Source: a virus (taxonomy: Duplodnaviria; Caudoviricetes). From it: a stretch of 62,768 nt of DNA. Of the stretch, positions 1 to 62,768 are shown one piece after another (the first letter of the stretch is position 1; every line of letters begins with the position of its first letter). The notes under the pieces are model-generated. The model saw only the letters and a program-made list of their open reading frames with translations. It did no database searches and was not told the origin of the DNA. The position numbers were made by a program, and so were the translations under genes. Where the stretch lies: positions 1 to 62,768 of the IMG/VR virus record IMGVR_UViG_3300027852_000042. One strand, 5' to 3'.

Positions 1-1
1 C

Positions 2-127
2 CCAGCCATATTTTTAAGAGATACCCAGATTGAAGACATTAAGGAAAGAACGGATAGACTCCAGTACGATAGTTCTGATTATGTTAGAAGTGTTCAAGTC
101 TATCCTACCGGTGTTGTAGTTGCTGGT
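2..127. repeat. Terminal overlap, copy 1 (circular assembly overlap)
   Basis: 2..127 is identical to 62643..62768 (126 bp); base 1 (c) differs from 62642 (a). Confidence 0.95.
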
Positions 128-340
128 GGTGGGAATACTAAAACTCAGTTTAAAACTGATCTCACTGAGACGGAAACAGATGCGTGGCGTGGGTCTATGT
201 TACAATTTACAAGTGGTACAAATAATAAAGAGGTTCGCAAGATAGATGTCTATAATGGGTCAACCAACGTATTAAGGTTGACAATACCATTTTCTAGTAT
301 ACCATCACCAGGAGACAACTTTAAACTTATCAATGAATAG
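2..340 (+). CDS. 3' end of the repeat-containing virion protein that starts at 61407 and crosses the join
   Basis: Open frame PAIFLRDTQIED...GDNFKLINE* continues in frame from 61407 and holds a fourth, diverged ~100-aa repeat. Confidence 0.85.
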   Translation, partial: PAIFLRDTQIEDIKERTDRLQYDSSDYVRSVQVYPTGVVVAGGGNTKTQFKTDLTETETDAWRGSMLQFTSGTNNKEVRKIDVYNGSTNVLRLTIPFSSIPSPGDNFKLINE

Positions 341-349
341 GGGTTTATT

Positions 350-850
350 ATGGCTGTTGATTCAGCACAAATAATTTTTTACTTAACTCCGTCTGGCAAC
401 AGTGATCCGTTATTGTCGTTGGGTGGGGCCGGTCAGGGGAGCGTAATAAGTGAGGATATCCACGAACTCTTTGATATTGTTCAACCAGAGGAGGCTGTTG
501 CCGGTGATGTTGAATACAGAGCTATCGATATAAAAAATACTCATCCTACTGAAACGGTATATTCTCCATATGTGTGGATTGATACGGAAACGGTTTCCAC
601 CGATACTGTAATTGACCTGGCTTATGACTCTGCCGGAGTACAATCTGTTCCAGACGAATCAACGGCACCCTCTAGCCCCACTTTAACTTTTACCCACCCA
701 ACAGGCAAGGCCGGTGGAATCTCTCTTGGTGATATGGTAGCGGGCTCTACAAGAAGGATTTGGCTTAGGAGAACAATTACCGCATTGGCTACGAAAATGG
801 CAGAAGATTATGGGCAATTAATCCTTGGTGGCGCGACATATGATGTCTAA
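350..850 (+). CDS. Putative virion structural protein
   Basis: 166 aa, acidic and beta-rich (LFD..PEEA.AGDVEYR, IWLRR motifs seen in phage structural proteins); in the structural operon. Confidence 0.6.
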   Translation: MAVDSAQIIFYLTPSGNSDPLLSLGGAGQGSVISEDIHELFDIVQPEEAVAGDVEYRAIDIKNTHPTETVYSPYVWIDTETVSTDTVIDLAYDSAGVQSVPDESTAPSSPTLTFTHPTGKAGGISLGDMVAGSTRRIWLRRTITALATKMAEDYGQLILGGATYDV

Positions 851-1209
851 TGAGCTTAATACTTCTTTCCTCAGAAAAAGACGTAGAAAATACTAAGCGG
901 TATTCCTGGTCCATTACGGAAGCTGTTACGTCTACCATTCGTTACTCTTGGATAATCACTGAAGCAGTTGAATCAACCTTAAGATATTCTTGGGCGATTT
1001 GGAATTTTGTCGAATCAGCTTTAGGGTATTCCTGGGCAATTATGTATTCGGTAGAATCAACCCTGGAATACTCGTGGAATATTTTAGGGTCTTTGAGTGG
1101 TAAGGTAATACATTCTTTTTCTGCATTACGTAAGAATATATTTCATTCTAGTGGACAGTCCCCTGTCAAGGGAGATGTTAAGCGGTCTCGTTTTTGGAAC
1201 ACCAAGTAA
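850..1209 (+). CDS. Protein with five 14-aa YSW repeats, putative fibre-associated
   Basis: YSWxI...VES(T/A)L repeated five times; TAATG-coupled to the upstream gene. Confidence 0.65.
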   Translation: MSLILLSSEKDVENTKRYSWSITEAVTSTIRYSWIITEAVESTLRYSWAIWNFVESALGYSWAIMYSVESTLEYSWNILGSLSGKVIHSFSALRKNIFHSSGQSPVKGDVKRSRFWNTK

Positions 1210-1224
1210 TAGGCGTGGTAAAAA

Positions 1225-1812
1225 ATGAATAAAATAACTAAGCATCCAGAGGAAGCACTTCCTGTCTATATAAATTTCTTCAATGAGTTGGTAGTTGATG
1301 AAACCGTTTCTAGTGTCGGTATTTTGTGTGTGAGTATCGATAGTGGGGCAGACGGTTTGTCTGAGATTGTTCAGAGCAGTACACTTACAACCCCAGAGTT
1401 GAAGCTTGTGTTGCAGGCCGGTGTTAATGGGGGTCAATATAAGATTACAGTCAGGGCGACAACAAGTTTGAGTAATGTTTTTGAATTTGACTTACTGTTA
1501 ACTGTATCTAACCATCCTATAGATAGGTTCTACAAACAACCGGTAGATACTTTTCTTATTAAGTTTGACTTTGAGAAACAAATTGAACCCGGGGATTCTA
1601 TCAATACTCACGAAGTAATAATTACAGATAAGAGGGGTGTCGATGTAACGGATGACAATTCGTATGGTAGTGAGATTGATGGTGATTATGCCGTTCTAGT
1701 AGGTGTTCAAAGTGGAATAACAAACGATATTTTTGTGGTGGCAGGAAAGGTTGTAACGGTAAATGGATATACCTATATGCTTAGAGTTTTAATGGAGATA
1801 GTAGATAAGTAA
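1225..1812 (+). CDS. Putative fibre-tail adaptor-like protein with two tandem domains
   Basis: Two similar halves (KHPEEALPVYINF / KQPVDTFLIKFDF; G..G..Y.I.V..TTS). Confidence 0.55.
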   Translation: MNKITKHPEEALPVYINFFNELVVDETVSSVGILCVSIDSGADGLSEIVQSSTLTTPELKLVLQAGVNGGQYKITVRATTSLSNVFEFDLLLTVSNHPIDRFYKQPVDTFLIKFDFEKQIEPGDSINTHEVIITDKRGVDVTDDNSYGSEIDGDYAVLVGVQSGITNDIFVVAGKVVTVNGYTYMLRVLMEIVDK

Positions 1813-3032
1813 TGGCTGAATCTGTTTTTGTGGGATATGGAGAGTTAGATCCAACATCGGGTGGGGGTCATAATTCCACTAGAACTAGCGATGGCCGAAT
1901 ACATGTCGTATATCATTCTGCACTCAGTCTTCGTTATCAATATTCTGATGATAACGGTCTAACTTGGTCAACCCCACTTACTTTAGCCACTAACACTCAG
2001 TATCCTCCCCTGTGCCAAATTATTTGCGATGAAGAGGATAACTTGTATGTTGTGGCGAATAATACTCCAGAGAACAACGATATTGGATTTTTCAAATATA
2101 ATGCTTCAACTCAGTCTTGGGAAACTATTAAGTGGTTAAGCTACCCAGGCCAATATTTTTCTCCACCTGTATCGATAGCAATTGCCCCAGATGGTGTAAT
2201 TTATGTGGTGGCAATGTGTGCACATGTTGCGATGCAGCAAGGATGCGCTGTAATTTATAGTGATGATAGGGGTGAAACTTGGAACGCTGCCGGGATAATA
2301 AGTTTAACACATTTTACATCGGCAGCAATTGCTGTGGGAACAAATGGAACTATACATATTCCATATGTTAACAGGGTTGCGGATCCTTGGTATACATACG
2401 AACTGGGGTACCTTAGTGGAACTCCGTTTAGTTGGGGAATAGAGATAGTAGACGCTGCAATAGCACCCATTAGAACGTACTATTACAACCCAAGAGTTAT
2501 TTTAGACATTAATGGTGATTGCCACATTCAATACCTTAGAAATTATAGGGATAATCCTGGTGGTGTTCAATATCGACACGCAAAAAAAGTAGTAACCTCT
2601 TGGGTAAAAACAGATATTTATGAGGGAACTATACAGGGTATATCGTATTATACGGCTTCAGGGTTTAGTCACACAAGAGAAGGTTTAATTTTAGCATCTA
2701 TACAGAAGGGGTTTCCTGATGGTGGGTTGTATATTTTTACAAGTGATGATGGTGGTGATACTTGGGTTGAGACTCAGGAGATAGAAAACCCCGGCGGTGT
2801 GTATCCTGGTTATAGATCTGACTTACTTTGGCAAAATTATCCAAGTAACTGTGAACCCTTGTCTGGGTTTGGATGTCTGATGGAGACGAACGCTGGTATT
2901 TATTGGAATACGGGTTGGACATGGCCCGGTCTTATGGGGCTCAAATATACCTTCACTCCAGAAACAAGGAAAAATAATTTTCTATCGAAGAACTTAAGTG
3001 TTAAGACTTTTGAGAATAGTATTGAGGTATAG
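1812..3032 (+). CDS. BNR/Asp-box beta-propeller (sialidase-fold) protein, putative receptor-binding
   Basis: Asp-boxes YSDDNGLTW, YSDDRGETW and TSDDGGDTW. Confidence 0.75.
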   Translation: MAESVFVGYGELDPTSGGGHNSTRTSDGRIHVVYHSALSLRYQYSDDNGLTWSTPLTLATNTQYPPLCQIICDEEDNLYVVANNTPENNDIGFFKYNASTQSWETIKWLSYPGQYFSPPVSIAIAPDGVIYVVAMCAHVAMQQGCAVIYSDDRGETWNAAGIISLTHFTSAAIAVGTNGTIHIPYVNRVADPWYTYELGYLSGTPFSWGIEIVDAAIAPIRTYYYNPRVILDINGDCHIQYLRNYRDNPGGVQYRHAKKVVTSWVKTDIYEGTIQGISYYTASGFSHTREGLILASIQKGFPDGGLYIFTSDDGGDTWVETQEIENPGGVYPGYRSDLLWQNYPSNCEPLSGFGCLMETNAGIYWNTGWTWPGLMGLKYTFTPETRKNNFLSKNLSVKTFENSIEV

Positions 3033-3035
3033 AAA

Positions 3036-4577
3036 GTGCCAATACCATATGAAATAAGACAATCAGTGATAAACAACGGCATAGTAATGAACGCTCCGAC
3101 AACGGATGTTGTGTGGAGTATTGGTCGGAATGTAGTATTTAGGTCTGGAACTGTCTCGAAAACACTAGGTAAGACGTTAATTACGACAACGCCAGACAGT
3201 AGGCCGGTTAGGGAACTGTTTACCTTTAGGGGGTTAGATAATATAGTCAGGACGGTCTGTTGCTGTGATTCTAGGTTATATCGATACATAGACGACTTTA
3301 CTGGAGTTGAAGATATTACCGGAGCCAACCCGCCTTCTGGAAATGAGAATTCTATTTGGAATTTTGCATTGGTTGCCGGTATACCGGTGCTATCTAATGG
3401 TGTTGATAAGCCATGGAAGTGGGACTACCGTGATCACATTAATGATGCTGAACAATTAAGTAATCTTCCCGTTGCCAATGCGATAACTACGGCATTAAAT
3501 AGGTTGATGCTTGGAGGTGTAACGAACTTTCCAAGTAGGGTTGCTTGGAGTTCAATAGGGGACCCTTCAAGTATAGAAATAACGCCAGAAACAACTGCCG
3601 GTAGGTCAGATATCATTAACCCGAACAATACTGGACACTCAACCATAGAGATAATTAGATCATTTAGTCAATCCGGAGAAAGAAAAAGGGTTTATACTGA
3701 TCATAGCATATGGCATGGAACCCCGGTTGAGTCTATCATTGACTTCAACTGGACATTATCTCCAGATGGAATAGGGTTGATTTCTCCAAAAGCCTTTGTC
3801 CATATAAATGGAATAGATTTTTTCATGGGGTGTGATGATTTTTATACTTACAGTTCGGAGTTAACTTCTATTGGGGAACCAATTAGAAACGCTGTGTTTC
3901 CAAACCTCAATAATGGTCAGGTGGGCAAGTCTTTTGCATATTATAAATCATCTACAAAGGAGATTTGTTTTTGTTTTCCGACAGGCTCTAATACTTATCC
4001 GGATACAATGGCAATCTTTAATCTTATTTTAAACAACTGGTCCTTTGCGGATGTTGATTATTCTGCACATACTTATGGGTGGACCCAGACATCATATGAG
4101 TGGGATGCTATACCTTATGGAAGTTGGGATACAATAGAAGACAGTCAGTGGGATAGGTTTGGAGACACTGGTGTCATCCCATACGAAGTAGTAGGCGACG
4201 AGAATGGTCAAATATTTAAGCTTGACGATGGGTATAACAATAATGGTAATGCCATAGAGGGATACATTGAAAGTGGTGATATCGTTGTGAAGAGGAGTGG
4301 AGCCAAGAAAAATATTACCGTATTACGGGTGGTCCCACACTTTAAGCCACATGAAGTTAAGACACCGGTTATGGTTCAGGTTGGGACTAGGAGAACCCTT
4401 GGCGATGATATAGAGTGGTCTCAACCTCAACCGTTTACCGTTGGTGTAAGTAAAAAGTTGGACTACAGAAAGGCTGGGAGGTATATTAGGTTCAGATTTT
4501 TTACCGACCAAGTGGACTCACCTTGGATATTGTCAGGATTTACATTTTACTTTAAGATAACAGGAGGGTATTATTAA
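3036..4577 (+). CDS. Podovirus tail tubular/nozzle (DNA-stabilisation-like) protein
   Basis: 513 aa; SNGVDKP, RVAWS, EICFCFP...AIFNL..NNWS and C-terminal GRYIRFRF motifs; lies just upstream of the ejection-protein block. Confidence 0.7.
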   Translation: MPIPYEIRQSVINNGIVMNAPTTDVVWSIGRNVVFRSGTVSKTLGKTLITTTPDSRPVRELFTFRGLDNIVRTVCCCDSRLYRYIDDFTGVEDITGANPPSGNENSIWNFALVAGIPVLSNGVDKPWKWDYRDHINDAEQLSNLPVANAITTALNRLMLGGVTNFPSRVAWSSIGDPSSIEITPETTAGRSDIINPNNTGHSTIEIIRSFSQSGERKRVYTDHSIWHGTPVESIIDFNWTLSPDGIGLISPKAFVHINGIDFFMGCDDFYTYSSELTSIGEPIRNAVFPNLNNGQVGKSFAYYKSSTKEICFCFPTGSNTYPDTMAIFNLILNNWSFADVDYSAHTYGWTQTSYEWDAIPYGSWDTIEDSQWDRFGDTGVIPYEVVGDENGQIFKLDDGYNNNGNAIEGYIESGDIVVKRSGAKKNITVLRVVPHFKPHEVKTPVMVQVGTRRTLGDDIEWSQPQPFTVGVSKKLDYRKAGRYIRFRFFTDQVDSPWILSGFTFYFKITGGYY

Positions 4578-4578
4578 A

Positions 4579-5124
4579 ATGGATGACCGTAGAACAAAAC
4601 ATGGGCTACCACCCCAAGAACTCAAGGCAAGTAAAGAAGGAAGAGAAATAATTCTAGGTATTGTTCCATGTTTGAATCATCTTTTCGTTGATAAGGCTTG
4701 GAACTTAATCAAACCACATGTAGAAAATATTGCAAGGCAAACCATGGGGGAGTATACCGCATATAAGGTTTGGGAGTCTATTTTTTATGGCTCCGCTCAT
4801 TTATACCTATGTTATATGGGAGATGAAAATATTGATTCTCAAGCCCTTGTATTGGACAGACTGGTAAACAACCCCAAAGAAAACTGGGTGGGATATTTCC
4901 TAATTAGACCAGATCCTACCTGTGTTCATATTTGGCAAGCACACATTCAGCCTGAATTCCAGGGTCATGATGTAATAGATATGGGGTTGGCATTTTTAGA
5001 GCAAAATGCAAGGAATATTGGAGCCCCAGCTTTATCTTTTTCGGCCTATCAGGATAGATGGAGCAAGGCTGCAAATACAATCGGATTCAAAAAAACGGCT
5101 ACGATCTATAGGAAGGAACTATGA
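4579..5124 (+). CDS. GNAT-fold-like protein between nozzle and pilot genes
   Basis: Pattern HIWQAHI.PEFQGH...LE..AR..GA..L.F; position matches acetyltransferase-like genes in podovirus virion operons. Confidence 0.5.
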   Translation: MDDRRTKHGLPPQELKASKEGREIILGIVPCLNHLFVDKAWNLIKPHVENIARQTMGEYTAYKVWESIFYGSAHLYLCYMGDENIDSQALVLDRLVNNPKENWVGYFLIRPDPTCVHIWQAHIQPEFQGHDVIDMGLAFLEQNARNIGAPALSFSAYQDRWSKAANTIGFKKTATIYRKEL

Positions 5125-5125
5125 G

Positions 5126-6034
5126 ATGGGCGGCAGTGGCGGTGGAAGTTACAATACAATAATAGAAGATCCTCTTCCGGATTATGCTCAATCACACGTT
5201 GAATCTTACTTAACTAGGGCTTTTACGCTTTCCGATGAGGCATATGCTCCCTATGATGGTGATGTTTATGCCGCTCAGAATGTGTATGAAACTGACGGTA
5301 TCACTGCCATAGCTACTAGGGCTACAAGTGGTCATGTAATCATCACTAAAGCTGAAACATATCTTCAGGCTAAGTTTGGTGGTAATCATGTTGGTGTAAA
5401 CGCGAAGTTAGATGATGTTTTTACTGCGGACAAAGAAGAACTTCTTGAGGATTTTAAAGAAAGTTTGGCCGGTATATCCAGACAGTTGAATGCTTCTGGA
5501 AATTTTGGAAGTGGTGCCCACCACGTCTTACAAGCCATAGCTTTAAAGGCGTTCGCGCGTCAACTTGGTCGTATCCCTATAGATGTATATGGCGAAGATC
5601 ATTTTGGTGAACGGAGAAACCAAGTCCATGGACTATCTCATGGTATACCATATGGTCAAGAATCTGCTAAAGATGCTATATTCCAAAGGCAGGCTGGCCT
5701 ATACCAGAGGGAATATACTCAAGGTGAATATGAAGCTAATTATAAAGACTGGAAAGACCAGGAGGTATCCAAGGTTAGAAGGTTGGAAATAATTGGTAAC
5801 GCTATTCGAGCAATGGTTGGAGCCAACATTGTTACAACTGAACCCTTCTATAGACCATCGACATTTCAGGAGATTGCTGGTTTGGCATTGACCGGATTGT
5901 CTTTGTACTCTAAGCTTTATAAGCCAGGGTCTCCCATGGTAGAATCTTCTACGGGTGGAGGTCCTTCTGGCAAGTTTCTTTCGTATCAAAATACTGGTAT
6001 GGCAGACATGGGTATTATGGGAGAGCCACAATGA
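5126..6034 (+). CDS. Putative pilot/ejection protein, paralogue 1
   Basis: Start moved to ATG 5126 after a GGAAGGA RBS (MGGSGGGS N-terminus); paralogous to 6031..6888. Confidence 0.65.
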   Translation: MGGSGGGSYNTIIEDPLPDYAQSHVESYLTRAFTLSDEAYAPYDGDVYAAQNVYETDGITAIATRATSGHVIITKAETYLQAKFGGNHVGVNAKLDDVFTADKEELLEDFKESLAGISRQLNASGNFGSGAHHVLQAIALKAFARQLGRIPIDVYGEDHFGERRNQVHGLSHGIPYGQESAKDAIFQRQAGLYQREYTQGEYEANYKDWKDQEVSKVRRLEIIGNAIRAMVGANIVTTEPFYRPSTFQEIAGLALTGLSLYSKLYKPGSPMVESSTGGGPSGKFLSYQNTGMADMGIMGEPQ

Positions 6035-6888
6035 GCGGAAGTACTGGATCGTCAACAACAACAGTAAAGAGATTGCCTTCGTATGCTGAGGTGTATGTCG
6101 AATCCTATCTTGATAGGTCTTTAGCTTTATCTGAGGAAGAATTTGTACCATATTGGGATGGCGGAGCCTTGACACATGCGGCACTTACAAGTGACGAAAC
6201 CGCTGGGGTTAACAAATTAGCCTTACGTGCTACTTCAGGAAACACTACAATTAATGGCGGTGCGGATCTAATCGAAGAGGTTTTAGATGGTGATTTCCTC
6301 GATGGAAGTGACTCTAAGTTTCAGACCATGATAGCACATGCTCATGATGAATTAATTGCAGCCGTTGACGAGGGTAAGGCCTTGCTTGGCGGCAATATGT
6401 ACTATATTGGAGATTTAATCGGTGAAAATTTAGCTCAAGACCTTTCGGTTAATACCGGGCCAGATGTTTCCGCAAAGATGCAAGCGATCATGTACCTCAT
6501 GAACTACAAAAATTCAAGGGGAATACAAGATGTTGTTTTACCGCACGGCATAAACTATGCCTCTCAACCATACCAAGATGCAGAGTGGTTGCGTGAGGCT
6601 GGTTTGTATTTGAGAGAGTGGGACCAAGATGAAATTGAAGACCAATATAAACGGTGGCAAGAAGTAGAAGCAGCGCAGGTTATAAAGCTTGAGGTGCTTG
6701 GTAATGCTATTCGTAGTATGGTTGGAACTCAGAGAAAAACTACCGAACCATACTACAAGCCAAGTAAGGCTGTTGGTGCCGTGGGTGGTGCCATAACTGG
6801 GGCTGCGATAGGGACTCAGATTAATCCAGGGTGGGGGACCGCGATAGGTGCTGTTGTTGGTGGCGTTGCTGGGCTTGTAGCTCAATAA
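6031..6888 (+). CDS. Putative pilot/ejection protein, paralogue 2, with C-terminal glycine zipper
   Basis: MSGSTGSSTTT N-terminus; C-terminal GAVGGAITGAAIG..PGWGTAIGAVVGGVAG. Confidence 0.7.
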   Translation: MSGSTGSSTTTVKRLPSYAEVYVESYLDRSLALSEEEFVPYWDGGALTHAALTSDETAGVNKLALRATSGNTTINGGADLIEEVLDGDFLDGSDSKFQTMIAHAHDELIAAVDEGKALLGGNMYYIGDLIGENLAQDLSVNTGPDVSAKMQAIMYLMNYKNSRGIQDVVLPHGINYASQPYQDAEWLREAGLYLREWDQDEIEDQYKRWQEVEAAQVIKLEVLGNAIRSMVGTQRKTTEPYYKPSKAVGAVGGAITGAAIGTQINPGWGTAIGAVVGGVAGLVAQ

Positions 6889-6902
6889 TATGGGGGTATG
6901 AA

Positions 6903-8732
6903 ATGGCTAGATATTATTTACCTGAAATCAAAGAAGAATACATAGGTAGTCCCGGGTCGTTTGGAGATAGTCGTATATTGCCAAAAATAAAACCCAAACC
7001 AAAACCAAAGTCTTTATTGGCAACTTCCCCCAGTCTTCGCTATAAAGATCCCACGGTGTATACCGATCCAAGAACAGGTAAACCGCTTCAAAAAGAGGTG
7101 CAGCCAGATGGAAGTACTCGCTTTGTTGAAGTTGACCCAATACCTCTAAGGTCAGATGAGGATTTAATGAACGTATTGTATAAACAAAAGCCAGGTACGT
7201 TTAGGTCACAACCTTCTCGTAGTGGTAGGAAACCCTCATTGCCGGTACGACTTACCGATACTTATCTACCTGATTGGCCTCCAGAAGATACTGCCTTGGA
7301 TGGCGTTGCGCCTTCGCCATATGATGAGGAGTTAAGAACTGTTAGGTCGAGACCCACCGACATTTCAGGTCTCGATGATATAGACCTGAGTAGCCTACGA
7401 AGACCTTCTCGGGAAACTAGAGAGACGCAACCAGAAAAGCCTAAAACACTTTTAGATAGATTAAAACTTGATATCTCCAAGGATGAAAGCAGGGCTCTAA
7501 CAGACGCTTTGTTATCAACAGGGTTAAGTCTGATGGCACAGGCCGGTCCATCTAAGTATCCTCAATCGTTTCTTAGTCAAGTAGGTAGGGCTGGATTAAA
7601 GGGGTTTGAACAATATCAAGTTACGGAAGAAGCTATTCGTAAGAATAAACTGGCAGAGGCGGCGGAAGCAAGAGCAGGATATGAATCTGAATTGGATTTA
7701 CTTAAAGAAGCAAGGGCTCAAGGTAAATATCCATACGAAATACAGAAACTAGAGAAAGAAGCAGAGAAGGCTGGTGTAGATATTGCTAAAGTTAAGGGTG
7801 ATCGATACGAAAAAAAGGGCGACTCAATATACTACACACACTATGATGACAAAACGGGTAGTTTTGTTTCAACAAAACAGGGTCCTGCCGATTCAAGTAA
7901 GGAAAGCATTGACAGGATAAAGAAATACGAAGCATGGGATAAGCATGTACAGGCAAACTTTAATAATAAAATAAAGGCATTGGGTGTTGAGGGGATGGCA
8001 ACCGAATTTTTCAGTAGGGTAATGGAAAATGTAAAGGCTGGAAGAACACCAAAGGAAATGAGGGATACGCTACATGCGTTGGTCGGGAGCGGTCGCGTTT
8101 CTGTTGATCCAGTAAAAGTCAAAGAACTGTACACAGCGTTAGACACAGTTCACGACATGGTAACTGAAGGTAAGGTAGCTATTGGAAAGAATGAGGATCC
8201 ATGGCAAACAGTCGAAGGGTTTGGACCTAAGTACAAAAAGGCCTTCCATACGAGAAATGTTAAGGATCAAAAGAAAATGTTTAAAGGATTAGAACTTTTA
8301 TTCGAAGATAAACCCAAGGCGTTAAAGGCTTTAGAACCATTAAAGGGCGGTGAATTGTGGACTACAGAGCAAATTGAAGGCGCAATGGATCTAACAGAAA
8401 AAGAACCCGGTGAAAAAGTGGATTGGGTTAAATATGTTTTAGCTAACAGGCTTTTGGGTAAAACTGCTGAAGAGTTTTATGCCAGTAAACATGTAACCCC
8501 AAAGGAAAGACGTAAGGCGTTGGCTAGAGAGTACTTTAGAAGGGGTGAATTATTGGACGAACGCCTAGGCTTGGCTCTTTTGCGTATAGATGAACCCAAC
8601 CTAGAAAAGTTTATGATAAGTCTTAAAAACTTCTTTGGAGTACAATTTGAAGAGAGATATCCAGGGCTTCCCCAAAGACACCCATTCATATTTGATTTTT
8701 CCGGAAAGAGGAAGGGTCCATTCCCTCGATAG
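6903..8732 (+). CDS. Putative internal virion/ejection protein
   Basis: Likely start ATG 6903; LLSTGLSLMAQAGPS..SFLSQVGRAGL.G motif followed by coiled coil; between the pilot genes and the giant gene. Confidence 0.6.
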   Translation: MARYYLPEIKEEYIGSPGSFGDSRILPKIKPKPKPKSLLATSPSLRYKDPTVYTDPRTGKPLQKEVQPDGSTRFVEVDPIPLRSDEDLMNVLYKQKPGTFRSQPSRSGRKPSLPVRLTDTYLPDWPPEDTALDGVAPSPYDEELRTVRSRPTDISGLDDIDLSSLRRPSRETRETQPEKPKTLLDRLKLDISKDESRALTDALLSTGLSLMAQAGPSKYPQSFLSQVGRAGLKGFEQYQVTEEAIRKNKLAEAAEARAGYESELDLLKEARAQGKYPYEIQKLEKEAEKAGVDIAKVKGDRYEKKGDSIYYTHYDDKTGSFVSTKQGPADSSKESIDRIKKYEAWDKHVQANFNNKIKALGVEGMATEFFSRVMENVKAGRTPKEMRDTLHALVGSGRVSVDPVKVKELYTALDTVHDMVTEGKVAIGKNEDPWQTVEGFGPKYKKAFHTRNVKDQKKMFKGLELLFEDKPKALKALEPLKGGELWTTEQIEGAMDLTEKEPGEKVDWVKYVLANRLLGKTAEEFYASKHVTPKERRKALAREYFRRGELLDERLGLALLRIDEPNLEKFMISLKNFFGVQFEERYPGLPQRHPFIFDFSGKRKGPFPR

Positions 8733-8738
8733 GAGTTA

Positions 8739-11700
8739 GTGATGCCACCTGAAATTCCATCAGATAGAGAATTTCTTAAAAGACTTAGAGCTATGGGGAA
8801 AACTGCCAAGGAAGAAATTGCTTCACCTTCTAAGGTTAACCTTAGTGATGTTCCCGGAAATCCGATAACCAAAGGCTTACCTCTTGTTCCAAAAGAAGAG
8901 CCCTATGGTGCTACCATTGAGGGTGATCAGTTTCATTTAACTAGATATAAACCACATGAACCTACTGTTGGAGAAGAGCCAAGGGTAAAATCTATAGGAA
9001 GACTTTTCCGTCAGGTTGGGGAAGGTGGTCGAACTATTGCTCAGAACTTGTTGGAACTTTCTAAGGGGATGGGAGAGAGTGAGGCGTTAAGGCAGGACGA
9101 CAAGGAAGATGAGGGGTTTTTACCTTACCTGAAGGAAGAATATTTAGGTGATTTTAAGCAGGGAACATCTCTTCTATCTAAACTGAAGGGTGCAGAAAGA
9201 TTTACACCTGCGAAGCTTGGCCCCAAAGTATTTAAAGATGTCGTTACCAGGGTTATCGATAAGATCCACCCTCCTGCATGGGAAAAGCTGTCCAAGAAAA
9301 GCAGAGAGGCCCTTGAGACCGACATAATGACCACCCCCGAGGCATACAAAGAGTCTCTTGGTTTCTTTGAAGACGCTGCAAATATGGCTCCACAGTTACT
9401 TACTCTGTTGGGGACCACCTATCTATTTAAAACTCCGGTAGCAGGTAGCCTTTTTATAGGTACGCAAATTGCCGGTGGTCAATATGGGGAACTATCAAGG
9501 CAAGGTGTTGACCCGAGACGTGCCATTGATTTGTCTGTTTTAAATGCAACACTGCAAACAATTCCAGAAGTATTGTCCGCTAAAATAGCCATTAAGGGGT
9601 TTAAGCAGGTAGCAGAAAGAACGGACATTGCTAATAGGTTGATAAATCTAACTAAAACCTTAGCTATTGCTCCACCGGTTGAGTTCTTTACCGAGTGGGT
9701 GCAGAAATATCCGGAGGAGATCACAAATATAGCTGCTTTAAATCCAGACAAGGGAACCCTTGAGAGGACGAAATTACTTTTCGACAACCTTGGTAGGGTT
9801 AATAGGGAGGGTGCCTATGAAGGTTTAGTTGCAGCCTTTATGACCTCTTTCGTTCCGTTTGCTGGACTTGTACGGACCGGTAAGTCTCATACCATGTCAG
9901 AGAAGGAGGCAAACAACCTTAGTGCTCAAGCAAAGATACTGCGAATAGGTGGAGACAATATCGATATCGACCCAGAGGTGGGGTCGAGAATCCTTGAGAT
10001 AGGTAACATTGTAGATGAAGCTATAGACAGAGTAGGCAAGGGAAAGTCTGTTGTTTTTAACAAAAGGGATGTCAATAGGATCTCAGAACTTCAGGGTGAA
10101 GTAAGGGAATTAACTGAAAGTTTTGAAGCTGATGAGGCAGTAAGGGCAACAGAAGAAGAGGTGGTTGTTGAGCCTGAAGCGGAGGTGCCACCAGTAGTAG
10201 AAGAAGATGTTACTGTAGAACCAGAGGTTGAGGCAATACCTCCAGTGGAGGGTGGGGTAGCGGAACCACCGGTGGCGGAATCTGAAGTTGTTCCCCAACA
10301 GACCTATGATGAGGTTCAGGCTGAAATTGACGATACAATAGATGCTTTAATGGAGGATGGGTTATCTTTTGAAGAAGCTGATAGCCATCCAAGTGTTGAG
10401 CAACTTTACGAAACCAGAAATAAAATTGGGCAAAAAGAACTTGAGCAATCCTACAACGAAATATCTCCCATCATAAACAAAACCACCGGTGATCAAAAGC
10501 AAACAGATTCTATTCTTAGTCGTATTTACAGTCTTGACCCAAAAGATTTAACCGGACAATATTTTGCTTCCGAATATACTGTTGAGCAAGTTGATAATAG
10601 GGAGGAAACCAGGGGGAAAATACTCCGTAAGATTGTGGAAGATTATGGTAGAGAACACAATCTTGATATGGATGGAGTTTTCTCAGGTGCTTCCGGGTTT
10701 ACAGCGAAAGGCCAAAGAAATTTACTTAAAAAATTAACGGACAAGGCGAACAAAATTGAAGAAGATGTTTATGGATATTTTCACGAAGACATTGATGTGG
10801 TTCAAGAAGTGCAACAGGTAGAAGAACAGCCATTAATTGAAGAAGAAAAGAAAACTGATGGAGTTTCTGTAAGAAAATTACCTATTGCCAAGCCACCCAT
10901 CAAACATGTAGCCAGGAAAGATAAGGAAATAGTAGACACAGAAAAGTTTTACGTGTTGAATGAGAAGACTGGCAAGTTCAAGAAGGTGGAAGTTAAGACA
11001 CGTAAGCAGATACCCGGATTCGAAACTTTCGATTTGTTTATACATAAGACAGGTGATGTGTGGGCTATAGCTGAGGGGTTAACCGGGAAGGAGTATGCTA
11101 CTGGTACAACACAGAAGGAAGCAATGGAGTCATTTTTAGAGAAAACTACTCCAGCAAAACTTACGGCAGACTTGAAGCGTATAACCAAAACCGGCAAGAA
11201 GGTACCTGTTACGGGTAAACCCATTCCCGATACTAAGCTTTCACCTAGATATACTAAGGATAAGAAAGAGACTCCTCCCAAGAAGAAAGAGACTCCTCCC
11301 AAGAAGAAAGAGACTCCTCCCAAGAAGAAAGAGACTCCTCCCAAGAAGAAAGAGACTCCTCCCAAGAAACTAGAGGATAAGGTATCCGATACTCAAAAGA
11401 AACTGGAAGAATTAAGAGCCTTGAGTGATACCCTTCCTGAAAATTCTGAGGCAAAGGCTGAGGTTGACCGGCAAATAGAAAATGAGATACTAAAGATAGG
11501 AAAGGAGGAACAGAAGCCAGCCCCAAAAAGGAAATCTGACAAGAAAAAACCCCCAAAGAAGATAGTTACTAGAAAGAAAACCACAAAACCAAAAACTCAG
11601 CCAAAGAAAAAGAAGTTAGTTCCCCCGTTTTTTAAGGAAACTGAAGAGGCTAATGCTTCAACACATGCAGCCGCATGGGTTAAGAACCTGTCCACCAAAG

Positions 11701-14700
11701 ACTTTAATGCATTTACTGATACATATCAAGAGGGTTTGATACGTATCAGTGAAGATAAGGAAGGTCTTTCCAGGGAAGAAATAGTAAAAGAAATAGAGTT
11801 TATGCAACAGCATGGACTGTGGGGAGAGGCAATAAAGACAAGAGGTGGGGAAGAATATTTACTCGTAGTGAGTGATAGTGCAGATGAACTGAATAGGAAG
11901 CGAGAAGGTCTACCTCCTGGTCCAGAGACCAATAAAGAACTTGTAGACAGAAGAGTAAACCTTGGTGATCGTAAGATAGTTGAAGATCTTTTAGAGAAAG
12001 GTAGTAAGAAGGGACTTTCTAAGGCCGAGACAAAGAAGCTACAGACCCATATTTTTCACGATACGTTAACCGGCATACCTAGCCATAGGGGATGGGAAGC
12101 CAAAAAGCGATTACTTCACCAAGCTTTTCTTGATGGAGATGGTACTAAGTGGCTTAACGATAATGTGGGTTACGATGAGGGTGGAGATGTCCTGCTCGTA
12201 GCTATGGGTAATGCTATTAAAAACGCCACTAAGTTTGGCTCAAGGTTTCACGGGGATGAGTTCCAGTATGAAGCTTACTCAAGGACTGAGCTTAAGGAAG
12301 TAGCTGAAAAAATACACCAATACATGAAAGATAATCCTCTGAAAATAACCATGCCCAATGGAGAGGTTAGATATTATGAGGGTAAGGTAACGATAGGGCT
12401 TGGTAGAACTGAAGCTGAGGCCGAAAGGTCTATGAAAACACAAAAGAAGCTAAAGAAAGAGGATAGTGAATTATCCGGAAGGGGTGATGAGCTTACCAGG
12501 GTGTACCCTGAAGGAGATAAAGTAAAGGAAGGAAAAGAAAAAAAGGTTACTGATGATTTAGAGGGTAAGGTAGACACTGTAAAGAAACTTCTCAAAGATG
12601 AGGGTGGTGAAATAAACATAGACCCCAAAGCTCTCTTTGATGGACTGGTTGACGTTGGTAAGATTGTTATAAATAAGGGCGCTAAAACCTTAAAGAGTTT
12701 CAGTCGGGCAATGCGTAATCTGTTCGATGGTAAAACATGGAACAGGATTAAGAGCCTTGTGCCAAAGGTATTTAAGCGGTCTAGTTTAGAATTCACAGAA
12801 ACAGATGGGTTTAATCAACCTGACTACAAACAAACAGTCGAAGGTATTGACAGGGCAGAGGGTAATATTCCTCACGAAAAACCCATTGCTAAGGTTATTG
12901 AAGGAACGAAGAACTTTTTCGTTGGTTTTACTAAGCAGTGGGTCACACTGCCAGAAAAGGCAGAGTTTGCAAAGGCAAAATCGGAACTGCTTAAACAGGC
13001 GGGGCTCCCTGAGTATGGATGGATTAGAGGTAAGAACACAACCGATAATATCTTCGGAAAGATAGACAGGGAAACAGCTATAAAGGTTCGTAATGTTATG
13101 ATCATTAAGGATCTTAATGAAAGTATCGAAAAAATGGGGGAACGCGGGGAAGATATTTCCGAAAAAAAGTTTCCATTTAACCTGACTAGGGACCGGATTG
13201 TTACTCTTAATGAATGGGCAGATGAAACACTTGAAAACAATCTTGAAGTTAAGACCGTGGCAGATAAAGCATGGGCTGAGACCTTAAGGTTAAATGGAGA
13301 GCTTGTTAAGGCTTATGCTGCACTTGACCCATCACTTGGTAAGTGGATAGGAAACCGAGTGACTCGGCAACACTACTTTCCTCATATGATATTGAAACAT
13401 ACTCCATCTATACCCGGCATTCGTGGAGCCCAAGGATTGAAGATACAACAATATAGAACCCAACTAAAAACAAGGTTCGGGTCGGCTGAAGATTACAATA
13501 CTAACATACCAGAAGTGATGTTGGTATCCTGGGGGCAAGTCGAAGCTGACATAGAGATTGCTAAAAGTCTTAGTAGAATGGAGAAGGAGTATAATGTTAC
13601 AGAAGAACTAAGGGCCGGATTAAATGAGTTAAAGTTAAGCGTTAAAAAAGGATTAACTTGGAGGTCAGGGTTCCTATCTGAATCTCCATTCTTTGGTCAG
13701 GAGATCGATACACCTTCGGAGCTAATGGCTGAATTGTGGGCAATCGGTAAAAAGCGGGGGAAGTTAATTGATAGTGGTGAGATTAAAGACAGCGATTGGG
13801 TTAGATTTGAAAATGAAACCAAGATAATTCTTAGAAGCTTACGAGACAAGATAGGATTATATAGAAACGCCCTCTCCGACCCAACATTTTACCAACAAGA
13901 AGAGCAGAGGTTGGCAGAATGGTATGAAGAGAAGCAGGAAGGTAAACTCTCTGAAGAAGACCAGACTGCCATGGAGGAATATGGTGTAGACATAAGAGAA
14001 GTGCTTGGTGATCAATGGAATGAACCTACACTCGGGTATATGTCTCAATCTGTAAGTGAGTTTCAGGCAGCATTACTACAGGGTGATGTTAATGCAACCG
14101 GTCAATGGTTCAGAGAGAAGATGTTCCCAGGATATGAGACTGTAAACGTAAGAGACATGATGTACTATGCTCATACTGTTGCAGACGATTTAGTTAAGGA
14201 AATCTTGGACGGTCTTTCTGTTAACATAGAAGGTGTTGATTTGAATAAGGTCCTTGTCCGTTCGGATCCGATTGCATGGGTAATTCCTAAAGAAATTGCT
14301 GATACTGTTGAACATATAAAAAGAGAAAAGTTAAAGGCTGGGCTCCAGGGGCCGATAGAAACTTTAGCTATAGAGATGACTAAGTTTGTGAGGGGATATT
14401 TTTTATATGCCCCAGAAAACTTCCCAAGGTATATTATAAACAATACTGTAGCTGATTCTACCTTCATGCTTGGTATAGTTCCTAGCGCGGTGAAGAAAAA
14501 ATATGTTACCCTTGCTAGTAAAATGTTAAGTGCATTGAGTAACCCTAACAAACTGGAGGGTCTTACTGGAAAACAAAAGACCTTACTCCGAGAGTTTTTT
14601 GTTAGGGGCGGACGTTCTGCCGGGTTTACCAACTTTGAATTTGGAGTAAGGGTTCCCCGCCCAAAGTGGAAGGGGTTTAAGACTAAAAAGAAATCAGTAG

Positions 14701-16121
14701 TTGAGTTGCCAGTTTCCGGTGTAAGTACATATATGAACGGGGTGCATGCTGCTAATACATGGACTGAGGTTAACCGTAGACTTGTTGGGTTTTTAGCTGC
14801 TTACGATATGCTAACAAGTGAAACGAAAAAGAAATCTCATTGGGTTTCTCGCGCTGAATTCATAGATGCTCAACCTACAAACTACGATAAGGCCTATCAT
14901 TTAGCAAATGACTTAATGATATCATACGATAAAACGTCAGAAACAGGTAGGAAGCTTGGGAAGTTAAGTCTTATTTTCTATTCGTTTAGGGAGGGTAATG
15001 TAAGAAGATTTTTTCATATGTTTCGGAATGCAAAGATAGATAGCACAGAGGCACAGGCTATAGCAAAGATGGCGTTAGGACCAAGTGTTAAAGTTGGTAC
15101 GCAGACTGCCACGACAATTGGTATAAACTTTTTTAGGTTGGCCGGGCTCCAGGTAGCTGCTTTTCTTTGGAATACCCTTGTTTTCCCAGATGCCGAGAGA
15201 GAGCTTGCTAATGATGTACGATCTAGGATACACTTCATTTATCACCACAATAAAGAAACCGGGGTAACAAGATTCTATGATACTTACGATTCTTTACACG
15301 AAATTTTCAGGTTAATCGGGTTGGCACATTTAGGTAATAAGGTAGATGGTGGGTGGAAGAACATAGTAAGAGACATTGCCCTTTCCCCTATCAACGAAGC
15401 TTATGGGTTGTTGAATCCATTTATTAAGATAGGATTAGAAGAGATTCTTGGTATGAGTCTGTGGCCTGAAGTTCAAGACCCTCGATATATAAAAGATCGT
15501 ATTGAATATTTCATGCGAATGTGGAAGAAAGATGTTGAGTATGCATGGTTAACTGACAAGCCAGATAGGGGATTCCTGAAAGAAAAGGTTAGGCGGATAC
15601 TTTTCAAGGAAATTGATCTTGGAGAGGTGGCGTATTTTAAAACCCTTAAGACTCAGGGTGATTTTTTGGACACGAAGGGAGTGCCACACTTAAGGTTTGG
15701 TTCGACTAAAGGGAGTAAGGCTTTATATTACTGGAAGAAAGCAATTGTCTTGAACGACAAGAAGGCAATAGAGAAGTATTCCAGGGAATATATAAAGTGG
15801 TCGGTTGAAAATAACATGGAACCAAAAGATGTGGTTGATATAGCAAAGTCCTTGTCTCCTATGAATGTTGTGTCTACTAAATATCTTGATGAGTTTCATT
15901 CTCAACTTACATCTTCTGAGTCCAGAACAATAAATACCGCGATGAAGTATTACCAAAGCTTATTTATGACTGATAATTTTATGGAGCGTTTAGACAGATC
16001 AAAACGTGAGGCTGCTAGATATTTTATGGGTTCCCTTGAAGATGATACCGAGATTGATATAAGAGAATTGCGTGACTATTTGGATGTATGGGTGTCTCCA
16101 CAGTCTGAAGGCACGGAGTAA
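8739..16121 (+). CDS. Giant (2460 aa) polyvalent-type internal virion protein with a GGDEF-like domain and LPD38-like C-terminus
   Basis: Last gene of the ejection block; DTLTG...DGDGTKWLND..G...GD.LL...RFHGDEF; YFPH and NPFIK..LE...G motifs in the C-terminal half. Confidence 0.8.
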   Translation: MMPPEIPSDREFLKRLRAMGKTAKEEIASPSKVNLSDVPGNPITKGLPLVPKEEPYGATIEGDQFHLTRYKPHEPTVGEEPRVKSIGRLFRQVGEGGRTIAQNLLELSKGMGESEALRQDDKEDEGFLPYLKEEYLGDFKQGTSLLSKLKGAERFTPAKLGPKVFKDVVTRVIDKIHPPAWEKLSKKSREALETDIMTTPEAYKESLGFFEDAANMAPQLLTLLGTTYLFKTPVAGSLFIGTQIAGGQYGELSRQGVDPRRAIDLSVLNATLQTIPEVLSAKIAIKGFKQVAERTDIANRLINLTKTLAIAPPVEFFTEWVQKYPEEITNIAALNPDKGTLERTKLLFDNLGRVNREGAYEGLVAAFMTSFVPFAGLVRTGKSHTMSEKEANNLSAQAKILRIGGDNIDIDPEVGSRILEIGNIVDEAIDRVGKGKSVVFNKRDVNRISELQGEVRELTESFEADEAVRATEEEVVVEPEAEVPPVVEEDVTVEPEVEAIPPVEGGVAEPPVAESEVVPQQTYDEVQAEIDDTIDALMEDGLSFEEADSHPSVEQLYETRNKIGQKELEQSYNEISPIINKTTGDQKQTDSILSRIYSLDPKDLTGQYFASEYTVEQVDNREETRGKILRKIVEDYGREHNLDMDGVFSGASGFTAKGQRNLLKKLTDKANKIEEDVYGYFHEDIDVVQEVQQVEEQPLIEEEKKTDGVSVRKLPIAKPPIKHVARKDKEIVDTEKFYVLNEKTGKFKKVEVKTRKQIPGFETFDLFIHKTGDVWAIAEGLTGKEYATGTTQKEAMESFLEKTTPAKLTADLKRITKTGKKVPVTGKPIPDTKLSPRYTKDKKETPPKKKETPPKKKETPPKKKETPPKKKETPPKKLEDKVSDTQKKLEELRALSDTLPENSEAKAEVDRQIENEILKIGKEEQKPAPKRKSDKKKPPKKIVTRKKTTKPKTQPKKKKLVPPFFKETEEANASTHAAAWVKNLSTKDFNAFTDTYQEGLIRISEDKEGLSREEIVKEIEFMQQHGLWGEAIKTRGGEEYLLVVSDSADELNRKREGLPPGPETNKELVDRRVNLGDRKIVEDLLEKGSKKGLSKAETKKLQTHIFHDTLTGIPSHRGWEAKKRLLHQAFLDGDGTKWLNDNVGYDEGGDVLLVAMGNAIKNATKFGSRFHGDEFQYEAYSRTELKEVAEKIHQYMKDNPLKITMPNGEVRYYEGKVTIGLGRTEAEAERSMKTQKKLKKEDSELSGRGDELTRVYPEGDKVKEGKEKKVTDDLEGKVDTVKKLLKDEGGEINIDPKALFDGLVDVGKIVINKGAKTLKSFSRAMRNLFDGKTWNRIKSLVPKVFKRSSLEFTETDGFNQPDYKQTVEGIDRAEGNIPHEKPIAKVIEGTKNFFVGFTKQWVTLPEKAEFAKAKSELLKQAGLPEYGWIRGKNTTDNIFGKIDRETAIKVRNVMIIKDLNESIEKMGERGEDISEKKFPFNLTRDRIVTLNEWADETLENNLEVKTVADKAWAETLRLNGELVKAYAALDPSLGKWIGNRVTRQHYFPHMILKHTPSIPGIRGAQGLKIQQYRTQLKTRFGSAEDYNTNIPEVMLVSWGQVEADIEIAKSLSRMEKEYNVTEELRAGLNELKLSVKKGLTWRSGFLSESPFFGQEIDTPSELMAELWAIGKKRGKLIDSGEIKDSDWVRFENETKIILRSLRDKIGLYRNALSDPTFYQQEEQRLAEWYEEKQEGKLSEEDQTAMEEYGVDIREVLGDQWNEPTLGYMSQSVSEFQAALLQGDVNATGQWFREKMFPGYETVNVRDMMYYAHTVADDLVKEILDGLSVNIEGVDLNKVLVRSDPIAWVIPKEIADTVEHIKREKLKAGLQGPIETLAIEMTKFVRGYFLYAPENFPRYIINNTVADSTFMLGIVPSAVKKKYVTLASKMLSALSNPNKLEGLTGKQKTLLREFFVRGGRSAGFTNFEFGVRVPRPKWKGFKTKKKSVVELPVSGVSTYMNGVHAANTWTEVNRRLVGFLAAYDMLTSETKKKSHWVSRAEFIDAQPTNYDKAYHLANDLMISYDKTSETGRKLGKLSLIFYSFREGNVRRFFHMFRNAKIDSTEAQAIAKMALGPSVKVGTQTATTIGINFFRLAGLQVAAFLWNTLVFPDAERELANDVRSRIHFIYHHNKETGVTRFYDTYDSLHEIFRLIGLAHLGNKVDGGWKNIVRDIALSPINEAYGLLNPFIKIGLEEILGMSLWPEVQDPRYIKDRIEYFMRMWKKDVEYAWLTDKPDRGFLKEKVRRILFKEIDLGEVAYFKTLKTQGDFLDTKGVPHLRFGSTKGSKALYYWKKAIVLNDKKAIEKYSREYIKWSVENNMEPKDVVDIAKSLSPMNVVSTKYLDEFHSQLTSSESRTINTAMKYYQSLFMTDNFMERLDRSKREAARYFMGSLEDDTEIDIRELRDYLDVWVSPQSEGTE
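11262..11366 (+). repeat. Perfect 21-bp x5 tandem repeat encoding (KKETPPK)5
   Basis: aagaaagagactcctcccaag repeated five times with no spacers. Confidence 0.95.
12048..12460 (+). other. GGDEF (diguanylate cyclase-like) domain within the giant protein
   Basis: Ordered motifs HDTLTGIPSHR, FLDGDGTKWLND, GYDEGGDVLL, RFHGDEF (12243..12263), VTIGLG, AERSMK..K. Confidence 0.85.
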
Positions 16122-16126
16122 ATATA

Positions 16127-16516
16127 ATGGAAAGAGTATTAGACGAAGAAGGCGAAGTATTAGTCATACACGGTGACAAGGAAACAAAAAGTCAGAATGT
16201 AAACCTTCGCATATGGGACGACACTGGTACTTTAAGTTGGATTAGACTGTCTAAGTCTATGATGGGTATAGAGGTTGGCGATCTCACGGTTACTATGGGA
16301 GATGTTGAAGCCCTGCTTGCGGATAGATATTGGTTGGATGAGAGGCTTGAATATAATGGGGATGGACAGCCTATTTATGTTGGAAAGAATGTTACGCTTG
16401 GTGTGTCTGAGGGCAGTACGACTTGGCACATTACAAGGTATGATTGGACGAGTGGGAATTGTGTAAGAATAAGAAGAAGGGTTACTTCTTGGACTCTTCG
16501 TGCGAGTGGGTGGTAA
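16127..16516 (+). CDS. Putative virion structural protein
   Basis: 129 aa; YVGK...G......W.I.R...W..RAS motif typical of small phage structural proteins. Confidence 0.55.
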   Translation: MERVLDEEGEVLVIHGDKETKSQNVNLRIWDDTGTLSWIRLSKSMMGIEVGDLTVTMGDVEALLADRYWLDERLEYNGDGQPIYVGKNVTLGVSEGSTTWHITRYDWTSGNCVRIRRRVTSWTLRASGW

Positions 16517-16520
16517 AAAA

Positions 16521-17117
16521 ATGGGTTACACATTAAATCCTTTTACTGGAAAATTTGATTATTATACTGGATGGAAGCCCAAAGCTGCTGTAGTGTATGA
16601 TTTAGATTTTTCTGCTTCCACGTCTCAAAGTGTTACGATTCTTCTTGATGATGAAGTCCAACAACTTCTTAGGGGCAGGCTTTATATAGATGCTGACCCG
16701 GGAAGTGGCTTTGCCGCATGGGGAACAATATCGTTGCACAACAAGACTGCAAAACATAGCCATGATGTGTTTTATAGAACATCCTCTAAGCTTGTTTATA
16801 CGGAAATGGAAGTAGCGAGTACTGGAAGTGATGCCAACCTGATACTTGATGATGAAACAGATTTAAGTCCTAATGATTTAGTTCGATTTTTGGATGATGA
16901 TGAACAGGTAAGATTAACAACCATTGCCGATACGTGCGTAGCGGAAGATACCGTTGGCACTCATGCAATTGATGTGGGTGTTTCAAGGGTTGTAGAGCTT
17001 CATGATGTCTTACTTTGGAATGCCGAGGGCGATAAGGAAGTTTACCTTGACTTAGATTTTATTGCAAGTCAGACAGTTTCATTGAAGCTGGAACTAATTC
17101 TTATGGAAAGAAAGTAA
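16521..17117 (+). CDS. Putative tail/fibre protein
   Basis: Start ATG 16521; N-terminal NPFTGKFDY motif common in phage fibre-associated proteins. Confidence 0.55.
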   Translation: MGYTLNPFTGKFDYYTGWKPKAAVVYDLDFSASTSQSVTILLDDEVQQLLRGRLYIDADPGSGFAAWGTISLHNKTAKHSHDVFYRTSSKLVYTEMEVASTGSDANLILDDETDLSPNDLVRFLDDDEQVRLTTIADTCVAEDTVGTHAIDVGVSRVVELHDVLLWNAEGDKEVYLDLDFIASQTVSLKLELILMERK

Positions 17118-18742
17118 TGGCTAGGTATTGGGTCGGTGTAGACGGAAATTGGCACCTTGCTTCAAACTGGTCTGCTACAAGTGGAGGGGCTGGCGGTGCA
17201 GGAATTCCCACTGCAAGTGACGATGTTTACATTGATGGAAATGGGTATGTTCTTTGCTGGCCTACCTCGGATATTGAGTGTAATAATTTATCCTTGCTTG
17301 CTGGTATGACAGAGATGTTGTTGATTGATGCGAGTGCTGTTATCAACGGTGATTTTTCTATAGCTGCTGGATACTTTGGACCTACTGGTGGGCCTGATCA
17401 TACTATTGAGTTTAAAGGTAACTGGTTAAAAACAGGGGGGAGCTTTTCGGTAGGAACAGGCACGGGGAAAGACCCGGAATGTATCTTTTCTGGAAAAACT
17501 AAAACGTATCAGCTTAATGATCTTGCAGCAGCCTCTTTTCAGCACTTAACAATAAGCGGGGAATATGTTTTTACTGGGACTAGATTAGGAGTGGCTAACG
17601 TCTCACAAACTCTTAAAGTGACAGGCATTCTGGACATTCAGGCAAACGGTTTAACCATTTGCGATGTAGACGTTAGTGGGAACAATGCTACAGTTGAGGT
17701 TTCCGGAGAGATTACTGGAACAGGCAGGCTTTGGTATCGGTATAAAGATGATAGTGAGATGGACACTGATGGAATAATCTCTGTTAGATATATGCGATAT
17801 GTCCTTCAAGATGCCACTGCTGAAATAGACGCAAGGGAGTATGTCAATCCTTGCGAGGTTGAAATAGAGTATATAAGCAGTAATCAGGTGTGTTCATTGA
17901 AAGCGGGGAACCATATATTTTATAAGCTGACCTTACAAGAAAACAACGCTGCCATTACAGCAGTTACGTTTGATTGGGATACTTACACTGCCCAAACGTG
18001 GTGTGAAAATACATTTAAAATAGATATGAATTCTTTTCCGGTTGCTGTAGTTACCTTGAAGTTCGGAGATGGAACACACGTATTTAAAAACGCAGTTATA
18101 TTTTTCTTCTCTTATTCTGCTGGAGCTAATGCTCAATTAGTTGTTGATCCTGGAGAAGGGACAATCATTCTTTGGTCTTATCGCCCCCCTGGATTTGGAT
18201 TAATCTCCATTCCTTCATATAGATTAAGCAGGGTACACTCCACTGGCGTGGATTACATTACTTACAATAGAGTTATTTTATTTAGTGAAGAATATGGTAG
18301 TGTTTTGAACCCGAGGTTTATGGAGGGATTTAAAGCTAGAGAATTATTAGTGGAGAGTTATCAAACTTCCTGGCAATTCAGAAGATATGCAGCTCTCCCT
18401 AACATGATGTTTGAGTTTGATAAGCTGAAGGTGGTTGGTAGTGAAGTTTATCAACCTCAGTTGTTAGCTTCCAGATCTTTAAGTGCTCCTTATGAATGGG
18501 GACTAAAAGTTAACCAGGAAGAGGATGTATTTAGTTGTAAGCTTAGAAATGTAGATGCATCTTATGGAAAGGAACTTAATGCTTATAACTCTACGGCAGT
18601 TGCAAGTACCATTGATATTAATTTTTATGATAGGGGTGTAAGAAAGATAGGTGGACAAAGGAATGTGTTGAATGCACGGACGGGCTTAAGTCCTACTCCT
18701 GCTCCTGAAAGAATTACAGAGCAGTTATTGGAGGCTTTTTAA
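17117..18742 (+). CDS. Putative beta-helix tail spike/adhesin
   Basis: RYWVG..GNW....NWS..SGGAGGA..P...DDV.. N-terminal motif followed by beta-strand-rich repeats. Confidence 0.6.
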   Translation: MARYWVGVDGNWHLASNWSATSGGAGGAGIPTASDDVYIDGNGYVLCWPTSDIECNNLSLLAGMTEMLLIDASAVINGDFSIAAGYFGPTGGPDHTIEFKGNWLKTGGSFSVGTGTGKDPECIFSGKTKTYQLNDLAAASFQHLTISGEYVFTGTRLGVANVSQTLKVTGILDIQANGLTICDVDVSGNNATVEVSGEITGTGRLWYRYKDDSEMDTDGIISVRYMRYVLQDATAEIDAREYVNPCEVEIEYISSNQVCSLKAGNHIFYKLTLQENNAAITAVTFDWDTYTAQTWCENTFKIDMNSFPVAVVTLKFGDGTHVFKNAVIFFFSYSAGANAQLVVDPGEGTIILWSYRPPGFGLISIPSYRLSRVHSTGVDYITYNRVILFSEEYGSVLNPRFMEGFKARELLVESYQTSWQFRRYAALPNMMFEFDKLKVVGSEVYQPQLLASRSLSAPYEWGLKVNQEEDVFSCKLRNVDASYGKELNAYNSTAVASTIDINFYDRGVRKIGGQRNVLNARTGLSPTPAPERITEQLLEAF

Positions 18743-19077
18743 TGCGTTATGCTGTGGAAAGACAAGACGGAGTTGATCTTTTAGTAGGCTGGAGTCCCTT
18801 GCCGGAAGGGGCTATCGAGCCGGTTCCTAATTGGGCTGACTTTACGGACATTCCCTGGTATTATCTGAAGATAGTAGGTGGGGCCGTGGTTGAAAAGACT
18901 CAGGCTGAGAAGGATGCGTATGATCAGGCTAATCCACCTACGATAGAAGAACTACAAGCAGAGGCCTTACAACACTTATTAGACACTGACTGGTATGCGT
19001 GTAGAAAAGCTGATTCAAGTGTGGATATACCTACTGAAATTGAGGTCTCAAGACAGGAAGCAAGGGAGTTATTATAA
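18742..19077 (+). CDS. Tail fibre assembly chaperone-like protein
   Basis: L..TDWY..RK......IP..I...RQEAR motif; follows the spike gene. Confidence 0.6.
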   Translation: MRYAVERQDGVDLLVGWSPLPEGAIEPVPNWADFTDIPWYYLKIVGGAVVEKTQAEKDAYDQANPPTIEELQAEALQHLLDTDWYACRKADSSVDIPTEIEVSRQEARELL

Positions 19078-19295
19078 TGGATGGAATAACGAAGGAAAAG
19101 TTGGAGAATCTAAGAAAGGAACTTCTTGTGGACATAGCAGAACTGGAGACTGATGAGAAAGCACAGAGTTCCGTCATACACCTTGCAGTAAGCAAGAAAT
19201 CTGAATTACGGGCACAGGTTGTGTTTGCTAAGAATGAGCTTGTATTATTAGATGGATTGATTGGGGATTGCGTAGATCTAGGGAGCATAAAATAG
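19077..19295 (+). CDS. Hypothetical coiled-coil protein
   Basis: 72-aa ORF, TAATG-coupled. Confidence 0.6.
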   Translation: MDGITKEKLENLRKELLVDIAELETDEKAQSSVIHLAVSKKSELRAQVVFAKNELVLLDGLIGDCVDLGSIK

Positions 19296-19495
19296 ACAAT
19301 CTACCCGAATTAAAGTGTACATATTGTGGTTGGACTGGTATGATTGAAGTCGCCTTATCTTCCCCGGGCGATGACTTCAATATTTGCCCTAACTGCAAAG
19401 AGGATTGGCTCGAAGATACAACACTGCAAGACAAGAAAATATTTGCTTTCATGATGTGGTCAAAGTGGTATAAATATTTAGATATAAGGAGGTGA
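19268..19495 (+). CDS. Small zinc-ribbon protein (start uncertain)
   Basis: CTYC...CPNC. Confidence 0.5.
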   Translation: MRRSREHKIDNLPELKCTYCGWTGMIEVALSSPGDDFNICPNCKEDWLEDTTLQDKKIFAFMMWSKWYKYLDIRR

Positions 19496-19500
19496 TATGA

Positions 19501-19701
19501 ATGAAAGGGAAATTAGTTTCAATGTTGATCTCAATGTTGGTCAATATGCTTACACCGGAATTGATGAAGAATCTGCTGGATATGCTGTTAGACTGGATTG
19601 AGAATATGGTGCTTGGGTCAGCTTCAACGGTTGACGATAAGATGGTACTACCTTTGTGTGAAATGATCAGGTCTGCCTTTGATATACCTGATGACGATTA
19701 A
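19501..19701 (+). CDS. Small hydrophobic helical protein (possible lysis accessory)
   Basis: Strong AGGAGG RBS; 66 aa; STVDD..V.P motif; followed by a terminator. Confidence 0.55.
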   Translation: MKGKLVSMLISMLVNMLTPELMKNLLDMLLDWIENMVLGSASTVDDKMVLPLCEMIRSAFDIPDDD

Positions 19702-19718
19702 CACTTTTGATTTACAGT

Positions 19719-19750
19719 GGCCGGGGCCTTTTATTAGGCCCCCGGTTTTA
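19719..19750 (+). terminator. Intrinsic terminator ending the structural operon
   Basis: ccggggcct-tttatt-aggcccccgg followed by tttt. Confidence 0.7.
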
Positions 19751-19752
19751 TC

Positions 19753-20106
19753 TTGGAGGATAAAATGTTACGTTTCGCGATAATAAAAAGTAGAAAGGAT
19801 ACTAATGGTACCATAGTAACATCTCTTTCTCCGAAGCATGTTCTCCGAAGTTTGGTTAATAAAACTTTGGATGGGTTTAACGTAGATGATTTTATTTCAG
19901 ATGTAATCATTAGAGCTACGAAGCTTTATCCTACAGGAAGGTTGACGACAAAAAAGAAGAAGGAAAAAATAGAGAAAATACTTCTCGTAGTTATGACTGA
20001 AGCTATTAAAGAGATGGACGTTGAGAAAAGGATATCGAGTAATATTGAAAAAGCTTTCTCGCATACAATCAAAGAAGTAAAGATGAGAACTCAAACTCTC
20101 TCATAA
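19753..20106 (+). CDS. Hypothetical protein
   Basis: 117-aa ORF; ATG 19765 with a GGAGG RBS is the probable start. Confidence 0.55.
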   Translation: MEDKMLRFAIIKSRKDTNGTIVTSLSPKHVLRSLVNKTLDGFNVDDFISDVIIRATKLYPTGRLTTKKKKEKIEKILLVVMTEAIKEMDVEKRISSNIEKAFSHTIKEVKMRTQTLS

Positions 20107-20123
20107 CTAGGAGAAGACTTTCA

Positions 20124-20495
20124 ATGGAAACCGTTTTAATAATCACCGCCACCCTAACTGTTGTTATACCTCTGATCGTAGTTTTTTATAAAATACTTTC
20201 GGGTCGGATTGACCTTAAAATAGATAAAACATTTATAGAAACATGCAATTCAAAATGTAAATCAATCCAAGCAGAGATAAAATCACAGGAGAAGGCGATG
20301 ATCACACTACAAAAGGAGTATGATAGAAGATTTTCTAAGGGTGAGGTGGTTTTTGGTGAGCTTATGAAAGAAATAAAGGGACATGGGTTGTTAATTGTAA
20401 AAGTAGACTCTAATGTAGAAAATCTCATTAAAGAAATGACCGAGTTTAAAAAAGAAATGAAATGTGACAGGAAAAACCAAACCCCCCCTACGTAA
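20124..20495 (+). CDS. Single-TM coiled-coil membrane protein (holin-like candidate)
   Basis: N-terminal hydrophobic helix VLIITATLTVVIPLIVVFY then coiled coil; AGGAG RBS. Confidence 0.55.
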   Translation: METVLIITATLTVVIPLIVVFYKILSGRIDLKIDKTFIETCNSKCKSIQAEIKSQEKAMITLQKEYDRRFSKGEVVFGELMKEIKGHGLLIVKVDSNVENLIKEMTEFKKEMKCDRKNQTPPT

Positions 20496-20533
20496 TAATC
20501 CGCACAAAAATAACACTCGACATTGTTTTGTAG

Positions 20534-20562
20534 TTGACAATCTTTAATGTTAGTGTTATAAC
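20534..20562 (+). promoter_or_regulatory. sigma70 promoter for the recombination block (probably leaderless transcript)
   Basis: TTGACA-17 bp-TATAAC with extended TG; ATG 20569 lies 6 nt after the -10. Confidence 0.75.
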
Positions 20563-20568
20563 TGCAAC

Positions 20569-21096
20569 ATGCTACCCAGCGTAACAACAATCATTAATTC
20601 TAAATTTCCTTTTGTGACAGATGAGGACTTAAAGTTAGCTCAATACCGTGGGACTGAGGTTCATTCAGCATGCCATGCTTATGTGACCAATACGTGGTAT
20701 CCTCTCGATAGAGAGTTTGGTGGATACATTGAGTCTTTTACCCTTTGGTATGACTTAATGGTTGAGGAGTTTATCTTTGGAGAGGAGAGGATTATTGATT
20801 ATGTTCTTGGCTTCTCAGGTAAACCTGATTTAGTGGTTAAGTTAATGGGGGATAAGGGGTTTAGTCTTTGGGATATAAAAACCTCTGCGGCTATGATGAG
20901 GAGTTACGAGATTCAGGTTGCCGGATATAAACACTTAATCCAAAACATAGAAGGAATACCTATAGAAAGATATGGAGGATTACAGTTGTTTAAGGATGGA
21001 CGAACAGCCAAAATAAAGGAGTATCAAAACTTTGTGTACTCGTTTGATGTTTTAATGGCACTTCTAACAATACATAGGTGGGAGAAAAATCTATGA
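20569..21096 (+). CDS. PD-(D/E)XK (Cas4/exonuclease VIII-like) nuclease
   Basis: PSVTTI, RGT.VH, G.PD, DIKT, Q..GY motifs. Confidence 0.8.
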   Translation: MLPSVTTIINSKFPFVTDEDLKLAQYRGTEVHSACHAYVTNTWYPLDREFGGYIESFTLWYDLMVEEFIFGEERIIDYVLGFSGKPDLVVKLMGDKGFSLWDIKTSAAMMRSYEIQVAGYKHLIQNIEGIPIERYGGLQLFKDGRTAKIKEYQNFVYSFDVLMALLTIHRWEKNL

Positions 21097-21872
21097 CAAA
21101 TTTTTTTGAGGACTTATTTTCAGAGGAAACTCAAGAGGATAGCGTTGTTGATGCTGAGTTCGTAGAAGATAATATTGTTGTACTTCCGGAACTTAACATA
21201 ACTGACAGCATGGTTAAGGAAACTCTCGGGGAAATTAAGGCTGTATTGATTGAAAAGTATTACGGGAAAATAGAACAGCTTGAGACTTTAGCTAATAACC
21301 ACCTAATCAAAGATGAGGCTACTGAGGTTCAGGCGGTTGACATGGTTTCTCAATTAAAGGAGATGCGAAACACACTGGAAACCAAGAGAAAGGATATCAT
21401 AAAGGTTCCAGGATCATACGTGAACGGCGTAAACGCTATCGTTAAGCCCTTCCGTGACAAAATAGATACCATTTGTAAGATAAAGAACAAAGACCTCTTA
21501 GAGTATCAAAGAAAGGTTCGTGAGGAAAGAAAGAAACAAGAAAAGAAAGCCGCCGAGGTTATCGAGAAAGTAAAGAAAGATACAGAGGAGGAAGCTAAGA
21601 GGGCCGGGATAGATCCAGGTGTATTTGACATACAGGTACCATCATTATCAAAGGATAAGGTTACGGTAGGTCAAACAGGTGGTACTGCTACTATCAAGGA
21701 AGAGTGGGTATATGAAGTTGTTGACATAAAAGAAGTACCCGTGGAATTAATTGAAGTCATAGATAAGGAGGTGAAGAAGTTAATAAAGGCTGGTACTAGA
21801 AACATTCCAGGACTTAATATTTATCTTGATGATAAGTTGAAGACCCGGAAGGCGAGGAAGAAAAAACCTTAA
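21093..21872 (+). CDS. Coiled-coil recombination-block protein
   Basis: Probable start ATG 21093; long coiled coil and C-terminal W..EVVD...VP......K..I..G...IPG motif. Confidence 0.6.
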   Translation: MTNFFEDLFSEETQEDSVVDAEFVEDNIVVLPELNITDSMVKETLGEIKAVLIEKYYGKIEQLETLANNHLIKDEATEVQAVDMVSQLKEMRNTLETKRKDIIKVPGSYVNGVNAIVKPFRDKIDTICKIKNKDLLEYQRKVREERKKQEKKAAEVIEKVKKDTEEEAKRAGIDPGVFDIQVPSLSKDKVTVGQTGGTATIKEEWVYEVVDIKEVPVELIEVIDKEVKKLIKAGTRNIPGLNIYLDDKLKTRKARKKKP

Positions 21873-21887
21873 CATGGAGGAAGTTAA

Positions 21888-23138
21888 ATGGGTGACATTG
21901 TAGAGTATAAGTCGAAAGATGGGACCGATATTCAACTCAGTTTTGATATCGTTCGGAATTATCTTGTGCAGGGTAAGCCTAACCTTGTGCAAGACGGTGA
22001 GATAGTTTATTTTATGGGTGTGTGTAAGGCCAGGGGGTTAAACCCGTTCAAAAAGGACTGCTATCTTATCAAGTATTCAGACAAAACATCCGCACAGATA
22101 ATAACCAGTATCGATTACTTCCGGAGCCGAGCCAGGGCACAAGACGATTGTACTGGGTGGAGTGTTGGGTTGCTTGTTTACGATCCCGAAACAAAGATTG
22201 TTTCTGATACTAAGGGATTGGTTCTCCCTGGGAGTACAGTTCTTGGTGCTTGGTTTGAAGCTAAACCTGAAGGCTGGGAAAATGTACATAGGAGAGAGGT
22301 TAATCTTAGTGGGTATCTTCAGTATAAATCTGACGGTAAACTCACTAAGTTTTGGCTGCCAGAGAAACAGCCATCGCAGATTATGAAAGTTGCCGAGTCT
22401 CAAGGGCTAAGAGCTATATGGCCTGATCAATTTCAGAATTTGTATACAGATGGTGAAGCTGACTTGGGGGGCATGCCCAATGTAACTATAGGTGGGGCTT
22501 CACTCCCAAACCCTCCCGATCCTCAATATTCAGGGGTCTTGCCCCCACTTACCAAAAAGAGAACATATACCGAGCCAAAAAACAAGCCCAAACCTGACCC
22601 CAGTAATGATAAAAAACAGGCAGATGATTCCGAAACCTTTGACCTTATCGTTGCTAAGAAAGCTGATAAGGAGCAAATGGACAAGTTCCTGGAGGTTTGT
22701 TCTGGTAAGGCCAATATGACGGTTGCTCAGATTAAAACTCAGGCAATACGTAACATCGGAAAGTTCATGGGGCAGTATGAAAAGTGGGCTGTTGATATGG
22801 ATGTCCAGAAGAGAAGGGAGAACACTGAACAACTTGCGCCAAAGGATAGAGCCAGAGGAAGGAATGTAAAAAAGGATGAAGAAGAGGATCCACCGCTTAA
22901 AATGAGACCGGAGGAGGTTCTTGACAGTAAAAAAACAGATCCAAAAACTGACCCCGAGGAAACCAATGATACGGAAACTGAACAGGGTGTTCCAATAGAT
23001 CCAGGTCCTACTGCTGATGTGGTAAAGTGCAATAAGAACGATGGCGATATGATGCTTGCGGAGTATTGCATGAACTCGTGCGAAGGTAGGTTTAACTGTG
23101 ATAGTTTGCAGTCCTACCTCGCCGGTCAATATTCATAG
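21888..23138 (+). CDS. bet: Bet/RecT single-strand annealing recombinase
   Basis: F...CK..GLNPF.KD.YLIKY, S.DYF..RA, GAW, KVAESQ.LR..WP motifs; two genes downstream of the exonuclease. Confidence 0.85.
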   Translation: MGDIVEYKSKDGTDIQLSFDIVRNYLVQGKPNLVQDGEIVYFMGVCKARGLNPFKKDCYLIKYSDKTSAQIITSIDYFRSRARAQDDCTGWSVGLLVYDPETKIVSDTKGLVLPGSTVLGAWFEAKPEGWENVHRREVNLSGYLQYKSDGKLTKFWLPEKQPSQIMKVAESQGLRAIWPDQFQNLYTDGEADLGGMPNVTIGGASLPNPPDPQYSGVLPPLTKKRTYTEPKNKPKPDPSNDKKQADDSETFDLIVAKKADKEQMDKFLEVCSGKANMTVAQIKTQAIRNIGKFMGQYEKWAVDMDVQKRRENTEQLAPKDRARGRNVKKDEEEDPPLKMRPEEVLDSKKTDPKTDPEETNDTETEQGVPIDPGPTADVVKCNKNDGDMMLAEYCMNSCEGRFNCDSLQSYLAGQYS

Positions 23139-23144
23139 ATATGT

Positions 23145-23168
23145 GGGGGGGGGGGCTATCCCCTCCCT
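23145..23168. terminator. GC-rich hairpin after bet (possible terminator or attenuator)
   Basis: G11 run pairing with cccctccc; weak U-tail. Confidence 0.35.
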
Positions 23169-23189
23169 ATCTAGGTTTGGAATAATCAA

Positions 23190-23378
23190 ATGAAAGAGAA
23201 GATAAATACTGAACTACTATTAGCTGTAAGTAGTGTTGCTAGAAGGCTGGGGCTCTCGACTATGACTATATATCGAAAGCTTGAACTTGGCGTTTTCACA
23301 CCCATTATTATTGACGGTTCCATGTTTATCCACAATAGGGAAGTAGAGAAGTACATTGAATCCCAAGAAGATCGATAA
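23190..23378 (+). CDS. Excisionase/AlpA-like helix-turn-helix protein
   Basis: LL.V..VA..LGLS..TIYR....G.F..I.IDG...I. Confidence 0.7.
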   Translation: MKEKINTELLLAVSSVARRLGLSTMTIYRKLELGVFTPIIIDGSMFIHNREVEKYIESQEDR

Positions 23379-23634
23379 GTTTAATAGGTTTATTAAGGGT
23401 AGGACAGATGTTAAGAAATATCCTGCCGGTATGATGATGAGCTATCAAGCTATAGTCCGATTTCGATATCACCTCAATAGAGATCCTACCAACACGGAAA
23501 TATCGAAGGAAATTGGTGTTGCGAAAAGTATTGTGACAAGGCATATCCAACTATTAATAGCCGCTAAACTAATCAAGCGGCTACCAAAGAGTAAAAGAAA
23601 TAAAATGGCAGGCAAATTGTACGAAGTTATGTAA
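23356..23634 (+). CDS. Winged-helix DNA-binding protein (LexA N-terminal-like)
   Basis: PT..EI...IGV.KS.V.RHI..L.....I.R. Confidence 0.65.
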   Translation: MNPKKIDKFNRFIKGRTDVKKYPAGMMMSYQAIVRFRYHLNRDPTNTEISKEIGVAKSIVTRHIQLLIAAKLIKRLPKSKRNKMAGKLYEVM

Positions 23635-23635
23635 A

Positions 23636-24019
23636 TCAAATGAAACTCCGAAAGAACCCCTCTCTCATCATCTTCAGTTTTCTATCTGTTCCAATGCACG
23701 GTACCAGGCTTACCACTTGACCCGGGTAAGCCTGGGCTGTGATCTTACTACCCACTATCAAGTACCATGGGTAGTCTCTCTCTAGTTCTTTAAGAGTATC
23801 TAATCCAATCTTGGTGGGGTGGAAGGTTCGCTTGAAGACCTTATATGGGAAGCTCTCCATGTACTCATCTTTCTCTTTACCGGACAAAACTATACCGCTT
23901 TGGTGTAGGGTATACGTAAGGTTCCCCCTCTTGTCCGAGAAATTAATGTCGTGAGGACACACGTTTATTAGTTTCCTGAAGTTTATTTCTTCAATTATAT
24001 CTTCCCTAAACCGTATCAT
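23636..24019 (-). CDS. Hypothetical protein
   Basis: Probable start 24019; LIN.CPH.I motif; last gene of the leftward operon. Confidence 0.6.
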   Translation of the reverse strand: MIRFREDIIEEINFRKLINVCPHDINFSDKRGNLTYTLHQSGIVLSGKEKDEYMESFPYKVFKRTFHPTKIGLDTLKELERDYPWYLIVGSKITAQAYPGQVVSLVPCIGTDRKLKMMREGFFRSFI

Positions 24020-24188
24020 CTTCTCCCCCTTCTTCAACTTTCACTGTGAGTTCTCTAAGAATTTTCCATTTTTGACCATATGTTCCACCTTCTCTTACTA
24101 CTTTGAGGGCTTCAATTGCAGTATTGTATGGCTCTAAACCCCACCCTTCATAGCAACCGTTGTGTATGGCTAAGTATACTTGACCCAT
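24006..24188 (-). CDS. Hypothetical protein
   Basis: 60 aa; GGAGG RBS. Confidence 0.6.
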   Translation of the reverse strand: MGQVYLAIHNGCYEGWGLEPYNTAIEALKVVREGGTYGQKWKILRELTVKVEEGGEDDTV

Positions 24189-24201
24189 CTTATCCTCCCA
24201 T

Positions 24202-24234
24202 AAAAAGAGGGGGCTTAATATACCCCCTCTTTTT
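24202..24234. terminator. Bidirectional intrinsic terminator
   Basis: aaaaagaggggg-cttaatata-ccccctcttttt. Confidence 0.8.
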
Positions 24235-24243
24235 ACTCAGTTT

Positions 24244-25110
24244 TTAATTCACGTCTATCTCCCTTCCAACATCGGTTAAGTTTTCATCAAAGTTATTCTT
24301 AACCTTGCTCATCTCATCAAGGATAATATTTGCGAGACCATCATTGTCTCGCATGTCATTTCCAGAATAGTATCCTATAATTTCGTGGGCTTTGTCAACC
24401 AGTGATTCTAATTCACTGTCATCGAAAGCATTTCTGTCCTTGAAATTATCGAGGAAACTCTGAAAGCCTTCAACCGAAGAGTTTTTAAATATTTTCCTTT
24501 TCCCATCTTCATCTGGGGTCAACTTGTCACACAAATGTTGTACCATGCCTCCAAATTCTGTACGTAGGGCCATGATACCCATTTCCCTGGCCTCTTCCAT
24601 GGTTGTAAGGAACTTTTCCTTCTCTCTTGCATATAGTTCCGGGGAAAGAAGGCTTGCCTTGTCCGGAGTGGTAAGTATTAAAAACTTCCACTCGAACTTA
24701 AACTTTTTGTTTATATCTGATGGGTAGTCTTTGGGGTCAAACAATCCTTTCAGGACATACTCTGCCCTTTCTATAAGCGTTTCGTATGGAAACCTGGACA
24801 CCCTCTCGTAAAATTCTTCTTGGAACTCTGTAAGTTTCGCATCTATCTTATCGATAGAGTCTTTGGATACAAAGACAAGTCCTTTGATCGGAAAGGGAAG
24901 GGCGTGGGACTCAAGATACTTCCGAGCCAATGATGCAATCTTGTTAATCCTGGATATCTCGTTGGGATCTACAAGGTTTTTTGTACCCTTGACCCATTGC
25001 CCCATTTTATCTTCTACCACCTTGGAATTAATCTTCTTTGTTCCCATCCACCTTGAAATGGATAGTTGTATCAGACACCCTAATTCGAATATGTTACTTT
25101 CGTCATGCAT
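24244..25110 (-). CDS. DUF3150-like protein
   Basis: L.IS.W.G.KK, K.L.DP, R.YL...ALPF...G..FV, DYP....KF.F.W motifs; downstream of the AAA module. Confidence 0.6.
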   Translation of the reverse strand: MHDESNIFELGCLIQLSISRWMGTKKINSKVVEDKMGQWVKGTKNLVDPNEISRINKIASLARKYLESHALPFPIKGLVFVSKDSIDKIDAKLTEFQEEFYERVSRFPYETLIERAEYVLKGLFDPKDYPSDINKKFKFEWKFLILTTPDKASLLSPELYAREKEKFLTTMEEAREMGIMALRTEFGGMVQHLCDKLTPDEDGKRKIFKNSSVEGFQSFLDNFKDRNAFDDSELESLVDKAHEIIGYYSGNDMRDNDGLANIILDEMSKVKNNFDENLTDVGREIDVN

Positions 25111-25124
25111 TTTACTTACCTCCT

Positions 25125-25301
25125 TTAAGGTATTACTACCTTTGCTTCTCGCACTACACCTTCATCGTCAATCTTGATTTCAAGTACAACCTCATTGAAA
25201 TGCCTGAACATCTTTAGTGCTTCTTCTGTCAGACCAATTTCTACTCCCTTGTTATAGGCTGCCTCGCTACTTATTTCCGCACTGATTGTCGCTGTTTTCA
25301 T
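25125..25301 (-). CDS. Hypothetical protein
   Basis: Probable start 25301 (MKTATIS) after a GGGGGTG RBS. Confidence 0.55.
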   Translation of the reverse strand: MKTATISAEISSEAAYNKGVEIGLTEEALKMFRHFNEVVLEIKIDDEGVVREAKVVIP

Positions 25302-25305
25302 CTTC

Positions 25306-25494
25306 TCACCCCCCTTGATCAAACTGACTAAAGTAATCATCTTCCAGTTTTTTCTTTTGAGCCTTAAGGTATAGCTCATTAGGCTCTCCCCATGTTGCCC
25401 CACAAGTATCGCATGTGATATAAATCACCGCGTCCTGATCTGTTGGAACCTTATACGAATAGTTACATGTGTTACAAACGTGACAACTTGTCAT
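25306..25494 (-). CDS. Small zinc-ribbon protein
   Basis: CNTC...CDTC; probable start 25494. Confidence 0.55.
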   Translation of the reverse strand: MTSCHVCNTCNYSYKVPTDQDAVIYITCDTCGATWGEPNELYLKAQKKKLEDDYFSQFDQGG

Positions 25495-25505
25495 AGTAGC
25501 TTCTC

Positions 25506-25703
25506 CTATCCACAAAGGTTTGAGTTTAAGTTGTGCTTAATGTTAGTCTCATACCACTCAGCTTTCTTTTTGAAGTCTGTACTTTCTCCAAGAGTTTTTG
25601 TAATCAACTCCATGGCACTCTTACACCCTTTACCATGGAACCCATTAGCTTCTACTTTGGCCTCTCCTGTATTAAGATCGAACTCCAGTGTTATTGTTTC
25701 CAT
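25506..25703 (-). CDS. DUF2997-family protein
   Basis: I.....G..KVEA.GF.G..C........LG......K.EWY. Confidence 0.8.
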   Translation of the reverse strand: METITLEFDLNTGEAKVEANGFHGKGCKSAMELITKTLGESTDFKKKAEWYETNIKHNLNSNLCG

Positions 25704-25719
25704 TTATACCTCCTCCTCC

Positions 25720-26070
25720 TTACATGTAAACCACCAGCTTCAATTCACCCTGTTTTGTCACACTTTCCGAGAAGGTGTGTCCTAGCTTACGAGCTTCTAG
25801 TTTAGCCTTCTCTACGCCATAGTAAGCTGTCAGTTTTGATAGCTCTTTCTCATCTCCCCACTGTCCATGGTAAGTATCATATGATACCACCCCATTGGGT
25901 TTTAATACAACCGGGTATCGCCACTCCGGGAGAAACACCCCAAATCCCTCCTCTTCAGAAGCATATAGCTTGAAACTACCCTCTCTTCCCTCTATGCCAA
26001 GCCTTTTACATGCTTCTTTCAGTGCAGTTTTATCCTTCATCTCTGTCTTTACGTTCATTGTGCTACTCAT
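25720..26070 (-). CDS. DUF1257 (Ycf35-like) protein
   Basis: MS....VKTE.KD..AL..AC.RLG, LP.WRYPV, YD...G.WG, YGVEKA..EAR..G. Confidence 0.8.
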   Translation of the reverse strand: MSSTMNVKTEMKDKTALKEACKRLGIEGREGSFKLYASEEEGFGVFLPEWRYPVVLKPNGVVSYDTYHGQWGDEKELSKLTAYYGVEKAKLEARKLGHTFSESVTKQGELKLVVYM

Positions 26071-27470
26071 AAACTTAACCTCCTTTCCTTGGCTTTCTTT
26101 GGGTTATCTTGAATGGTTGCATATCTTGCGTTGTTCTTGGCCCACCCCCTCGTCTTTTCTATGTTATCTTTGTTCTGTATGTAGATAGGCTTAATGTTTT
26201 CAAGGGCACTTTCTTCGCCATCGTAGATAGAGGCTACCACAAACTTTTCTATTTCTGCACCGGTCCAGTTCATCATCTTTTTGGTGAGAGGGAGCTTGTG
26301 TTTTGTCCCGTACCTTTTGTTCATAATCTTGAGAATCTGCTTCCTTTCTTTGTCGTTCGGTAAATCGAGGAAGAAGATATCATCAAACCTACGTAGTAAG
26401 GCCCCCTGTGAGACGGCTAACAGGTCTTCAACGTCATTGCAGGTAGCTACTACATACTTTGGTTTAACACTTTCCTGCATCCACGTTAGAAGTGTACCAA
26501 ACATTGCAGACCCGGTACCACCGTCTGTTTTGTTGGATGATATGGCACCCCCGACATTCTTCTCTATCTCATCACACATTACTACGCATGGCGAGATAGC
26601 GTCAATCAAGGACAATGCCTGGCTCATATTCTTTTCGGATTCCCCTACGCGAGATCCTTTCAGGCTTGCTATGTTAAGGTTAACCAATGGGAACCCCAAC
26701 ACTGAAGCCGTAACCTTTGATGATAGAGATTTACCAGCACCAGGAAGGCCAACTAAAAGGATACCTCTAGGTGTGGGTAGGTTGGTATCCCAGAAGCCTT
26801 TTTTTCTATTGTGAAGGTACTTTTTAAGCCCATCGAGCCCACCAAGCTCTGACTCCTTAACTGCGGTGCCTATCTCCATAAGCCCAGACTTTTTAATTCC
26901 CTGAAGTTTCTCTTCTTCGAGTATACTCATGTCTATTTTCTTTGTTGATACCAGACTTCGAGCTAAAGCATTCTCTGCTTCAAATGCTGTAAGCCCACAA
27001 GCGGCAGCCATTGCCTCTTTATCTATCTTGATAGAGAGATTGTTATCCTTATTTACCTTGCCAATAATATCTTTAGCCATACCTACCAACTCCTCCTGTG
27101 TTGGTAATGGAAAATCGATTAACGTAATATCCTTTTCTAACTCTATTGGAATGTTGACCACCGGAGAAACTATTATCAGGTGCTTTTTCTTGGTCTTCAA
27201 TGTGTCCCGCAGGTTTTTTATTGTCCTGAAGATCTCGGTGCCACCAATGAACTTGTGGTAATCTTTCAGGAACATTATACTGTGTATCTCCATTGATTCT
27301 ATGCCTATGAGTGGAGACATGGGGTCTCCATCGCCCATAGCTATATCCCAGGACAGACATTCATATCCAAGTTCAACTGCCTCCACTCCCATAGCACTGA
27401 TTGCCCTGTCTTCCTCATGGGTTTGTACCCACAAGATGGGATACCCTCCCTTCAGGTATTGTGTTATCAT
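26067..27470 (-). CDS. Ycf46-like AAA+ ATPase
   Basis: Degenerate N-domain (YPILWV.T.EE.R), Walker A GLPGAGKS, Walker B VVMCDEIEK, LLRRFDDIFF.DLP, WTGAEIE. Confidence 0.85.
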   Translation of the reverse strand: MITQYLKGGYPILWVQTHEEDRAISAMGVEAVELGYECLSWDIAMGDGDPMSPLIGIESMEIHSIMFLKDYHKFIGGTEIFRTIKNLRDTLKTKKKHLIIVSPVVNIPIELEKDITLIDFPLPTQEELVGMAKDIIGKVNKDNNLSIKIDKEAMAAACGLTAFEAENALARSLVSTKKIDMSILEEEKLQGIKKSGLMEIGTAVKESELGGLDGLKKYLHNRKKGFWDTNLPTPRGILLVGLPGAGKSLSSKVTASVLGFPLVNLNIASLKGSRVGESEKNMSQALSLIDAISPCVVMCDEIEKNVGGAISSNKTDGGTGSAMFGTLLTWMQESVKPKYVVATCNDVEDLLAVSQGALLRRFDDIFFLDLPNDKERKQILKIMNKRYGTKHKLPLTKKMMNWTGAEIEKFVVASIYDGEESALENIKPIYIQNKDNIEKTRGWAKNNARYATIQDNPKKAKERRLSL

Positions 27471-27712
27471 GATCGCCTCCTTCTTATTGCTTCATTGACA
27501 TCCTTTGGCACCCTGTCGATAGATACTTCTATACCTGTGTAATAATCAGGGTGTATGTCTTCTACTGTCCCACCGTATTGATTGAATCCTTGGGGGCTTA
27601 AGGGATTGTGGGACATGGTGTACGTGCTTCTCCCAATTATTACAGTGTATCTATCGAAGGTTTCCCCCTCGTTATCATAAATTTTTATCATGATCATATC
27701 TCCAGCCAACAA
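27467..27712 (-). CDS. Hypothetical phage protein
   Basis: IYDN.GET.DRYTV, MS.NP..PQGF motifs; exact start uncertain. Confidence 0.6.
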   Translation of the reverse strand: MLAGDMIMIKIYDNEGETFDRYTVIIGRSTYTMSHNPLSPQGFNQYGGTVEDIHPDYYTGIEVSIDRVPKDVNEAIRRRRS

Positions 27713-27724
27713 GTATCAACCATC

Positions 27725-27901
27725 TCAATCCTCCTCTCTAAAGTATCCGTCAATCTCCATGTCCTCTTGATATAGATCTTGAATGATATCCGGATCTATT
27801 TTTCTTGCGAGGAACAACAGTTCCTCCCTCATTTTTTTCCTGTCCCACTTTCTAACCTTAAACTTTAGCCAGTGGTATGGAGTTTTCCATTTATAACTCA
27901 T
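27725..27901 (-). CDS. Hypothetical 58-aa protein (not in ORF track)
   Basis: MSYKWKTPYHWLK...DGYFREED*; ATGA overlap with the upstream stop; GGAGG RBS. Confidence 0.6.
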   Translation of the reverse strand: MSYKWKTPYHWLKFKVRKWDRKKMREELLFLARKIDPDIIQDLYQEDMEIDGYFREED

Positions 27902-28362
27902 GCATTACCTCCACTATCGGCACAAACAGGGCACTGTTCCTTCGTGATCATCACCCCAATATGACCTGGTGGGTTAACCCCAGTTTGCTCTCTTACTATT
28001 TCGGAAAACCTTGCATTGGCTTTTACGATGCCCTCACTGCTACAATTATCACATTTCCAGAACACCCCGCCCTTCTCCACCTCTTCAACCTCCCCCTTTC
28101 TTTTTTCCTCACACTTGTCACACAGGGATGAGGGGATTTTACGCCCTTCATACTCGCCATTATTAATGAACCCAATGTTCTTGTGACAGTGTGGACAAAA
28201 TGAAGGACGTTTGCCTACTATTCTACCCTTACAGCTTCTACACTCATACTCATGCACCTTTCCGAGCAGAAGAAGTTCTCCATTATCCTCACCACACCGT
28301 GGGCACACACCTATTGCTGGGTTTACACCAAACTTGTCACTCAATATTATGTTTCCGTTCAT
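27898..28362 (-). CDS. Multi-zinc-finger protein
   Basis: Six CxxC pairs; AGGAGG RBS. Confidence 0.7.
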   Translation of the reverse strand: MNGNIILSDKFGVNPAIGVCPRCGEDNGELLLLGKVHEYECRSCKGRIVGKRPSFCPHCHKNIGFINNGEYEGRKIPSSLCDKCEEKRKGEVEEVEKGGVFWKCDNCSSEGIVKANARFSEIVREQTGVNPPGHIGVMITKEQCPVCADSGGNA

Positions 28363-28373
28363 GTCACACCTCC

Positions 28374-28703
28374 TTAAATTGTTATCGATCTTATTGTATT
28401 ACCAATCTCTTCGGTTTTATTCTGGTTGAATATTTCGTTGAATAGTTCATCAAACTTTTCCTGTGGAAGCCTTTTATTCTTATTGGGTTGTATCCAGTTT
28501 AAGTGCTTACCAGTTGTCGGACCCCACACATTCTCTGTGCATACCAATCCAGTCTTAAGTGTACGGAAGGCAACGATAGTATCGTAAGAGTAATAGAATA
28601 CCATGTTGCCGACACTTATTCTTATGCAGTGTGCTCCATAGCCACCTGATTGATAGTTCCCGTAACTTCCAAATGATATCGGTACACCCTTAAGTGGTAT
28701 CAT
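28374..28703 (-). CDS. Hypothetical phage protein
   Basis: YSY.TIVAF...W..TTGKHLN motif; probable start 28703. Confidence 0.65.
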   Translation of the reverse strand: MIPLKGVPISFGSYGNYQSGGYGAHCIRISVGNMVFYYSYDTIVAFRTLKTGLVCTENVWGPTTGKHLNWIQPNKNKRLPQEKFDELFNEIFNQNKTEEIGNTIRSITI

Positions 28704-29019
28704 CTTCTCGGACTCTCCCTTCAAGTCTCCCAGGTATTTCACCAGTACAAACAGGGCACTGTTCTTTGGTGAACACTAACTTCTCTGGAAGCCCCGTTGT
28801 TGTTTTTAAAGTACCTTTACTGCCACAATCTTCACACTCCCAGGGCACCTCATCTACCCAATTTTCTACGTAATGGTTCTCGCAACCAACACACGTATTA
28901 TCATCGTCTCCTTCCATTGCCTCTTGGATTATTTCCTGATCATCTTCAAGGATTGTCATGAACACAACCTCGTGTTGTTCAGTCCAACTTACCTTTACTC
29001 TCCTTCCCTTCTTCATCAC
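28690..29019 (-). CDS. Protein with C-terminal zinc ribbon
   Basis: WECEDC...TKEQCPVC. Confidence 0.6.
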   Translation of the reverse strand: MMKKGRRVKVSWTEQHEVVFMTILEDDQEIIQEAMEGDDDNTCVGCENHYVENWVDEVPWECEDCGSKGTLKTTTGLPEKLVFTKEQCPVCTGEIPGRLEGRVREDDTT

Positions 29020-29755
29020 TATCCCCTCCTAGTAAAAGTTTTAACTCCTCAATGTCTTCGTCTAATTGTCTTTCTTCCATCTCTAAGTCAAAAGATATCG
29101 AATCAATTAATGAACACCTACAACGTACTAGGTCGTGCAAGCGGTTAGATCTCAGTCCATCTGCGTGAGACCAAACCATATCATTGACAATATCGGGTTC
29201 TTCTACGGTTACGTGGTGAGCAAGTATCCGCGCCACCACTACCTTGTTTTTAATCGATAGCATCCTCCTCCTTCTCTTCTCCTCCTTCTCTTCTTCTTCT
29301 TCTTCTTCAAATATTGATCGTTTATCGGCACACTGTTCCGAACAGTACTTGTCCCCATCATAAAATGGTGAGAAGTTACCAGAGGTATCGTATACCCCAG
29401 CCTGCCACCACTCATAAAGATCTCCTGTAATCTCATTACAGTTGGGGCATCTCTCTAACTTCTTGCCCTCCTCCTTTCCCCACCTCAAGGCTTCCTTAAA
29501 TGTACATGTTTCAAACGGCATGGTGTATCCTCCGGTTGCACCTATCCCGAGATGTGATGGTTGACCGCCCTCTCTCCATTTGCGGCAGATTGAGATTGCA
29601 GCTTTAACCGCACCTTCTGGGTCGCTGTATTCTACCATCTCGCCATCATATTCAGGGGAGAGAGCGTCAGGGTTTGATTTGTCAATCCCACCGGAGGATA
29701 TTTCTACAACACAATTTCCGGTAGGATATTGTATTTGTCTTGTTACTGTATACAT
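28979..29755 (-). CDS. Hypothetical protein, probable two-gene fusion
   Basis: Start 29755 after AGGAGGT; CPNC...YCS..C finger; internal RBS and in-frame ATG at 29263. Confidence 0.6.
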   Translation of the reverse strand: MYTVTRQIQYPTGNCVVEISSGGIDKSNPDALSPEYDGEMVEYSDPEGAVKAAISICRKWREGGQPSHLGIGATGGYTMPFETCTFKEALRWGKEEGKKLERCPNCNEITGDLYEWWQAGVYDTSGNFSPFYDGDKYCSEQCADKRSIFEEEEEEEKEEKRRRRMLSIKNKVVVARILAHHVTVEEPDIVNDMVWSHADGLRSNRLHDLVRCRCSLIDSISFDLEMEERQLDEDIEELKLLLGGDSDEEGKESKGKLD

Positions 29756-29756
29756 G

Positions 29757-30725
29757 TTACACCTCCTTATTAATGGTTGACTTACAGTTAGGACAGACAG
29801 GATTCCAATTGTATCTGTCCGGGTATCTGCGGCTAAGGAGTAGTTGCCATGTGTATCCACAACAGGACCACTCCTTAGCCTTGAATGTCCACTTCCCAGA
29901 CCTGTGGGTAAGGTATCTAACTTTCATCCCCCCTTCACCTTCTTCGTAGTCGTAGTACTCTTCTGGAACACAGTATGTTAGGTAGTCTCCTGGTGTATCC
30001 AGATCCCCTTGACCTGGGAAACAAGGGGAACAAAGAGCCCGCCTTTTTATCGTTTCCGATCTGACTATTTGAACGTGTTGTTTATTCCAGATTGCGGAAA
30101 TATCTGCTTCTGGATCGGGTTCATAAAGACCGTCATCGTTTTTTATGAATCCAAGTAGGTAAGTTCCCCCTTCGAAGTCTTCAGACTCTCTCTCTATTTT
30201 CTCCTCTGTGAATCCACGTTCCCTCATCCCCTTAACGAAGTTTTCGTAGCCTAGGTCAACACCTTCTTCCATCATCTCATCTATTAACCACTGAACGTTG
30301 TATGCCGGAACAACTCCACCTATTGGGATGTCTTTGCATACAAGCACTCTGTAGTGGTAAAAATATTCTTGCTTAACATCGGGTTTGTTTTCAATGTAAC
30401 CTCGAAGGTGAGCCTCCATGAAATCAAGCACTATGGCGCATGATTTCAATGCTCCGGCGTAGTTTCTATCGTCAGCCTTACTTAAGGCTGAGTAGGCGTG
30501 TGAAACATGTATGCTTTGAGCTGAATAGCACACGACCATTGGGCCGACAAGACTAAAGAGTGGGCATTTTTCGCAATCAATGTACTGATCGCAATACCCG
30601 CATGATCCTTCTACCCAGTAATCCATGACCCACTGTTGGTTTATCTTTGTTATCAGTTCTCTTCTTATCGTTCTCCATTTATCGATTGACTTTTTTATAT
30701 TATCAATTTCTTCTCCTGTCATCAT
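29757..30725 (-). CDS. Cys-rich multi-module hypothetical protein
   Basis: CGYC..Y..C..C.L domain, CSPCFPG module, C-terminal CC..CPNC module with its own RBS and ATG at 29927. Confidence 0.6.
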   Translation of the reverse strand: MMTGEEIDNIKKSIDKWRTIRRELITKINQQWVMDYWVEGSCGYCDQYIDCEKCPLFSLVGPMVVCYSAQSIHVSHAYSALSKADDRNYAGALKSCAIVLDFMEAHLRGYIENKPDVKQEYFYHYRVLVCKDIPIGGVVPAYNVQWLIDEMMEEGVDLGYENFVKGMRERGFTEEKIERESEDFEGGTYLLGFIKNDDGLYEPDPEADISAIWNKQHVQIVRSETIKRRALCSPCFPGQGDLDTPGDYLTYCVPEEYYDYEEGEGGMKVRYLTHRSGKWTFKAKEWSCCGYTWQLLLSRRYPDRYNWNPVCPNCKSTINKEV

Positions 30726-30737
30726 GTTCCTCTCTCC

Positions 30738-31064
30738 TTATGTGTGTGATGAAACCGTATTGTCATGGACAAGGATACACCCGGCAAACAACCACTGGCT
30801 GGTTTCCTGTCCGTGCCAGTTGTAGCTCCCTTCAACTTTCTTTCCAAGGTCCTTCACCCAGAAGTGTGACGTGTGTTGCTTCCCTGCCGTACAAAATGGC
30901 CTGAATCCAAGCTCGATATCTCTGCCATCGAAATCATATTTTTCCATGGATATCATAACCCTGTTGTACATCCTTTCTATCTCCTCTTCCGTTCCTTCTG
31001 TCCCCTCAACTTGTGGGAGACTCCCTATCAGATCTTTTATCGATAACACTTTGTCCTTATTCAT
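30738..31064 (-). CDS. Hypothetical protein
   Basis: 108 aa; AGGAGG RBS; ends in W.FAG.I......VS.HT. Confidence 0.65.
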   Translation of the reverse strand: MNKDKVLSIKDLIGSLPQVEGTEGTEEEIERMYNRVMISMEKYDFDGRDIELGFRPFCTAGKQHTSHFWVKDLGKKVEGSYNWHGQETSQWLFAGCILVHDNTVSSHT

Positions 31065-31084
31065 CTTGCATATCCCTCCTTTTT

Positions 31085-31666
31085 TTAGTAGTAAAACCTT
31101 CCGTTTCCCATGAACTCGTACTCATTAGCGATGAGTAAATCCTTAAGATATTCATCGCTCTGTGTTGATTTCACATCGATAGAACACTCCCTTACCCATG
31201 CTCCAAGACATTCCATTAGGATATCATGAAGATGTATGCAGGAAGGAAATTTATCAATGAAGTTGTGGAACGGATCTCTTATTGACACGTCTAAATAGCG
31301 TCCAGTAGGCATAGCCCGTTGGAGACTCACCTTACTGTAAACTGGTTTATCCTTCACATGGCCTAAATATCTCGGTTCATAGAGGTAATCCCAAAGGTTA
31401 TTTATAATCCATGTGCGGAGCCTTAATCCTTCGAGTTCCATCACCTCCTCTCTCTCTGTACATTCACATGTTATGTAGTGGTTTCCCAGGTCCCCTCCAT
31501 AAGACCAGTTTGAAGCCTTCACCGGAAACTCTTGTTCAAATGTTTCCAGTGATTTAAGGTTGTCTTCATGCCAAGGATACTCAATATCTTCCCTGGCATC
31601 TTCAATAGCCCTGTCTTGGGCTTCCCTGGGCAGTTCCTCAAACAGATATACCCGTACCCACCTCAT
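31085..31666 (-). CDS. Conserved hypothetical phage protein
   Basis: VY.F.EL...AQ.RA N-terminus and SDE.....I.ANEYEF...G C-terminus, a recurrent mobile-element family. Confidence 0.65.
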   Translation of the reverse strand: MRWVRVYLFEELPREAQDRAIEDAREDIEYPWHEDNLKSLETFEQEFPVKASNWSYGGDLGNHYITCECTEREEVMELEGLRLRTWIINNLWDYLYEPRYLGHVKDKPVYSKVSLQRAMPTGRYLDVSIRDPFHNFIDKFPSCIHLHDILMECLGAWVRECSIDVKSTQSDEYLKDLLIANEYEFMGNGRFYY

Positions 31667-32162
31667 TTTTTTCCTCCTCTTTCTTTAGGTGGTCTCTCAT
31701 TACTACGATAACCACCTCGCACTTTTCTATTGCATCATTGAACTCACCTATATTTGCTATCAGTAGTGTATCAAGTGCCCATGATTTACCGACTTCTACA
31801 TTACATGAATCTAAACATATGGGTATCCCATCGACACTCTTTTCGCACAGGTAGCAACGACTACACTGATCGTAGTATTCACAGTATCCACAACTATGCC
31901 AGTACTCGCTAACCCAGTTAATAATGGGTGGAGCTTTAAGATCGTTTGTTTCCCAAAGCTTTAGACTCTCTTCGATTCTTTCCCACTTCTTAAGGGACGA
32001 TCTGATTGAATCGATCAGGTTTATTTCTTCCACATCTTTTTCTTCTGGTACTTTATGGCTATCCACAGTTATTCTCTCCGTAAGTTCCTCCCACTTCTTA
32101 ATGGAGGACTTGATTGAGTCAATCGGATTTACTTCTTCATTATCTCTTTCATGGTTATCCAT
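31638..32162 (-). CDS. Cys-rich protein paralogous to the N-terminus of 29757..30725
   Basis: S.KKW, W..YW..CGYC.YY..C..C.L, A...C..V...M..HL. Confidence 0.65.
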   Translation of the reverse strand: MDNHERDNEEVNPIDSIKSSIKKWEELTERITVDSHKVPEEKDVEEINLIDSIRSSLKKWERIEESLKLWETNDLKAPPIINWVSEYWHSCGYCEYYDQCSRCYLCEKSVDGIPICLDSCNVEVGKSWALDTLLIANIGEFNDAIEKCEVVIVVMRDHLKKEEEKNEVGTGISV

Positions 32163-32343
32163 AGCTATTCTCCCTTAATGGGTTCCAGCCCCTTAGTATT
32201 GAGATAGGTTTCCCATCGATAAACTCCCTGAAAACTCTATCTCTTTCCTCTTGTTGGAGGTGTTGTGATTGTTCTATCCACCTCCAACCCCAGTCTCTAC
32301 CGGCTGCGTGTTCCCACTCCAACCACTTGAGTAACGTGTTCAT
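32155..32343 (-). CDS. Hypothetical protein
   Basis: 62 aa, overlap-coupled, with RBS. Confidence 0.55.
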   Translation of the reverse strand: MNTLLKWLEWEHAAGRDWGWRWIEQSQHLQQEERDRVFREFIDGKPISILRGWNPLRENSYG

Positions 32344-32570
32344 TCTCCCTCCTTTCTTAAGACGTTTTCCCAGAAGTCTACATCTCCATCATCAATCCTG
32401 TTTACTACAGGACTGGAAAGAATTGCTGACGACCCGGGACTAATCTCTACTGTTTCGTCAAACCCATCGGTATCCAGATCGACAACGGTTATGTTCACGT
32501 CAACGTCCTCTGAAACATCGATACTTTGTATCAGGCCTCCTTCAACTGTTATGAAGATTTGCTTCTCCAT
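32340..32570 (-). CDS. Hypothetical acidic protein
   Basis: I.VEGG.IQ.I......V.V.D.D.D motif. Confidence 0.6.
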   Translation of the reverse strand: MEKQIFITVEGGLIQSIDVSEDVDVNITVVDLDTDGFDETVEISPGSSAILSSPVVNRIDDGDVDFWENVLRKEGE

Positions 32571-32790
32571 CTTTCTTTTCCTCCTTCATCTTGCTCATTA
32601 CTATAATGTCCTCGTTAATCTTCTTCTCATCCTCCGTTATTGTAAGATGAGAACCATGCCTATTGATAGCCCGCCACTTCGACCCATCAATATACTTCCA
32701 GACTAAATCAATTTCACTACTTGTTTCCAGTCTATCGCAGATGTCCAGAGCTAAGTTGTAAGCTGTTCTGAACTTCTCCTTTATACTCAT
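32542..32790 (-). CDS. Hypothetical protein
   Basis: Probable start 32790. Confidence 0.5.
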   Translation of the reverse strand: MSIKEKFRTAYNLALDICDRLETSSEIDLVWKYIDGSKWRAINRHGSHLTITEDEKKINEDIIVMSKMKEEKKDGEANLHNS

Positions 32791-32812
32791 CTTACACCTA
32801 CCCATTCTCCGG

Positions 32813-33172
32813 TTAGATTACAATGGTTAACTCTCCGGCCCACCCTCTGGCCCGCTTCTTCTCCTCCTTCTCCTCCCCCTTCTCTTTCTTTAACTCCTCA
32901 TTTATTTTATGCAATCTCTCCCCAGACTTCTTGAGTATGCGAATGTATTTTTCCATACATACTTTGTGGTAAACTCCTCCGATGTTAAGGTACTGTCGGT
33001 AAACATCTTCACCAGCTAAGACGAAGATCTCATGGTTTAACTTCTTACACCATGGCACATCCTCGAAGTAAGTCACGGGTAATTGATCCTCGCCCAACAT
33101 GTCAAAGGAGACTATCCGGAAACTCTCTTGATCTCCTATCAGGACCTTCTCTAACTTAAGTTCTATGCTCAT
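32813..33172 (-). CDS. Hypothetical protein, first gene of the leftward early operon
   Basis: Probable start 33172 after GGAGGT. Confidence 0.6.
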   Translation of the reverse strand: MSIELKLEKVLIGDQESFRIVSFDMLGEDQLPVTYFEDVPWCKKLNHEIFVLAGEDVYRQYLNIGGVYHKVCMEKYIRILKKSGERLHKINEELKKEKGEEKEEKKRARGWAGELTIVI

Positions 33173-33254
33173 CTCACACCTCCATGCTCTCATGTTATCG
33201 TTTAGATACCCTTACTTACAGGATACCCAGTGTCAGTGACGTAAAAGCAAAACC

Positions 33255-33283
33255 ATGATATCGCAACACCTGATTTTTGTCAA
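33255..33283 (-). promoter_or_regulatory. sigma70 promoter driving the leftward early operon
   Basis: Minus strand TTGACA-17 bp-TATCAT with an A/T-rich UP-like region. Confidence 0.8.
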
Positions 33284-33356
33284 GAAAAAAGTTTTTTTAT
33301 TTTTTTTGTGCGCTGTAGTAAGGGGTTTCCGAGCTGAAAAAAATTAATCGTTTTTT

Positions 33357-33374
33357 TTGGCATGTGCCTTGCAA
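33357..33374 (+). promoter_or_regulatory. sigma54 (RpoN) -24/-12 promoter match
   Basis: ttGGcatgtgccttGCaa = TGGCA-N6-TTGCA with exact GG-N10-GC spacing. Confidence 0.6.
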
Positions 33375-33441
33375 TTTTATGTGCCCAGCACACTGAGACT
33401 AAGACCCCGCGCTTCTGTTATTGACAGGATACCCGTTGTTC

Positions 33442-33477
33442 TCGATAACATTTTCTATCGATAACATTTTCTATCGA
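33442..33477. repeat. 16-bp tandem duplication
   Basis: tcgataacattttcta x2 plus tcga. Confidence 0.85.
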
Positions 33478-33813
33478 GAGAAATCTTCTTATCTATTCCT
33501 TTATTGGGATAGCTTTCGCTTCTTACAGGAGGAGAACTGCGGGTGTGAAACCAGCCGGAACCCGTGCCTATCAGTGGTTTAACTATGGGTATCAATAGAG
33601 GAGTTGTCCTGGAAAAAACCCTGAAAAAACCGATTTCAAAGCGTGATTTTAAAAATGGATTGTAAGCGGTTAAAACTTGAAGGCATACCGGAGTATAGGA
33701 AATCAAAGAAAGTGGTTTAAAAGTTACGTATCGTTATCCTGGTACAATGTTTTAACCCATGTTTGAACCTGGTTTTACGGTCGCCGGTAGGTAAATCCCT
33801 GGAAACAAGGCAT

Positions 33814-33851
33814 AAAAAAAGGGCGCAAAGCCTTAACGACTTCACGCCCTT
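33814..33851 (-). terminator. Intrinsic terminator (minus strand)
   Basis: aagggcgtgaagtc...ggctttgcgccctt then a T run on the minus strand. Confidence 0.75.
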
Positions 33852-33876
33852 GATCTTCCTCGAATGTTTTACCGGG

Positions 33877-34017
33877 TTATTTTTTCCCTAAACCTTGCAG
33901 TAATTTAATTCTCGCTATCAAGTGTTGTCTATATAGGGATGAATCCCTTAGTACTAGCTTGTTTAATGCAAGGGACAGTTCCCTTACTGACATTTTGTTA
34001 ATCTTCTTTGGTTTCAT
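33877..34017 (-). CDS. 46-aa basic helical protein (not in ORF track)
   Basis: MKPKKINKMSVRELSLALNKL...GLGKK*; GAGGA RBS; followed by a terminator. Confidence 0.55.
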   Translation of the reverse strand: MKPKKINKMSVRELSLALNKLVLRDSSLYRQHLIARIKLLQGLGKK

Positions 34018-34033
34018 TCTCTTATCCTCTCTT

Positions 34034-34079
34034 AAAAAAGAAAAGGGGATGAGTACGGTTATCTATTGCACTCATCCCC
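34034..34079 (-). terminator. Intrinsic terminator (minus strand)
   Basis: ggggatgagt...actcatcccc then ttttctttttt on the minus strand. Confidence 0.8.
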
Positions 34080-34095
34080 ACTGGTTACGTTACGT

Positions 34096-34326
34096 TTAGA
34101 CAGGCTGATAAACATTCAATCCCAGCTTAAGGATTTCGCCTTCATAGGCGATAGGCTGGTTACCCTGAGAAGATGCAATAATTGTACTCTTTCCCGATGA
34201 GGAAACCTTGCCTTTCTTTCCAAGATCGATTGACAACGTTAAAGTTTTACCTGTAACGTTATATTTTACATTCCGTCCCAATTCTGAAAAGCTCTGTCCG
34301 TTTCCATTCTTCTTTGTTCCTGCCAT
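34096..34326 (-). CDS. Conserved small beta-rich protein (SSSGKS.IIAS..GN...GLNVY family)
   Basis: NV...V.G..L...IDL.K....S.SGK..IIAS..GN...K.GLNVY; AAGGAG RBS. Confidence 0.7.
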   Translation of the reverse strand: MAGTKKNGNGQSFSELGRNVKYNVTGKTLTLSIDLGKKGKVSSSGKSTIIASSQGNQPIAYEGEILKLGLNVYQPV

Positions 34327-34427
34327 AATATTTAACTCCTTAACTCTGATAGATAATCCATACGGATATATCTTTATTCTTATTCCTCATTCAATTTTCA
34401 AAGATCGATACCACAATCAAGGGCACT

Positions 34428-34490
34428 TTAAAGGTTATAGCTTATAATCATTGATATGATCAACACCGCTATTACTATTGAGATTATCAT
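34428..34490 (-). CDS. 20-aa hydrophobic micropeptide
   Basis: MIISIVIAVLIISMIISYNL*, preceded by GGAGGT. Confidence 0.45.
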   Translation of the reverse strand: MIISIVIAVLIISMIISYNL

Positions 34491-34494
34491 AACG

Positions 34495-34662
34495 TTACCT
34501 CCCAGCAAGATAGGATTCCTCATCAGGACAAGCGGTAAAAGATCGATTGCACCCTTGACACCTGCCCATATTCTTTTGACAATCCCTGCAAGTATAAACA
34601 CCGCACTGATAACACCTTTCTATTTTATTCGTTTCTTTCCCGCATATCTCACATATTTCCAA
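34495..34662 (-). CDS. 55-aa Cys-rich zinc-finger protein (TTG start)
   Basis: CEIC, CYQC, CRDC, CQGC; GGGAGGT RBS. Confidence 0.6.
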   Translation of the reverse strand: MEICEICGKETNKIERCYQCGVYTCRDCQKNMGRCQGCNRSFTACPDEESYLAGR

Positions 34663-34756
34663 GTGTGTCACCTCCCTTCATTAAGATTTTTTAGGCCGTG
34701 TAAGTTTGATTTTAGTTTCTCCGTGTCCTGGTAGGGCAATGCACGGCACAAGAACG

Positions 34757-34785
34757 ATAATAGTTGTTCTGAGATGTTATGTCAA
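34757..34785 (-). promoter_or_regulatory. sigma70 promoter for the small leftward operon
   Basis: Minus strand TTGACA-17 bp-TATTAT. Confidence 0.75.
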
Positions 34786-35339
34786 ACTGTTTTTTTGATA
34801 TATTTTTGTTCTGGGCGTTAACTTGCTGATTTTATTTGTTTTATTTGTCGTGATTTTTTGAGAGACTATGGTTTTGGTTGAGCGGAACACCAACATAACA
34901 CCTATGCAATGTTTTATTTTAGGGGGGAAGATTCTTTTTCCGCAAACCCTTGCTAGGCTTGCGTTTCCTCGCTTTGCTCCTTCAGGGTACTGAAACCTTA
35001 GTTCTAAGGGATTCGCTAGTTTATCCATATCTGTGTTAACCTATACCCAGTACAACCTCTTAGATCATTGGTTTTAGAATCCTCACATGATGTTTGATAT
35101 CCTACCAGCACCGCTTATTTCATGGTCAAAAAGATAGAGAATGTTATTAAAAAGAAAGAAACCCCCCAGATTTATCTTCACTGTAACCCGGTATGTTGCC
35201 CTTACAACTCAAGTCCGGTATACGTTTCCGCAGGGACAGGAAAGGGATGATTTCTCCCATGGAATAGAAGAGATATCCGATAGGGGGGGGCATTTCGTGA
35301 GTGAAATCAAGGGGATCGGGACTCCTGCCCCCCATAATA

Positions 35340-35640
35340 TATATATCCCCCCCAGACAAGAAACCCAAAAAATTTTAAACCCCCCTAAAAAGGGTGAACC
35401 CCAGAATAAAACCCACAAAAACACCTTCTCACCCCCTGCGCACCCGCGCTTAACATTCAAAACCCGGAAAAACTTTTAGTTTCCCTTGGAATAACCCCCC
35501 CGTTCTTTGATCTCCCAAAAATTTCAACCGAAAAACTTTTCTACCGAAGTGGTTCCGACCACATAATCTTCCGAAAACCCCTTAAACCGCAAATTTCACC
35601 CCAATTTTCCGCAAAGTTCCTCTCCCAACCGCTTTTTTGC
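35340..35640. other. Non-coding, C/A-skewed region with phased A-tracts
   Basis: A-runs start at about 35367, 35377, 35387, 35397, 35408 and 35417. Confidence 0.55.
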
Positions 35641-35912
35641 CATTTCTTGAATTCTAAATCACTTCTAAGTAGTGGATTTCTGCTGTATTTCCCTAAAACA
35701 CTGCCGCTTAGTACCTACTTCTAAACTAAGTTACTACTACATAACTTCAGCCAAGTTCATCTTAAGTACTTAGTTATTATATTGTCTTTAAACCTAGTCA
35801 TATATAATAACTCGGATATATATTAATATTATTAACTATAGTAAACACAAAATGCTGCCATACGCGCGTAAATATACTGTAACGCAATTACATTATAAGC
35901 TTAAAAAAAGAC

Positions 35913-35942
35913 TTGACATAGCGTAATTAATAGTGTTATAGT
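35913..35942 (+). promoter_or_regulatory. sigma70 promoter for the rightward early/replication operon
   Basis: TTGACA-18 bp-TATAGT with extended TG. Confidence 0.75.
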
Positions 35943-35999
35943 TGTAACATCGAGTTCGGGAGCGGTTTAGCGACGATAACACTTTAAAGGGGGGTAAAT

Positions 36000-36179
36000 G
36001 TGAATAAGCCAAAACCGAGACAAGCAAGGGTTAAGATAACGCGCACCGTGACAGAAATTGCGATTGTGCGACTTGACCGTGAAGGCAATATTGAAGAGGT
36101 AGAAGATATCTGTGATGAACTAGACTATGAAGTAACAGAGTTGCACAGTATCAACGATGTTTTGTCTGTGTACAGTTAA
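36000..36179 (+). CDS. Hypothetical 59-aa protein (GTG start, not in ORF track)
   Basis: MNKPKPRQARVKITRTVTEIAIV...; G-rich RBS. Confidence 0.55.
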   Translation: MNKPKPRQARVKITRTVTEIAIVRLDREGNIEEVEDICDELDYEVTELHSINDVLSVYS

Positions 36180-36215
36180 TGTTGTTGTATTTTTCACTTA
36201 AGAGGAGACTTAGAA

Positions 36216-36542
36216 ATGAGCGAAAAGGGGAGTTTTATAACCGAGTTTATTTATTGTGAAAAGTGCCTTAGCGGTGTCAGTAGGGTATTACTGGAGAACG
36301 AAAAATATTTAAACTCTATTCAAATTCCTCACTGGGTTGAAGGGTATAAACCGCTTCCTATTGTAGCCGGTAAAATAGGTGGTTTATATCCGGGGGAAGA
36401 ACTTTTTACTTTTGAACTGGAGTTCATACCGAAAATAAAAAGCTTAATTTGCCATGAGGTTAGGATTGCAGTTTTAGCGGAGACCGGTGAGAGAATATTT
36501 AAAATAACACCCGATCAACGGCCTGGCTCCGTGTCCCAGTGA
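36216..36542 (+). CDS. Hypothetical protein
   Basis: 108 aa; GAGGAG RBS. Confidence 0.65.
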   Translation: MSEKGSFITEFIYCEKCLSGVSRVLLENEKYLNSIQIPHWVEGYKPLPIVAGKIGGLYPGEELFTFELEFIPKIKSLICHEVRIAVLAETGERIFKITPDQRPGSVSQ

Positions 36543-36569
36543 GAGCTTATCCGTAAAGGAGGTAGTACT

Positions 36570-36842
36570 ATGAAGTACCGGGACGCGCTTAAAATTATTA
36601 ACAATGATAACAGTAGGGGGTTTATTGTCTGCTTTGCGTGGGTTAAGGGAATTTTTCTATCCTCCGATCATTTTCCGGATCAATATGAAAGTGAAAAACC
36701 AATTCCCACAGAAGAGGAGGCGTGGGAGTTAGCGAGAAAGTTTGCGAATAAGACAAAGGGTAAGTGTGTAGAGATCTATGTCGCAAAAGCTAACTATACT
36801 CCGGTTAAGGGATGGAAATCGAAACTCATTACAAACAGATAA
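36570..36842 (+). CDS. Hypothetical protein
   Basis: 90 aa; AGGAGG RBS. Confidence 0.65.
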   Translation: MKYRDALKIINNDNSRGFIVCFAWVKGIFLSSDHFPDQYESEKPIPTEEEAWELARKFANKTKGKCVEIYVAKANYTPVKGWKSKLITNR

Positions 36843-36861
36843 TACCGAAAGGAGGTAAAAG

Positions 36862-37389
36862 ATGAAGCTTAATTTTACGGTAGACGTAGAGGACTTACAG
36901 GAACTAGACTTCGATTCTATTTTTACGGAAGAATTGGTGAAGGAGGTCGCTAAAAGATGTAAGGAAGAACTGGGGACCGATGAGTTTAAGAAGCTTTCGA
37001 TTCTCATTTCCGAGACCATCGTTGCAGAAACAAAACTGAAGATGGAGAACTTTCTGCTGGAAGACATCTCCCTGACAGACAGTTGGGGGAAAACGACTTT
37101 TATCGGGAATATCGAAGACCTTATAAAAAAGCGGTTTGACGATATACTTCTAAGGCCCGTTGATAGTAGCGGTAAAACTATGCAGGGTTGTACCTCTTCC
37201 CAGAGTACATGGCTGGAGTGGGAAATGAATAGAATTCTGAATACCGGGATAAAAAATAAAATTGAGTCTGCGGCGAAGGGAGTAGAAAGAGAATGTCGGG
37301 ACTACATAGACAGTAAAATAATCGAGATTAAAAATGATGTCATAAAGAAAGAGATCGATAGCGCGTTTATCGGCTTTTTAAAAAAGTAG
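36862..37389 (+). CDS. Hypothetical protein
   Basis: 175 aa; AGGAGG RBS; TD.WG motif. Confidence 0.65.
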   Translation: MKLNFTVDVEDLQELDFDSIFTEELVKEVAKRCKEELGTDEFKKLSILISETIVAETKLKMENFLLEDISLTDSWGKTTFIGNIEDLIKKRFDDILLRPVDSSGKTMQGCTSSQSTWLEWEMNRILNTGIKNKIESAAKGVERECRDYIDSKIIEIKNDVIKKEIDSAFIGFLKK

Positions 37390-37396
37390 AGCGGGA

Positions 37397-38185
37397 GTGG
37401 TGATGAAGATAACGGCGAGAGAAATACTTAAACTGCTGGAAAAGAAATACCCTATAGATAAGTTCCTGTCTGTTGCGGAATGCAAGACCGGACCCACCTA
37501 CGGAGGACACTCTAGGTTTGATATGTGGGCAATGGCTAGGTCGTGGAAAAACCCGCGCTTTATAGGGTTTGAGATTAAAGTAAGCCGTTCGGACTTCCTT
37601 AAGGATGAGAAGTGGAGGAGCTACCTTAAGTACTGTACGGAATTCTATTTTGTAGCACCGAGCGATATAATAGCACCAGAGGAGGTTCCTGATCATGCCG
37701 GACTGTTGACGGTTTCAAAAAACTGTAAGCGGTTGACCGTCCGGAAAAAAGCACCGGTAAGGGACTTTATTATCCTTCGTGACGTATTGCTTTATGTCCT
37801 GATGTGTAGGACAAAGATTACAAGCAACCCCACAAAGATAGAGAACGCAGAGATATGGAGACAACGGCTTGAGGAGATGAAGGCCGACAAGAATCTGGGG
37901 AGTGAGGTTGCGTATTATATCAAGAGTTATTCGGATAGGCGCACTAAGGAGGTGAGAAGAGAAAACGACAGACTTATCTCAGAAAACAATAAACTTCTGG
38001 AAGCAAAGAAGTGTTTAGAGAAAATGGGTATTGACCTTGAAACAACATCTGTGTGGTCAATACAGAATAAACTGGAAAGGGCTCTCAGTTCTGGGATAGA
38101 AGGATATTTAGAACAGGTTGATTATAACACAAAGCAAGCTTTAAAGGTTTTAAAGGAGGTGAAAGCATGGGTACCGACCACATAA
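37397..38185 (+). CDS. MmcB-like PD-(D/E)XK nuclease with coiled-coil tail
   Basis: EC......R.D.WA, GFEIKVSRSDFL.D.KW..YL.YC.EFYFVAP, EVP..AGLL. Confidence 0.75.
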   Translation: MVMKITAREILKLLEKKYPIDKFLSVAECKTGPTYGGHSRFDMWAMARSWKNPRFIGFEIKVSRSDFLKDEKWRSYLKYCTEFYFVAPSDIIAPEEVPDHAGLLTVSKNCKRLTVRKKAPVRDFIILRDVLLYVLMCRTKITSNPTKIENAEIWRQRLEEMKADKNLGSEVAYYIKSYSDRRTKEVRRENDRLISENNKLLEAKKCLEKMGIDLETTSVWSIQNKLERALSSGIEGYLEQVDYNTKQALKVLKEVKAWVPTT

Positions 38186-38508
38186 GAAGACCATGTATAC
38201 TTAACTTTGCCGAAGAGATGGAGAAAAAACTAGAGACTAGGGATGATGAACTCGGAGAAAAAGGATGGTGGTCTAAAGATACTACCGTACAGTTCTTGAT
38301 TGACCGGCTTAACGAGGAAGTCCATGAGTTAATCATTGCCGCGCTTAACTACAATCCCTACGAAATAATGAATGAGTGTGTCGATGTGGCTAATTTTGCG
38401 ATGATGGTACACGACCGACTAAACGTTATGATGTCTAAACATCCGGGATACACAGAATACGGTATCGGACATAGAATTAAGGGTGGAGGTGAGAACAAAA
38501 ATGGTTAA
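38167..38508 (+). CDS. MazG-like all-alpha NTP pyrophosphohydrolase
   Basis: L.EEV.EL and E.VDVANFAMM motifs. Confidence 0.7.
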   Translation: MGTDHIRRPCILNFAEEMEKKLETRDDELGEKGWWSKDTTVQFLIDRLNEEVHELIIAALNYNPYEIMNECVDVANFAMMVHDRLNVMMSKHPGYTEYGIGHRIKGGGENKNG

Positions 38509-38653
38509 AGATTTCATGAAGTATCTCATATCTAGGGCTGTAAACGAACTGGATAGAAACAACAGAGTACTACAAAACCCTACAAAACATCCAAGAGACA
38601 TCTATCGCCGCAAATCGAAAACCTTCAAGAAGAACAAAAGAAAGGGGTTATAG
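38501..38653 (+). CDS. Basic 50-aa hypothetical protein (not in ORF track)
   Basis: MVKDFMKYL...FKKNKRKGL*; GGAGGTG RBS. Confidence 0.5.
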   Translation: MVKDFMKYLISRAVNELDRNNRVLQNPTKHPRDIYRRKSKTFKKNKRKGL

Positions 38654-38657
38654 TAAG

Positions 38658-38948
38658 ATGTTTAGAATGAAGATATACAAAGAACACAACTTAGAAATAT
38701 ATTCATTTAATGTCTCTCGGGAGACAGAAAAGTATTACTGGCTTGAAACTCACGAACCGGCCTTTAACTGGTCCAGAAGAGTAAAAAAGGCTGATGCCAG
38801 TCTATCCCAGGAAGATGCTATACGAAAAGCCATTAAGCATAATAAGGTTTTGGAGTGCAACCTTAAGCATAAGCTAACCGTAACCGAAGACGCGATCTTC
38901 GTTCTTAACAAGCTTTTACATGAGACAGGTGAGGAGAAAGGAGAATAA
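38658..38948 (+). CDS. Hypothetical protein
   Basis: 96 aa; V.RET.K motif. Confidence 0.6.
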   Translation: MFRMKIYKEHNLEIYSFNVSRETEKYYWLETHEPAFNWSRRVKKADASLSQEDAIRKAIKHNKVLECNLKHKLTVTEDAIFVLNKLLHETGEEKGE

Positions 38949-38950
38949 TT

Positions 38951-39142
38951 ATGAAATACGACCCATTAGAATATATCAGAGACTATTACGGTGTTCCGGC
39001 AAAAAAAGGTGTGGTTGTCAAATATAAAGAGAAGTTTGGGGTTATTACAGGAGCAAGCGGCCCATACGTCAAGGTAAGGTTGGATGGCGAAAAGAACGCC
39101 AACCCATACCATCCGGATGATCTCGACTATAACCCGGCGTAA
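38951..39142 (+). CDS. Small SH3-like hypothetical protein
   Basis: YI..YYGVPA..G..V......G.ITG.....V.V.LDG.....YHP...L.Y. Confidence 0.65.
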   Translation: MKYDPLEYIRDYYGVPAKKGVVVKYKEKFGVITGASGPYVKVRLDGEKNANPYHPDDLDYNPA

Positions 39143-39351
39143 TGTGCCAACAAATAGAGGAGGGGAATAAGATAGGGATCTGCATGAGGGATGATACGTT
39201 TGAACTTAACGTAATTCCCAATAGATCTAATGTCTCAGGTTGGCACAGGGTAAACATGGAAACCCTTGAGGTAGAAAAAATGTATATAGGGACAGTATAT
39301 AATGACCCACGCACGGACCCGGTGTTAATTAACCCAGAGGAGGAGGATTAA
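39142..39351 (+). CDS. Hypothetical protein
   Basis: 69 aa, TAATG-coupled. Confidence 0.5.
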   Translation: MCQQIEEGNKIGICMRDDTFELNVIPNRSNVSGWHRVNMETLEVEKMYIGTVYNDPRTDPVLINPEEED

Positions 39352-39657
39352 ATGTGGCAATGTGAGAAGTGTCGTGAATATAAGCAAAACAAAGAAACCC
39401 TTTGCGATTGCAAAGAATACAAAGTCACAAACGAAGACGATGAAACATGCGTAAGATGGGGGTTTAACTGCAAGGAAGTTGCCCTAAAATATGCGAGGGA
39501 ATCTAACCTTGCTGGAGACCTCTACCTATTAGACGGTGGCGTTGAGATTACCATTACTACAGCCGAGGGTAAAAAAGAAGTATTTTTCATTAGCGCGGAG
39601 GCTGAAATATTTTACGCGGCGGACCCGGTGTTGGTTCACCCGACAAAGGAGAACTAA
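39352..39657 (+). CDS. Hypothetical protein with N-terminal Cys cluster
   Basis: CEKC...CDC; GGAGG RBS. Confidence 0.6.
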   Translation: MWQCEKCREYKQNKETLCDCKEYKVTNEDDETCVRWGFNCKEVALKYARESNLAGDLYLLDGGVEITITTAEGKKEVFFISAEAEIFYAADPVLVHPTKEN

Positions 39658-40068
39658 ATGAGGCGAGATAAACTAAAGAAGCTGAGAAAGGAAAAAGGTA
39701 TAACCTTAGAGCAACTTGCGGTGGCTGTTGACAGTTCCAAGGGGTATCTATGGGAAATTGAAAACACAAATGTTAATCCAGGAATAACCCTGTTCTACCG
39801 AATTTGTAAGGAACTAGGGTGTTCAGTAGAAGATCTAATGTCCAACATTGGTGAAGATGAAACAGACTTCAATAAAATATTGTCTGCCATTACCTACAAA
39901 ATAGACGAGGTAACCAAGTACTACACCAAAAAGGTTGCTCTTTTAAATAAAATAACAAATGACTACATTGCAATATCAAGAGAATCCGATATTGTTGGTG
40001 GCAAACTACTACTCGTAAGATTAAACAGGTTAAGAGAGGAGGGTCAAAATGGTGAAAAAGAAAGTTGA
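39658..40068 (+). CDS. XRE-family HTH transcriptional regulator
   Basis: LK.LR.EKG.TLEQLA....SSKGYLWEIE....NP......I...LG.S...L; no S24 peptidase domain. Confidence 0.85.
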   Translation: MRRDKLKKLRKEKGITLEQLAVAVDSSKGYLWEIENTNVNPGITLFYRICKELGCSVEDLMSNIGEDETDFNKILSAITYKIDEVTKYYTKKVALLNKITNDYIAISRESDIVGGKLLLVRLNRLREEGQNGEKES

Positions 40069-40396
40069 ATGTACCTGTAGGGTTTGTGGGGAAACCTTTT
40101 TGGCATCACACAACCGTACCCTCTACTGCCCAAAACCAGCCTGTCAAGATCGCAAGAGTTACTGGTCAAAAAAACGAGATGAAAGAATGGCTGAAGGTAG
40201 AGAACCACTGGAAGACCGGTCATTAAAATCAAACACGCCGAGGGAAAGAGTTTGGCCCGAACATAGGTGCAGTAAGCCTGGGTGTAGCAACATAACAACA
40301 AACCGGTTTCTCTGTGATTTTTGTTTTGACACAACCAAAATGGAGTCAAGCCCAGAAGTGATTAACCAGGGTGGCAGTAGAGTTTTACTTTACTAA
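40049..40396 (+). CDS. Zinc-finger protein
   Basis: CRVC..YC..AC and CSKPGC..CDFC. Confidence 0.65.
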   Translation: MVKKKVECTCRVCGETFLASHNRTLYCPKPACQDRKSYWSKKRDERMAEGREPLEDRSLKSNTPRERVWPEHRCSKPGCSNITTNRFLCDFCFDTTKMESSPEVINQGGSRVLLY

Positions 40397-40409
40397 CAGG
40401 AGAACAATA

Positions 40410-40619
40410 ATGGAAAGTGAAAACGTGAAACATATGATTACAGGGGCGTTATTCGAGTTCGTTGGGTTCCTAACCTCAAGGATGCCGAATGCCACCGCAT
40501 ACGGTTCCAGTATCTCTATGTTAATTATCCGGACCCTTGAAGAGTTTTTAGACGAACGTGGTATTTCAAAAGAATATCCGGCCATTAACTGGGAAGACAA
40601 GCTAAGAAACTTAACATAG
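40410..40619 (+). CDS. Hypothetical protein
   Basis: Probable start 40410 after AGGAG; I.GALF.F.GFLTSR motif. Confidence 0.6.
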   Translation: MESENVKHMITGALFEFVGFLTSRMPNATAYGSSISMLIIRTLEEFLDERGISKEYPAINWEDKLRNLT

Positions 40620-40644
40620 GATTAAAGGAAGGGGTTATAGAAAA

Positions 40645-41508
40645 ATGGCGAGCCCCCAAAAGGAAGACGGTCACATTGATATTGCAAATGAAATTGTAGA
40701 CAAATTGTGCTCATATCGTATTAGTGGTCAGGAATGGCAAATTCTGTGGGTGATAATTAGGAAAACCTGGGGGTGGGAAAAGAAAATAGATTGGATAACT
40801 CTTTCTCAATTTCAAAGGTTAACTGGGATAGACAGAAGAAGGTGCCACAGTCTTTTGCAAAAACTATGCGGTAAAAATATTATAAAGAAATCTGTCACCA
40901 AAAAAGGTGACACTTTGAATGTAACATATGGTATTCAAAAGGATTTTGAGAAATGGAGGGTGTCACCAAAAAAGGTGTCACCTGTCACCAAAAAAGGTGA
41001 CACTTTGAATGTAACATATGGTATTCAAAAGGATTTTGAGAAATGGAGGGTGTCACCAAAAAAGGTGTCACCTGTCACCAATATTGGTGATGAGCTGTCA
41101 CCAAAAAAGACACCCACAAAAGACACTATTACAAAAGACACTATAAAAGATATTAGTCTTTTCAATTTTTGGAATGATCAAAAAATTATTGTTCACAGGA
41201 AAATTGCTGATTTCATCTCACCTATGAAAATTGCTTTAAAAAAATATACAGAGGAAGAAATAAAGGGGGCGATGAAAAACCTGGGGATAATAATAAACTC
41301 ATCGGAATATTGGTGGACCCATAAATACCCTTTAAATAAATTTCTTCTATCAAAGGGGGTGATTGATCAGTTTTTAACAGTAAACAATCCATTAGACAGT
41401 TATAAGAAAAACGTGACAGCTAAAAGCAAACCTAAAAACAGTGGATATGTAAGTGTTGAAGAAAAAATGGAGGAGACGAGGGGTGCTAAAATACGAGGTA
41501 ACACTTAA
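40645..41508 (+). CDS. Lambda O-like replication initiation protein
   Basis: MA.PQ.E.G...IANEI, IIRKTWGW.KK.DWI..SQF...TG, YGIQKD.E.W; internal iterons. Confidence 0.85.
   Translation: MASPQKEDGHIDIANEIVDKLCSYRISGQEWQILWVIIRKTWGWEKKIDWITLSQFQRLTGIDRRRCHSLLQKLCGKNIIKKSVTKKGDTLNVTYGIQKDFEKWRVSPKKVSPVTKKGDTLNVTYGIQKDFEKWRVSPKKVSPVTNIGDELSPKKTPTKDTITKDTIKDISLFNFWNDQKIIVHRKIADFISPMKIALKKYTEEEIKGAMKNLGIIINSSEYWWTHKYPLNKFLLSKGVIDQFLTVNNPLDSYKKNVTAKSKPKNSGYVSVEEKMEETRGAKIRGNT
40892..41112. repeat. Replication-origin iterons with a 90-bp tandem duplication
   Basis: TGTCACCAA-type units at about 40893, 40961, 40983, 41051, 41073 and 41096; 40892..40981 is repeated at 40982..41071. Confidence 0.85.
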
Positions 41509-41671
41509 AAATGGTAAAATTATAAAGATATCGAGTGAAAAGTTTCTCATTGTTAAAGATGTTTTGGCTATGGAAACAAAGCCTGAGTTTATCGAACTGG
41601 ATCCTTTAACAATTATTTCAACTTCTATGATAGCAAGCATCGAAAGGGAGGATGATGGAAGTTTGGAGTAA
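41483..41671 (+). CDS. Hypothetical protein
   Basis: Probable GTG start 41483 after GGAGGAG. Confidence 0.55.
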   Translation: MLKYEVTLKNGKIIKISSEKFLIVKDVLAMETKPEFIELDPLTIISTSMIASIEREDDGSLE

Positions 41672-41843
41672 GGAAGAGGTTTTGTCATCACTAAAAGACG
41701 CTGAACTTGCTCTAGCTAGGCTTTATTCTTTGCGAAAAGAGTGGCGTGATAGTGAAGATAAGGATATGAAGTTTTTAATCGAGAAAAACATAGCACTTGA
41801 CTTTGAGGGAATACGATGGCTAAGAAACCAGTTAACTGGTTAG
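41652..41843 (+). CDS. Hypothetical helical protein
   Basis: 63 aa; GGAGG RBS; between initiator and helicase. Confidence 0.55.
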   Translation: MMEVWSKEEVLSSLKDAELALARLYSLRKEWRDSEDKDMKFLIEKNIALDFEGIRWLRNQLTG

Positions 41844-42601
41844 AGTATGATGGTGGAGATCAGATACTTCCCTTTCACGTTGTGAAAGAAAAATATGCCG
41901 GACAAAAAGATGTTATAAGTTTTTCAACCGGCATTCCAAAACTTGATGGATATTTAAACGGTGGTATAATGCTCGGAGAGTTGTATACGGTTACAGGTCC
42001 AACAAAACAAGGAAAAACTTTATTATTACAAACCATAACCAAAAACCTAGAGCCCCAAGGTGCCAACCCACTTTGGTTTCAATTTGAGGTTCCTCAGCGA
42101 CAATTTCTCAATCAATTCCCACAACTACCAACAGGGTTTATGCCGTCAGAGTTGGTGCCAAACTCACTTTCTTGGTTAGCTGAACGAGTTCTCGAAAGTA
42201 AGGCTAAGTTTTTTTCTCAAATTATTTTTGTGGATCATCTACACTATCTTTTTGATATGGCAAGGTCGCGAAACCCAAGCCTGGAGATTGGGACACTTGT
42301 TAGGGGGTTGAAAAGAATTGCAGTTACTATGGATGTGGTAATATTTTTAGCTTGTCATACAACTAAAATATCAAAAGAAACCAAGTCGAAAGACTTAGAT
42401 TACAGTATCTTGAGAGATAGTGGGATTATCTCTCAAGAAAGCGACAGTGTTTTTATTATTACCAGGGTTGATAGTGACGCAAGTGATAACCTTGCTCAAA
42501 TGAAAATCGAGTTTCACAGGAGGACCGGCGTTAGGAAAAAAGTAGTACCTCTGGTAAAAATTAGAGGTTGGTTAGAAGAATTAGAGGAAGAAAGAAGTTA
42601 A
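41816..42601 (+). CDS. DnaB-like (SF4) helicase, RecA-like domain only
   Basis: TGIP.LD..L.GG...GEL..V.GPTKQGKT, F.FE, IIFVDHLHYL, LRDSG.I.QE.D. Confidence 0.85.
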   Translation: MAKKPVNWLEYDGGDQILPFHVVKEKYAGQKDVISFSTGIPKLDGYLNGGIMLGELYTVTGPTKQGKTLLLQTITKNLEPQGANPLWFQFEVPQRQFLNQFPQLPTGFMPSELVPNSLSWLAERVLESKAKFFSQIIFVDHLHYLFDMARSRNPSLEIGTLVRGLKRIAVTMDVVIFLACHTTKISKETKSKDLDYSILRDSGIISQESDSVFIITRVDSDASDNLAQMKIEFHRRTGVRKKVVPLVKIRGWLEELEEERS

Positions 42602-42794
42602 CCACTGAACTAAACATAAAAGTGTCGTGGATGGAACGAAACGCATCGTCTCTGCCACGAAAAACAAAAATACATACTTTGGTATTGGTGTGGAGTAAAG
42701 GTGGCCTAGGGTTGGAATAAGGGTGTTAAAATTTAATGTTAGAAAAAGGAGAGATGAAATGGAGTTTGGGAAATCCACTTAAGGGGGACTTGAA

Positions 42795-42998
42795 GTGAAA
42801 AAATGGGAAGCAATCGGAACGAAAGAGGTGGCGTTCGACATCATTGTTACAGCAAAAAATAAGGCGGAGGCTATCGAAAAAATCAGAAGAGGTGATGTTG
42901 ATAGTTTTGAGTTCCGTTACTCTAGGCCAGGCTTTGCTCTTAGCGGTGGCGGAGATACTGGTGTTATGGAGGTAGTGGAAGGTGAAGAAAGGGATTAA
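42795..42998 (+). CDS. Hypothetical protein
   Basis: V.A....EA.... motif; GGGGG RBS. Confidence 0.55.
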   Translation: MKKWEAIGTKEVAFDIIVTAKNKAEAIEKIRRGDVDSFEFRYSRPGFALSGGGDTGVMEVVEGEERD

Positions 42999-43185
42999 GA
43001 AAACCTACGTTGTTCTGTGTCCAATAAGTGGTACACAAGTGTATTCGGTTGTGGCGGAGAGTGCGGCAGAGGCAAAGCGACTGGTGGACGAAAATGATCT
43101 GTCTATTGAACCAGTTGATGGTATTATTGACAAGAGAGGAAGGGCAAGTAAAGCGTTTTTGGATGGAGGTGAACATGAAAGTTAA
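42982..43185 (+). CDS. Hypothetical protein
   Basis: V.AES..EA..LV motif, similar to the upstream gene. Confidence 0.55.
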   Translation: MKKGIKKTYVVLCPISGTQVYSVVAESAAEAKRLVDENDLSIEPVDGIIDKRGRASKAFLDGGEHES

Positions 43186-43729
43186 AGAGTTTTTAGAGTT
43201 GGTGGCCCATAAAGGAAAGCTTGATTGTGGAGATATTGAGGAATCGGAGGTTTGGTTAAGTAATTTTGATGATAGCTACCTAATCCATGTCGGCCTGGAA
43301 GATAAAATTAAATTTCTAGCTGACAGAGAAATTACTGAAGAATTAACGCATGGCGTGGGGTTTAGCCCAAAAGACAATAAGTGGTACGGATGGAGTCATA
43401 GGGCAATTTATGGCTTTACTATTGGCTCTACGTGCAAAAAAGGTGACTGCCATTATCGAGCGGCAAGTGAAAAGGATGAGATTGAGGCCGCCATTAATTT
43501 TTGGTCTGATGAAAACCACATAAACGTAAGGGCTGAAAAAGTAAAAGATGGAGAAATTATTGTTTCTTGGGAGTGCGACGATAAAACTCCAAACGAGAAA
43601 TTGAGGGGCACAATTAGAAGCGTAGATTGGCAATATGATCATGAAAACTTTGGGAAGGGTGAGTGGGTTGCCGAGACAATGGAGGAAGCTAAAAGAATGG
43701 CCCAAGATTTTAATGAGGGCGTAAGTTAA
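43175..43729 (+). CDS. Hypothetical phage protein
   Basis: Start 43175 after GGAGGTG; GFS....KWYGWSHRAIYGF.IG motif. Confidence 0.7.
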   Translation: MKVKEFLELVAHKGKLDCGDIEESEVWLSNFDDSYLIHVGLEDKIKFLADREITEELTHGVGFSPKDNKWYGWSHRAIYGFTIGSTCKKGDCHYRAASEKDEIEAAINFWSDENHINVRAEKVKDGEIIVSWECDDKTPNEKLRGTIRSVDWQYDHENFGKGEWVAETMEEAKRMAQDFNEGVS

Positions 43730-43755
43730 TTAAGCGTGAATGGGAGGGGGCAATA

Positions 43756-44214
43756 ATGGATGGGTGGTATTACTTACACACAAATGGAGATTTAATTTAC
43801 AAGTCGGACTCGCCGGGAATGTCGGCTGATATTAGGGAGAGCTCATTTGCTAGGGCCTTATGGCCGATTAACACTAAAAATAGGGCAAACGCATGGCAAG
43901 TATTGGTTGAAGCTCTTGCTATTGGAGCTAATAAAGCAAGGGTTGATGAACTAGCTAAAAAATGGGGGTGTGATAACGATGATGCGATGCATTACGCAGA
44001 ATATCTTGGTGTTGGGTTGGAAATGGATGGGGATAAGTGGTGTGCGACCACTCCCGGGTTTATTAACTTACAAGAATCGCCTGCTGGATTTGGGGATACT
44101 TGCCTAGAAGCTTTGGCCGATTTAGCTAAAGGTCTAGGGTTTAAGGGTGGTAAAATGTGGAACGCTACCTTTAAAAGTCTATTGTCTCGGTCAGTTAGTG
44201 AGAACAAAAAATAG
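43756..44214 (+). CDS. Hypothetical phage protein
   Basis: WYYLH.NG.LI.K and DG..WCA....F.NLQESPAGFG.T..EAL motifs. Confidence 0.7.
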   Translation: MDGWYYLHTNGDLIYKSDSPGMSADIRESSFARALWPINTKNRANAWQVLVEALAIGANKARVDELAKKWGCDNDDAMHYAEYLGVGLEMDGDKWCATTPGFINLQESPAGFGDTCLEALADLAKGLGFKGGKMWNATFKSLLSRSVSENKK

Positions 44215-44258
44215 CTAAGAAAAAATTGGGAACATGTAAATTGAAAGGAGAAGGAAAA

Positions 44259-44600
44259 ATGTCAATACCAGTAATAGAAATGCCAAGAATGATAAGAAAA
44301 ACAGCTAAGTATGTCGGGGAAAAGACAGTTGAAAAGAATGAGGCCTATGGTAATAGTGTTGTAACCACTGAAAAAGCCTTGAAAATTTATTACCCGAATG
44401 GCATAAAACTTAGCCAGTATAAAGATGTTTTTTTAGTGGTGAGAACGCTTGATAAGATAAGCCGAATCGCCCACAAGAAGCGTGCTTTTGGTGAAAACCC
44501 CTGGTCAGATATCGCCGGATATGGTGTCCTCGGAAGCGTTGAAAGTGGGAAAGTTGTCGATGGGGACGATGTGGAGGTAAAGATTTCAGTTGACATATAA
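44259..44600 (+). CDS. DUF1599/Nmad1-like alpha-helical nucleotide-associated protein
   Basis: KN..YG.S, R..DK..RI, E.PW.DIAGYG.L. Confidence 0.6.
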   Translation: MSIPVIEMPRMIRKTAKYVGEKTVEKNEAYGNSVVTTEKALKIYYPNGIKLSQYKDVFLVVRTLDKISRIAHKKRAFGENPWSDIAGYGVLGSVESGKVVDGDDVEVKISVDI

Positions 44601-44606
44601 TGTAAT

Positions 44607-44819
44607 GTGCCATACTATAGGCACACAACGTGTGGCCGAAGAATGGGGTTAGCCGAAAAAATGGTAAAAGAAGTAATAACTTGCGTAGATTGTGGAAAGG
44701 TGTTGAAGGGTAGGGCTGAGATATGTATTTCAGTTGGGGACATGCAGTATCGGTGTCCTTTTCATGCCTTTGTGTTTGATAAACTGAACAAAAATAAGCA
44801 AGTAGGGAGGGTAAAATGA
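44607..44819 (+). CDS. Small Cys/His zinc-binding protein
   Basis: HTTC, CVDC, CPFH. Confidence 0.5.
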   Translation: MPYYRHTTCGRRMGLAEKMVKEVITCVDCGKVLKGRAEICISVGDMQYRCPFHAFVFDKLNKNKQVGRVK

Positions 44820-45181
44820 AAAAGCTGAAGGTGTTTTTGTTTTTAGTTAGTGTTCTGATGATTTTATCACCACTGGTTTTCGCTGGCAAGTCTATCCAGC
44901 CGATATATTGGGATGCCATAACAGATCCGGATGTCGATCAGATTAAAGTTTTCATGTATTCAAATACCGGTGCCCCTGATCTTGATTCACCGGCTATGGT
45001 TTTAACCCCAATAGCGACCTCTACCATCATAGAAAACATTCCCAATGGAACGTGGTATTTTATAGTCTTGCCATATGATAACGGGGTAACTGATACTGCC
45101 TGCATATCATCGGGGGAAATTTCTAAAACATTTGAGGTTAAGCCTGGGTGTGCTTCCAATGTTAGGTTTGAGGAGGAGTAG
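44816..45181 (+). CDS. Secreted fibronectin type III-like protein
   Basis: Signal peptide MKKLKVFLFLVSVLMILSPLVFA; WD, G.WYF.V..YD. Confidence 0.65.
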   Translation: MKKLKVFLFLVSVLMILSPLVFAGKSIQPIYWDAITDPDVDQIKVFMYSNTGAPDLDSPAMVLTPIATSTIIENIPNGTWYFIVLPYDNGVTDTACISSGEISKTFEVKPGCASNVRFEEE

Positions 45182-45627
45182 TGGTGATTCTCAATGTTGA
45201 GTATCTTGAAAACTATAAGGACGAATGGGAAAGACTTTCTTTAAGGCACCCTGGAGACAGTGGTTTTGACTTAAGGTGTGCCATGGAACACAGGTGTAGG
45301 CTTTTGCCTGGGCAAATAGTAACCCTTGTTGCTGGCATAAAAATCGAACTCCCTTTTGGATATGAAATGCAGATACGACCGAGATCTGGATTGTCAGCGA
45401 AGGGGTTACATGTTGTTTTTGGTACCATTGATTCTGGGTATAGGGGTGAGATTATGATAACTTTAGCCAATATTAATGGGGAGGGTTATCTTGTCGTTGC
45501 TCCTGGTGATAGAGTTGCCCAGGGGGTAATACAGAAGGTTCACGAAGTAAGTATAGTAGAGGTTGGCACGGTTAATCCTAATACTTCTCGCGGGAGTAGC
45601 GGTCTTGGTGATAGCGGAGTTAAGTGA
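45181..45627 (+). CDS. dut: Trimeric dUTPase
   Basis: GFDL, IRPRSGL, GTIDSGYRGE, GDRVAQ, RG..G.G.SG motifs. Confidence 0.95.
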   Translation: MVILNVEYLENYKDEWERLSLRHPGDSGFDLRCAMEHRCRLLPGQIVTLVAGIKIELPFGYEMQIRPRSGLSAKGLHVVFGTIDSGYRGEIMITLANINGEGYLVVAPGDRVAQGVIQKVHEVSIVEVGTVNPNTSRGSSGLGDSGVK

Positions 45628-46034
45628 AGATCTTTCGATATATAACAATAATAATGTTAGTCATCCTGAGTGTCGCAGGGCTTTTCGTAGGAAAAGTAAC
45701 CGCGATGGACGTAACCTTAAGCTGGGATGCGAATACCGAAAGTGATTTAGCCGGTTACAAGGTCTATTATGATCTGGACTCTGGTGAACCATACCATGGT
45801 ACAGGGGGAACCTTACAGAACGGAACCCCATCCCCATCCCCAATAAGCATGTCGCTTAACCAAGATGAGAACATAGATCCCGATTTGGTTGAATTTACTG
45901 TATATAACTTACCTGGTGTGTATATTTACTACTTCGCGGTTAAGGCAATCGATGACCAGGGACTTGAAAGTGACTATTCAAATGAAGTTAATACTGGCGA
46001 AAGGTGTGTTCGAAATATAAGGTTTGAGTTATGA
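45624..46034 (+). CDS. Secreted fibronectin type III protein
   Basis: Signal peptide; VTLSWDAN.ESDLAGYKVYY...YYFAV.A.D..G.ESDYSNEV. Confidence 0.8.
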   Translation: MKIFRYITIIMLVILSVAGLFVGKVTAMDVTLSWDANTESDLAGYKVYYDLDSGEPYHGTGGTLQNGTPSPSPISMSLNQDENIDPDLVEFTVYNLPGVYIYYFAVKAIDDQGLESDYSNEVNTGERCVRNIRFEL

Positions 46035-46231
46035 GCTTAATGTGTAAGATTTTTAAACATAAATATTTTGTTTATGCCAAACCTAAAGAGTCTTTTCTTC
46101 GTGGAACAAGGTGGCTGAAGTGCGAAAGGTGTAATAGGGATTTCATAATTAATGATAGTGTGAGGGTTTTGTTGCCAATGGACTTTGAAATGATGGATAT
46201 GCATGAATGGGAAGCCGTTGAAGGGAGGTAA
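46031..46231 (+). CDS. Small zinc-binding protein (DUF1660-like)
   Basis: L.CK.F.HK...KC.RC. Confidence 0.55.
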   Translation: MSLMCKIFKHKYFVYAKPKESFLRGTRWLKCERCNRDFIINDSVRVLLPMDFEMMDMHEWEAVEGR

Positions 46232-46233
46232 CT

Positions 46234-46689
46234 GTGTCTCAATACGTCCCAAATGAAAAATATTTTTCAATAAAAGAGTTTGTTCCAGAGAGCCTTCATA
46301 TTTCCTGCAAGGCTTTAGGTAGTATCGCTTTTTTGTGGCGACTGTTTGACAATAGGATTCTTAAGGCCGTAACGGCTTTAAGGGGTGTGTATGGCCCTGT
46401 TTACCTAAATACGTGGTCAATACATAGCCAACCCTCAAAGTTTAACTACCGTGGTTTTCGTGGGGCTGAATGTAGGATTGGTGGAGGTTTTTCTCAGCAC
46501 AGATTTGGTAGAGCGTTAGACATGCACTTTAAAGACGTTGAGGTTGATAATGTAAGAGAGGATTTGATACATGGCAGGGTCGTAAGAGATGGCCTTGAGA
46601 ATATTACTGCCATAGAGAAAAGTGTAAATTGGTTACACATAGACTGTAGAAATTGGGACGCAGAAAAGAATGGCATTTTCCTTTTTTAG
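46234..46689 (+). CDS. Peptidase M15-family endolysin
   Basis: YF...E, LR...GP, GFR, SQH..GRA.D, WLHID.R. Confidence 0.8.
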   Translation: MSQYVPNEKYFSIKEFVPESLHISCKALGSIAFLWRLFDNRILKAVTALRGVYGPVYLNTWSIHSQPSKFNYRGFRGAECRIGGGFSQHRFGRALDMHFKDVEVDNVREDLIHGRVVRDGLENITAIEKSVNWLHIDCRNWDAEKNGIFLF

Positions 46690-46702
46690 AAGTGTTTAGA
46701 CT

Positions 46703-46894
46703 ATGAAAAAAACAACGATTTATTTGACTAATATGGAATCAAGGGCTCTTGATTTTTTGTCTCGCGAAACAGAACTAAATAAGTCAGAGATAATTAGAAG
46801 AGCTATAGATGAATACCTAGAAAGGGTTTTAGAGCACCATGGGTACAGTGAAACCAAAATCACTGGGAATTTTAGCCTTAGACCAAGCTTCTAG
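46703..46894 (+). CDS. CopG/ribbon-helix-helix DNA-binding protein
   Basis: MK.TTIYL......L..L......KSEIIRRAIDEYL. Confidence 0.85.
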   Translation: MKKTTIYLTNMESRALDFLSRETELNKSEIIRRAIDEYLERVLEHHGYSETKITGNFSLRPSF

Positions 46895-47327
46895 TTGTGG
46901 CTGGGCTCTACAAACTAGAGGAACAAACAGCCATTCTGGTGTTAAGAAGTTCTTTATAGACCGTGGCGAATCCCCTGGAATGAGGTTTCTTAGGTTTAGG
47001 TCGTGGCTCAATCAAATGTATAGGCTTGCAAGTAATGAGATAGATGTCATAATATATGAAGCCCCCCACCATAGGGGTGGACATTCAACCCAGGTAGCCT
47101 ACGGATTTATTACCGAGATATTGTCCTTTGCCGCAGATCGTGGAATCGAAACTATGAAACCGGTTCACACTGGAACCTTGAAGAAGTTTGCCACCGGAAA
47201 GGGTAATGCAGGAAAGGAAGAAATGATTCTTGCTGCTAGGCGTATGGGGTGGGACGTTGAAGATGGTAATGACGATGAGGCGGACGCTATTTTAATGTTG
47301 GAATATGCGAAGAAAGAATTGGGGTGA
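46839..47327 (+). CDS. RuvC-like Holliday junction resolvase
   Basis: ILALD....GWA, IIYE, LKKFATGKGNA.K..M, D.EADA. Confidence 0.85.
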   Translation: MGTVKPKSLGILALDQASSCGWALQTRGTNSHSGVKKFFIDRGESPGMRFLRFRSWLNQMYRLASNEIDVIIYEAPHHRGGHSTQVAYGFITEILSFAADRGIETMKPVHTGTLKKFATGKGNAGKEEMILAARRMGWDVEDGNDDEADAILMLEYAKKELG

Positions 47328-47337
47328 GCTTAAAACA

Positions 47338-48009
47338 ATGTTACCTGTTGCATATGTTGAGGCAAGAGATATTCCCGATGCATGGTTTCAGTGTGTGTCA
47401 AAAGTTTTAGATGTTGGGTTTAAGTATCAAGTTCAACATGGGTCATATGTTGGTCAAACTAGGTTGGAATTCGATTGGATTACGGTTCAAATCAATTATC
47501 CTTATTCTGAGCCTTATGACACAATGTTACCGGAGATTCCGGTACAGTTAGGAATTCCTAATCCGGTGTCCCCGGGGTATATTGCAGCCTACCTGTCCTA
47601 TTTGATGACTGAGCATAAAGAACCCAACGAAGATTATACGTATGGCTCAAGAATTTGGCATCAGGTGCCACGCTTTATTGAATTACTGAAGAACACACCG
47701 AATACTAATCAAGCTGTTTTGCAGGTGGCTCAAGTTACCGATCACGCGCTCAATGATCCTCCCTGTCTTCGACATATAGACATCAGGATTAAAGATGGAG
47801 CATTAATATTCTATCCATACTTCCGATCGTGGGATTTGTGGGGAGGGTTTCCGGCAAATCTTGCCGCAATTGCTGTGTTGCAAAAGTATGTGGCCGATGG
47901 AGTTGGTGTTGATAGTGGACCGATTATAGCATCAAGCAAGGGTCTTCATGTCTATGGGTATGTTGAAGATCTTGCAAGAATCAGGTGTTATAAATATGGG
48001 GGGGGATAG
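47338..48009 (+). CDS. thyA: Thymidylate synthase (short, archaeal-like ThyA type)
   Basis: YTYG.RI, PPCL, FRSWD...G.PAN, HVY; probable start ATG 47338. Confidence 0.85.
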   Translation: MLPVAYVEARDIPDAWFQCVSKVLDVGFKYQVQHGSYVGQTRLEFDWITVQINYPYSEPYDTMLPEIPVQLGIPNPVSPGYIAAYLSYLMTEHKEPNEDYTYGSRIWHQVPRFIELLKNTPNTNQAVLQVAQVTDHALNDPPCLRHIDIRIKDGALIFYPYFRSWDLWGGFPANLAAIAVLQKYVADGVGVDSGPIIASSKGLHVYGYVEDLARIRCYKYGGG

Positions 48010-48010
48010 T

Positions 48011-48283
48011 ATGGTGGACATGGACTTTGGTGGGATAATAAAGCCGAAATACGATAAGGTCAAAACCGTAAAGGGTGTTAAGTATTACATAATTTATCGT
48101 TGGTGGGAAGTCGTAATATTAAGGGTTGTGAAGGCTGCACAAAAAGGTATGTGGTTCTGTGGTATCGCCTGGCATGACCCTGTTTTCGGTGAGTGTACAC
48201 CCGACTTTAATTGTTGTTGTAACATTGGTAGAAAGGCATGGATTAAGTTTTCACAGAAATCGGTGGTTAATCATGGAAAATGA
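48011..48283 (+). CDS. Hypothetical protein
   Basis: Probable start 48011; GECTPDF.CC motif. Confidence 0.55.
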   Translation: MVDMDFGGIIKPKYDKVKTVKGVKYYIIYRWWEVVILRVVKAAQKGMWFCGIAWHDPVFGECTPDFNCCCNIGRKAWIKFSQKSVVNHGK

Positions 48284-48806
48284 CCCAACAGTTCTTGGCC
48301 CAGAAGATTACTCAAGTAAGCTACCGGCCACCATAACTGAACAAGAAAGACTTTTTATGGAAGGGGTGCAAGACGGACTAAGTATGCCCCAGGCATGGGT
48401 ACAGGCCGGGTTTGAGTCTGAGAACAGAATAGATGCAGCAAGAAAGGCCAGGAGATTATTTAGGGAGATCACAAGGGACTCTATGGAGTTGGCTAAAGAG
48501 TTTCTTTTGGATGACATATTTCTCTATGGTCAACTACGGTTCCTCATTGTTTCTGCTACTAATGAGAACGCCAAGGTCAGTGCCTTAAAACTAGCTTTTG
48601 AGGTTAGAAAACTTCTTTCTGCAAACTACCAAACCGGTAAAAACATTTTAATCATAAGAAACGAAAGAGAAACCAAGGTTCAAATGGATGATGGCGCAAT
48701 AATAGACATCACCCAGATTAAAGAAGATGCTGTTTCTACCAAACCTCAACTACTACTAGAGGAAGAAGGTAGAAACGTGCCGGAGGAATCCGAAGATGCT
48801 ATCTGA
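48273..48806 (+). CDS. terS: Terminase small subunit
   Basis: T.QE.LF......G.S..QA...AG HTH; overlaps the start of the large terminase; probable start 48273. Confidence 0.65.
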   Translation: MENDPTVLGPEDYSSKLPATITEQERLFMEGVQDGLSMPQAWVQAGFESENRIDAARKARRLFREITRDSMELAKEFLLDDIFLYGQLRFLIVSATNENAKVSALKLAFEVRKLLSANYQTGKNILIIRNERETKVQMDDGAIIDITQIKEDAVSTKPQLLLEEEGRNVPEESEDAI

Positions 48807-51099
48807 TAAAATAGAACTATCTAAGTCACAGGAAAGATTTGCTTTTTCAGATGCCGTGGTAGTTGTTATATATTCCAACACCGGTGAAGGTAAAACGTAT
48901 GCTGGTGTTATTGCCATGTTGATACATGCCAGTAGGTGTGGTAGGCCAATTAACTGCGCCATTGTAAGAGATACCCATGAAAACATAAAACTTAGCCCCG
49001 TTAGAACAATTCAAAGGGCCCTCGATGGCATAAATCCACCAGCAAAAGATGGAACTCAAAACCTATACACCTTCAAAAACGATTACAAACAACTTACAAT
49101 TCACACTCATCCAGCTATTATGGTTGATTTGTTTGGGATAGATGACCCAGCAAGTCTTTCAAGACTTCAGGGGCCTGAATATGACCTTATCTGGTTAGAG
49201 GAACCCGCCCCAATGGTATCGAAAGTAAATGCAGGATTAAGCGAGGATGTTTTTAATGCGGCTCTAGTTAGGGCCACGAGGGGTACTGCTGGTAAGTTTA
49301 ACCGACTACAGATAACTATGAATCCGGCAGAAGATACACATTGGACATTCCGTAGGTTAATAGATTGTGACCAAATCGATCCGGATAACCCTCTCATTAC
49401 TAAAGAGGTTATTAGGATACCGTATGGTGAGAATAGATTTGTTTCAGAGGTTTCAAGGCAGGGTGTAAAGGCTGCATATAAAGATGATCCAGATTCGTAT
49501 AAGAGATATGTTGGCGGAGAATTTACTGAAGTATATGGAGGTATAAAAGTTTCCCCAGATTATGTTGGTGATATCCATAGAAGTAAAGATTTTCTTTACC
49601 CTTTAGATGGTTTACAGGGGTTTAGGGGGTGGGACGGATGGACAAACCCATCTTGTTACGACATTAAAACGAAGATATTAACGAACAATGGATGGAAACA
49701 TTACTCGAACTTCGATAAGAAAAGTGATTTGGTTTTAACTCTAAACCCTGATACCAGAATTATAGAGTATCAGGAAGCCACGGGCGTTATAGTCAAACTA
49801 TTTACCGGTCAGATGTGTCACTGGAATAACAAGAACTATGATGTGAGGGTTACGTTTGACCATGATATGTGTCATGATCAAAAGGGTAAAATAGATTTTG
49901 TCAAGGCATATGCATACGAAGAGTATGTATTGCCTGGGAGTGGCATTTGGCCTGGCAATATAAAAAAGGGAATGAGTGATATTCTGGGTGACGTTTCACC
50001 CGTAGATTTCTGCGCGTTTTATTTTATTTTTATGAAATATGGTTTTTTAAGTTCATTCGAAGTAGGAATTAACTCTAAGGTCACAGCTCTTTTTGACAAA
50101 CAAAAAGATAGTATAGATGATTTTTTATCTCGCGTTGGTGATTCACATTGGGATGGTTTATGTTGGTGGGTAAGGGTGTCTGACACAATGTTTGATTTTT
50201 TAAGACGGTCGAGGGCAACCAGTGATTTTATGCCCAGTTGGCTTGAAGATATGCCTGGGGATGCAATAGGGGCTGGTTTATATTTTTCTAACAAGTTTTC
50301 TGAGGCTAATGAATCACGACCACACTTAGAGGGAAGGTCTACTGGGTTAACTATGAAGTCATCGAGACGTAAGGGGGCCGAACTTAGGGGTGATTTTCTT
50401 TCTACACAAGAAGTATCTGAGGAAAAAGTATGGTGCATCTCCGTTCCAAACAGGATTATAGCTGTTCAAAGAAATGGTCCTCCTGTATGGAATGGCAACT
50501 GTATCTTGGGCCAAATAGCTCACAACGGAAGATTGACCTTTCTTGATTCGGTAAGAATATCTAATTCAGATGTCGGTGTTTTGATTAATTCTAAGGTAAA
50601 TCCCCTCCTGCAATCTCCTCGATGGAAAGGTAAGTGTAATGGTTGGAGGGATATTGGTGATGTTTCAATGAAAACTCCAGATCAAAGTAATAGGGAAGAA
50701 TCGGCCTCTAGGGTTGTAGAGGCCGAATTAGATACTTACTTTGAATGCGGACCTAAACATTGGACGTACTTAAAGAAGGCTGTTATTCGGGCTCTAAACA
50801 TGTCTATCCAGGGTAAGCCAGCCATTTGTCTAAGTTCGCGAGAGAAGCTTTTACATGCTGCCTTACGTGGTGGTTGGCAATATAAGACCGATCATTCCGG
50901 AAATATAGTAAGTGGTATCCCGGATAAAAATGAACATAGTCATATTGGAGATTGTTTTGCAAACCTTGTTAGCGTTTTATTGCCGGGCACAAATTTACGA
51001 AGCGCGAAAAGAGAACAGTTGCGTAAAATGAGTGCTCGGGGTAGGAAAAGGGCTGCATCCTATAGTCAAGGAGGAAGCCAAAGGAAGATAACTTTGTAA
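48796..51099 (+). CDS. terL: Terminase large subunit containing an intein
   Basis: Walker A G.GKT, Walker B IWLEE, TMNP, nuclease motifs RGWD and KN.HSH.GD. Confidence 0.9.
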   Translation: MLSDKIELSKSQERFAFSDAVVVVIYSNTGEGKTYAGVIAMLIHASRCGRPINCAIVRDTHENIKLSPVRTIQRALDGINPPAKDGTQNLYTFKNDYKQLTIHTHPAIMVDLFGIDDPASLSRLQGPEYDLIWLEEPAPMVSKVNAGLSEDVFNAALVRATRGTAGKFNRLQITMNPAEDTHWTFRRLIDCDQIDPDNPLITKEVIRIPYGENRFVSEVSRQGVKAAYKDDPDSYKRYVGGEFTEVYGGIKVSPDYVGDIHRSKDFLYPLDGLQGFRGWDGWTNPSCYDIKTKILTNNGWKHYSNFDKKSDLVLTLNPDTRIIEYQEATGVIVKLFTGQMCHWNNKNYDVRVTFDHDMCHDQKGKIDFVKAYAYEEYVLPGSGIWPGNIKKGMSDILGDVSPVDFCAFYFIFMKYGFLSSFEVGINSKVTALFDKQKDSIDDFLSRVGDSHWDGLCWWVRVSDTMFDFLRRSRATSDFMPSWLEDMPGDAIGAGLYFSNKFSEANESRPHLEGRSTGLTMKSSRRKGAELRGDFLSTQEVSEEKVWCISVPNRIIAVQRNGPPVWNGNCILGQIAHNGRLTFLDSVRISNSDVGVLINSKVNPLLQSPRWKGKCNGWRDIGDVSMKTPDQSNREESASRVVEAELDTYFECGPKHWTYLKKAVIRALNMSIQGKPAICLSSREKLLHAALRGGWQYKTDHSGNIVSGIPDKNEHSHIGDCFANLVSVLLPGTNLRSAKREQLRKMSARGRKRAASYSQGGSQRKITL
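49654..50499 (+). mobile_element. 282-aa intein in TerL with a degenerate endonuclease region
   Basis: N-terminal CYD..T.ILT.NGWK, block B VT.DH, C-terminal VWCISVPN....V.RNG...W.GN followed by Cys+1. Confidence 0.9.
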
Positions 51100-51323
51100 T
51101 GGTAAAACTAGAAACGAGTGGACATAAGGCGTGGTGGCCGATGCTCCAACAGATTAGTAAGGGGGTATCTATTGAATGTTATAGAAACATGGATACCGGG
51201 GAAGAATATGTTTCGGAGAAAGGTTGGAACGGGGAACCCCCATCTGGCGGATCTGGTATACAGATTTCGATGAGTGCAAATAAAAAATATTTAGATGGAT
51301 ATGATAAAATAAAATGGGATTAA
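51099..51323 (+). CDS. Hypothetical protein
   Basis: 74 aa; N.KY..GYD.IKW motif. Confidence 0.6.
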   Translation: MVKLETSGHKAWWPMLQQISKGVSIECYRNMDTGEEYVSEKGWNGEPPSGGSGIQISMSANKKYLDGYDKIKWD

Positions 51324-51335
51324 TAAATATTTTTC

Positions 51336-51365
51336 TTGACATTTTATATCTTATTGTTTTTTAAT
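51336..51365 (+). promoter_or_regulatory. Possible sigma70 promoter for the head genes
   Basis: TTGACA-18 bp-TTTAAT in an AT-rich gap upstream of the portal gene. Confidence 0.5.
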
Positions 51366-51401
51366 AAAAAAAACAGTTTAACTTTTTGGGGGTTAAAATA
51401 G

Positions 51402-53288
51402 ATGGCCATAATAGACCCTGTCGATATAAAAAAACGGATTGCCGAAATAGCTTCAGAAACAAGTTCCAAGAGGTTTGACGACCAAGAACTAGGCGAACGA
51501 GAGGAAGCTGCGACAAGATATGCTGGAGAAAATGAGAAACACTTTGTAGACTATTGCTACGATAACATTAGGGTCTCGACTTCAAGCATGACCGAAGTTA
51601 GGGCTGCCCAGAAAGAGTGTTTAGCTGTTTACGAGGAAAGGGAACCAGATTCCTTTAGTGACAAAGAGTTTTGGCAAACAAAAGCAACCATACCTAAGCC
51701 ACATAGTGCTGTTCAGTATGCTATGTCAACAATTAAAAAAGCTTTCCCATCAAATTTCTTTACCATAGACAGCGAGACCCGCCCATCTTATGCCGAATTC
51801 TGGAAAACCCTATTAGGCCATTATCTCGGAAGAGACAGAGCTAATTTTGGGTTGAAGTTTTCTGATGCCACTGGAATGGGTTTTGCAATCGGACAAAGCC
51901 TTGAAATAATTCCAAGGTGGGACAGTAAAACTGGGTTGTCTATTGTTTTGGTTGAGCCATGGAAAATTCATCGAGACCCTGAAGCTATCCCAAGGGAACC
52001 CCAATCCGGACTGTATTGGATACATCAAGAGTTTTTAGATCTGTTTGTTTTGAAGAAATCTGAGGAGCTTGGACGGTACACTAACATAAGCAAGGTATCT
52101 GATTTTTGCAGCAACAATCCTACCGAAAATAAAGATTTAACGGAAGAGGAGATTGCCAGGCGAAAGCAAATGATTTGGACTAAATCGTCCTTTCGTAAGT
52201 CTGTATTGACCTCTGAGTTTTGGGGGACCATCCTTGATTCAAGGGGTGATCTTTTGTTGCCGGATGCAACTTATACCATTGCTGGTGTTAATGTTATTAA
52301 GATCCCAAAAAGAACACCTTTCAAATCTATGAGGTGGCCCGGCACGTCTTTTAGTCCATTACCACATTTTACTAGATATGAAGGTAGGGGACTTCTTAAT
52401 GGTGTTCTTTCAATTTGGTATCTCATGAATAATCTTCTCTGTTTACATGCAGACAACTTAAATTGGGCGGTTAACCCAATGACAGAGATTGTCCTTAATT
52501 CTCTAGTTGATCAAGATGATATAGACTCATATCCAGGTAAGCAAGTTCTGGTAAAGGAATCAATAAATGGTCAACAGGTAATTAGAGACGTTGGCAGTAG
52601 GTCAAGCACAAACGAAGCTCTTGCTAACCTACAGTTTTTTGATCAATCGTTTCAAAGGGGATCATATGTGACTGATGCCGTTCAGGGGTTACCTGGATAC
52701 CGAAAAGAAATTACGTTGGGAGAATTTGAGAACAATCTTAGTCAAGCACTTGGTGTATTTTCATTAATTGGTGACACACTTGAAAGCGCGGCTATATGGG
52801 TAATCAAAGCTGCTTCGGAGACGATAAGGTTAAATGTTGGATTTAAAGAGTTGCTGGAGATATTTGATCCGGAGGTCGTAACAGCCTTATATGACAGTCA
52901 ATCTCCCAATAAGGTTGGATTACCTCCACTAAGTGGGGCTATCTCTGTTGGTGGTCTTTCTTCTGTAACAAGAGAAAAGGAAATACTCAGGGCTATCTTT
53001 AATTACATTCTACCATTGTTCGACAATGATGTGTTTAAGCCATATTTAAAGCCATACGAGGTGTTGTCTGCTATTATAGAAAAATCAGACTTAAAGGCGG
53101 AGGGATTAATAATAAAGCCAGAAAAAGCTATGCCAATAGATGACGCTCAACAGGGGGTTCAAGAAGAGAATATAGGTAGTGATGACGCAAGAGCAATGGA
53201 AGAACATGAGGCAAAATTGGCAAACTTTGATGTACAGAAAATGGCCGCACAGAATAAACTTCGGGAGGTAGGTAATGCCAGAGTATGA
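51402..53288 (+). CDS. Portal protein
   Basis: 628 aa, directly after terminase; V.PW.I..DP.A, G.GL......N......DN....VNP motifs. Confidence 0.8.
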   Translation: MAIIDPVDIKKRIAEIASETSSKRFDDQELGEREEAATRYAGENEKHFVDYCYDNIRVSTSSMTEVRAAQKECLAVYEEREPDSFSDKEFWQTKATIPKPHSAVQYAMSTIKKAFPSNFFTIDSETRPSYAEFWKTLLGHYLGRDRANFGLKFSDATGMGFAIGQSLEIIPRWDSKTGLSIVLVEPWKIHRDPEAIPREPQSGLYWIHQEFLDLFVLKKSEELGRYTNISKVSDFCSNNPTENKDLTEEEIARRKQMIWTKSSFRKSVLTSEFWGTILDSRGDLLLPDATYTIAGVNVIKIPKRTPFKSMRWPGTSFSPLPHFTRYEGRGLLNGVLSIWYLMNNLLCLHADNLNWAVNPMTEIVLNSLVDQDDIDSYPGKQVLVKESINGQQVIRDVGSRSSTNEALANLQFFDQSFQRGSYVTDAVQGLPGYRKEITLGEFENNLSQALGVFSLIGDTLESAAIWVIKAASETIRLNVGFKELLEIFDPEVVTALYDSQSPNKVGLPPLSGAISVGGLSSVTREKEILRAIFNYILPLFDNDVFKPYLKPYEVLSAIIEKSDLKAEGLIIKPEKAMPIDDAQQGVQEENIGSDDARAMEEHEAKLANFDVQKMAAQNKLREVGNARV

Positions 53289-53571
53289 TAGGATATCCCC
53301 ACTTTCTTTAGACGTTATAGTTGGGAAGCCCAAAAAAACAAAGGAGCCTATACGAAGGGAAGAGTATCGAGATATTATACAAGACCTTACAGCCGATGGA
53401 GGTGTGGTTGTAAGACACGTAATAACTGCTTACGTTAAAAGGGTAGAGGAGTTGGCAAAACAAGATATTGCTTGTTGTACCTATATGAGCATATTAGAAC
53501 CCATTAAAAGGGAAATTAACCTTGGAGAAGCAATAAGAAGGAGCATGGAAAAAGAAATTCTCTCCAAATAA
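53275..53571 (+). CDS. Hypothetical head-block protein
   Basis: 98 aa between portal and scaffold; GGAGGT RBS. Confidence 0.6.
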   Translation: MPEYDRISPLSLDVIVGKPKKTKEPIRREEYRDIIQDLTADGGVVVRHVITAYVKRVEELAKQDIACCTYMSILEPIKREINLGEAIRRSMEKEILSK

Positions 53572-53573
53572 AA

Positions 53574-53625
53574 AGATCGCCCCCAAGGGATACCGATCTA
53601 AACATGGCCCCGTAACGGGTACGCC
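53574..53625 (+). promoter_or_regulatory. Tandem bulged RNA hairpins in the scaffold leader
   Basis: AGATCG-CCC-ccaa-GGG-atac-CGATCT and GGC-CCCG-taa-CGGG-tac-GCC just before the RBS. Confidence 0.55.
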
Positions 53626-53642
53626 GAAAAAAGGAGAATAGT

Positions 53643-54521
53643 ATGGGTGACGATATTCAGGAAGTAGACGAACTGTCTCTTGATGATGCATTAGAGAAAG
53701 CAAGAAACGCTCATGTGGTTGTCGATATCATCGACAACGATGACCCCCCAATTAAAGATGATGATGTGGTGCTTGACCCACCTGTAGTAGATTCTGATGA
53801 TGATACGCTGGCTTTTAAGCCTAAGTATTCTTCTCATGAAGAAGCTGAGAAAGGTGTTAAAGAAGCCGAAAGGGTTATGCATGAGACAAGAATTGAAAAC
53901 AAGCGGCTAACCGAAAGGGTAGAGGAGCTTGAGGCTATGGACCGTGAAGGTAAGGATACTGATATTTCTGATCCTGAACCTCCGGACCTTGTTCAAGAGA
54001 CTGTTTTAGATACAATTAAAACCATAAACACACTAGACGTTACGGACCCAAATTACGATAAAAACGTTGCTGAATCGTGGTCTAACTCAATAAAAAAAGC
54101 GGTTGAAACGGCAGTTTCCGATGTTGATAAAAAGTTAGATGATCGGTTTAAGCAGGATGCATCCGCCCGAGAAGAGGATCAAAACATTACAAGAACAAGA
54201 ACCTTGGTTTCCAAGAAAGTTAAGGATGCCGGGTTAAATGGTGATAAGAATTCTCTTGACATGAAATTGTTTTGGATGTGCTCTGAAGAGGCTGTCGGTT
54301 CTACGTTAGGTGAACAAATAGATAATACTATTAACCTTGTAAACAGGGTTAAAGCCGATGTGTCTAAACCGTTTTTAGAGTCGCAACAACTTACTGATGA
54401 GCAACGAGCAGAAAATGAAGTTTTGGGTCTTAGTGGCAACCTTCCTGATGTTGACGATGAAAAAGAACATAAGCCCTTATCGTTCGATGATGCATTGCGT
54501 AAATCTGAACGGAGAATATAG
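53643..54521 (+). CDS. Capsid scaffolding protein
   Basis: Acidic coiled coil with KY.S.EEAEKG.KEA motif, immediately upstream of the capsid gene. Confidence 0.75.
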   Translation: MGDDIQEVDELSLDDALEKARNAHVVVDIIDNDDPPIKDDDVVLDPPVVDSDDDTLAFKPKYSSHEEAEKGVKEAERVMHETRIENKRLTERVEELEAMDREGKDTDISDPEPPDLVQETVLDTIKTINTLDVTDPNYDKNVAESWSNSIKKAVETAVSDVDKKLDDRFKQDASAREEDQNITRTRTLVSKKVKDAGLNGDKNSLDMKLFWMCSEEAVGSTLGEQIDNTINLVNRVKADVSKPFLESQQLTDEQRAENEVLGLSGNLPDVDDEKEHKPLSFDDALRKSERRI

Positions 54522-54532
54522 TGAGGTGAAAA

Positions 54533-55498
54533 ATGGCACCATTTAATTGGGAGTTTGATAGTGATATTGGTGTGTATAAGAACCGGTATCTTAGCGATAA
54601 GATGTTGGTTAGTTCTTTGGTCGAGACTAAAATAGTCCCATTCACGTCCAAGGTTGAGGGTTTTGGAAAGCAACAGGGTGAGTGGGTTAATATTATGCAC
54701 GTAAACGAGCTTCCCCAACCGGCTGACGCTAGGCTCGATGAGGAAACCAGAATTCCTATCGATAAGATAACTTACGGGGAACGTCCCATTAAGGTGTATG
54801 ACTGGGGCCGTGGGTGTGAGTACACAGATTTGGCTGTTCAGTTGGGTAAGTTCGACCCGGCAAGTGTTATTCAAAAGGCCTTAATGCGACAGATGAATGG
54901 GGCAATGGATACGGCTGCCGCCGATGCTTTTCAGAACACTGATGTAAAAATTTGTTTTGTCCCTACTGCTGCGGATGCCGGTACTTTTTATACTACAGGG
55001 AGTCCTGGTGGAGCGGCTGCCGCAAGTAACATTACCTTTGTTCATATGGGTATATTGGCAGATTACCTGTCAGGCGATATACATTGTCCTCCGTATACTG
55101 GTGAGGACTATATAATGTTGTCATGCCGAAAGACTCTTAGGGGGTTAAAGTCTGATTCCCTTTGGCAAAATGTTCACCTGTATCTGCAAAAGGGAGATCT
55201 TTTCTTCAAGGGAGAAAACGGTAAGGCCGAGAATATACGGTGTGTCCAGGTTGACAGGGAGGAGGCAATCAGTAACACTGCCGGAGCCTCTGCTGTGCTT
55301 GGAGATGCAATGGTGTTTGGTGATGAGGCTGTAAGTAGGGTTGAGGTTATGACACCTCAGCTTTTTGCTGATCCCAACTACCAAAGTGATTTCGGTCGAA
55401 CAAAAGCCATTGCATGGAGAGGTATTATTTCGTTTGCGTCCACATGGAATGTTGCCGATGACAGGAAAGCCAAGGTAATCCGGATAACAAGTACTTAA
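54533..55498 (+). CDS. Major capsid protein (HK97 fold)
   Basis: 321 aa; G..V.I, L.E, DFGR...IAW motifs; follows the scaffold gene. Confidence 0.85.
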   Translation: MAPFNWEFDSDIGVYKNRYLSDKMLVSSLVETKIVPFTSKVEGFGKQQGEWVNIMHVNELPQPADARLDEETRIPIDKITYGERPIKVYDWGRGCEYTDLAVQLGKFDPASVIQKALMRQMNGAMDTAAADAFQNTDVKICFVPTAADAGTFYTTGSPGGAAAASNITFVHMGILADYLSGDIHCPPYTGEDYIMLSCRKTLRGLKSDSLWQNVHLYLQKGDLFFKGENGKAENIRCVQVDREEAISNTAGASAVLGDAMVFGDEAVSRVEVMTPQLFADPNYQSDFGRTKAIAWRGIISFASTWNVADDRKAKVIRITST

Positions 55499-55525
55499 TC
55501 AATCCGGTAAATAGGAGGTAAAATT

Positions 55526-55990
55526 ATGTATGGAACCGAAAATATAAGGGTGGAGATATTCCAGGATGAGACCAACGGCGTTGACGCTGTTCACGCTCTT
55601 GAGGTTGCGGCTGCCGACTTGGGACCTGTCTTCGATGTTGTTGAGCCCATCACGGTTACTCGTTTTGGGATTATGCCCACCGTAACCTTTGCTTATGATA
55701 CCCAAACCGCAGAGGGGGAGGTTACGCTTGATCGAAGGGTTGCCTATGGTAGTGATACCGGAAGGGTTGAACTCGCAAGAGTTAAGTCCGCAGATGCCAC
55801 TCCTGCTGGTACTACGATCAAAAAAGACTTCAACGGCATTGATTGTGATGTGGGAGATCAGCTTTTACTGGAGGCTGCGGTTGCGGCTACTGGTGGCGGT
55901 GCTATTGCCGGTGATTTTAAGGCATACTTCTGTTGGAAGCCAAGGCCTGAAACAACTGGGAACCAGGCAGAGCAAACCGATACACTTTAA
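55526..55990 (+). CDS. Putative capsid decoration protein
   Basis: Ala/Gly/Thr-rich beta protein after the capsid gene and before a terminator; AGGAGG RBS. Confidence 0.55.
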   Translation: MYGTENIRVEIFQDETNGVDAVHALEVAAADLGPVFDVVEPITVTRFGIMPTVTFAYDTQTAEGEVTLDRRVAYGSDTGRVELARVKSADATPAGTTIKKDFNGIDCDVGDQLLLEAAVAATGGGAIAGDFKAYFCWKPRPETTGNQAEQTDTL

Positions 55991-55997
55991 CCGGTTT

Positions 55998-56027
55998 AAA
56001 AAAGGGGGGGGTAAGCTCCCCCTTTTT
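55998..56027 (+). terminator. Intrinsic terminator after the capsid genes
   Basis: aaaaagggggggg-taag-ctcccccttttt. Confidence 0.75.
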
Positions 56028-56043
56028 GCTTTAAGAAGGAGAT

Positions 56044-56487
56044 TTGTATATGCAGAAAATTTTTACAAAAAACAGGGGGTCATTTGATTTTCATCAAACG
56101 TGGATAAAAGAAGGGGGTAGACACCTTGGGTTGCTTTGTTCTGGTGGATACTTAATGACTAGCGGGCTGCCCATTCCGAACGAATCTTTTTTGAAAGATG
56201 TTATTCCTGAAGGGAAAGATCTTACTGCGGCCCTCAAGTGGTGGAAAAACAAGGATGATCCAAATACAAAAAAGAAGTCTATAAAAGTTAGCCCGGACAA
56301 TACCTATAGTTTTAATGACGGTTCGCCTATAGAGACCGTCACAGATCTTATAGAGAATATGCCATCGGGTCCAACCCTTGATGCCGCCCTAAGATGGTGG
56401 GCCAAGAAACAAGAACAAGAAGAGTTTGAGGCAATGAAAGCCAAAGCTAAGAGTGCTAAGGAGAATAGGAAACCGGTAAAAATATAG
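56044..56487 (+). CDS. Hypothetical protein with internal duplication
   Basis: G.PI.....L....P.G..L.AAL.WW occurs twice. Confidence 0.6.
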   Translation: MYMQKIFTKNRGSFDFHQTWIKEGGRHLGLLCSGGYLMTSGLPIPNESFLKDVIPEGKDLTAALKWWKNKDDPNTKKKSIKVSPDNTYSFNDGSPIETVTDLIENMPSGPTLDAALRWWAKKQEQEEFEAMKAKAKSAKENRKPVKI

Positions 56488-56499
56488 TGAGGGAGTAAG

Positions 56500-56886
56500 A
56501 TGTCTAAATGGCAAAACGATTTAATGCTTGATGCCGCGCTTGATTATGTTGCTGACGCCGATTTAATGACAGTGTGTACAAGTCAACCTACTTCATATGC
56601 TGAGGCTACCACCAACGTTGGATCTGGTGGGTATAAACTCGCTGATGTTGCATTAGTAGGGGGGGACTTTACTAAGGCAGATGGAGATGTTAGCGGAAGA
56701 AAACTAACTATCGGAGAGAAGGCAAGTGTTGATGTGGATGTAACTGGCTCTGCCCAACATGTCGCCCTGGTTACAATTGGAACCACTACCCTTCGATATG
56801 TTACAACCAAAGCGACTGAAACAATAAACTCTGGTACGCAGATAACTATTCCTGCGTGGGATATTGAACTCAGGGATTCAGCTTAA
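56500..56886 (+). CDS. Putative virion structural protein
   Basis: D..LD.AL, VC..QPT.Y.EA, GD.SGRK.T, G.A.HVAL motifs. Confidence 0.65.
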   Translation: MSKWQNDLMLDAALDYVADADLMTVCTSQPTSYAEATTNVGSGGYKLADVALVGGDFTKADGDVSGRKLTIGEKASVDVDVTGSAQHVALVTIGTTTLRYVTTKATETINSGTQITIPAWDIELRDSA

Positions 56887-56889
56887 ATC

Positions 56890-59667
56890 ATGCTTATTTC
56901 TAACGGTAGCATACTTAATGAGAAGTGTTACAACATAGCGTTAGCTAAACCTAACGTCTATGAAGATAGCTGTGGTGTTACACCACAACAGTCAAATTGT
57001 TCCGTATTTAGCGAAAATGGTTTAGGGCTTTCTGACTGGACTGATGCTGGTTCAGGAGATGGCGTAGTTTCTGAAGTAGAGTACGTTAATAAGAAAAGGT
57101 TTAAGTTTGATTCTGGTAGTGGTTCTGGTAACAATGCTTGGGTAACACAAGATGTTGGAAGCTTTGGTAACAGAGTAGTAGCTACAATTAAGCTAAACAG
57201 TTCTCTTTTGGGTCTTAAAGCCGATAATAATCATTTTTCTTTTGTAGTTGAAAGGGCAGGTGTTAGACTAGTTTTAGGTTTTGCCAGTGATGGTTTATTT
57301 ATTTATGTTACAGGGTATACTGAAGTGGGAACTAACTTGGTAAGTTTGGATACAGATCAAGTATGGACGTTTGATTGCGACTTTACCACGCCTGCAACTG
57401 CTTCTTGCGATATATACTTGAACGGGGTCTTACAAGCGTCTTCGGTGGACTGTAGTTCTACGGGTACATACACCGAAGGTAAAGTTTCAATGATCCAACA
57501 AGGTGAATCAATATCAAACTGTGTTACTTATGTTGACAGTATTGAAATCGGTGATGACTTAATTACAGATGGCATCGACACTTGGGTTGATACCGATAAC
57601 GGAACTGGCGCAGAAAGTTCTCAAGCAGTATTTCAGGGAGACAGTTGGTTTAAGTTAGATAGTGGTGTTCAATCAGGTAGTAATTATGCGCGGATAGAAA
57701 GAGATATTGGTTCTTTCGATGAGGATAGAATTGTCCTTGGTCTTGATACTTATTTCGAAGCTTTAGGGATTAGAGGCGATACCGACCTGCATCAATGTCT
57801 TTTACAAAAAGATGATGTACAAATACTTATACAATTCGCTACAGATGGGTTGTTTGTATATGATGGGGCAGCTTACAATGAAGCCGGAACAGATTTAGTT
57901 GAAGTCGGGGAGGAACAGTCCTGGACTTTTGATATTACAGTTACAACACCTGCTAGTGCTACGATGGATATTATGCTTAATGGTGTTGTGGTGGCAACGG
58001 GGATTGATTGTAGTTATGATACCGGGGGCACAGAAGGGTTTATACAGTTTACCCAACATGGCTACACCACAGCCAACAGAATAACCTATGTTAAAAACAT
58101 TAGCATCGGTGATAAGTTTCTATGGAATGATGATGATACTGGTACTGGTGTAAGCTCACAGGCAACACATTTAACTAAATCACGTTTCAAGTTCACTAAT
58201 GCTGGAAGTACTGGAAGTTCAAATACGCCTACTAGGACAATTTATTTTGATGAAGATTTAGGAGACAGGATAGTATTTTCTGTTGCCCTAAATTTTGATT
58301 TAATCGGTACTTATGTAAGCGGCGATACACCTTATTTATATTTAGCTCGTACCGATGTGTGTTTACATGTAGAATTTTCTACTAATGGTATATACGTTCA
58401 CGATGGGGCCGATTTTCAAAATATCATAAACTTGGCTGTTTTAGATACAGATCAAGTCTATACTTTTGATTGTGATTTTAGCACCCCAGCTTCGGCTAGT
58501 TGCGATATTTATTTAGATGGTGTACTAAAAATAGCGGGTGTTGACTGTAGCCATACTGGAACGTTTAACCAACGTCTGCTGCTTGGTTTTTACGAAACAA
58601 CTACAGCAGATCAAGTATTTTATGTAAACAATCTGCAAGTTGGGGATAATTTGGTTCAAACTAATGCTAATTACGAAGATTTCCTGGCTGATTATACGGA
58701 AACCGACCCAAATTCCCATATAACAGTAGAACAATTCCAAAATACAGTAGCCGCCTTAGCAAGAAATGAAGATGCTTACGTACATAAAGATTTTGGGGCC
58801 GGGCATTTCGCCGGTGACTTTAGAATCAGAACTGCTATTAGAGTTACAGCACATAGTGATAATGGAGAGGTCGTTGTACTTGGCCTTGCAAACACGGTTA
58901 ATGATTGGAGGGGCAATCAGGCAGCCAACGAGCCTCAACTATTACTTAAGCTGGATTATGCAACATCCACCTATCGAATCCAAATTCATGAAACGGATAG
59001 CGGGACACTTTACAGCGATACTTATAATTGCGTCCAAGGTAAAACTTATTATATAGAATTTGTACGATCTATTACCGAGGCTACACATGGAAAGCTATAC
59101 GCTTTCATCTACGAGGACGAGGATTACACGCTATGGCTTTATACCCTTGAGTTAGATTTACATGCAGATATTGATTTTAAGTGTCTCTTTCCTGTGCAAT
59201 CTGGAAACGACAGTGAAACCCATAATATTTCTGGCTGGGCCAAAAACCTTGAGTTAGTTTCTTATGAAGAAGGAGAAGCAGTTTTTACGGTTAACGACAC
59301 ATACCACGTTCACATAGCCGATGAAATTCAAGCTTTTCTCGGTGGTTTTACGGTAAATAGCTCTTATCATGAACATATAGTTGACCAACTTCAATGGTTC
59401 GGTAAAACTATTTCGTTGAACGATGCTTACCATGAACACTTCGCCGATGAGGTCACAGCCTTTATAGCTACCTTGTTGCTCGATAGTGCTTACCATGAAC
59501 ACTTCGCCGATAAAATAACAATACCATTTTATCCTACAGAGTATGTTACGTGGTGTAGAACTTGTAGTTTAGTTTATAGGCCTGACAATAGAATTTATAA
59601 TTCTCCTGAAGAAACTTGTCCTAGGTGTCATAATCTTATACAGAGGCCACTAGATGAATCTCAGTAA
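56890..59667 (+). CDS. Large repetitive tail/receptor-binding protein
   Basis: Three ~180-aa beta-sandwich-like repeats (F..DG.F.Y...WTFD.D.TTPA.A..DI.LNGV...DCS), four YHxH repeats and a C-terminal CxxC/CxxC. Confidence 0.7.
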   Translation: MLISNGSILNEKCYNIALAKPNVYEDSCGVTPQQSNCSVFSENGLGLSDWTDAGSGDGVVSEVEYVNKKRFKFDSGSGSGNNAWVTQDVGSFGNRVVATIKLNSSLLGLKADNNHFSFVVERAGVRLVLGFASDGLFIYVTGYTEVGTNLVSLDTDQVWTFDCDFTTPATASCDIYLNGVLQASSVDCSSTGTYTEGKVSMIQQGESISNCVTYVDSIEIGDDLITDGIDTWVDTDNGTGAESSQAVFQGDSWFKLDSGVQSGSNYARIERDIGSFDEDRIVLGLDTYFEALGIRGDTDLHQCLLQKDDVQILIQFATDGLFVYDGAAYNEAGTDLVEVGEEQSWTFDITVTTPASATMDIMLNGVVVATGIDCSYDTGGTEGFIQFTQHGYTTANRITYVKNISIGDKFLWNDDDTGTGVSSQATHLTKSRFKFTNAGSTGSSNTPTRTIYFDEDLGDRIVFSVALNFDLIGTYVSGDTPYLYLARTDVCLHVEFSTNGIYVHDGADFQNIINLAVLDTDQVYTFDCDFSTPASASCDIYLDGVLKIAGVDCSHTGTFNQRLLLGFYETTTADQVFYVNNLQVGDNLVQTNANYEDFLADYTETDPNSHITVEQFQNTVAALARNEDAYVHKDFGAGHFAGDFRIRTAIRVTAHSDNGEVVVLGLANTVNDWRGNQAANEPQLLLKLDYATSTYRIQIHETDSGTLYSDTYNCVQGKTYYIEFVRSITEATHGKLYAFIYEDEDYTLWLYTLELDLHADIDFKCLFPVQSGNDSETHNISGWAKNLELVSYEEGEAVFTVNDTYHVHIADEIQAFLGGFTVNSSYHEHIVDQLQWFGKTISLNDAYHEHFADEVTAFIATLLLDSAYHEHFADKITIPFYPTEYVTWCRTCSLVYRPDNRIYNSPEETCPRCHNLIQRPLDESQ

Positions 59668-60505
59668 TTTAGAGGAAGAGTTGGATATAATCATTAACAA
59701 CACTGTCTTTGAGGCTAATTTTGGTAGATGGCTAAACAATGCTGTCTTGGAAATAGCAAACGATTTTGAGCTTCCAGATCTTCGCTTAAAGAGGCCTGTT
59801 GAGTTTAATGTTCTCGAAACCGAGTGGCTTTATATCCTACCAACACTTAATGATGATTGGGTATTGGATAGATCATACGTAGTTGGTGGTAGGGTTGATA
59901 GCGGAGAAGATGTCTGTGTTTGCATATTGGCTCATACTGCAACGGCAGATGATGAACCCGGGACCGGGGTTAATTGGGAAACTTATTGGAGGCTTGAGAT
60001 AGGTGGTACAAGTGGATATCAGAAGAAGGTGTTTAAATGTAGGGATAGCGCGGGGGCCAAGGTTATAATTCATACAAACTTTGACTACATCGATCAGTTG
60101 GATTATGATCATAGCGAAACCGGTGATCACGTTCTTCGTCTTGGAGTTGAGGGAAATTCCTTTGCTGTTTACCCTATGGCCGAAGAGTCAATTTATCTCT
60201 GGTTTTACAGAAAGCCAGTCCCCATGGTAGAAGTGTATGATATTCCAGATGGAGTTCCTGAAGAGTTTCATAGGAGAGTTATTCTTCCAAAGGTAGTTTT
60301 GCAGAACTTTGAGATTATCGAGAATATAGCAGAGGGGACACTTTCTCAGTCTTTGGCATACTGGAGCGGTAAATATCACGAGGGTCTGTATGGTAGTTCT
60401 GGTGGCGATCTTGGTATGATTCATAGCATTGCAAAAAGTAAACCACCCAGAAAGCATGGTGGGTATCAATCTATAGGGGGGAACAGAAGACGTGGCTGGT
60501 CTTGA
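59654..60505 (+). CDS. Head-tail adaptor (tail tubular A-like) with an inserted CBM-like module
   Basis: WLN.A..EI, Y.LP, .YP.......Y.KP..M....D.P..VPEEFH. Confidence 0.7.
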   Translation: MNLSNLEEELDIIINNTVFEANFGRWLNNAVLEIANDFELPDLRLKRPVEFNVLETEWLYILPTLNDDWVLDRSYVVGGRVDSGEDVCVCILAHTATADDEPGTGVNWETYWRLEIGGTSGYQKKVFKCRDSAGAKVIIHTNFDYIDQLDYDHSETGDHVLRLGVEGNSFAVYPMAEESIYLWFYRKPVPMVEVYDIPDGVPEEFHRRVILPKVVLQNFEIIENIAEGTLSQSLAYWSGKYHEGLYGSSGGDLGMIHSIAKSKPPRKHGGYQSIGGNRRRGWS

Positions 60506-61400
60506 AGATATTGATGCATCAAATCCACATGGTAGTGAATCTCCAACACAGGGAGACAATAGGATTCGAGAACTGGCAAGTAAACTCTTAGAATCATTTG
60601 GGGTAGAACACCATCTTGCCGGGGAACATTCTTTTAGTGTGGGTAGTTTAGGGGAAAGGCCATCTGCTGGGCATGAAGGTAGGTTTTACATCCAGACAAG
60701 TGGTGTTGTTGAGACTGAATTGTATTATGATGATGGGGCTGATTGGATCCAACTTACCAGTAATCAGTCCTTGGCAGATTTACTGGATGCTATGGGTGGA
60801 GGGGGTGGTGATCTTTTATCTATACATAAGGCCGCTAATCCAATAGACCATCCAAGCAATAGTGTTCGATATAATCACATTGAAGCTGGTGCAATTGTTA
60901 AAAAGCACTTAGATGGTAGCTTGGACGTTGATCCTATTGCCGAATTGGTTGATGGTAGTGATATAACAGATACATTCCATAGTCACTCGCAATATGAAGC
61001 GTCTTCTACCATCCCAGATGGAAGCATTGCACCGATTAAGATGACCGATACTATAGTTGGTGATGTTATTATTGGGTCTGCCCCAACTACAGTATTGGTT
61101 ACAGAAACAAGTTATGCGAAAATTAAGGAAATAAAAATACTTAGACCTGGAAATATTAGAGTAAGGTGGGCTGTTGAAATTCCTATTGGTGGAACCGTTT
61201 ATACCCAAGTATATAAAAATGGATTCCCACAAGGGTCTGAACATAGTTCTTCTGTAGATGCTATTTTCTACGAAGATATTAGTGCTGTGGAAAACGATTT
61301 AATTCAGCTATATGCAAAGAAGACTGGTTCTGACAATAATTACATAAAGGATTTCAATATTTGCTGTGACTGGGCTTGTGAAACACTTTTAGATTCATAA
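60492..61400 (+). CDS. Putative tail fibre protein
   Basis: P...E.P..GD.RIRE.....E.F..EH N-terminal anchor; HSH motif; beta-rich tip. Confidence 0.6.
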   Translation: MAGLEDIDASNPHGSESPTQGDNRIRELASKLLESFGVEHHLAGEHSFSVGSLGERPSAGHEGRFYIQTSGVVETELYYDDGADWIQLTSNQSLADLLDAMGGGGGDLLSIHKAANPIDHPSNSVRYNHIEAGAIVKKHLDGSLDVDPIAELVDGSDITDTFHSHSQYEASSTIPDGSIAPIKMTDTIVGDVIIGSAPTTVLVTETSYAKIKEIKILRPGNIRVRWAVEIPIGGTVYTQVYKNGFPQGSEHSSSVDAIFYEDISAVENDLIQLYAKKTGSDNNYIKDFNICCDWACETLLDS

Positions 61401-61406
61401 GGATAA

Positions 61407-62768
61407 ATGATGTTAATAGAATCTGCTGGATATTTAGGTGATGTTGCCGAAAATGCTACCATTACTTTCTTCTGGAACACAAAAGGTGCTGATGGTGCCA
61501 GTATCACTAGGTCTACAGACGGATCTATCTCTGTCTATAAAGACGATAGCGATACGGAAATTACTGCTGGAATTACAGATGACGAAGACGCTGATGGTAA
61601 AACCGGAGTGCATAGGTGCGTAATTGTTTTAACTGATGCTGCTTATTCTATTGGATCTGATTACAATGTTGTACTGGGTGGGTCTGTTGTTGATACTAAA
61701 ACTGTTAACGCACCTATCGCTTCGTTTAGTATCCAAAATCGCTATCAACCTTTTACGCTTACTCAAATACGAACTCAGGTTGATGACGGATTAGTAGCCA
61801 TACACCTTGATCACCTATTATTGGCCTCAACTGTAAGCGATGCTACCCCCGGTGCCAGCGTTTTCGAAACAGCCTTAACTGAAATTTCAAACGATCACTA
61901 CAACGACTCTATTATTTTTTTTATTTCCGGAAATCTCGCTAATCAAGGTAGGCGCATTTCAGATTATGTTGGATCTTCAAAAGAGATTACGGTATCTCCT
62001 AGTTTTACGGAAGCACCTGGGGATGGAGATGCTTTTTTGATTATGACTTCAATCTATCTTAAGGACCCAGCCATTGATGGTATCGATAGTAGGACAGAAC
62101 ATATAGATCATCTATTTATATCTTCAACGGTAAACGATGTAACCCCAGCGACAGATAGTTTTGATACTAATCTAACCGAAGCATCGGATGACCATCATAA
62201 CGATTCAATTATTTTCTTTGTTGGGGCAAGCCCTCTAGCAAACCAAGCCAGGAGAATAAGCGATTATATTGGGTCAAGTAAAAACATTACTGTAACTCCA
62301 CCATTTACAGAGGCTCCTGCTAACGGCGATGAGTTTTTGATCTGCCCTGCTTTTTATCTGAAAGATTTACTTATAGATGGGGTCAACTCAAGGACATCGG
62401 ATATAGATCACTTGTTTTTATCTGCTGAAGTCGATGATGTTAGCGCGTCTACCACTGTCTTCATTACTGATCTAACCGAAGCATCGGATGATCACTACAA
62501 CGACTCTATTCTCTTTTTTGTTTCCGGGAATCTCGCTAATCAAGGTAGGAGAATACTTGACTATGATGGAACAACCAAGACAGTTACACTGGCAACTGCA
62601 TTGACCGAAGCCCCTGCTAACGGTGACGAGTTCCTAGTTGTACCAGCCATATTTTTAAGAGATACCCAGATTGAAGACATTAAGGAAAGAACGGATAGAC
62701 TCCAGTACGATAGTTCTGATTATGTTAGAAGTGTTCAAGTCTATCCTACCGGTGTTGTAGTTGCTGGT
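61407..62768 (+). CDS. Repeat-containing virion protein (about 524 aa, continues at 128..340)
   Basis: Open from ATG 61407 to the window end; ~100-aa repeats LTE.SDDHYNDSI.FF.SGNLANQGRRI.DY.G..K..T....TEAP..GD.FL. Confidence 0.85.
   Translation, partial: MMLIESAGYLGDVAENATITFFWNTKGADGASITRSTDGSISVYKDDSDTEITAGITDDEDADGKTGVHRCVIVLTDAAYSIGSDYNVVLGGSVVDTKTVNAPIASFSIQNRYQPFTLTQIRTQVDDGLVAIHLDHLLLASTVSDATPGASVFETALTEISNDHYNDSIIFFISGNLANQGRRISDYVGSSKEITVSPSFTEAPGDGDAFLIMTSIYLKDPAIDGIDSRTEHIDHLFISSTVNDVTPATDSFDTNLTEASDDHHNDSIIFFVGASPLANQARRISDYIGSSKNITVTPPFTEAPANGDEFLICPAFYLKDLLIDGVNSRTSDIDHLFLSAEVDDVSASTTVFITDLTEASDDHYNDSILFFVSGNLANQGRRILDYDGTTKTVTLATALTEAPANGDEFLVVPAIFLRDTQIEDIKERTDRLQYDSSDYVRSVQVYPTGVVVAG
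62643..62768. repeat. Terminal overlap, copy 2
   Basis: Identical to 2..127. Confidence 0.95.

Follow-up and report, generated by a model that had tools for sequence, protein, structure and literature searches.

Known systems

GGDEF domains in injected polyvalent proteins of phages have already been described by Iyer et al. 2017 (PMC5512222). There, the proteins are predicted to be packaged and injected, and an interference with host nucleotide signalling is proposed. They are giant, multidomain proteins encoded among virion genes. An example is WP_004096050.1 from Acetonema longum. No bench test or activity report for any polyvalent-protein GGDEF domain was found in the literature searched.

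Large ejected proteins that carry an enzymatic module are a second point of comparison. T7 gp16, for instance, contains an SLT transglycosylase domain. Pa223 gp53, LUZ24 gp50 and the N4 virion RNA polymerase are likewise large and provided with such a module.

Phages also encode small stand-alone GGDEF proteins. These include MP1412_43 of a Pseudomonas Yuavirus (156 residues), proteins of the Vojvodinavirus phages CN1 (152 residues), CN2 and LK3, and gp350 of Bacillus phage G (254 residues). They share the motifs D-x-D-S-L-K-W-I-N-D-N-L-G-H and SGDEF with the clade described below. The gene for MP1412_43 lies outside the virion block and adjoins a KlcA anti-restriction gene, so that its product is made after infection and not delivered.

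The window analysed here is the whole 62,768-nucleotide stretch of IMG/VR record IMGVR_UViG_3300027852_000042, from a virus of the Caudoviricetes. The completeness of the contig is rated at 75%, and no tRNA genes were found in the record. All features given below lie on the + strand.

The giant open reading frame

The GGDEF domain is part of a giant open reading frame at 8739..16121 (P0001), which has 2460 open codons, the first of them GTG. A database protein (P0002) is 99% identical and 2438 residues long, so that the real start is perhaps about 22 codons further in. Besides this protein, the homologue search returned three distant giant homologues. With tblastn, the whole protein has no match among 50,697 phage records.

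The protein consists of an N-terminal module, the GGDEF domain, a C-terminal module and other stretches, with low-complexity linkers between them. The N-terminal module (residues 193-379; 9315..9875) is hydrophobic and rich in Gly and Ala, with a weak hydrophobic peak at residues 360-380. It is common to 23 other family proteins, and in every family protein that has both, it is upstream of the GGDEF domain. A perfect tandem repeat (11262..11368; 5.1 copies of 21 bp) codes for a Lys/Pro-rich linker.

The C-terminal module (residues 1810-2408; 14166..15962) is helical and also occurs in other giant phage proteins, being present in 8 of 219 family proteins (7 besides this one). Its look-alikes in the ESM Atlas are viral clusters, one of which contains LPD38. 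An AF2 model of residues 1800-2460, built from an eight-row alignment, is all-helical, but its confidence is low, with a mean pLDDT of 54.8 and a pTM of 0.39, and it is too poor for a fold search. A word-based homologue search with the module (363-1157 residues) gave zero matches at E <= 0.001.

The GGDEF domain is the sole module to which an activity can be assigned. A Pfam scan of the whole protein reports no LPD or PolyVal family and no sensor-type family at E <= 1, and no MuF, portal or SLT domain. The names that it does return, Rpp20, HBS1_N and Med9, are below threshold and implausible.

Even so, the protein resembles the polyvalent class in several respects. It is giant and made of several unrelated modules, it is encoded among virion and late genes, and its modules are common to proteins that carry LPDs, ART-PolyVal, MuF_C and InPase. 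Likewise, the homologues of its GGDEF domain have the partner set described by Iyer et al. (PMC5512222), namely SNF2 or Sbno helicase, ART, MuF_C, InPase and LPDs. It differs from the proteins described there in that it lacks Pfam LPD and PolyVal families, reads HGDEF at the signature, and lies in the ejection block of a podophage lineage for which tblastn finds no relatives among the 50,697 phage records. The identities of tape-measure protein and tail fibre were considered but set aside, since the gene has a podophage-like context and polyvalent proteins as its relatives.

Gene context and possible delivery

The phage of the record looks like a podophage, judging from its predicted genes. 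In Pfam there is a 52-bit match to the GP4 fiber-tail adaptor Gp77, and there are weak ones to the SU10 portal and adaptor. A terminase-portal-capsid block leads into the start of the window, and the giant open reading frame shares its strand and block with the terminase, portal-like, capsid-like, adaptor and hub genes. The portal-like protein has no tblastn match among the 50,697 phage records.

The gene at 3036..4577 encodes a tail-hub-like virion protein, a homologue of LUZ24 gp56 (Bruynoghevirus). With tblastn it matches 125 phage records (E 2e-22, with 25% identity across 98% of the query), and it also matches PHROG 3287, "virion structural protein", at E 1e-63. Between the hub and the giant open reading frame are three genes (5006..8732; 342, 285 and 633 residues) that are candidates for smaller ejection proteins. 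The gene at 5006-6034 matches PHROG 4287, "DNA ejection protein", at E 5e-9, and the product of 6031-6888 has a Gly-zipper and a hydrophobic C-terminus.

The gene order parallels that of LUZ24 and Pa223. The giant open reading frame closes the block behind the tail hub and needle and is its largest gene, which is the position of gp16 and of the other large ejected enzymes named above. In Pa223, the equivalent position is occupied by the gp16-like ejection protein gp53 (about 1000 residues), which is reported to have been detected in virions by mass spectrometry.

The sequence-only reading of this DNA had proposed a podovirus ejection block with the giant gene at its end. The place of the gene, the hub homologue and Gp77 agree with this proposal. 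In sequence, no similarity of the block to the ejection proteins of LUZ24 or Pa223 can be detected. In BLASTP, the three candidate ejection genes show no convincing similarity to LUZ24 gp50, gp51 and gp53. The best result for the giant protein against LUZ24 gp50 has an E of 0.002 over 130 residues in the C-terminal part and is not convincing either.

The arrangement recurs in a syntenic IMG/VR phage (L027), in which eight upstream genes are kept and a giant open reading frame of 3947 residues is found at the equivalent place. Read by eye, its product contains GGDEF, InPase-like, methyltransferase, SNF2 and HExxH segments. BLASTP between the two giant proteins shows that they have the GGDEF domain alone in common, at 26% identity and E 9e-15.

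The giant open reading frame is best explained as the gene of a phage-type polyvalent protein, in the position that podophages otherwise give to their largest, gp16-like internal or ejection protein. Because similarity to ejection proteins and a MuF, portal or SLT domain are lacking, packaging is argued from gene order and analogy, and on this footing we favour, with some reserve, a protein that is packaged in the virion and delivered.

Alternatively, the domain may be active in a protein that is never delivered, either because it acts only late in the producing cell or because it is a late protein outside the virion. It would then change c-di-GMP in the producing cell, for instance to affect lysis timing, biofilm matrix or the exclusion of other phages. 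This is unlikely, although several observations agree with it. The protein should be expressed in the producing cell, as the products of all late genes are; it has neither sequence similarity to known ejection proteins nor a MuF, portal or SLT anchor; its stand-alone homologues in Yuavirus and Vojvodinavirus are encoded outside the structural block; and hyper-biofilm has been reported in LK3 lysogens (PMC8471281). However, the gene sits within the virion-gene block at the gp16-like position, and in its relatives there are MuF_C, SLT and LPD38, domains that Iyer et al. (PMC5512222) link to packaged phage proteins. Furthermore, 2460 residues are a costly way to make an enzyme for which 150 would suffice.

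Fold of the GGDEF domain

Residues 1086-1240 or thereabouts (11994..12458) form a true GGDEF domain together with a stalk-like helix ahead of it, an assignment of which there is hardly any doubt. At the level of Pfam, the signal is borderline and confined to an excised piece, since PF00990 is reported neither from the scan of the entire 2460-residue protein nor from a six-frame search of the full record. The match of a 250-residue piece to PF00990 reaches 25.8 bits (E 1e-5), above the curated cut-off of 23.8. The same domain gives 36.8 bits (E 2e-9) with the NCBIfam model DgcN. A weak match of the excised piece to crAss_CARGO2 (12.3 bits; cut-off 27) was set aside. With tblastn, a 191-residue GGDEF piece has no match among the 50,697 phage records.

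The top phmmer match in the PDB is the diguanylate cyclase 4urs_A (E 0.0012). A family profile of 25 sequences has 48 PDB matches, the best at E 1.6e-16. Of these, 3pjw is a cyclic dimeric GMP binding protein and 8qj3/8qpf are ammonium transporters, while all the others are named as GGDEF or diguanylate cyclase proteins.

An AF2 model of the domain has a pLDDT of 90.9 and a pTM of 0.84, and shows the GGDEF fold. The 40 Foldseek matches in the PDB that were listed (ranks 1-49) are GGDEF entries throughout. Likewise, each of the 50 VIA-align matches shown is a GGDEF-containing entry, and together they span model residues 12-166; the alignment to 3ign has a Z of 16.0 and an rmsd of 1.8 Å over 133 residues. 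Some of these matches, namely SiaD, WspR and DgcB with its coiled coil, also cover the N-terminal helix. The helix ahead of the domain is found at the stalk position of DgcB, WspR and SiaD, with model ranges that begin at residues 12-16.

The fold is like that of the cellular diguanylate cyclases PleD, WspR, DgcZ, TpbB/YfiN and T. maritima TM1788 (Z 14-16, rmsd about 2 Å), and the residues for metal, guanine and phosphate are shared with them, as is the signature's D-E-F. In contrast to these enzymes, the window domain lacks an RxxD and is accompanied by neither a sensor nor a receiver domain, has His for the first Gly of the signature, and is embedded in the middle of a 2460-residue chain. 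The segment from the D-x-L-T-G helix to the first strand is also shorter than in 4urs_A, by about 10 residues.

Among phage proteins, MP1412_43 is 33% identical to the window domain (E 2e-9), and proteins of Bordetella phage CN1 and Bacillus phage G are among the structural matches in BFVD.

Catalytic residues and signature

The motifs of a GGDEF domain appear in order. D-T-L-T-G is found at residues 1108-1112, and D1132-G-D1134-G-T-K1137-W-L-N1140-D1141 (12132..12161) aligns to the equivalent motif of 4urs_A. These are followed by G1149-D1150-V-L-L, by R1169-F-H-G-D-E-F at residues 1169-1175, by T1218-I-G1220 and by A1228...M1232...K1236. We take the roles of the main residues from the PleD literature and structures. 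On this assumption, D1132 binds metal, N1140 and D1150 contact guanine, K1236 contacts phosphate, and D1173/E1174 are the acidic pair of the signature. All of these are kept, with K1239 in the place of an Arg.

The sequence-only reading had placed a GGDEF domain at 12048..12460 (residues 1104-1240), complete in its motifs and free of both a sensor domain and an RxxD inhibitory site. Each of these points holds. The position of the inhibitory site, five residues ahead of the signature in its canonical spacing, reads N-A-T-K in this protein (residues 1162-1165; 12222..12233).

The signature loop itself (H-G-D-E-F, residues 1171-1175, preceded by R1169; 12249..12263) departs from the canonical GG(D/E)EF because His replaces the first Gly. 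Hunter et al. 2014 (PMC3974145) report that VCA0965 mutated to HGDEF was still able to raise c-di-GMP and that ECA3270, a natural SGDEF enzyme, is active. By analogy, a His at the first position appears compatible with activity. Since enzymes with HGDEF and SGDEF are reported to be active, the window domain may be said to work like active diguanylate cyclases, rather than to be a proven member of them. In the same source (PMC3974145), the tolerance of His is documented for just one enzyme, VCA0965, which is unrelated to the present one.

A clade of phage GGDEF domains

The sequence-only reading had suggested a survey of GGDEF domains in homologous giant phage proteins. A family search now yields 721 cluster representatives, mostly giant proteins of the polyvalent type in which the domain stands beside LPD1/38, ART-PolyVal, MuF_C or InPase. 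This number can be compared with the statement by Iyer et al. (PMC5512222) that such GGDEF domains are "not very widespread". In the first 17 giant homologues scanned, 16 pass PF00990, and the partner domains are LPD1, LPD22, LPD23, LPD38, ART-PolyVal, Kinase-PolyVal, MuF_C, InPase and SLT; the SLT transglycosylase domain is at the N-terminus of one family member (P0015).

Clade members are found in cultured phages, as shown by tblastn with a more typical member (P0011) against the 50,697 phage records. This search matched 59 records; among the 30 listed, with annotation covered for MP1412, none appeared in which a giant virion protein bears the domain. In bacterial genomes they occur in Acidobacteriota, Gamma- and Deltaproteobacteria, Clostridia and other groups, a spread taken from the best 80 of at least 222 stretches confirmed among 600 candidates.

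Conservation was examined in a MAFFT alignment of 151 segments, drawn from the best 150 of the 721 representatives, the three distant homologues and the query, the 99%-identical protein having been dropped. E1174 is present in all 151; D1132, N1140, G1172, D1173 and K1236 in 150 each; D1141 in 147, K1137 in 146 and D1134 in 140. At the position of D1150, 120 members have Asp and 24 have Asn. The five signature positions most often read SGDEF (89 members), followed by GGDEF (20), HGDEF (11) and KGDEF (9), and the Arg that precedes the signature is replaced by His in 110 of 151. Three members have an RxxD in its canonical spacing, and the other 148 lack it.

Every near-invariant catalytic residue of the clade is present in the window protein. 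Two features set it apart, since it has Lys at position 1239, where 132 of 151 members have Arg, and degenerate versions of the conserved flanking motifs. As far as sequences can tell, the clade is large and coherent and its catalytic residues are under purifying selection.

One recurrent partner is the inorganic pyrophosphatase PF18823, which 38 of the 219 family proteins carry. It occurs 39 times in all, and in 18 of these cases it is at most 50 residues from the GGDEF domain. Such a pairing fits the chemistry, since the cyclase reaction releases PPi.

Predicted activity and product

From the residues that are kept, the GGDEF domain of the giant protein is probably catalytically active. The active enzyme may nevertheless make something other than c-di-GMP, such as linear pppGpG, a different cyclic dinucleotide or oligonucleotide, or a nucleotide that serves as decoy or competitor. 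Its purpose would then be to jam or pre-empt CBASS, type III CRISPR or Panoptes-like defence, and not to rewire c-di-GMP physiology.

Such a product is quite unlikely, as the window protein retains both canonical guanine-contacting residues, N1140 and D1150. In its favour, the clade is only about 20-28% identical to solved cyclases, with a signature that is mainly SGDEF, His for the Arg before it in most members, and Asn for the guanine-reading Asp in 24 of 151. GGDEF-related minimal CRISPR polymerases are reported to make other cyclic nucleotides (Panoptes, PMC12657218), but the 48 PDB matches of the family profile include no Cas10 or CRISPR polymerase. Neighbours could point the same way, as in two family proteins the GGDEF domain is immediately preceded by a 2H/Acb1-like phosphoesterase and the stand-alone Yuavirus members adjoin the KlcA gene. 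Neighbouring domains are weak evidence, however, because the domains combined in a polyvalent protein often have no functional relation to each other (Iyer et al. 2017, PMC5512222).

A catalytically dead domain, by which a structural ejection protein would bind GTP or c-di-GMP, form a scaffold or oligomerise, is very unlikely. In its favour, its HGDEF is non-canonical, its Lys1239 and flanking motifs deviate, and degenerate GGDEF domains that act as receptors, or as an ATPase in YybT, have been described (PMC3974145). Against it, the acidic and base-contacting residues are all kept here and hardly vary among the 151 diverged members, as one would expect of an enzyme; an I-site that could bind c-di-GMP is missing, and the coupling to InPase in relatives points to turnover.

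Proposed mechanism

The preferred reading, an active diguanylate cyclase in a delivered protein, can be put as a series of steps. Packaged copies would leave the head with the DNA, or else the protein would act late in the producing cell. Two GGDEF domains may then be paired, either by an oligomeric protein or by the stalk-like helix ahead of the domain. A predicted complex of two domains with 2 GTP and 2 Mg scored 0.22 and 0.13 where the mark is 0.42, values that speak neither for nor against dimerisation. Each domain would bind GTP-Mg through D1132, D1173/E1174, N1140, D1150, K1236 and K1239, and the pair would condense two GTP into c-di-GMP. In the absence of an RxxD I-site, the product would not shut the enzyme off. 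The resulting surge of c-di-GMP could reprogramme the host in its motility, pili, exopolysaccharide and susceptibility to superinfection, or could disturb nucleotide-based defence.

Taken from end to end, this chain of a delivered or late-acting polyvalent GGDEF protein that makes c-di-GMP and thereby alters the host is plausible yet tentative. If delivery is part of it, a few unregulated enzyme molecules entering with the DNA might increase the level of c-di-GMP, or of a related nucleotide, in a matter of minutes and ahead of all phage gene expression. Such an early rise would shut down motility and pili, prevent superinfection or leave nucleotide-based immunity blind.

Significance

Phages are known to counter nucleotide signalling by degradation, through Acb1-type enzymes, and by sequestration, through sponges. 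A synthase carried in the virion would, if real, be the opposite tactic, in which the phage writes the second messenger of its host at entry. Viruses would then have their first example of an injected synthase of signalling nucleotides, as opposed to a sponge or an enzyme that degrades them. Compared with ejected enzymes of the T7 gp16 and N4 virion RNA polymerase type, the putative cargo would be a second-messenger synthase instead of a transglycosylase or a polymerase. It is doubtful, but conceivable, that the whole clade, mostly SGDEF, without an I-site and often fused to a pyrophosphatase, represents widespread second-messenger synthases that virions deliver ready-made.

The analysis adds four points. 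These are a large and coherent clade whose catalytic residues are under purifying selection, the absence of product inhibition predicted for nearly all of its members, the frequent fusion to a pyrophosphatase and, in one podophage lineage, a GGDEF domain that is the only detectably common part of the giant proteins of two related phages. The window phage is uncultured, which limits direct follow-up. The small stand-alone members of Pseudomonas Yuavirus belong to cultured phages and offer a tractable route to the product of the clade.

Identity of the GGDEF domain

The giant open reading frame of the window encodes 2460 residues, within which a sequence-only reading had recognized a GGDEF domain. 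This observation is confirmed. All six motifs named in that reading occur in order between residues 1108 and 1236. Scanned as an excised 250-residue piece, the domain matches the Pfam model PF00990 (GGDEF; 25.8 bits, E 1e-5, against a cut-off of 23.8) and NCBIfam DgcN (36.8 bits). PHROG 5594, whose function is unknown, covers the same stretch (E 5.8e-11). PF00990 is unlisted in a scan of the whole 2460-residue protein and in a six-frame search of the record; the Pfam signal depends on the sequence context scanned. A direct phmmer search of the PDB reaches E 0.0012 only, to a Thermotoga diguanylate cyclase. In that alignment D1132, K1137, N1140, D1141, D1150, R1169 and the G-D-E-F signature face their canonical counterparts.

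Doubt over the identity of the domain is removed by related sequences. When 1.84 billion cluster representatives were searched exhaustively by phmmer, the 250-residue piece matched 721 proteins at E <= 0.001, 178 of them at E <= 1e-10. In a local rerun on the 152 proteins stored besides the query, 151 matched at E <= 1e-3, and 114 of these 151 exceed 1000 residues. A profile built from 25 shorter members of this clade finds 48 different sequences in the PDB, the best at E 1.6e-16. By name these are GGDEF or diguanylate-cyclase proteins; the exceptions are the cyclic dimeric GMP binding protein 3pjw and the ammonium transporters 8qj3/8qpf.

An AlphaFold2 model of residues 1075-1265, built with an alignment of clade members, is confident (pLDDT 90.9, pTM 0.84). 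Compared with the PDB by Foldseek, it retrieves GGDEF entries in 40 of the 40 rows listed (ranks 1-49). VIA-align does so in all 50 rows shown, superposing 133 residues on 3ign with a Z score of 16.0 and an rmsd of 1.8 Å; some rows (DgcB with its coiled coil, SiaD and WspR) also cover the helix preceding the domain. Against a viral structure library the model aligns best to part of a large viral protein (TM 0.74); phage proteins carrying a GGDEF annotation rank next.

Catalytic residues and predicted activity

Residues responsible for catalysis in canonical cyclases are nearly invariant across the clade. We take their roles in binding metal, guanine and phosphate to be those of the PleD literature. 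Among 151 clade segments aligned with MAFFT, leaving out a database protein 99% identical to that of the window, D1132 is conserved in 150, D1134 in 140, K1137 in 146, N1140 in 150 and D1141 in 147. Position 1150 is Asp in 120 and Asn in 24. Within and after the signature, G1172, D1173 and K1236 are each found in 150 segments, E1174 in 151 and F1175 in 134. The window's protein carries every one of these residues. The RxxD inhibitory site is absent from it, as the sequence-only reading had stated, with N-A-T-K at that position; the site is missing in 148 of the 151 members.

The first position of the signature is variable (SGDEF in 89, GGDEF in 20, HGDEF in 11 and KGDEF in 9 of 151). Hunter et al. 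2014 (PMC3974145) report that c-di-GMP still rose when the AGDEF cyclase VCA0965 was mutated to HGDEF, and cite a natural SGDEF enzyme as active. The histidine of the window's domain is thus not disqualifying, although tolerance of it was shown in a single unrelated enzyme. This mutagenesis study alone was relevant among the literature matches listed for "HGDEF". Two features count against full activity: position 1239 is Lys where the clade usually has Arg, and the two flanking motifs conserved in the clade have degenerated in the window's protein.

These flanks are lacking in ordinary GGDEF domains. In the clade, an R-K-R-V-x-E-M-S/T-P-E-E-M-R helix stands before the domain (at residues 1090-1103 of the window's protein) and a G-x-R-A-x-R-G-E-x-P-P-G-V motif after it (at 1243-1255). 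They might serve as a stalk or as a site of docking or processing.

A family of polyvalent proteins

The survey of homologous giant proteins that had been suggested finds many with GGDEF domains, alongside polyvalent-type partners. PF00990 is passed by 16 of 17 giant homologues scanned in a first batch and by 6 of 7 stored family proteins in a second, the exception being P0004. Partners in the first batch are LPD1, LPD22, LPD23, LPD38, ART-PolyVal, Kinase-PolyVal, MuF_C, InPase, RadC, ddrB-ParB, SLT and an Sbno-type helicase, the set that marks the "polyvalent proteins" described by Iyer et al. 2017.

A local HMM census took in 153 database proteins and 66 IMG/VR ORFs, 219 family proteins in all, some of them possibly redundant. 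InPase occurs in 38, LPD38 in 27, ART-PolyVal in 25, LPD1 in 19, the Sbno helicase in 14 and MuF_C in 7. The window's N-terminal module occurs in 24, upstream of GGDEF in all, and its C-terminal module in 8. A Pfam scan finds no LPD domain in the window's protein, which is assigned to the polyvalent class because it has three modules in common with its members.

InPase lies within 50 residues of GGDEF in 18 of 39 occurrences, which fits removal of the PPi released by a cyclase. This polyvalent-type inorganic pyrophosphatase (PF18823) adjoins GGDEF in many members, for instance P0024, P0026, P0028, P0069 and the ORF at 8009-19849 of locus L027. In two proteins a 2H/Acb1-like phosphoesterase lies directly upstream, at 35-40 residues (P0116, residues 956-1057; P0035, residues 11-114), placing a nucleotide-degrading domain beside a nucleotide-making one. 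That of P0116 reaches 38.3 bits with 2_5_RNA_ligase2; with the anti-CBASS Acb1 family it falls just short of the cut-off of 27, at 26.2 bits.

The C-terminal module (window 14166-15962) is a helical stretch of 600 residues common to the Sbno-helicase giants P0003, P0004 and P0116 and to ORFs of the IMG/VR loci L010, L013 and L035. It has 26 invariant columns in an 8-sequence alignment, and its fold model is of low confidence (pLDDT 54.8). About 230 residues upstream of GGDEF, a perfect 21-bp tandem repeat of 5.1 copies (11262-11368) encodes a Lys/Pro-rich linker; its perfection suggests recent expansion or copy-number variation.

Genomic context and possible delivery

The record (62,768 bases, IMG/VR virus) is classed as linear and 75% complete, and both window ends fall within ORFs. 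A virion block on the + strand occupies the last part of the window, starting at about 48.8 kb, and roughly its first 19 kb. It holds genes for a terminase large subunit, a portal-like protein (SU10 portal, weak), a capsid-like protein, an SU10-adaptor-like protein (weak), a podophage GP4 fiber-tail adaptor Gp77 (52 bits), a BNR-repeat protein and a 513-residue "virion structural protein" (3036-4577, PHROG 3287). With about 25% identity along 98% of its length, the last is homologous to gp56 of Bruynoghevirus LUZ24 and to proteins in a further 124 phage records. Genes for 181, 342, 285 and 633 residues follow on its 3' side, and then the giant ORF (8739-16121, +).

In LUZ24, small proteins and then gp51 (505 residues) and gp50 (1055 residues), both annotated as virion proteins, follow the gp56 homologue. 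The available part of a cryo-EM preprint on phage Pa223 (10.1101/2025.06.11.659172) assigns the equivalent genes to an outer-membrane channel, a periplasmic tunnel and a gp16-like inner-membrane protein (1055 residues), all three ejection proteins being detected in virions by mass spectrometry. Gene order agrees in the window, where the giant ORF comes last. By analogy, the giant protein may be injected with the DNA. Two details lend support: the product of 5006-6034 matches a PHROG "DNA ejection protein", and that of 6031-6888 has a hydrophobic tail with a Gly-zipper; both could be ejection proteins of the outer membrane or periplasm. Against it, the window's block shows no convincing similarity to LUZ24 gp50, gp51 or gp53 by BLASTP. 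The two are paralogues, each matching both counterparts in L027.

The domain was found at 66 IMG/VR loci, at 58 of them in a stop-to-stop frame of at least 665 residues (median 2236, with many frames ending at the locus edge). One, L027, is syntenic with the window, having homologues of eight genes between 350 and 8732 (all except 1812-3032) and a 3947-residue ORF (8009-19849) at the position of the giant ORF. By eye, this ORF contains GGDEF (as SGDEF), InPase-like, methyltransferase and SNF2 helicase segments and an HExxH motif. BLASTP finds the GGDEF domain alone common to the two giants (26% identity, E 9e-15); therefore the cargo has been shuffled and the GGDEF domain kept at the locus.

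The proposal of an injected, unregulated cyclic-dinucleotide synthase is reasonable and has survived all computational checks; its functional core of cyclase activity, product and delivery is a prediction.

Related phages and earlier work

GGDEF domains within polyvalent proteins are already in print. Iyer et al. 2017 (PMC5512222) give as an example a prophage protein of Acetonema longum that combines GGDEF, SNF2, methylase, zincin and ART domains. They term such GGDEF domains "not very widespread", propose interference with host nucleotide signalling and argue for the packaging and injection of polyvalent proteins by phages. The literature suggests a smaller and less uniform clade than is seen here. 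In a full-text literature search, no experiment testing a GGDEF domain carried in virions came up.

The window's phage lineage is far from cultured phages: tblastn of the portal-like protein, the giant protein and its GGDEF piece against 50,697 phage records gave no match. Small stand-alone clade members occur in cultured Yuavirus phages of Pseudomonas and Vojvodinavirus phages of Bordetella, and 59 cultured phage records hold a match of this kind. A paper on a Bordetella phage (PMC8471281) reports lysogens with hyper-biofilm and contains no enzyme test. In the cultured Yuavirus MP1412 of Pseudomonas (L148), a 156-residue SGDEF member (3977-4447) lies directly upstream of a KlcA-type anti-restriction gene.

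No tRNA genes were found in the window. Its exonuclease and RecT-like recombination pair (20569-23138), a DUF3150 gene on the opposite strand (24244-25110, -) and a thymidylate-synthase-like gene (47305-48009) are ordinary phage functions.
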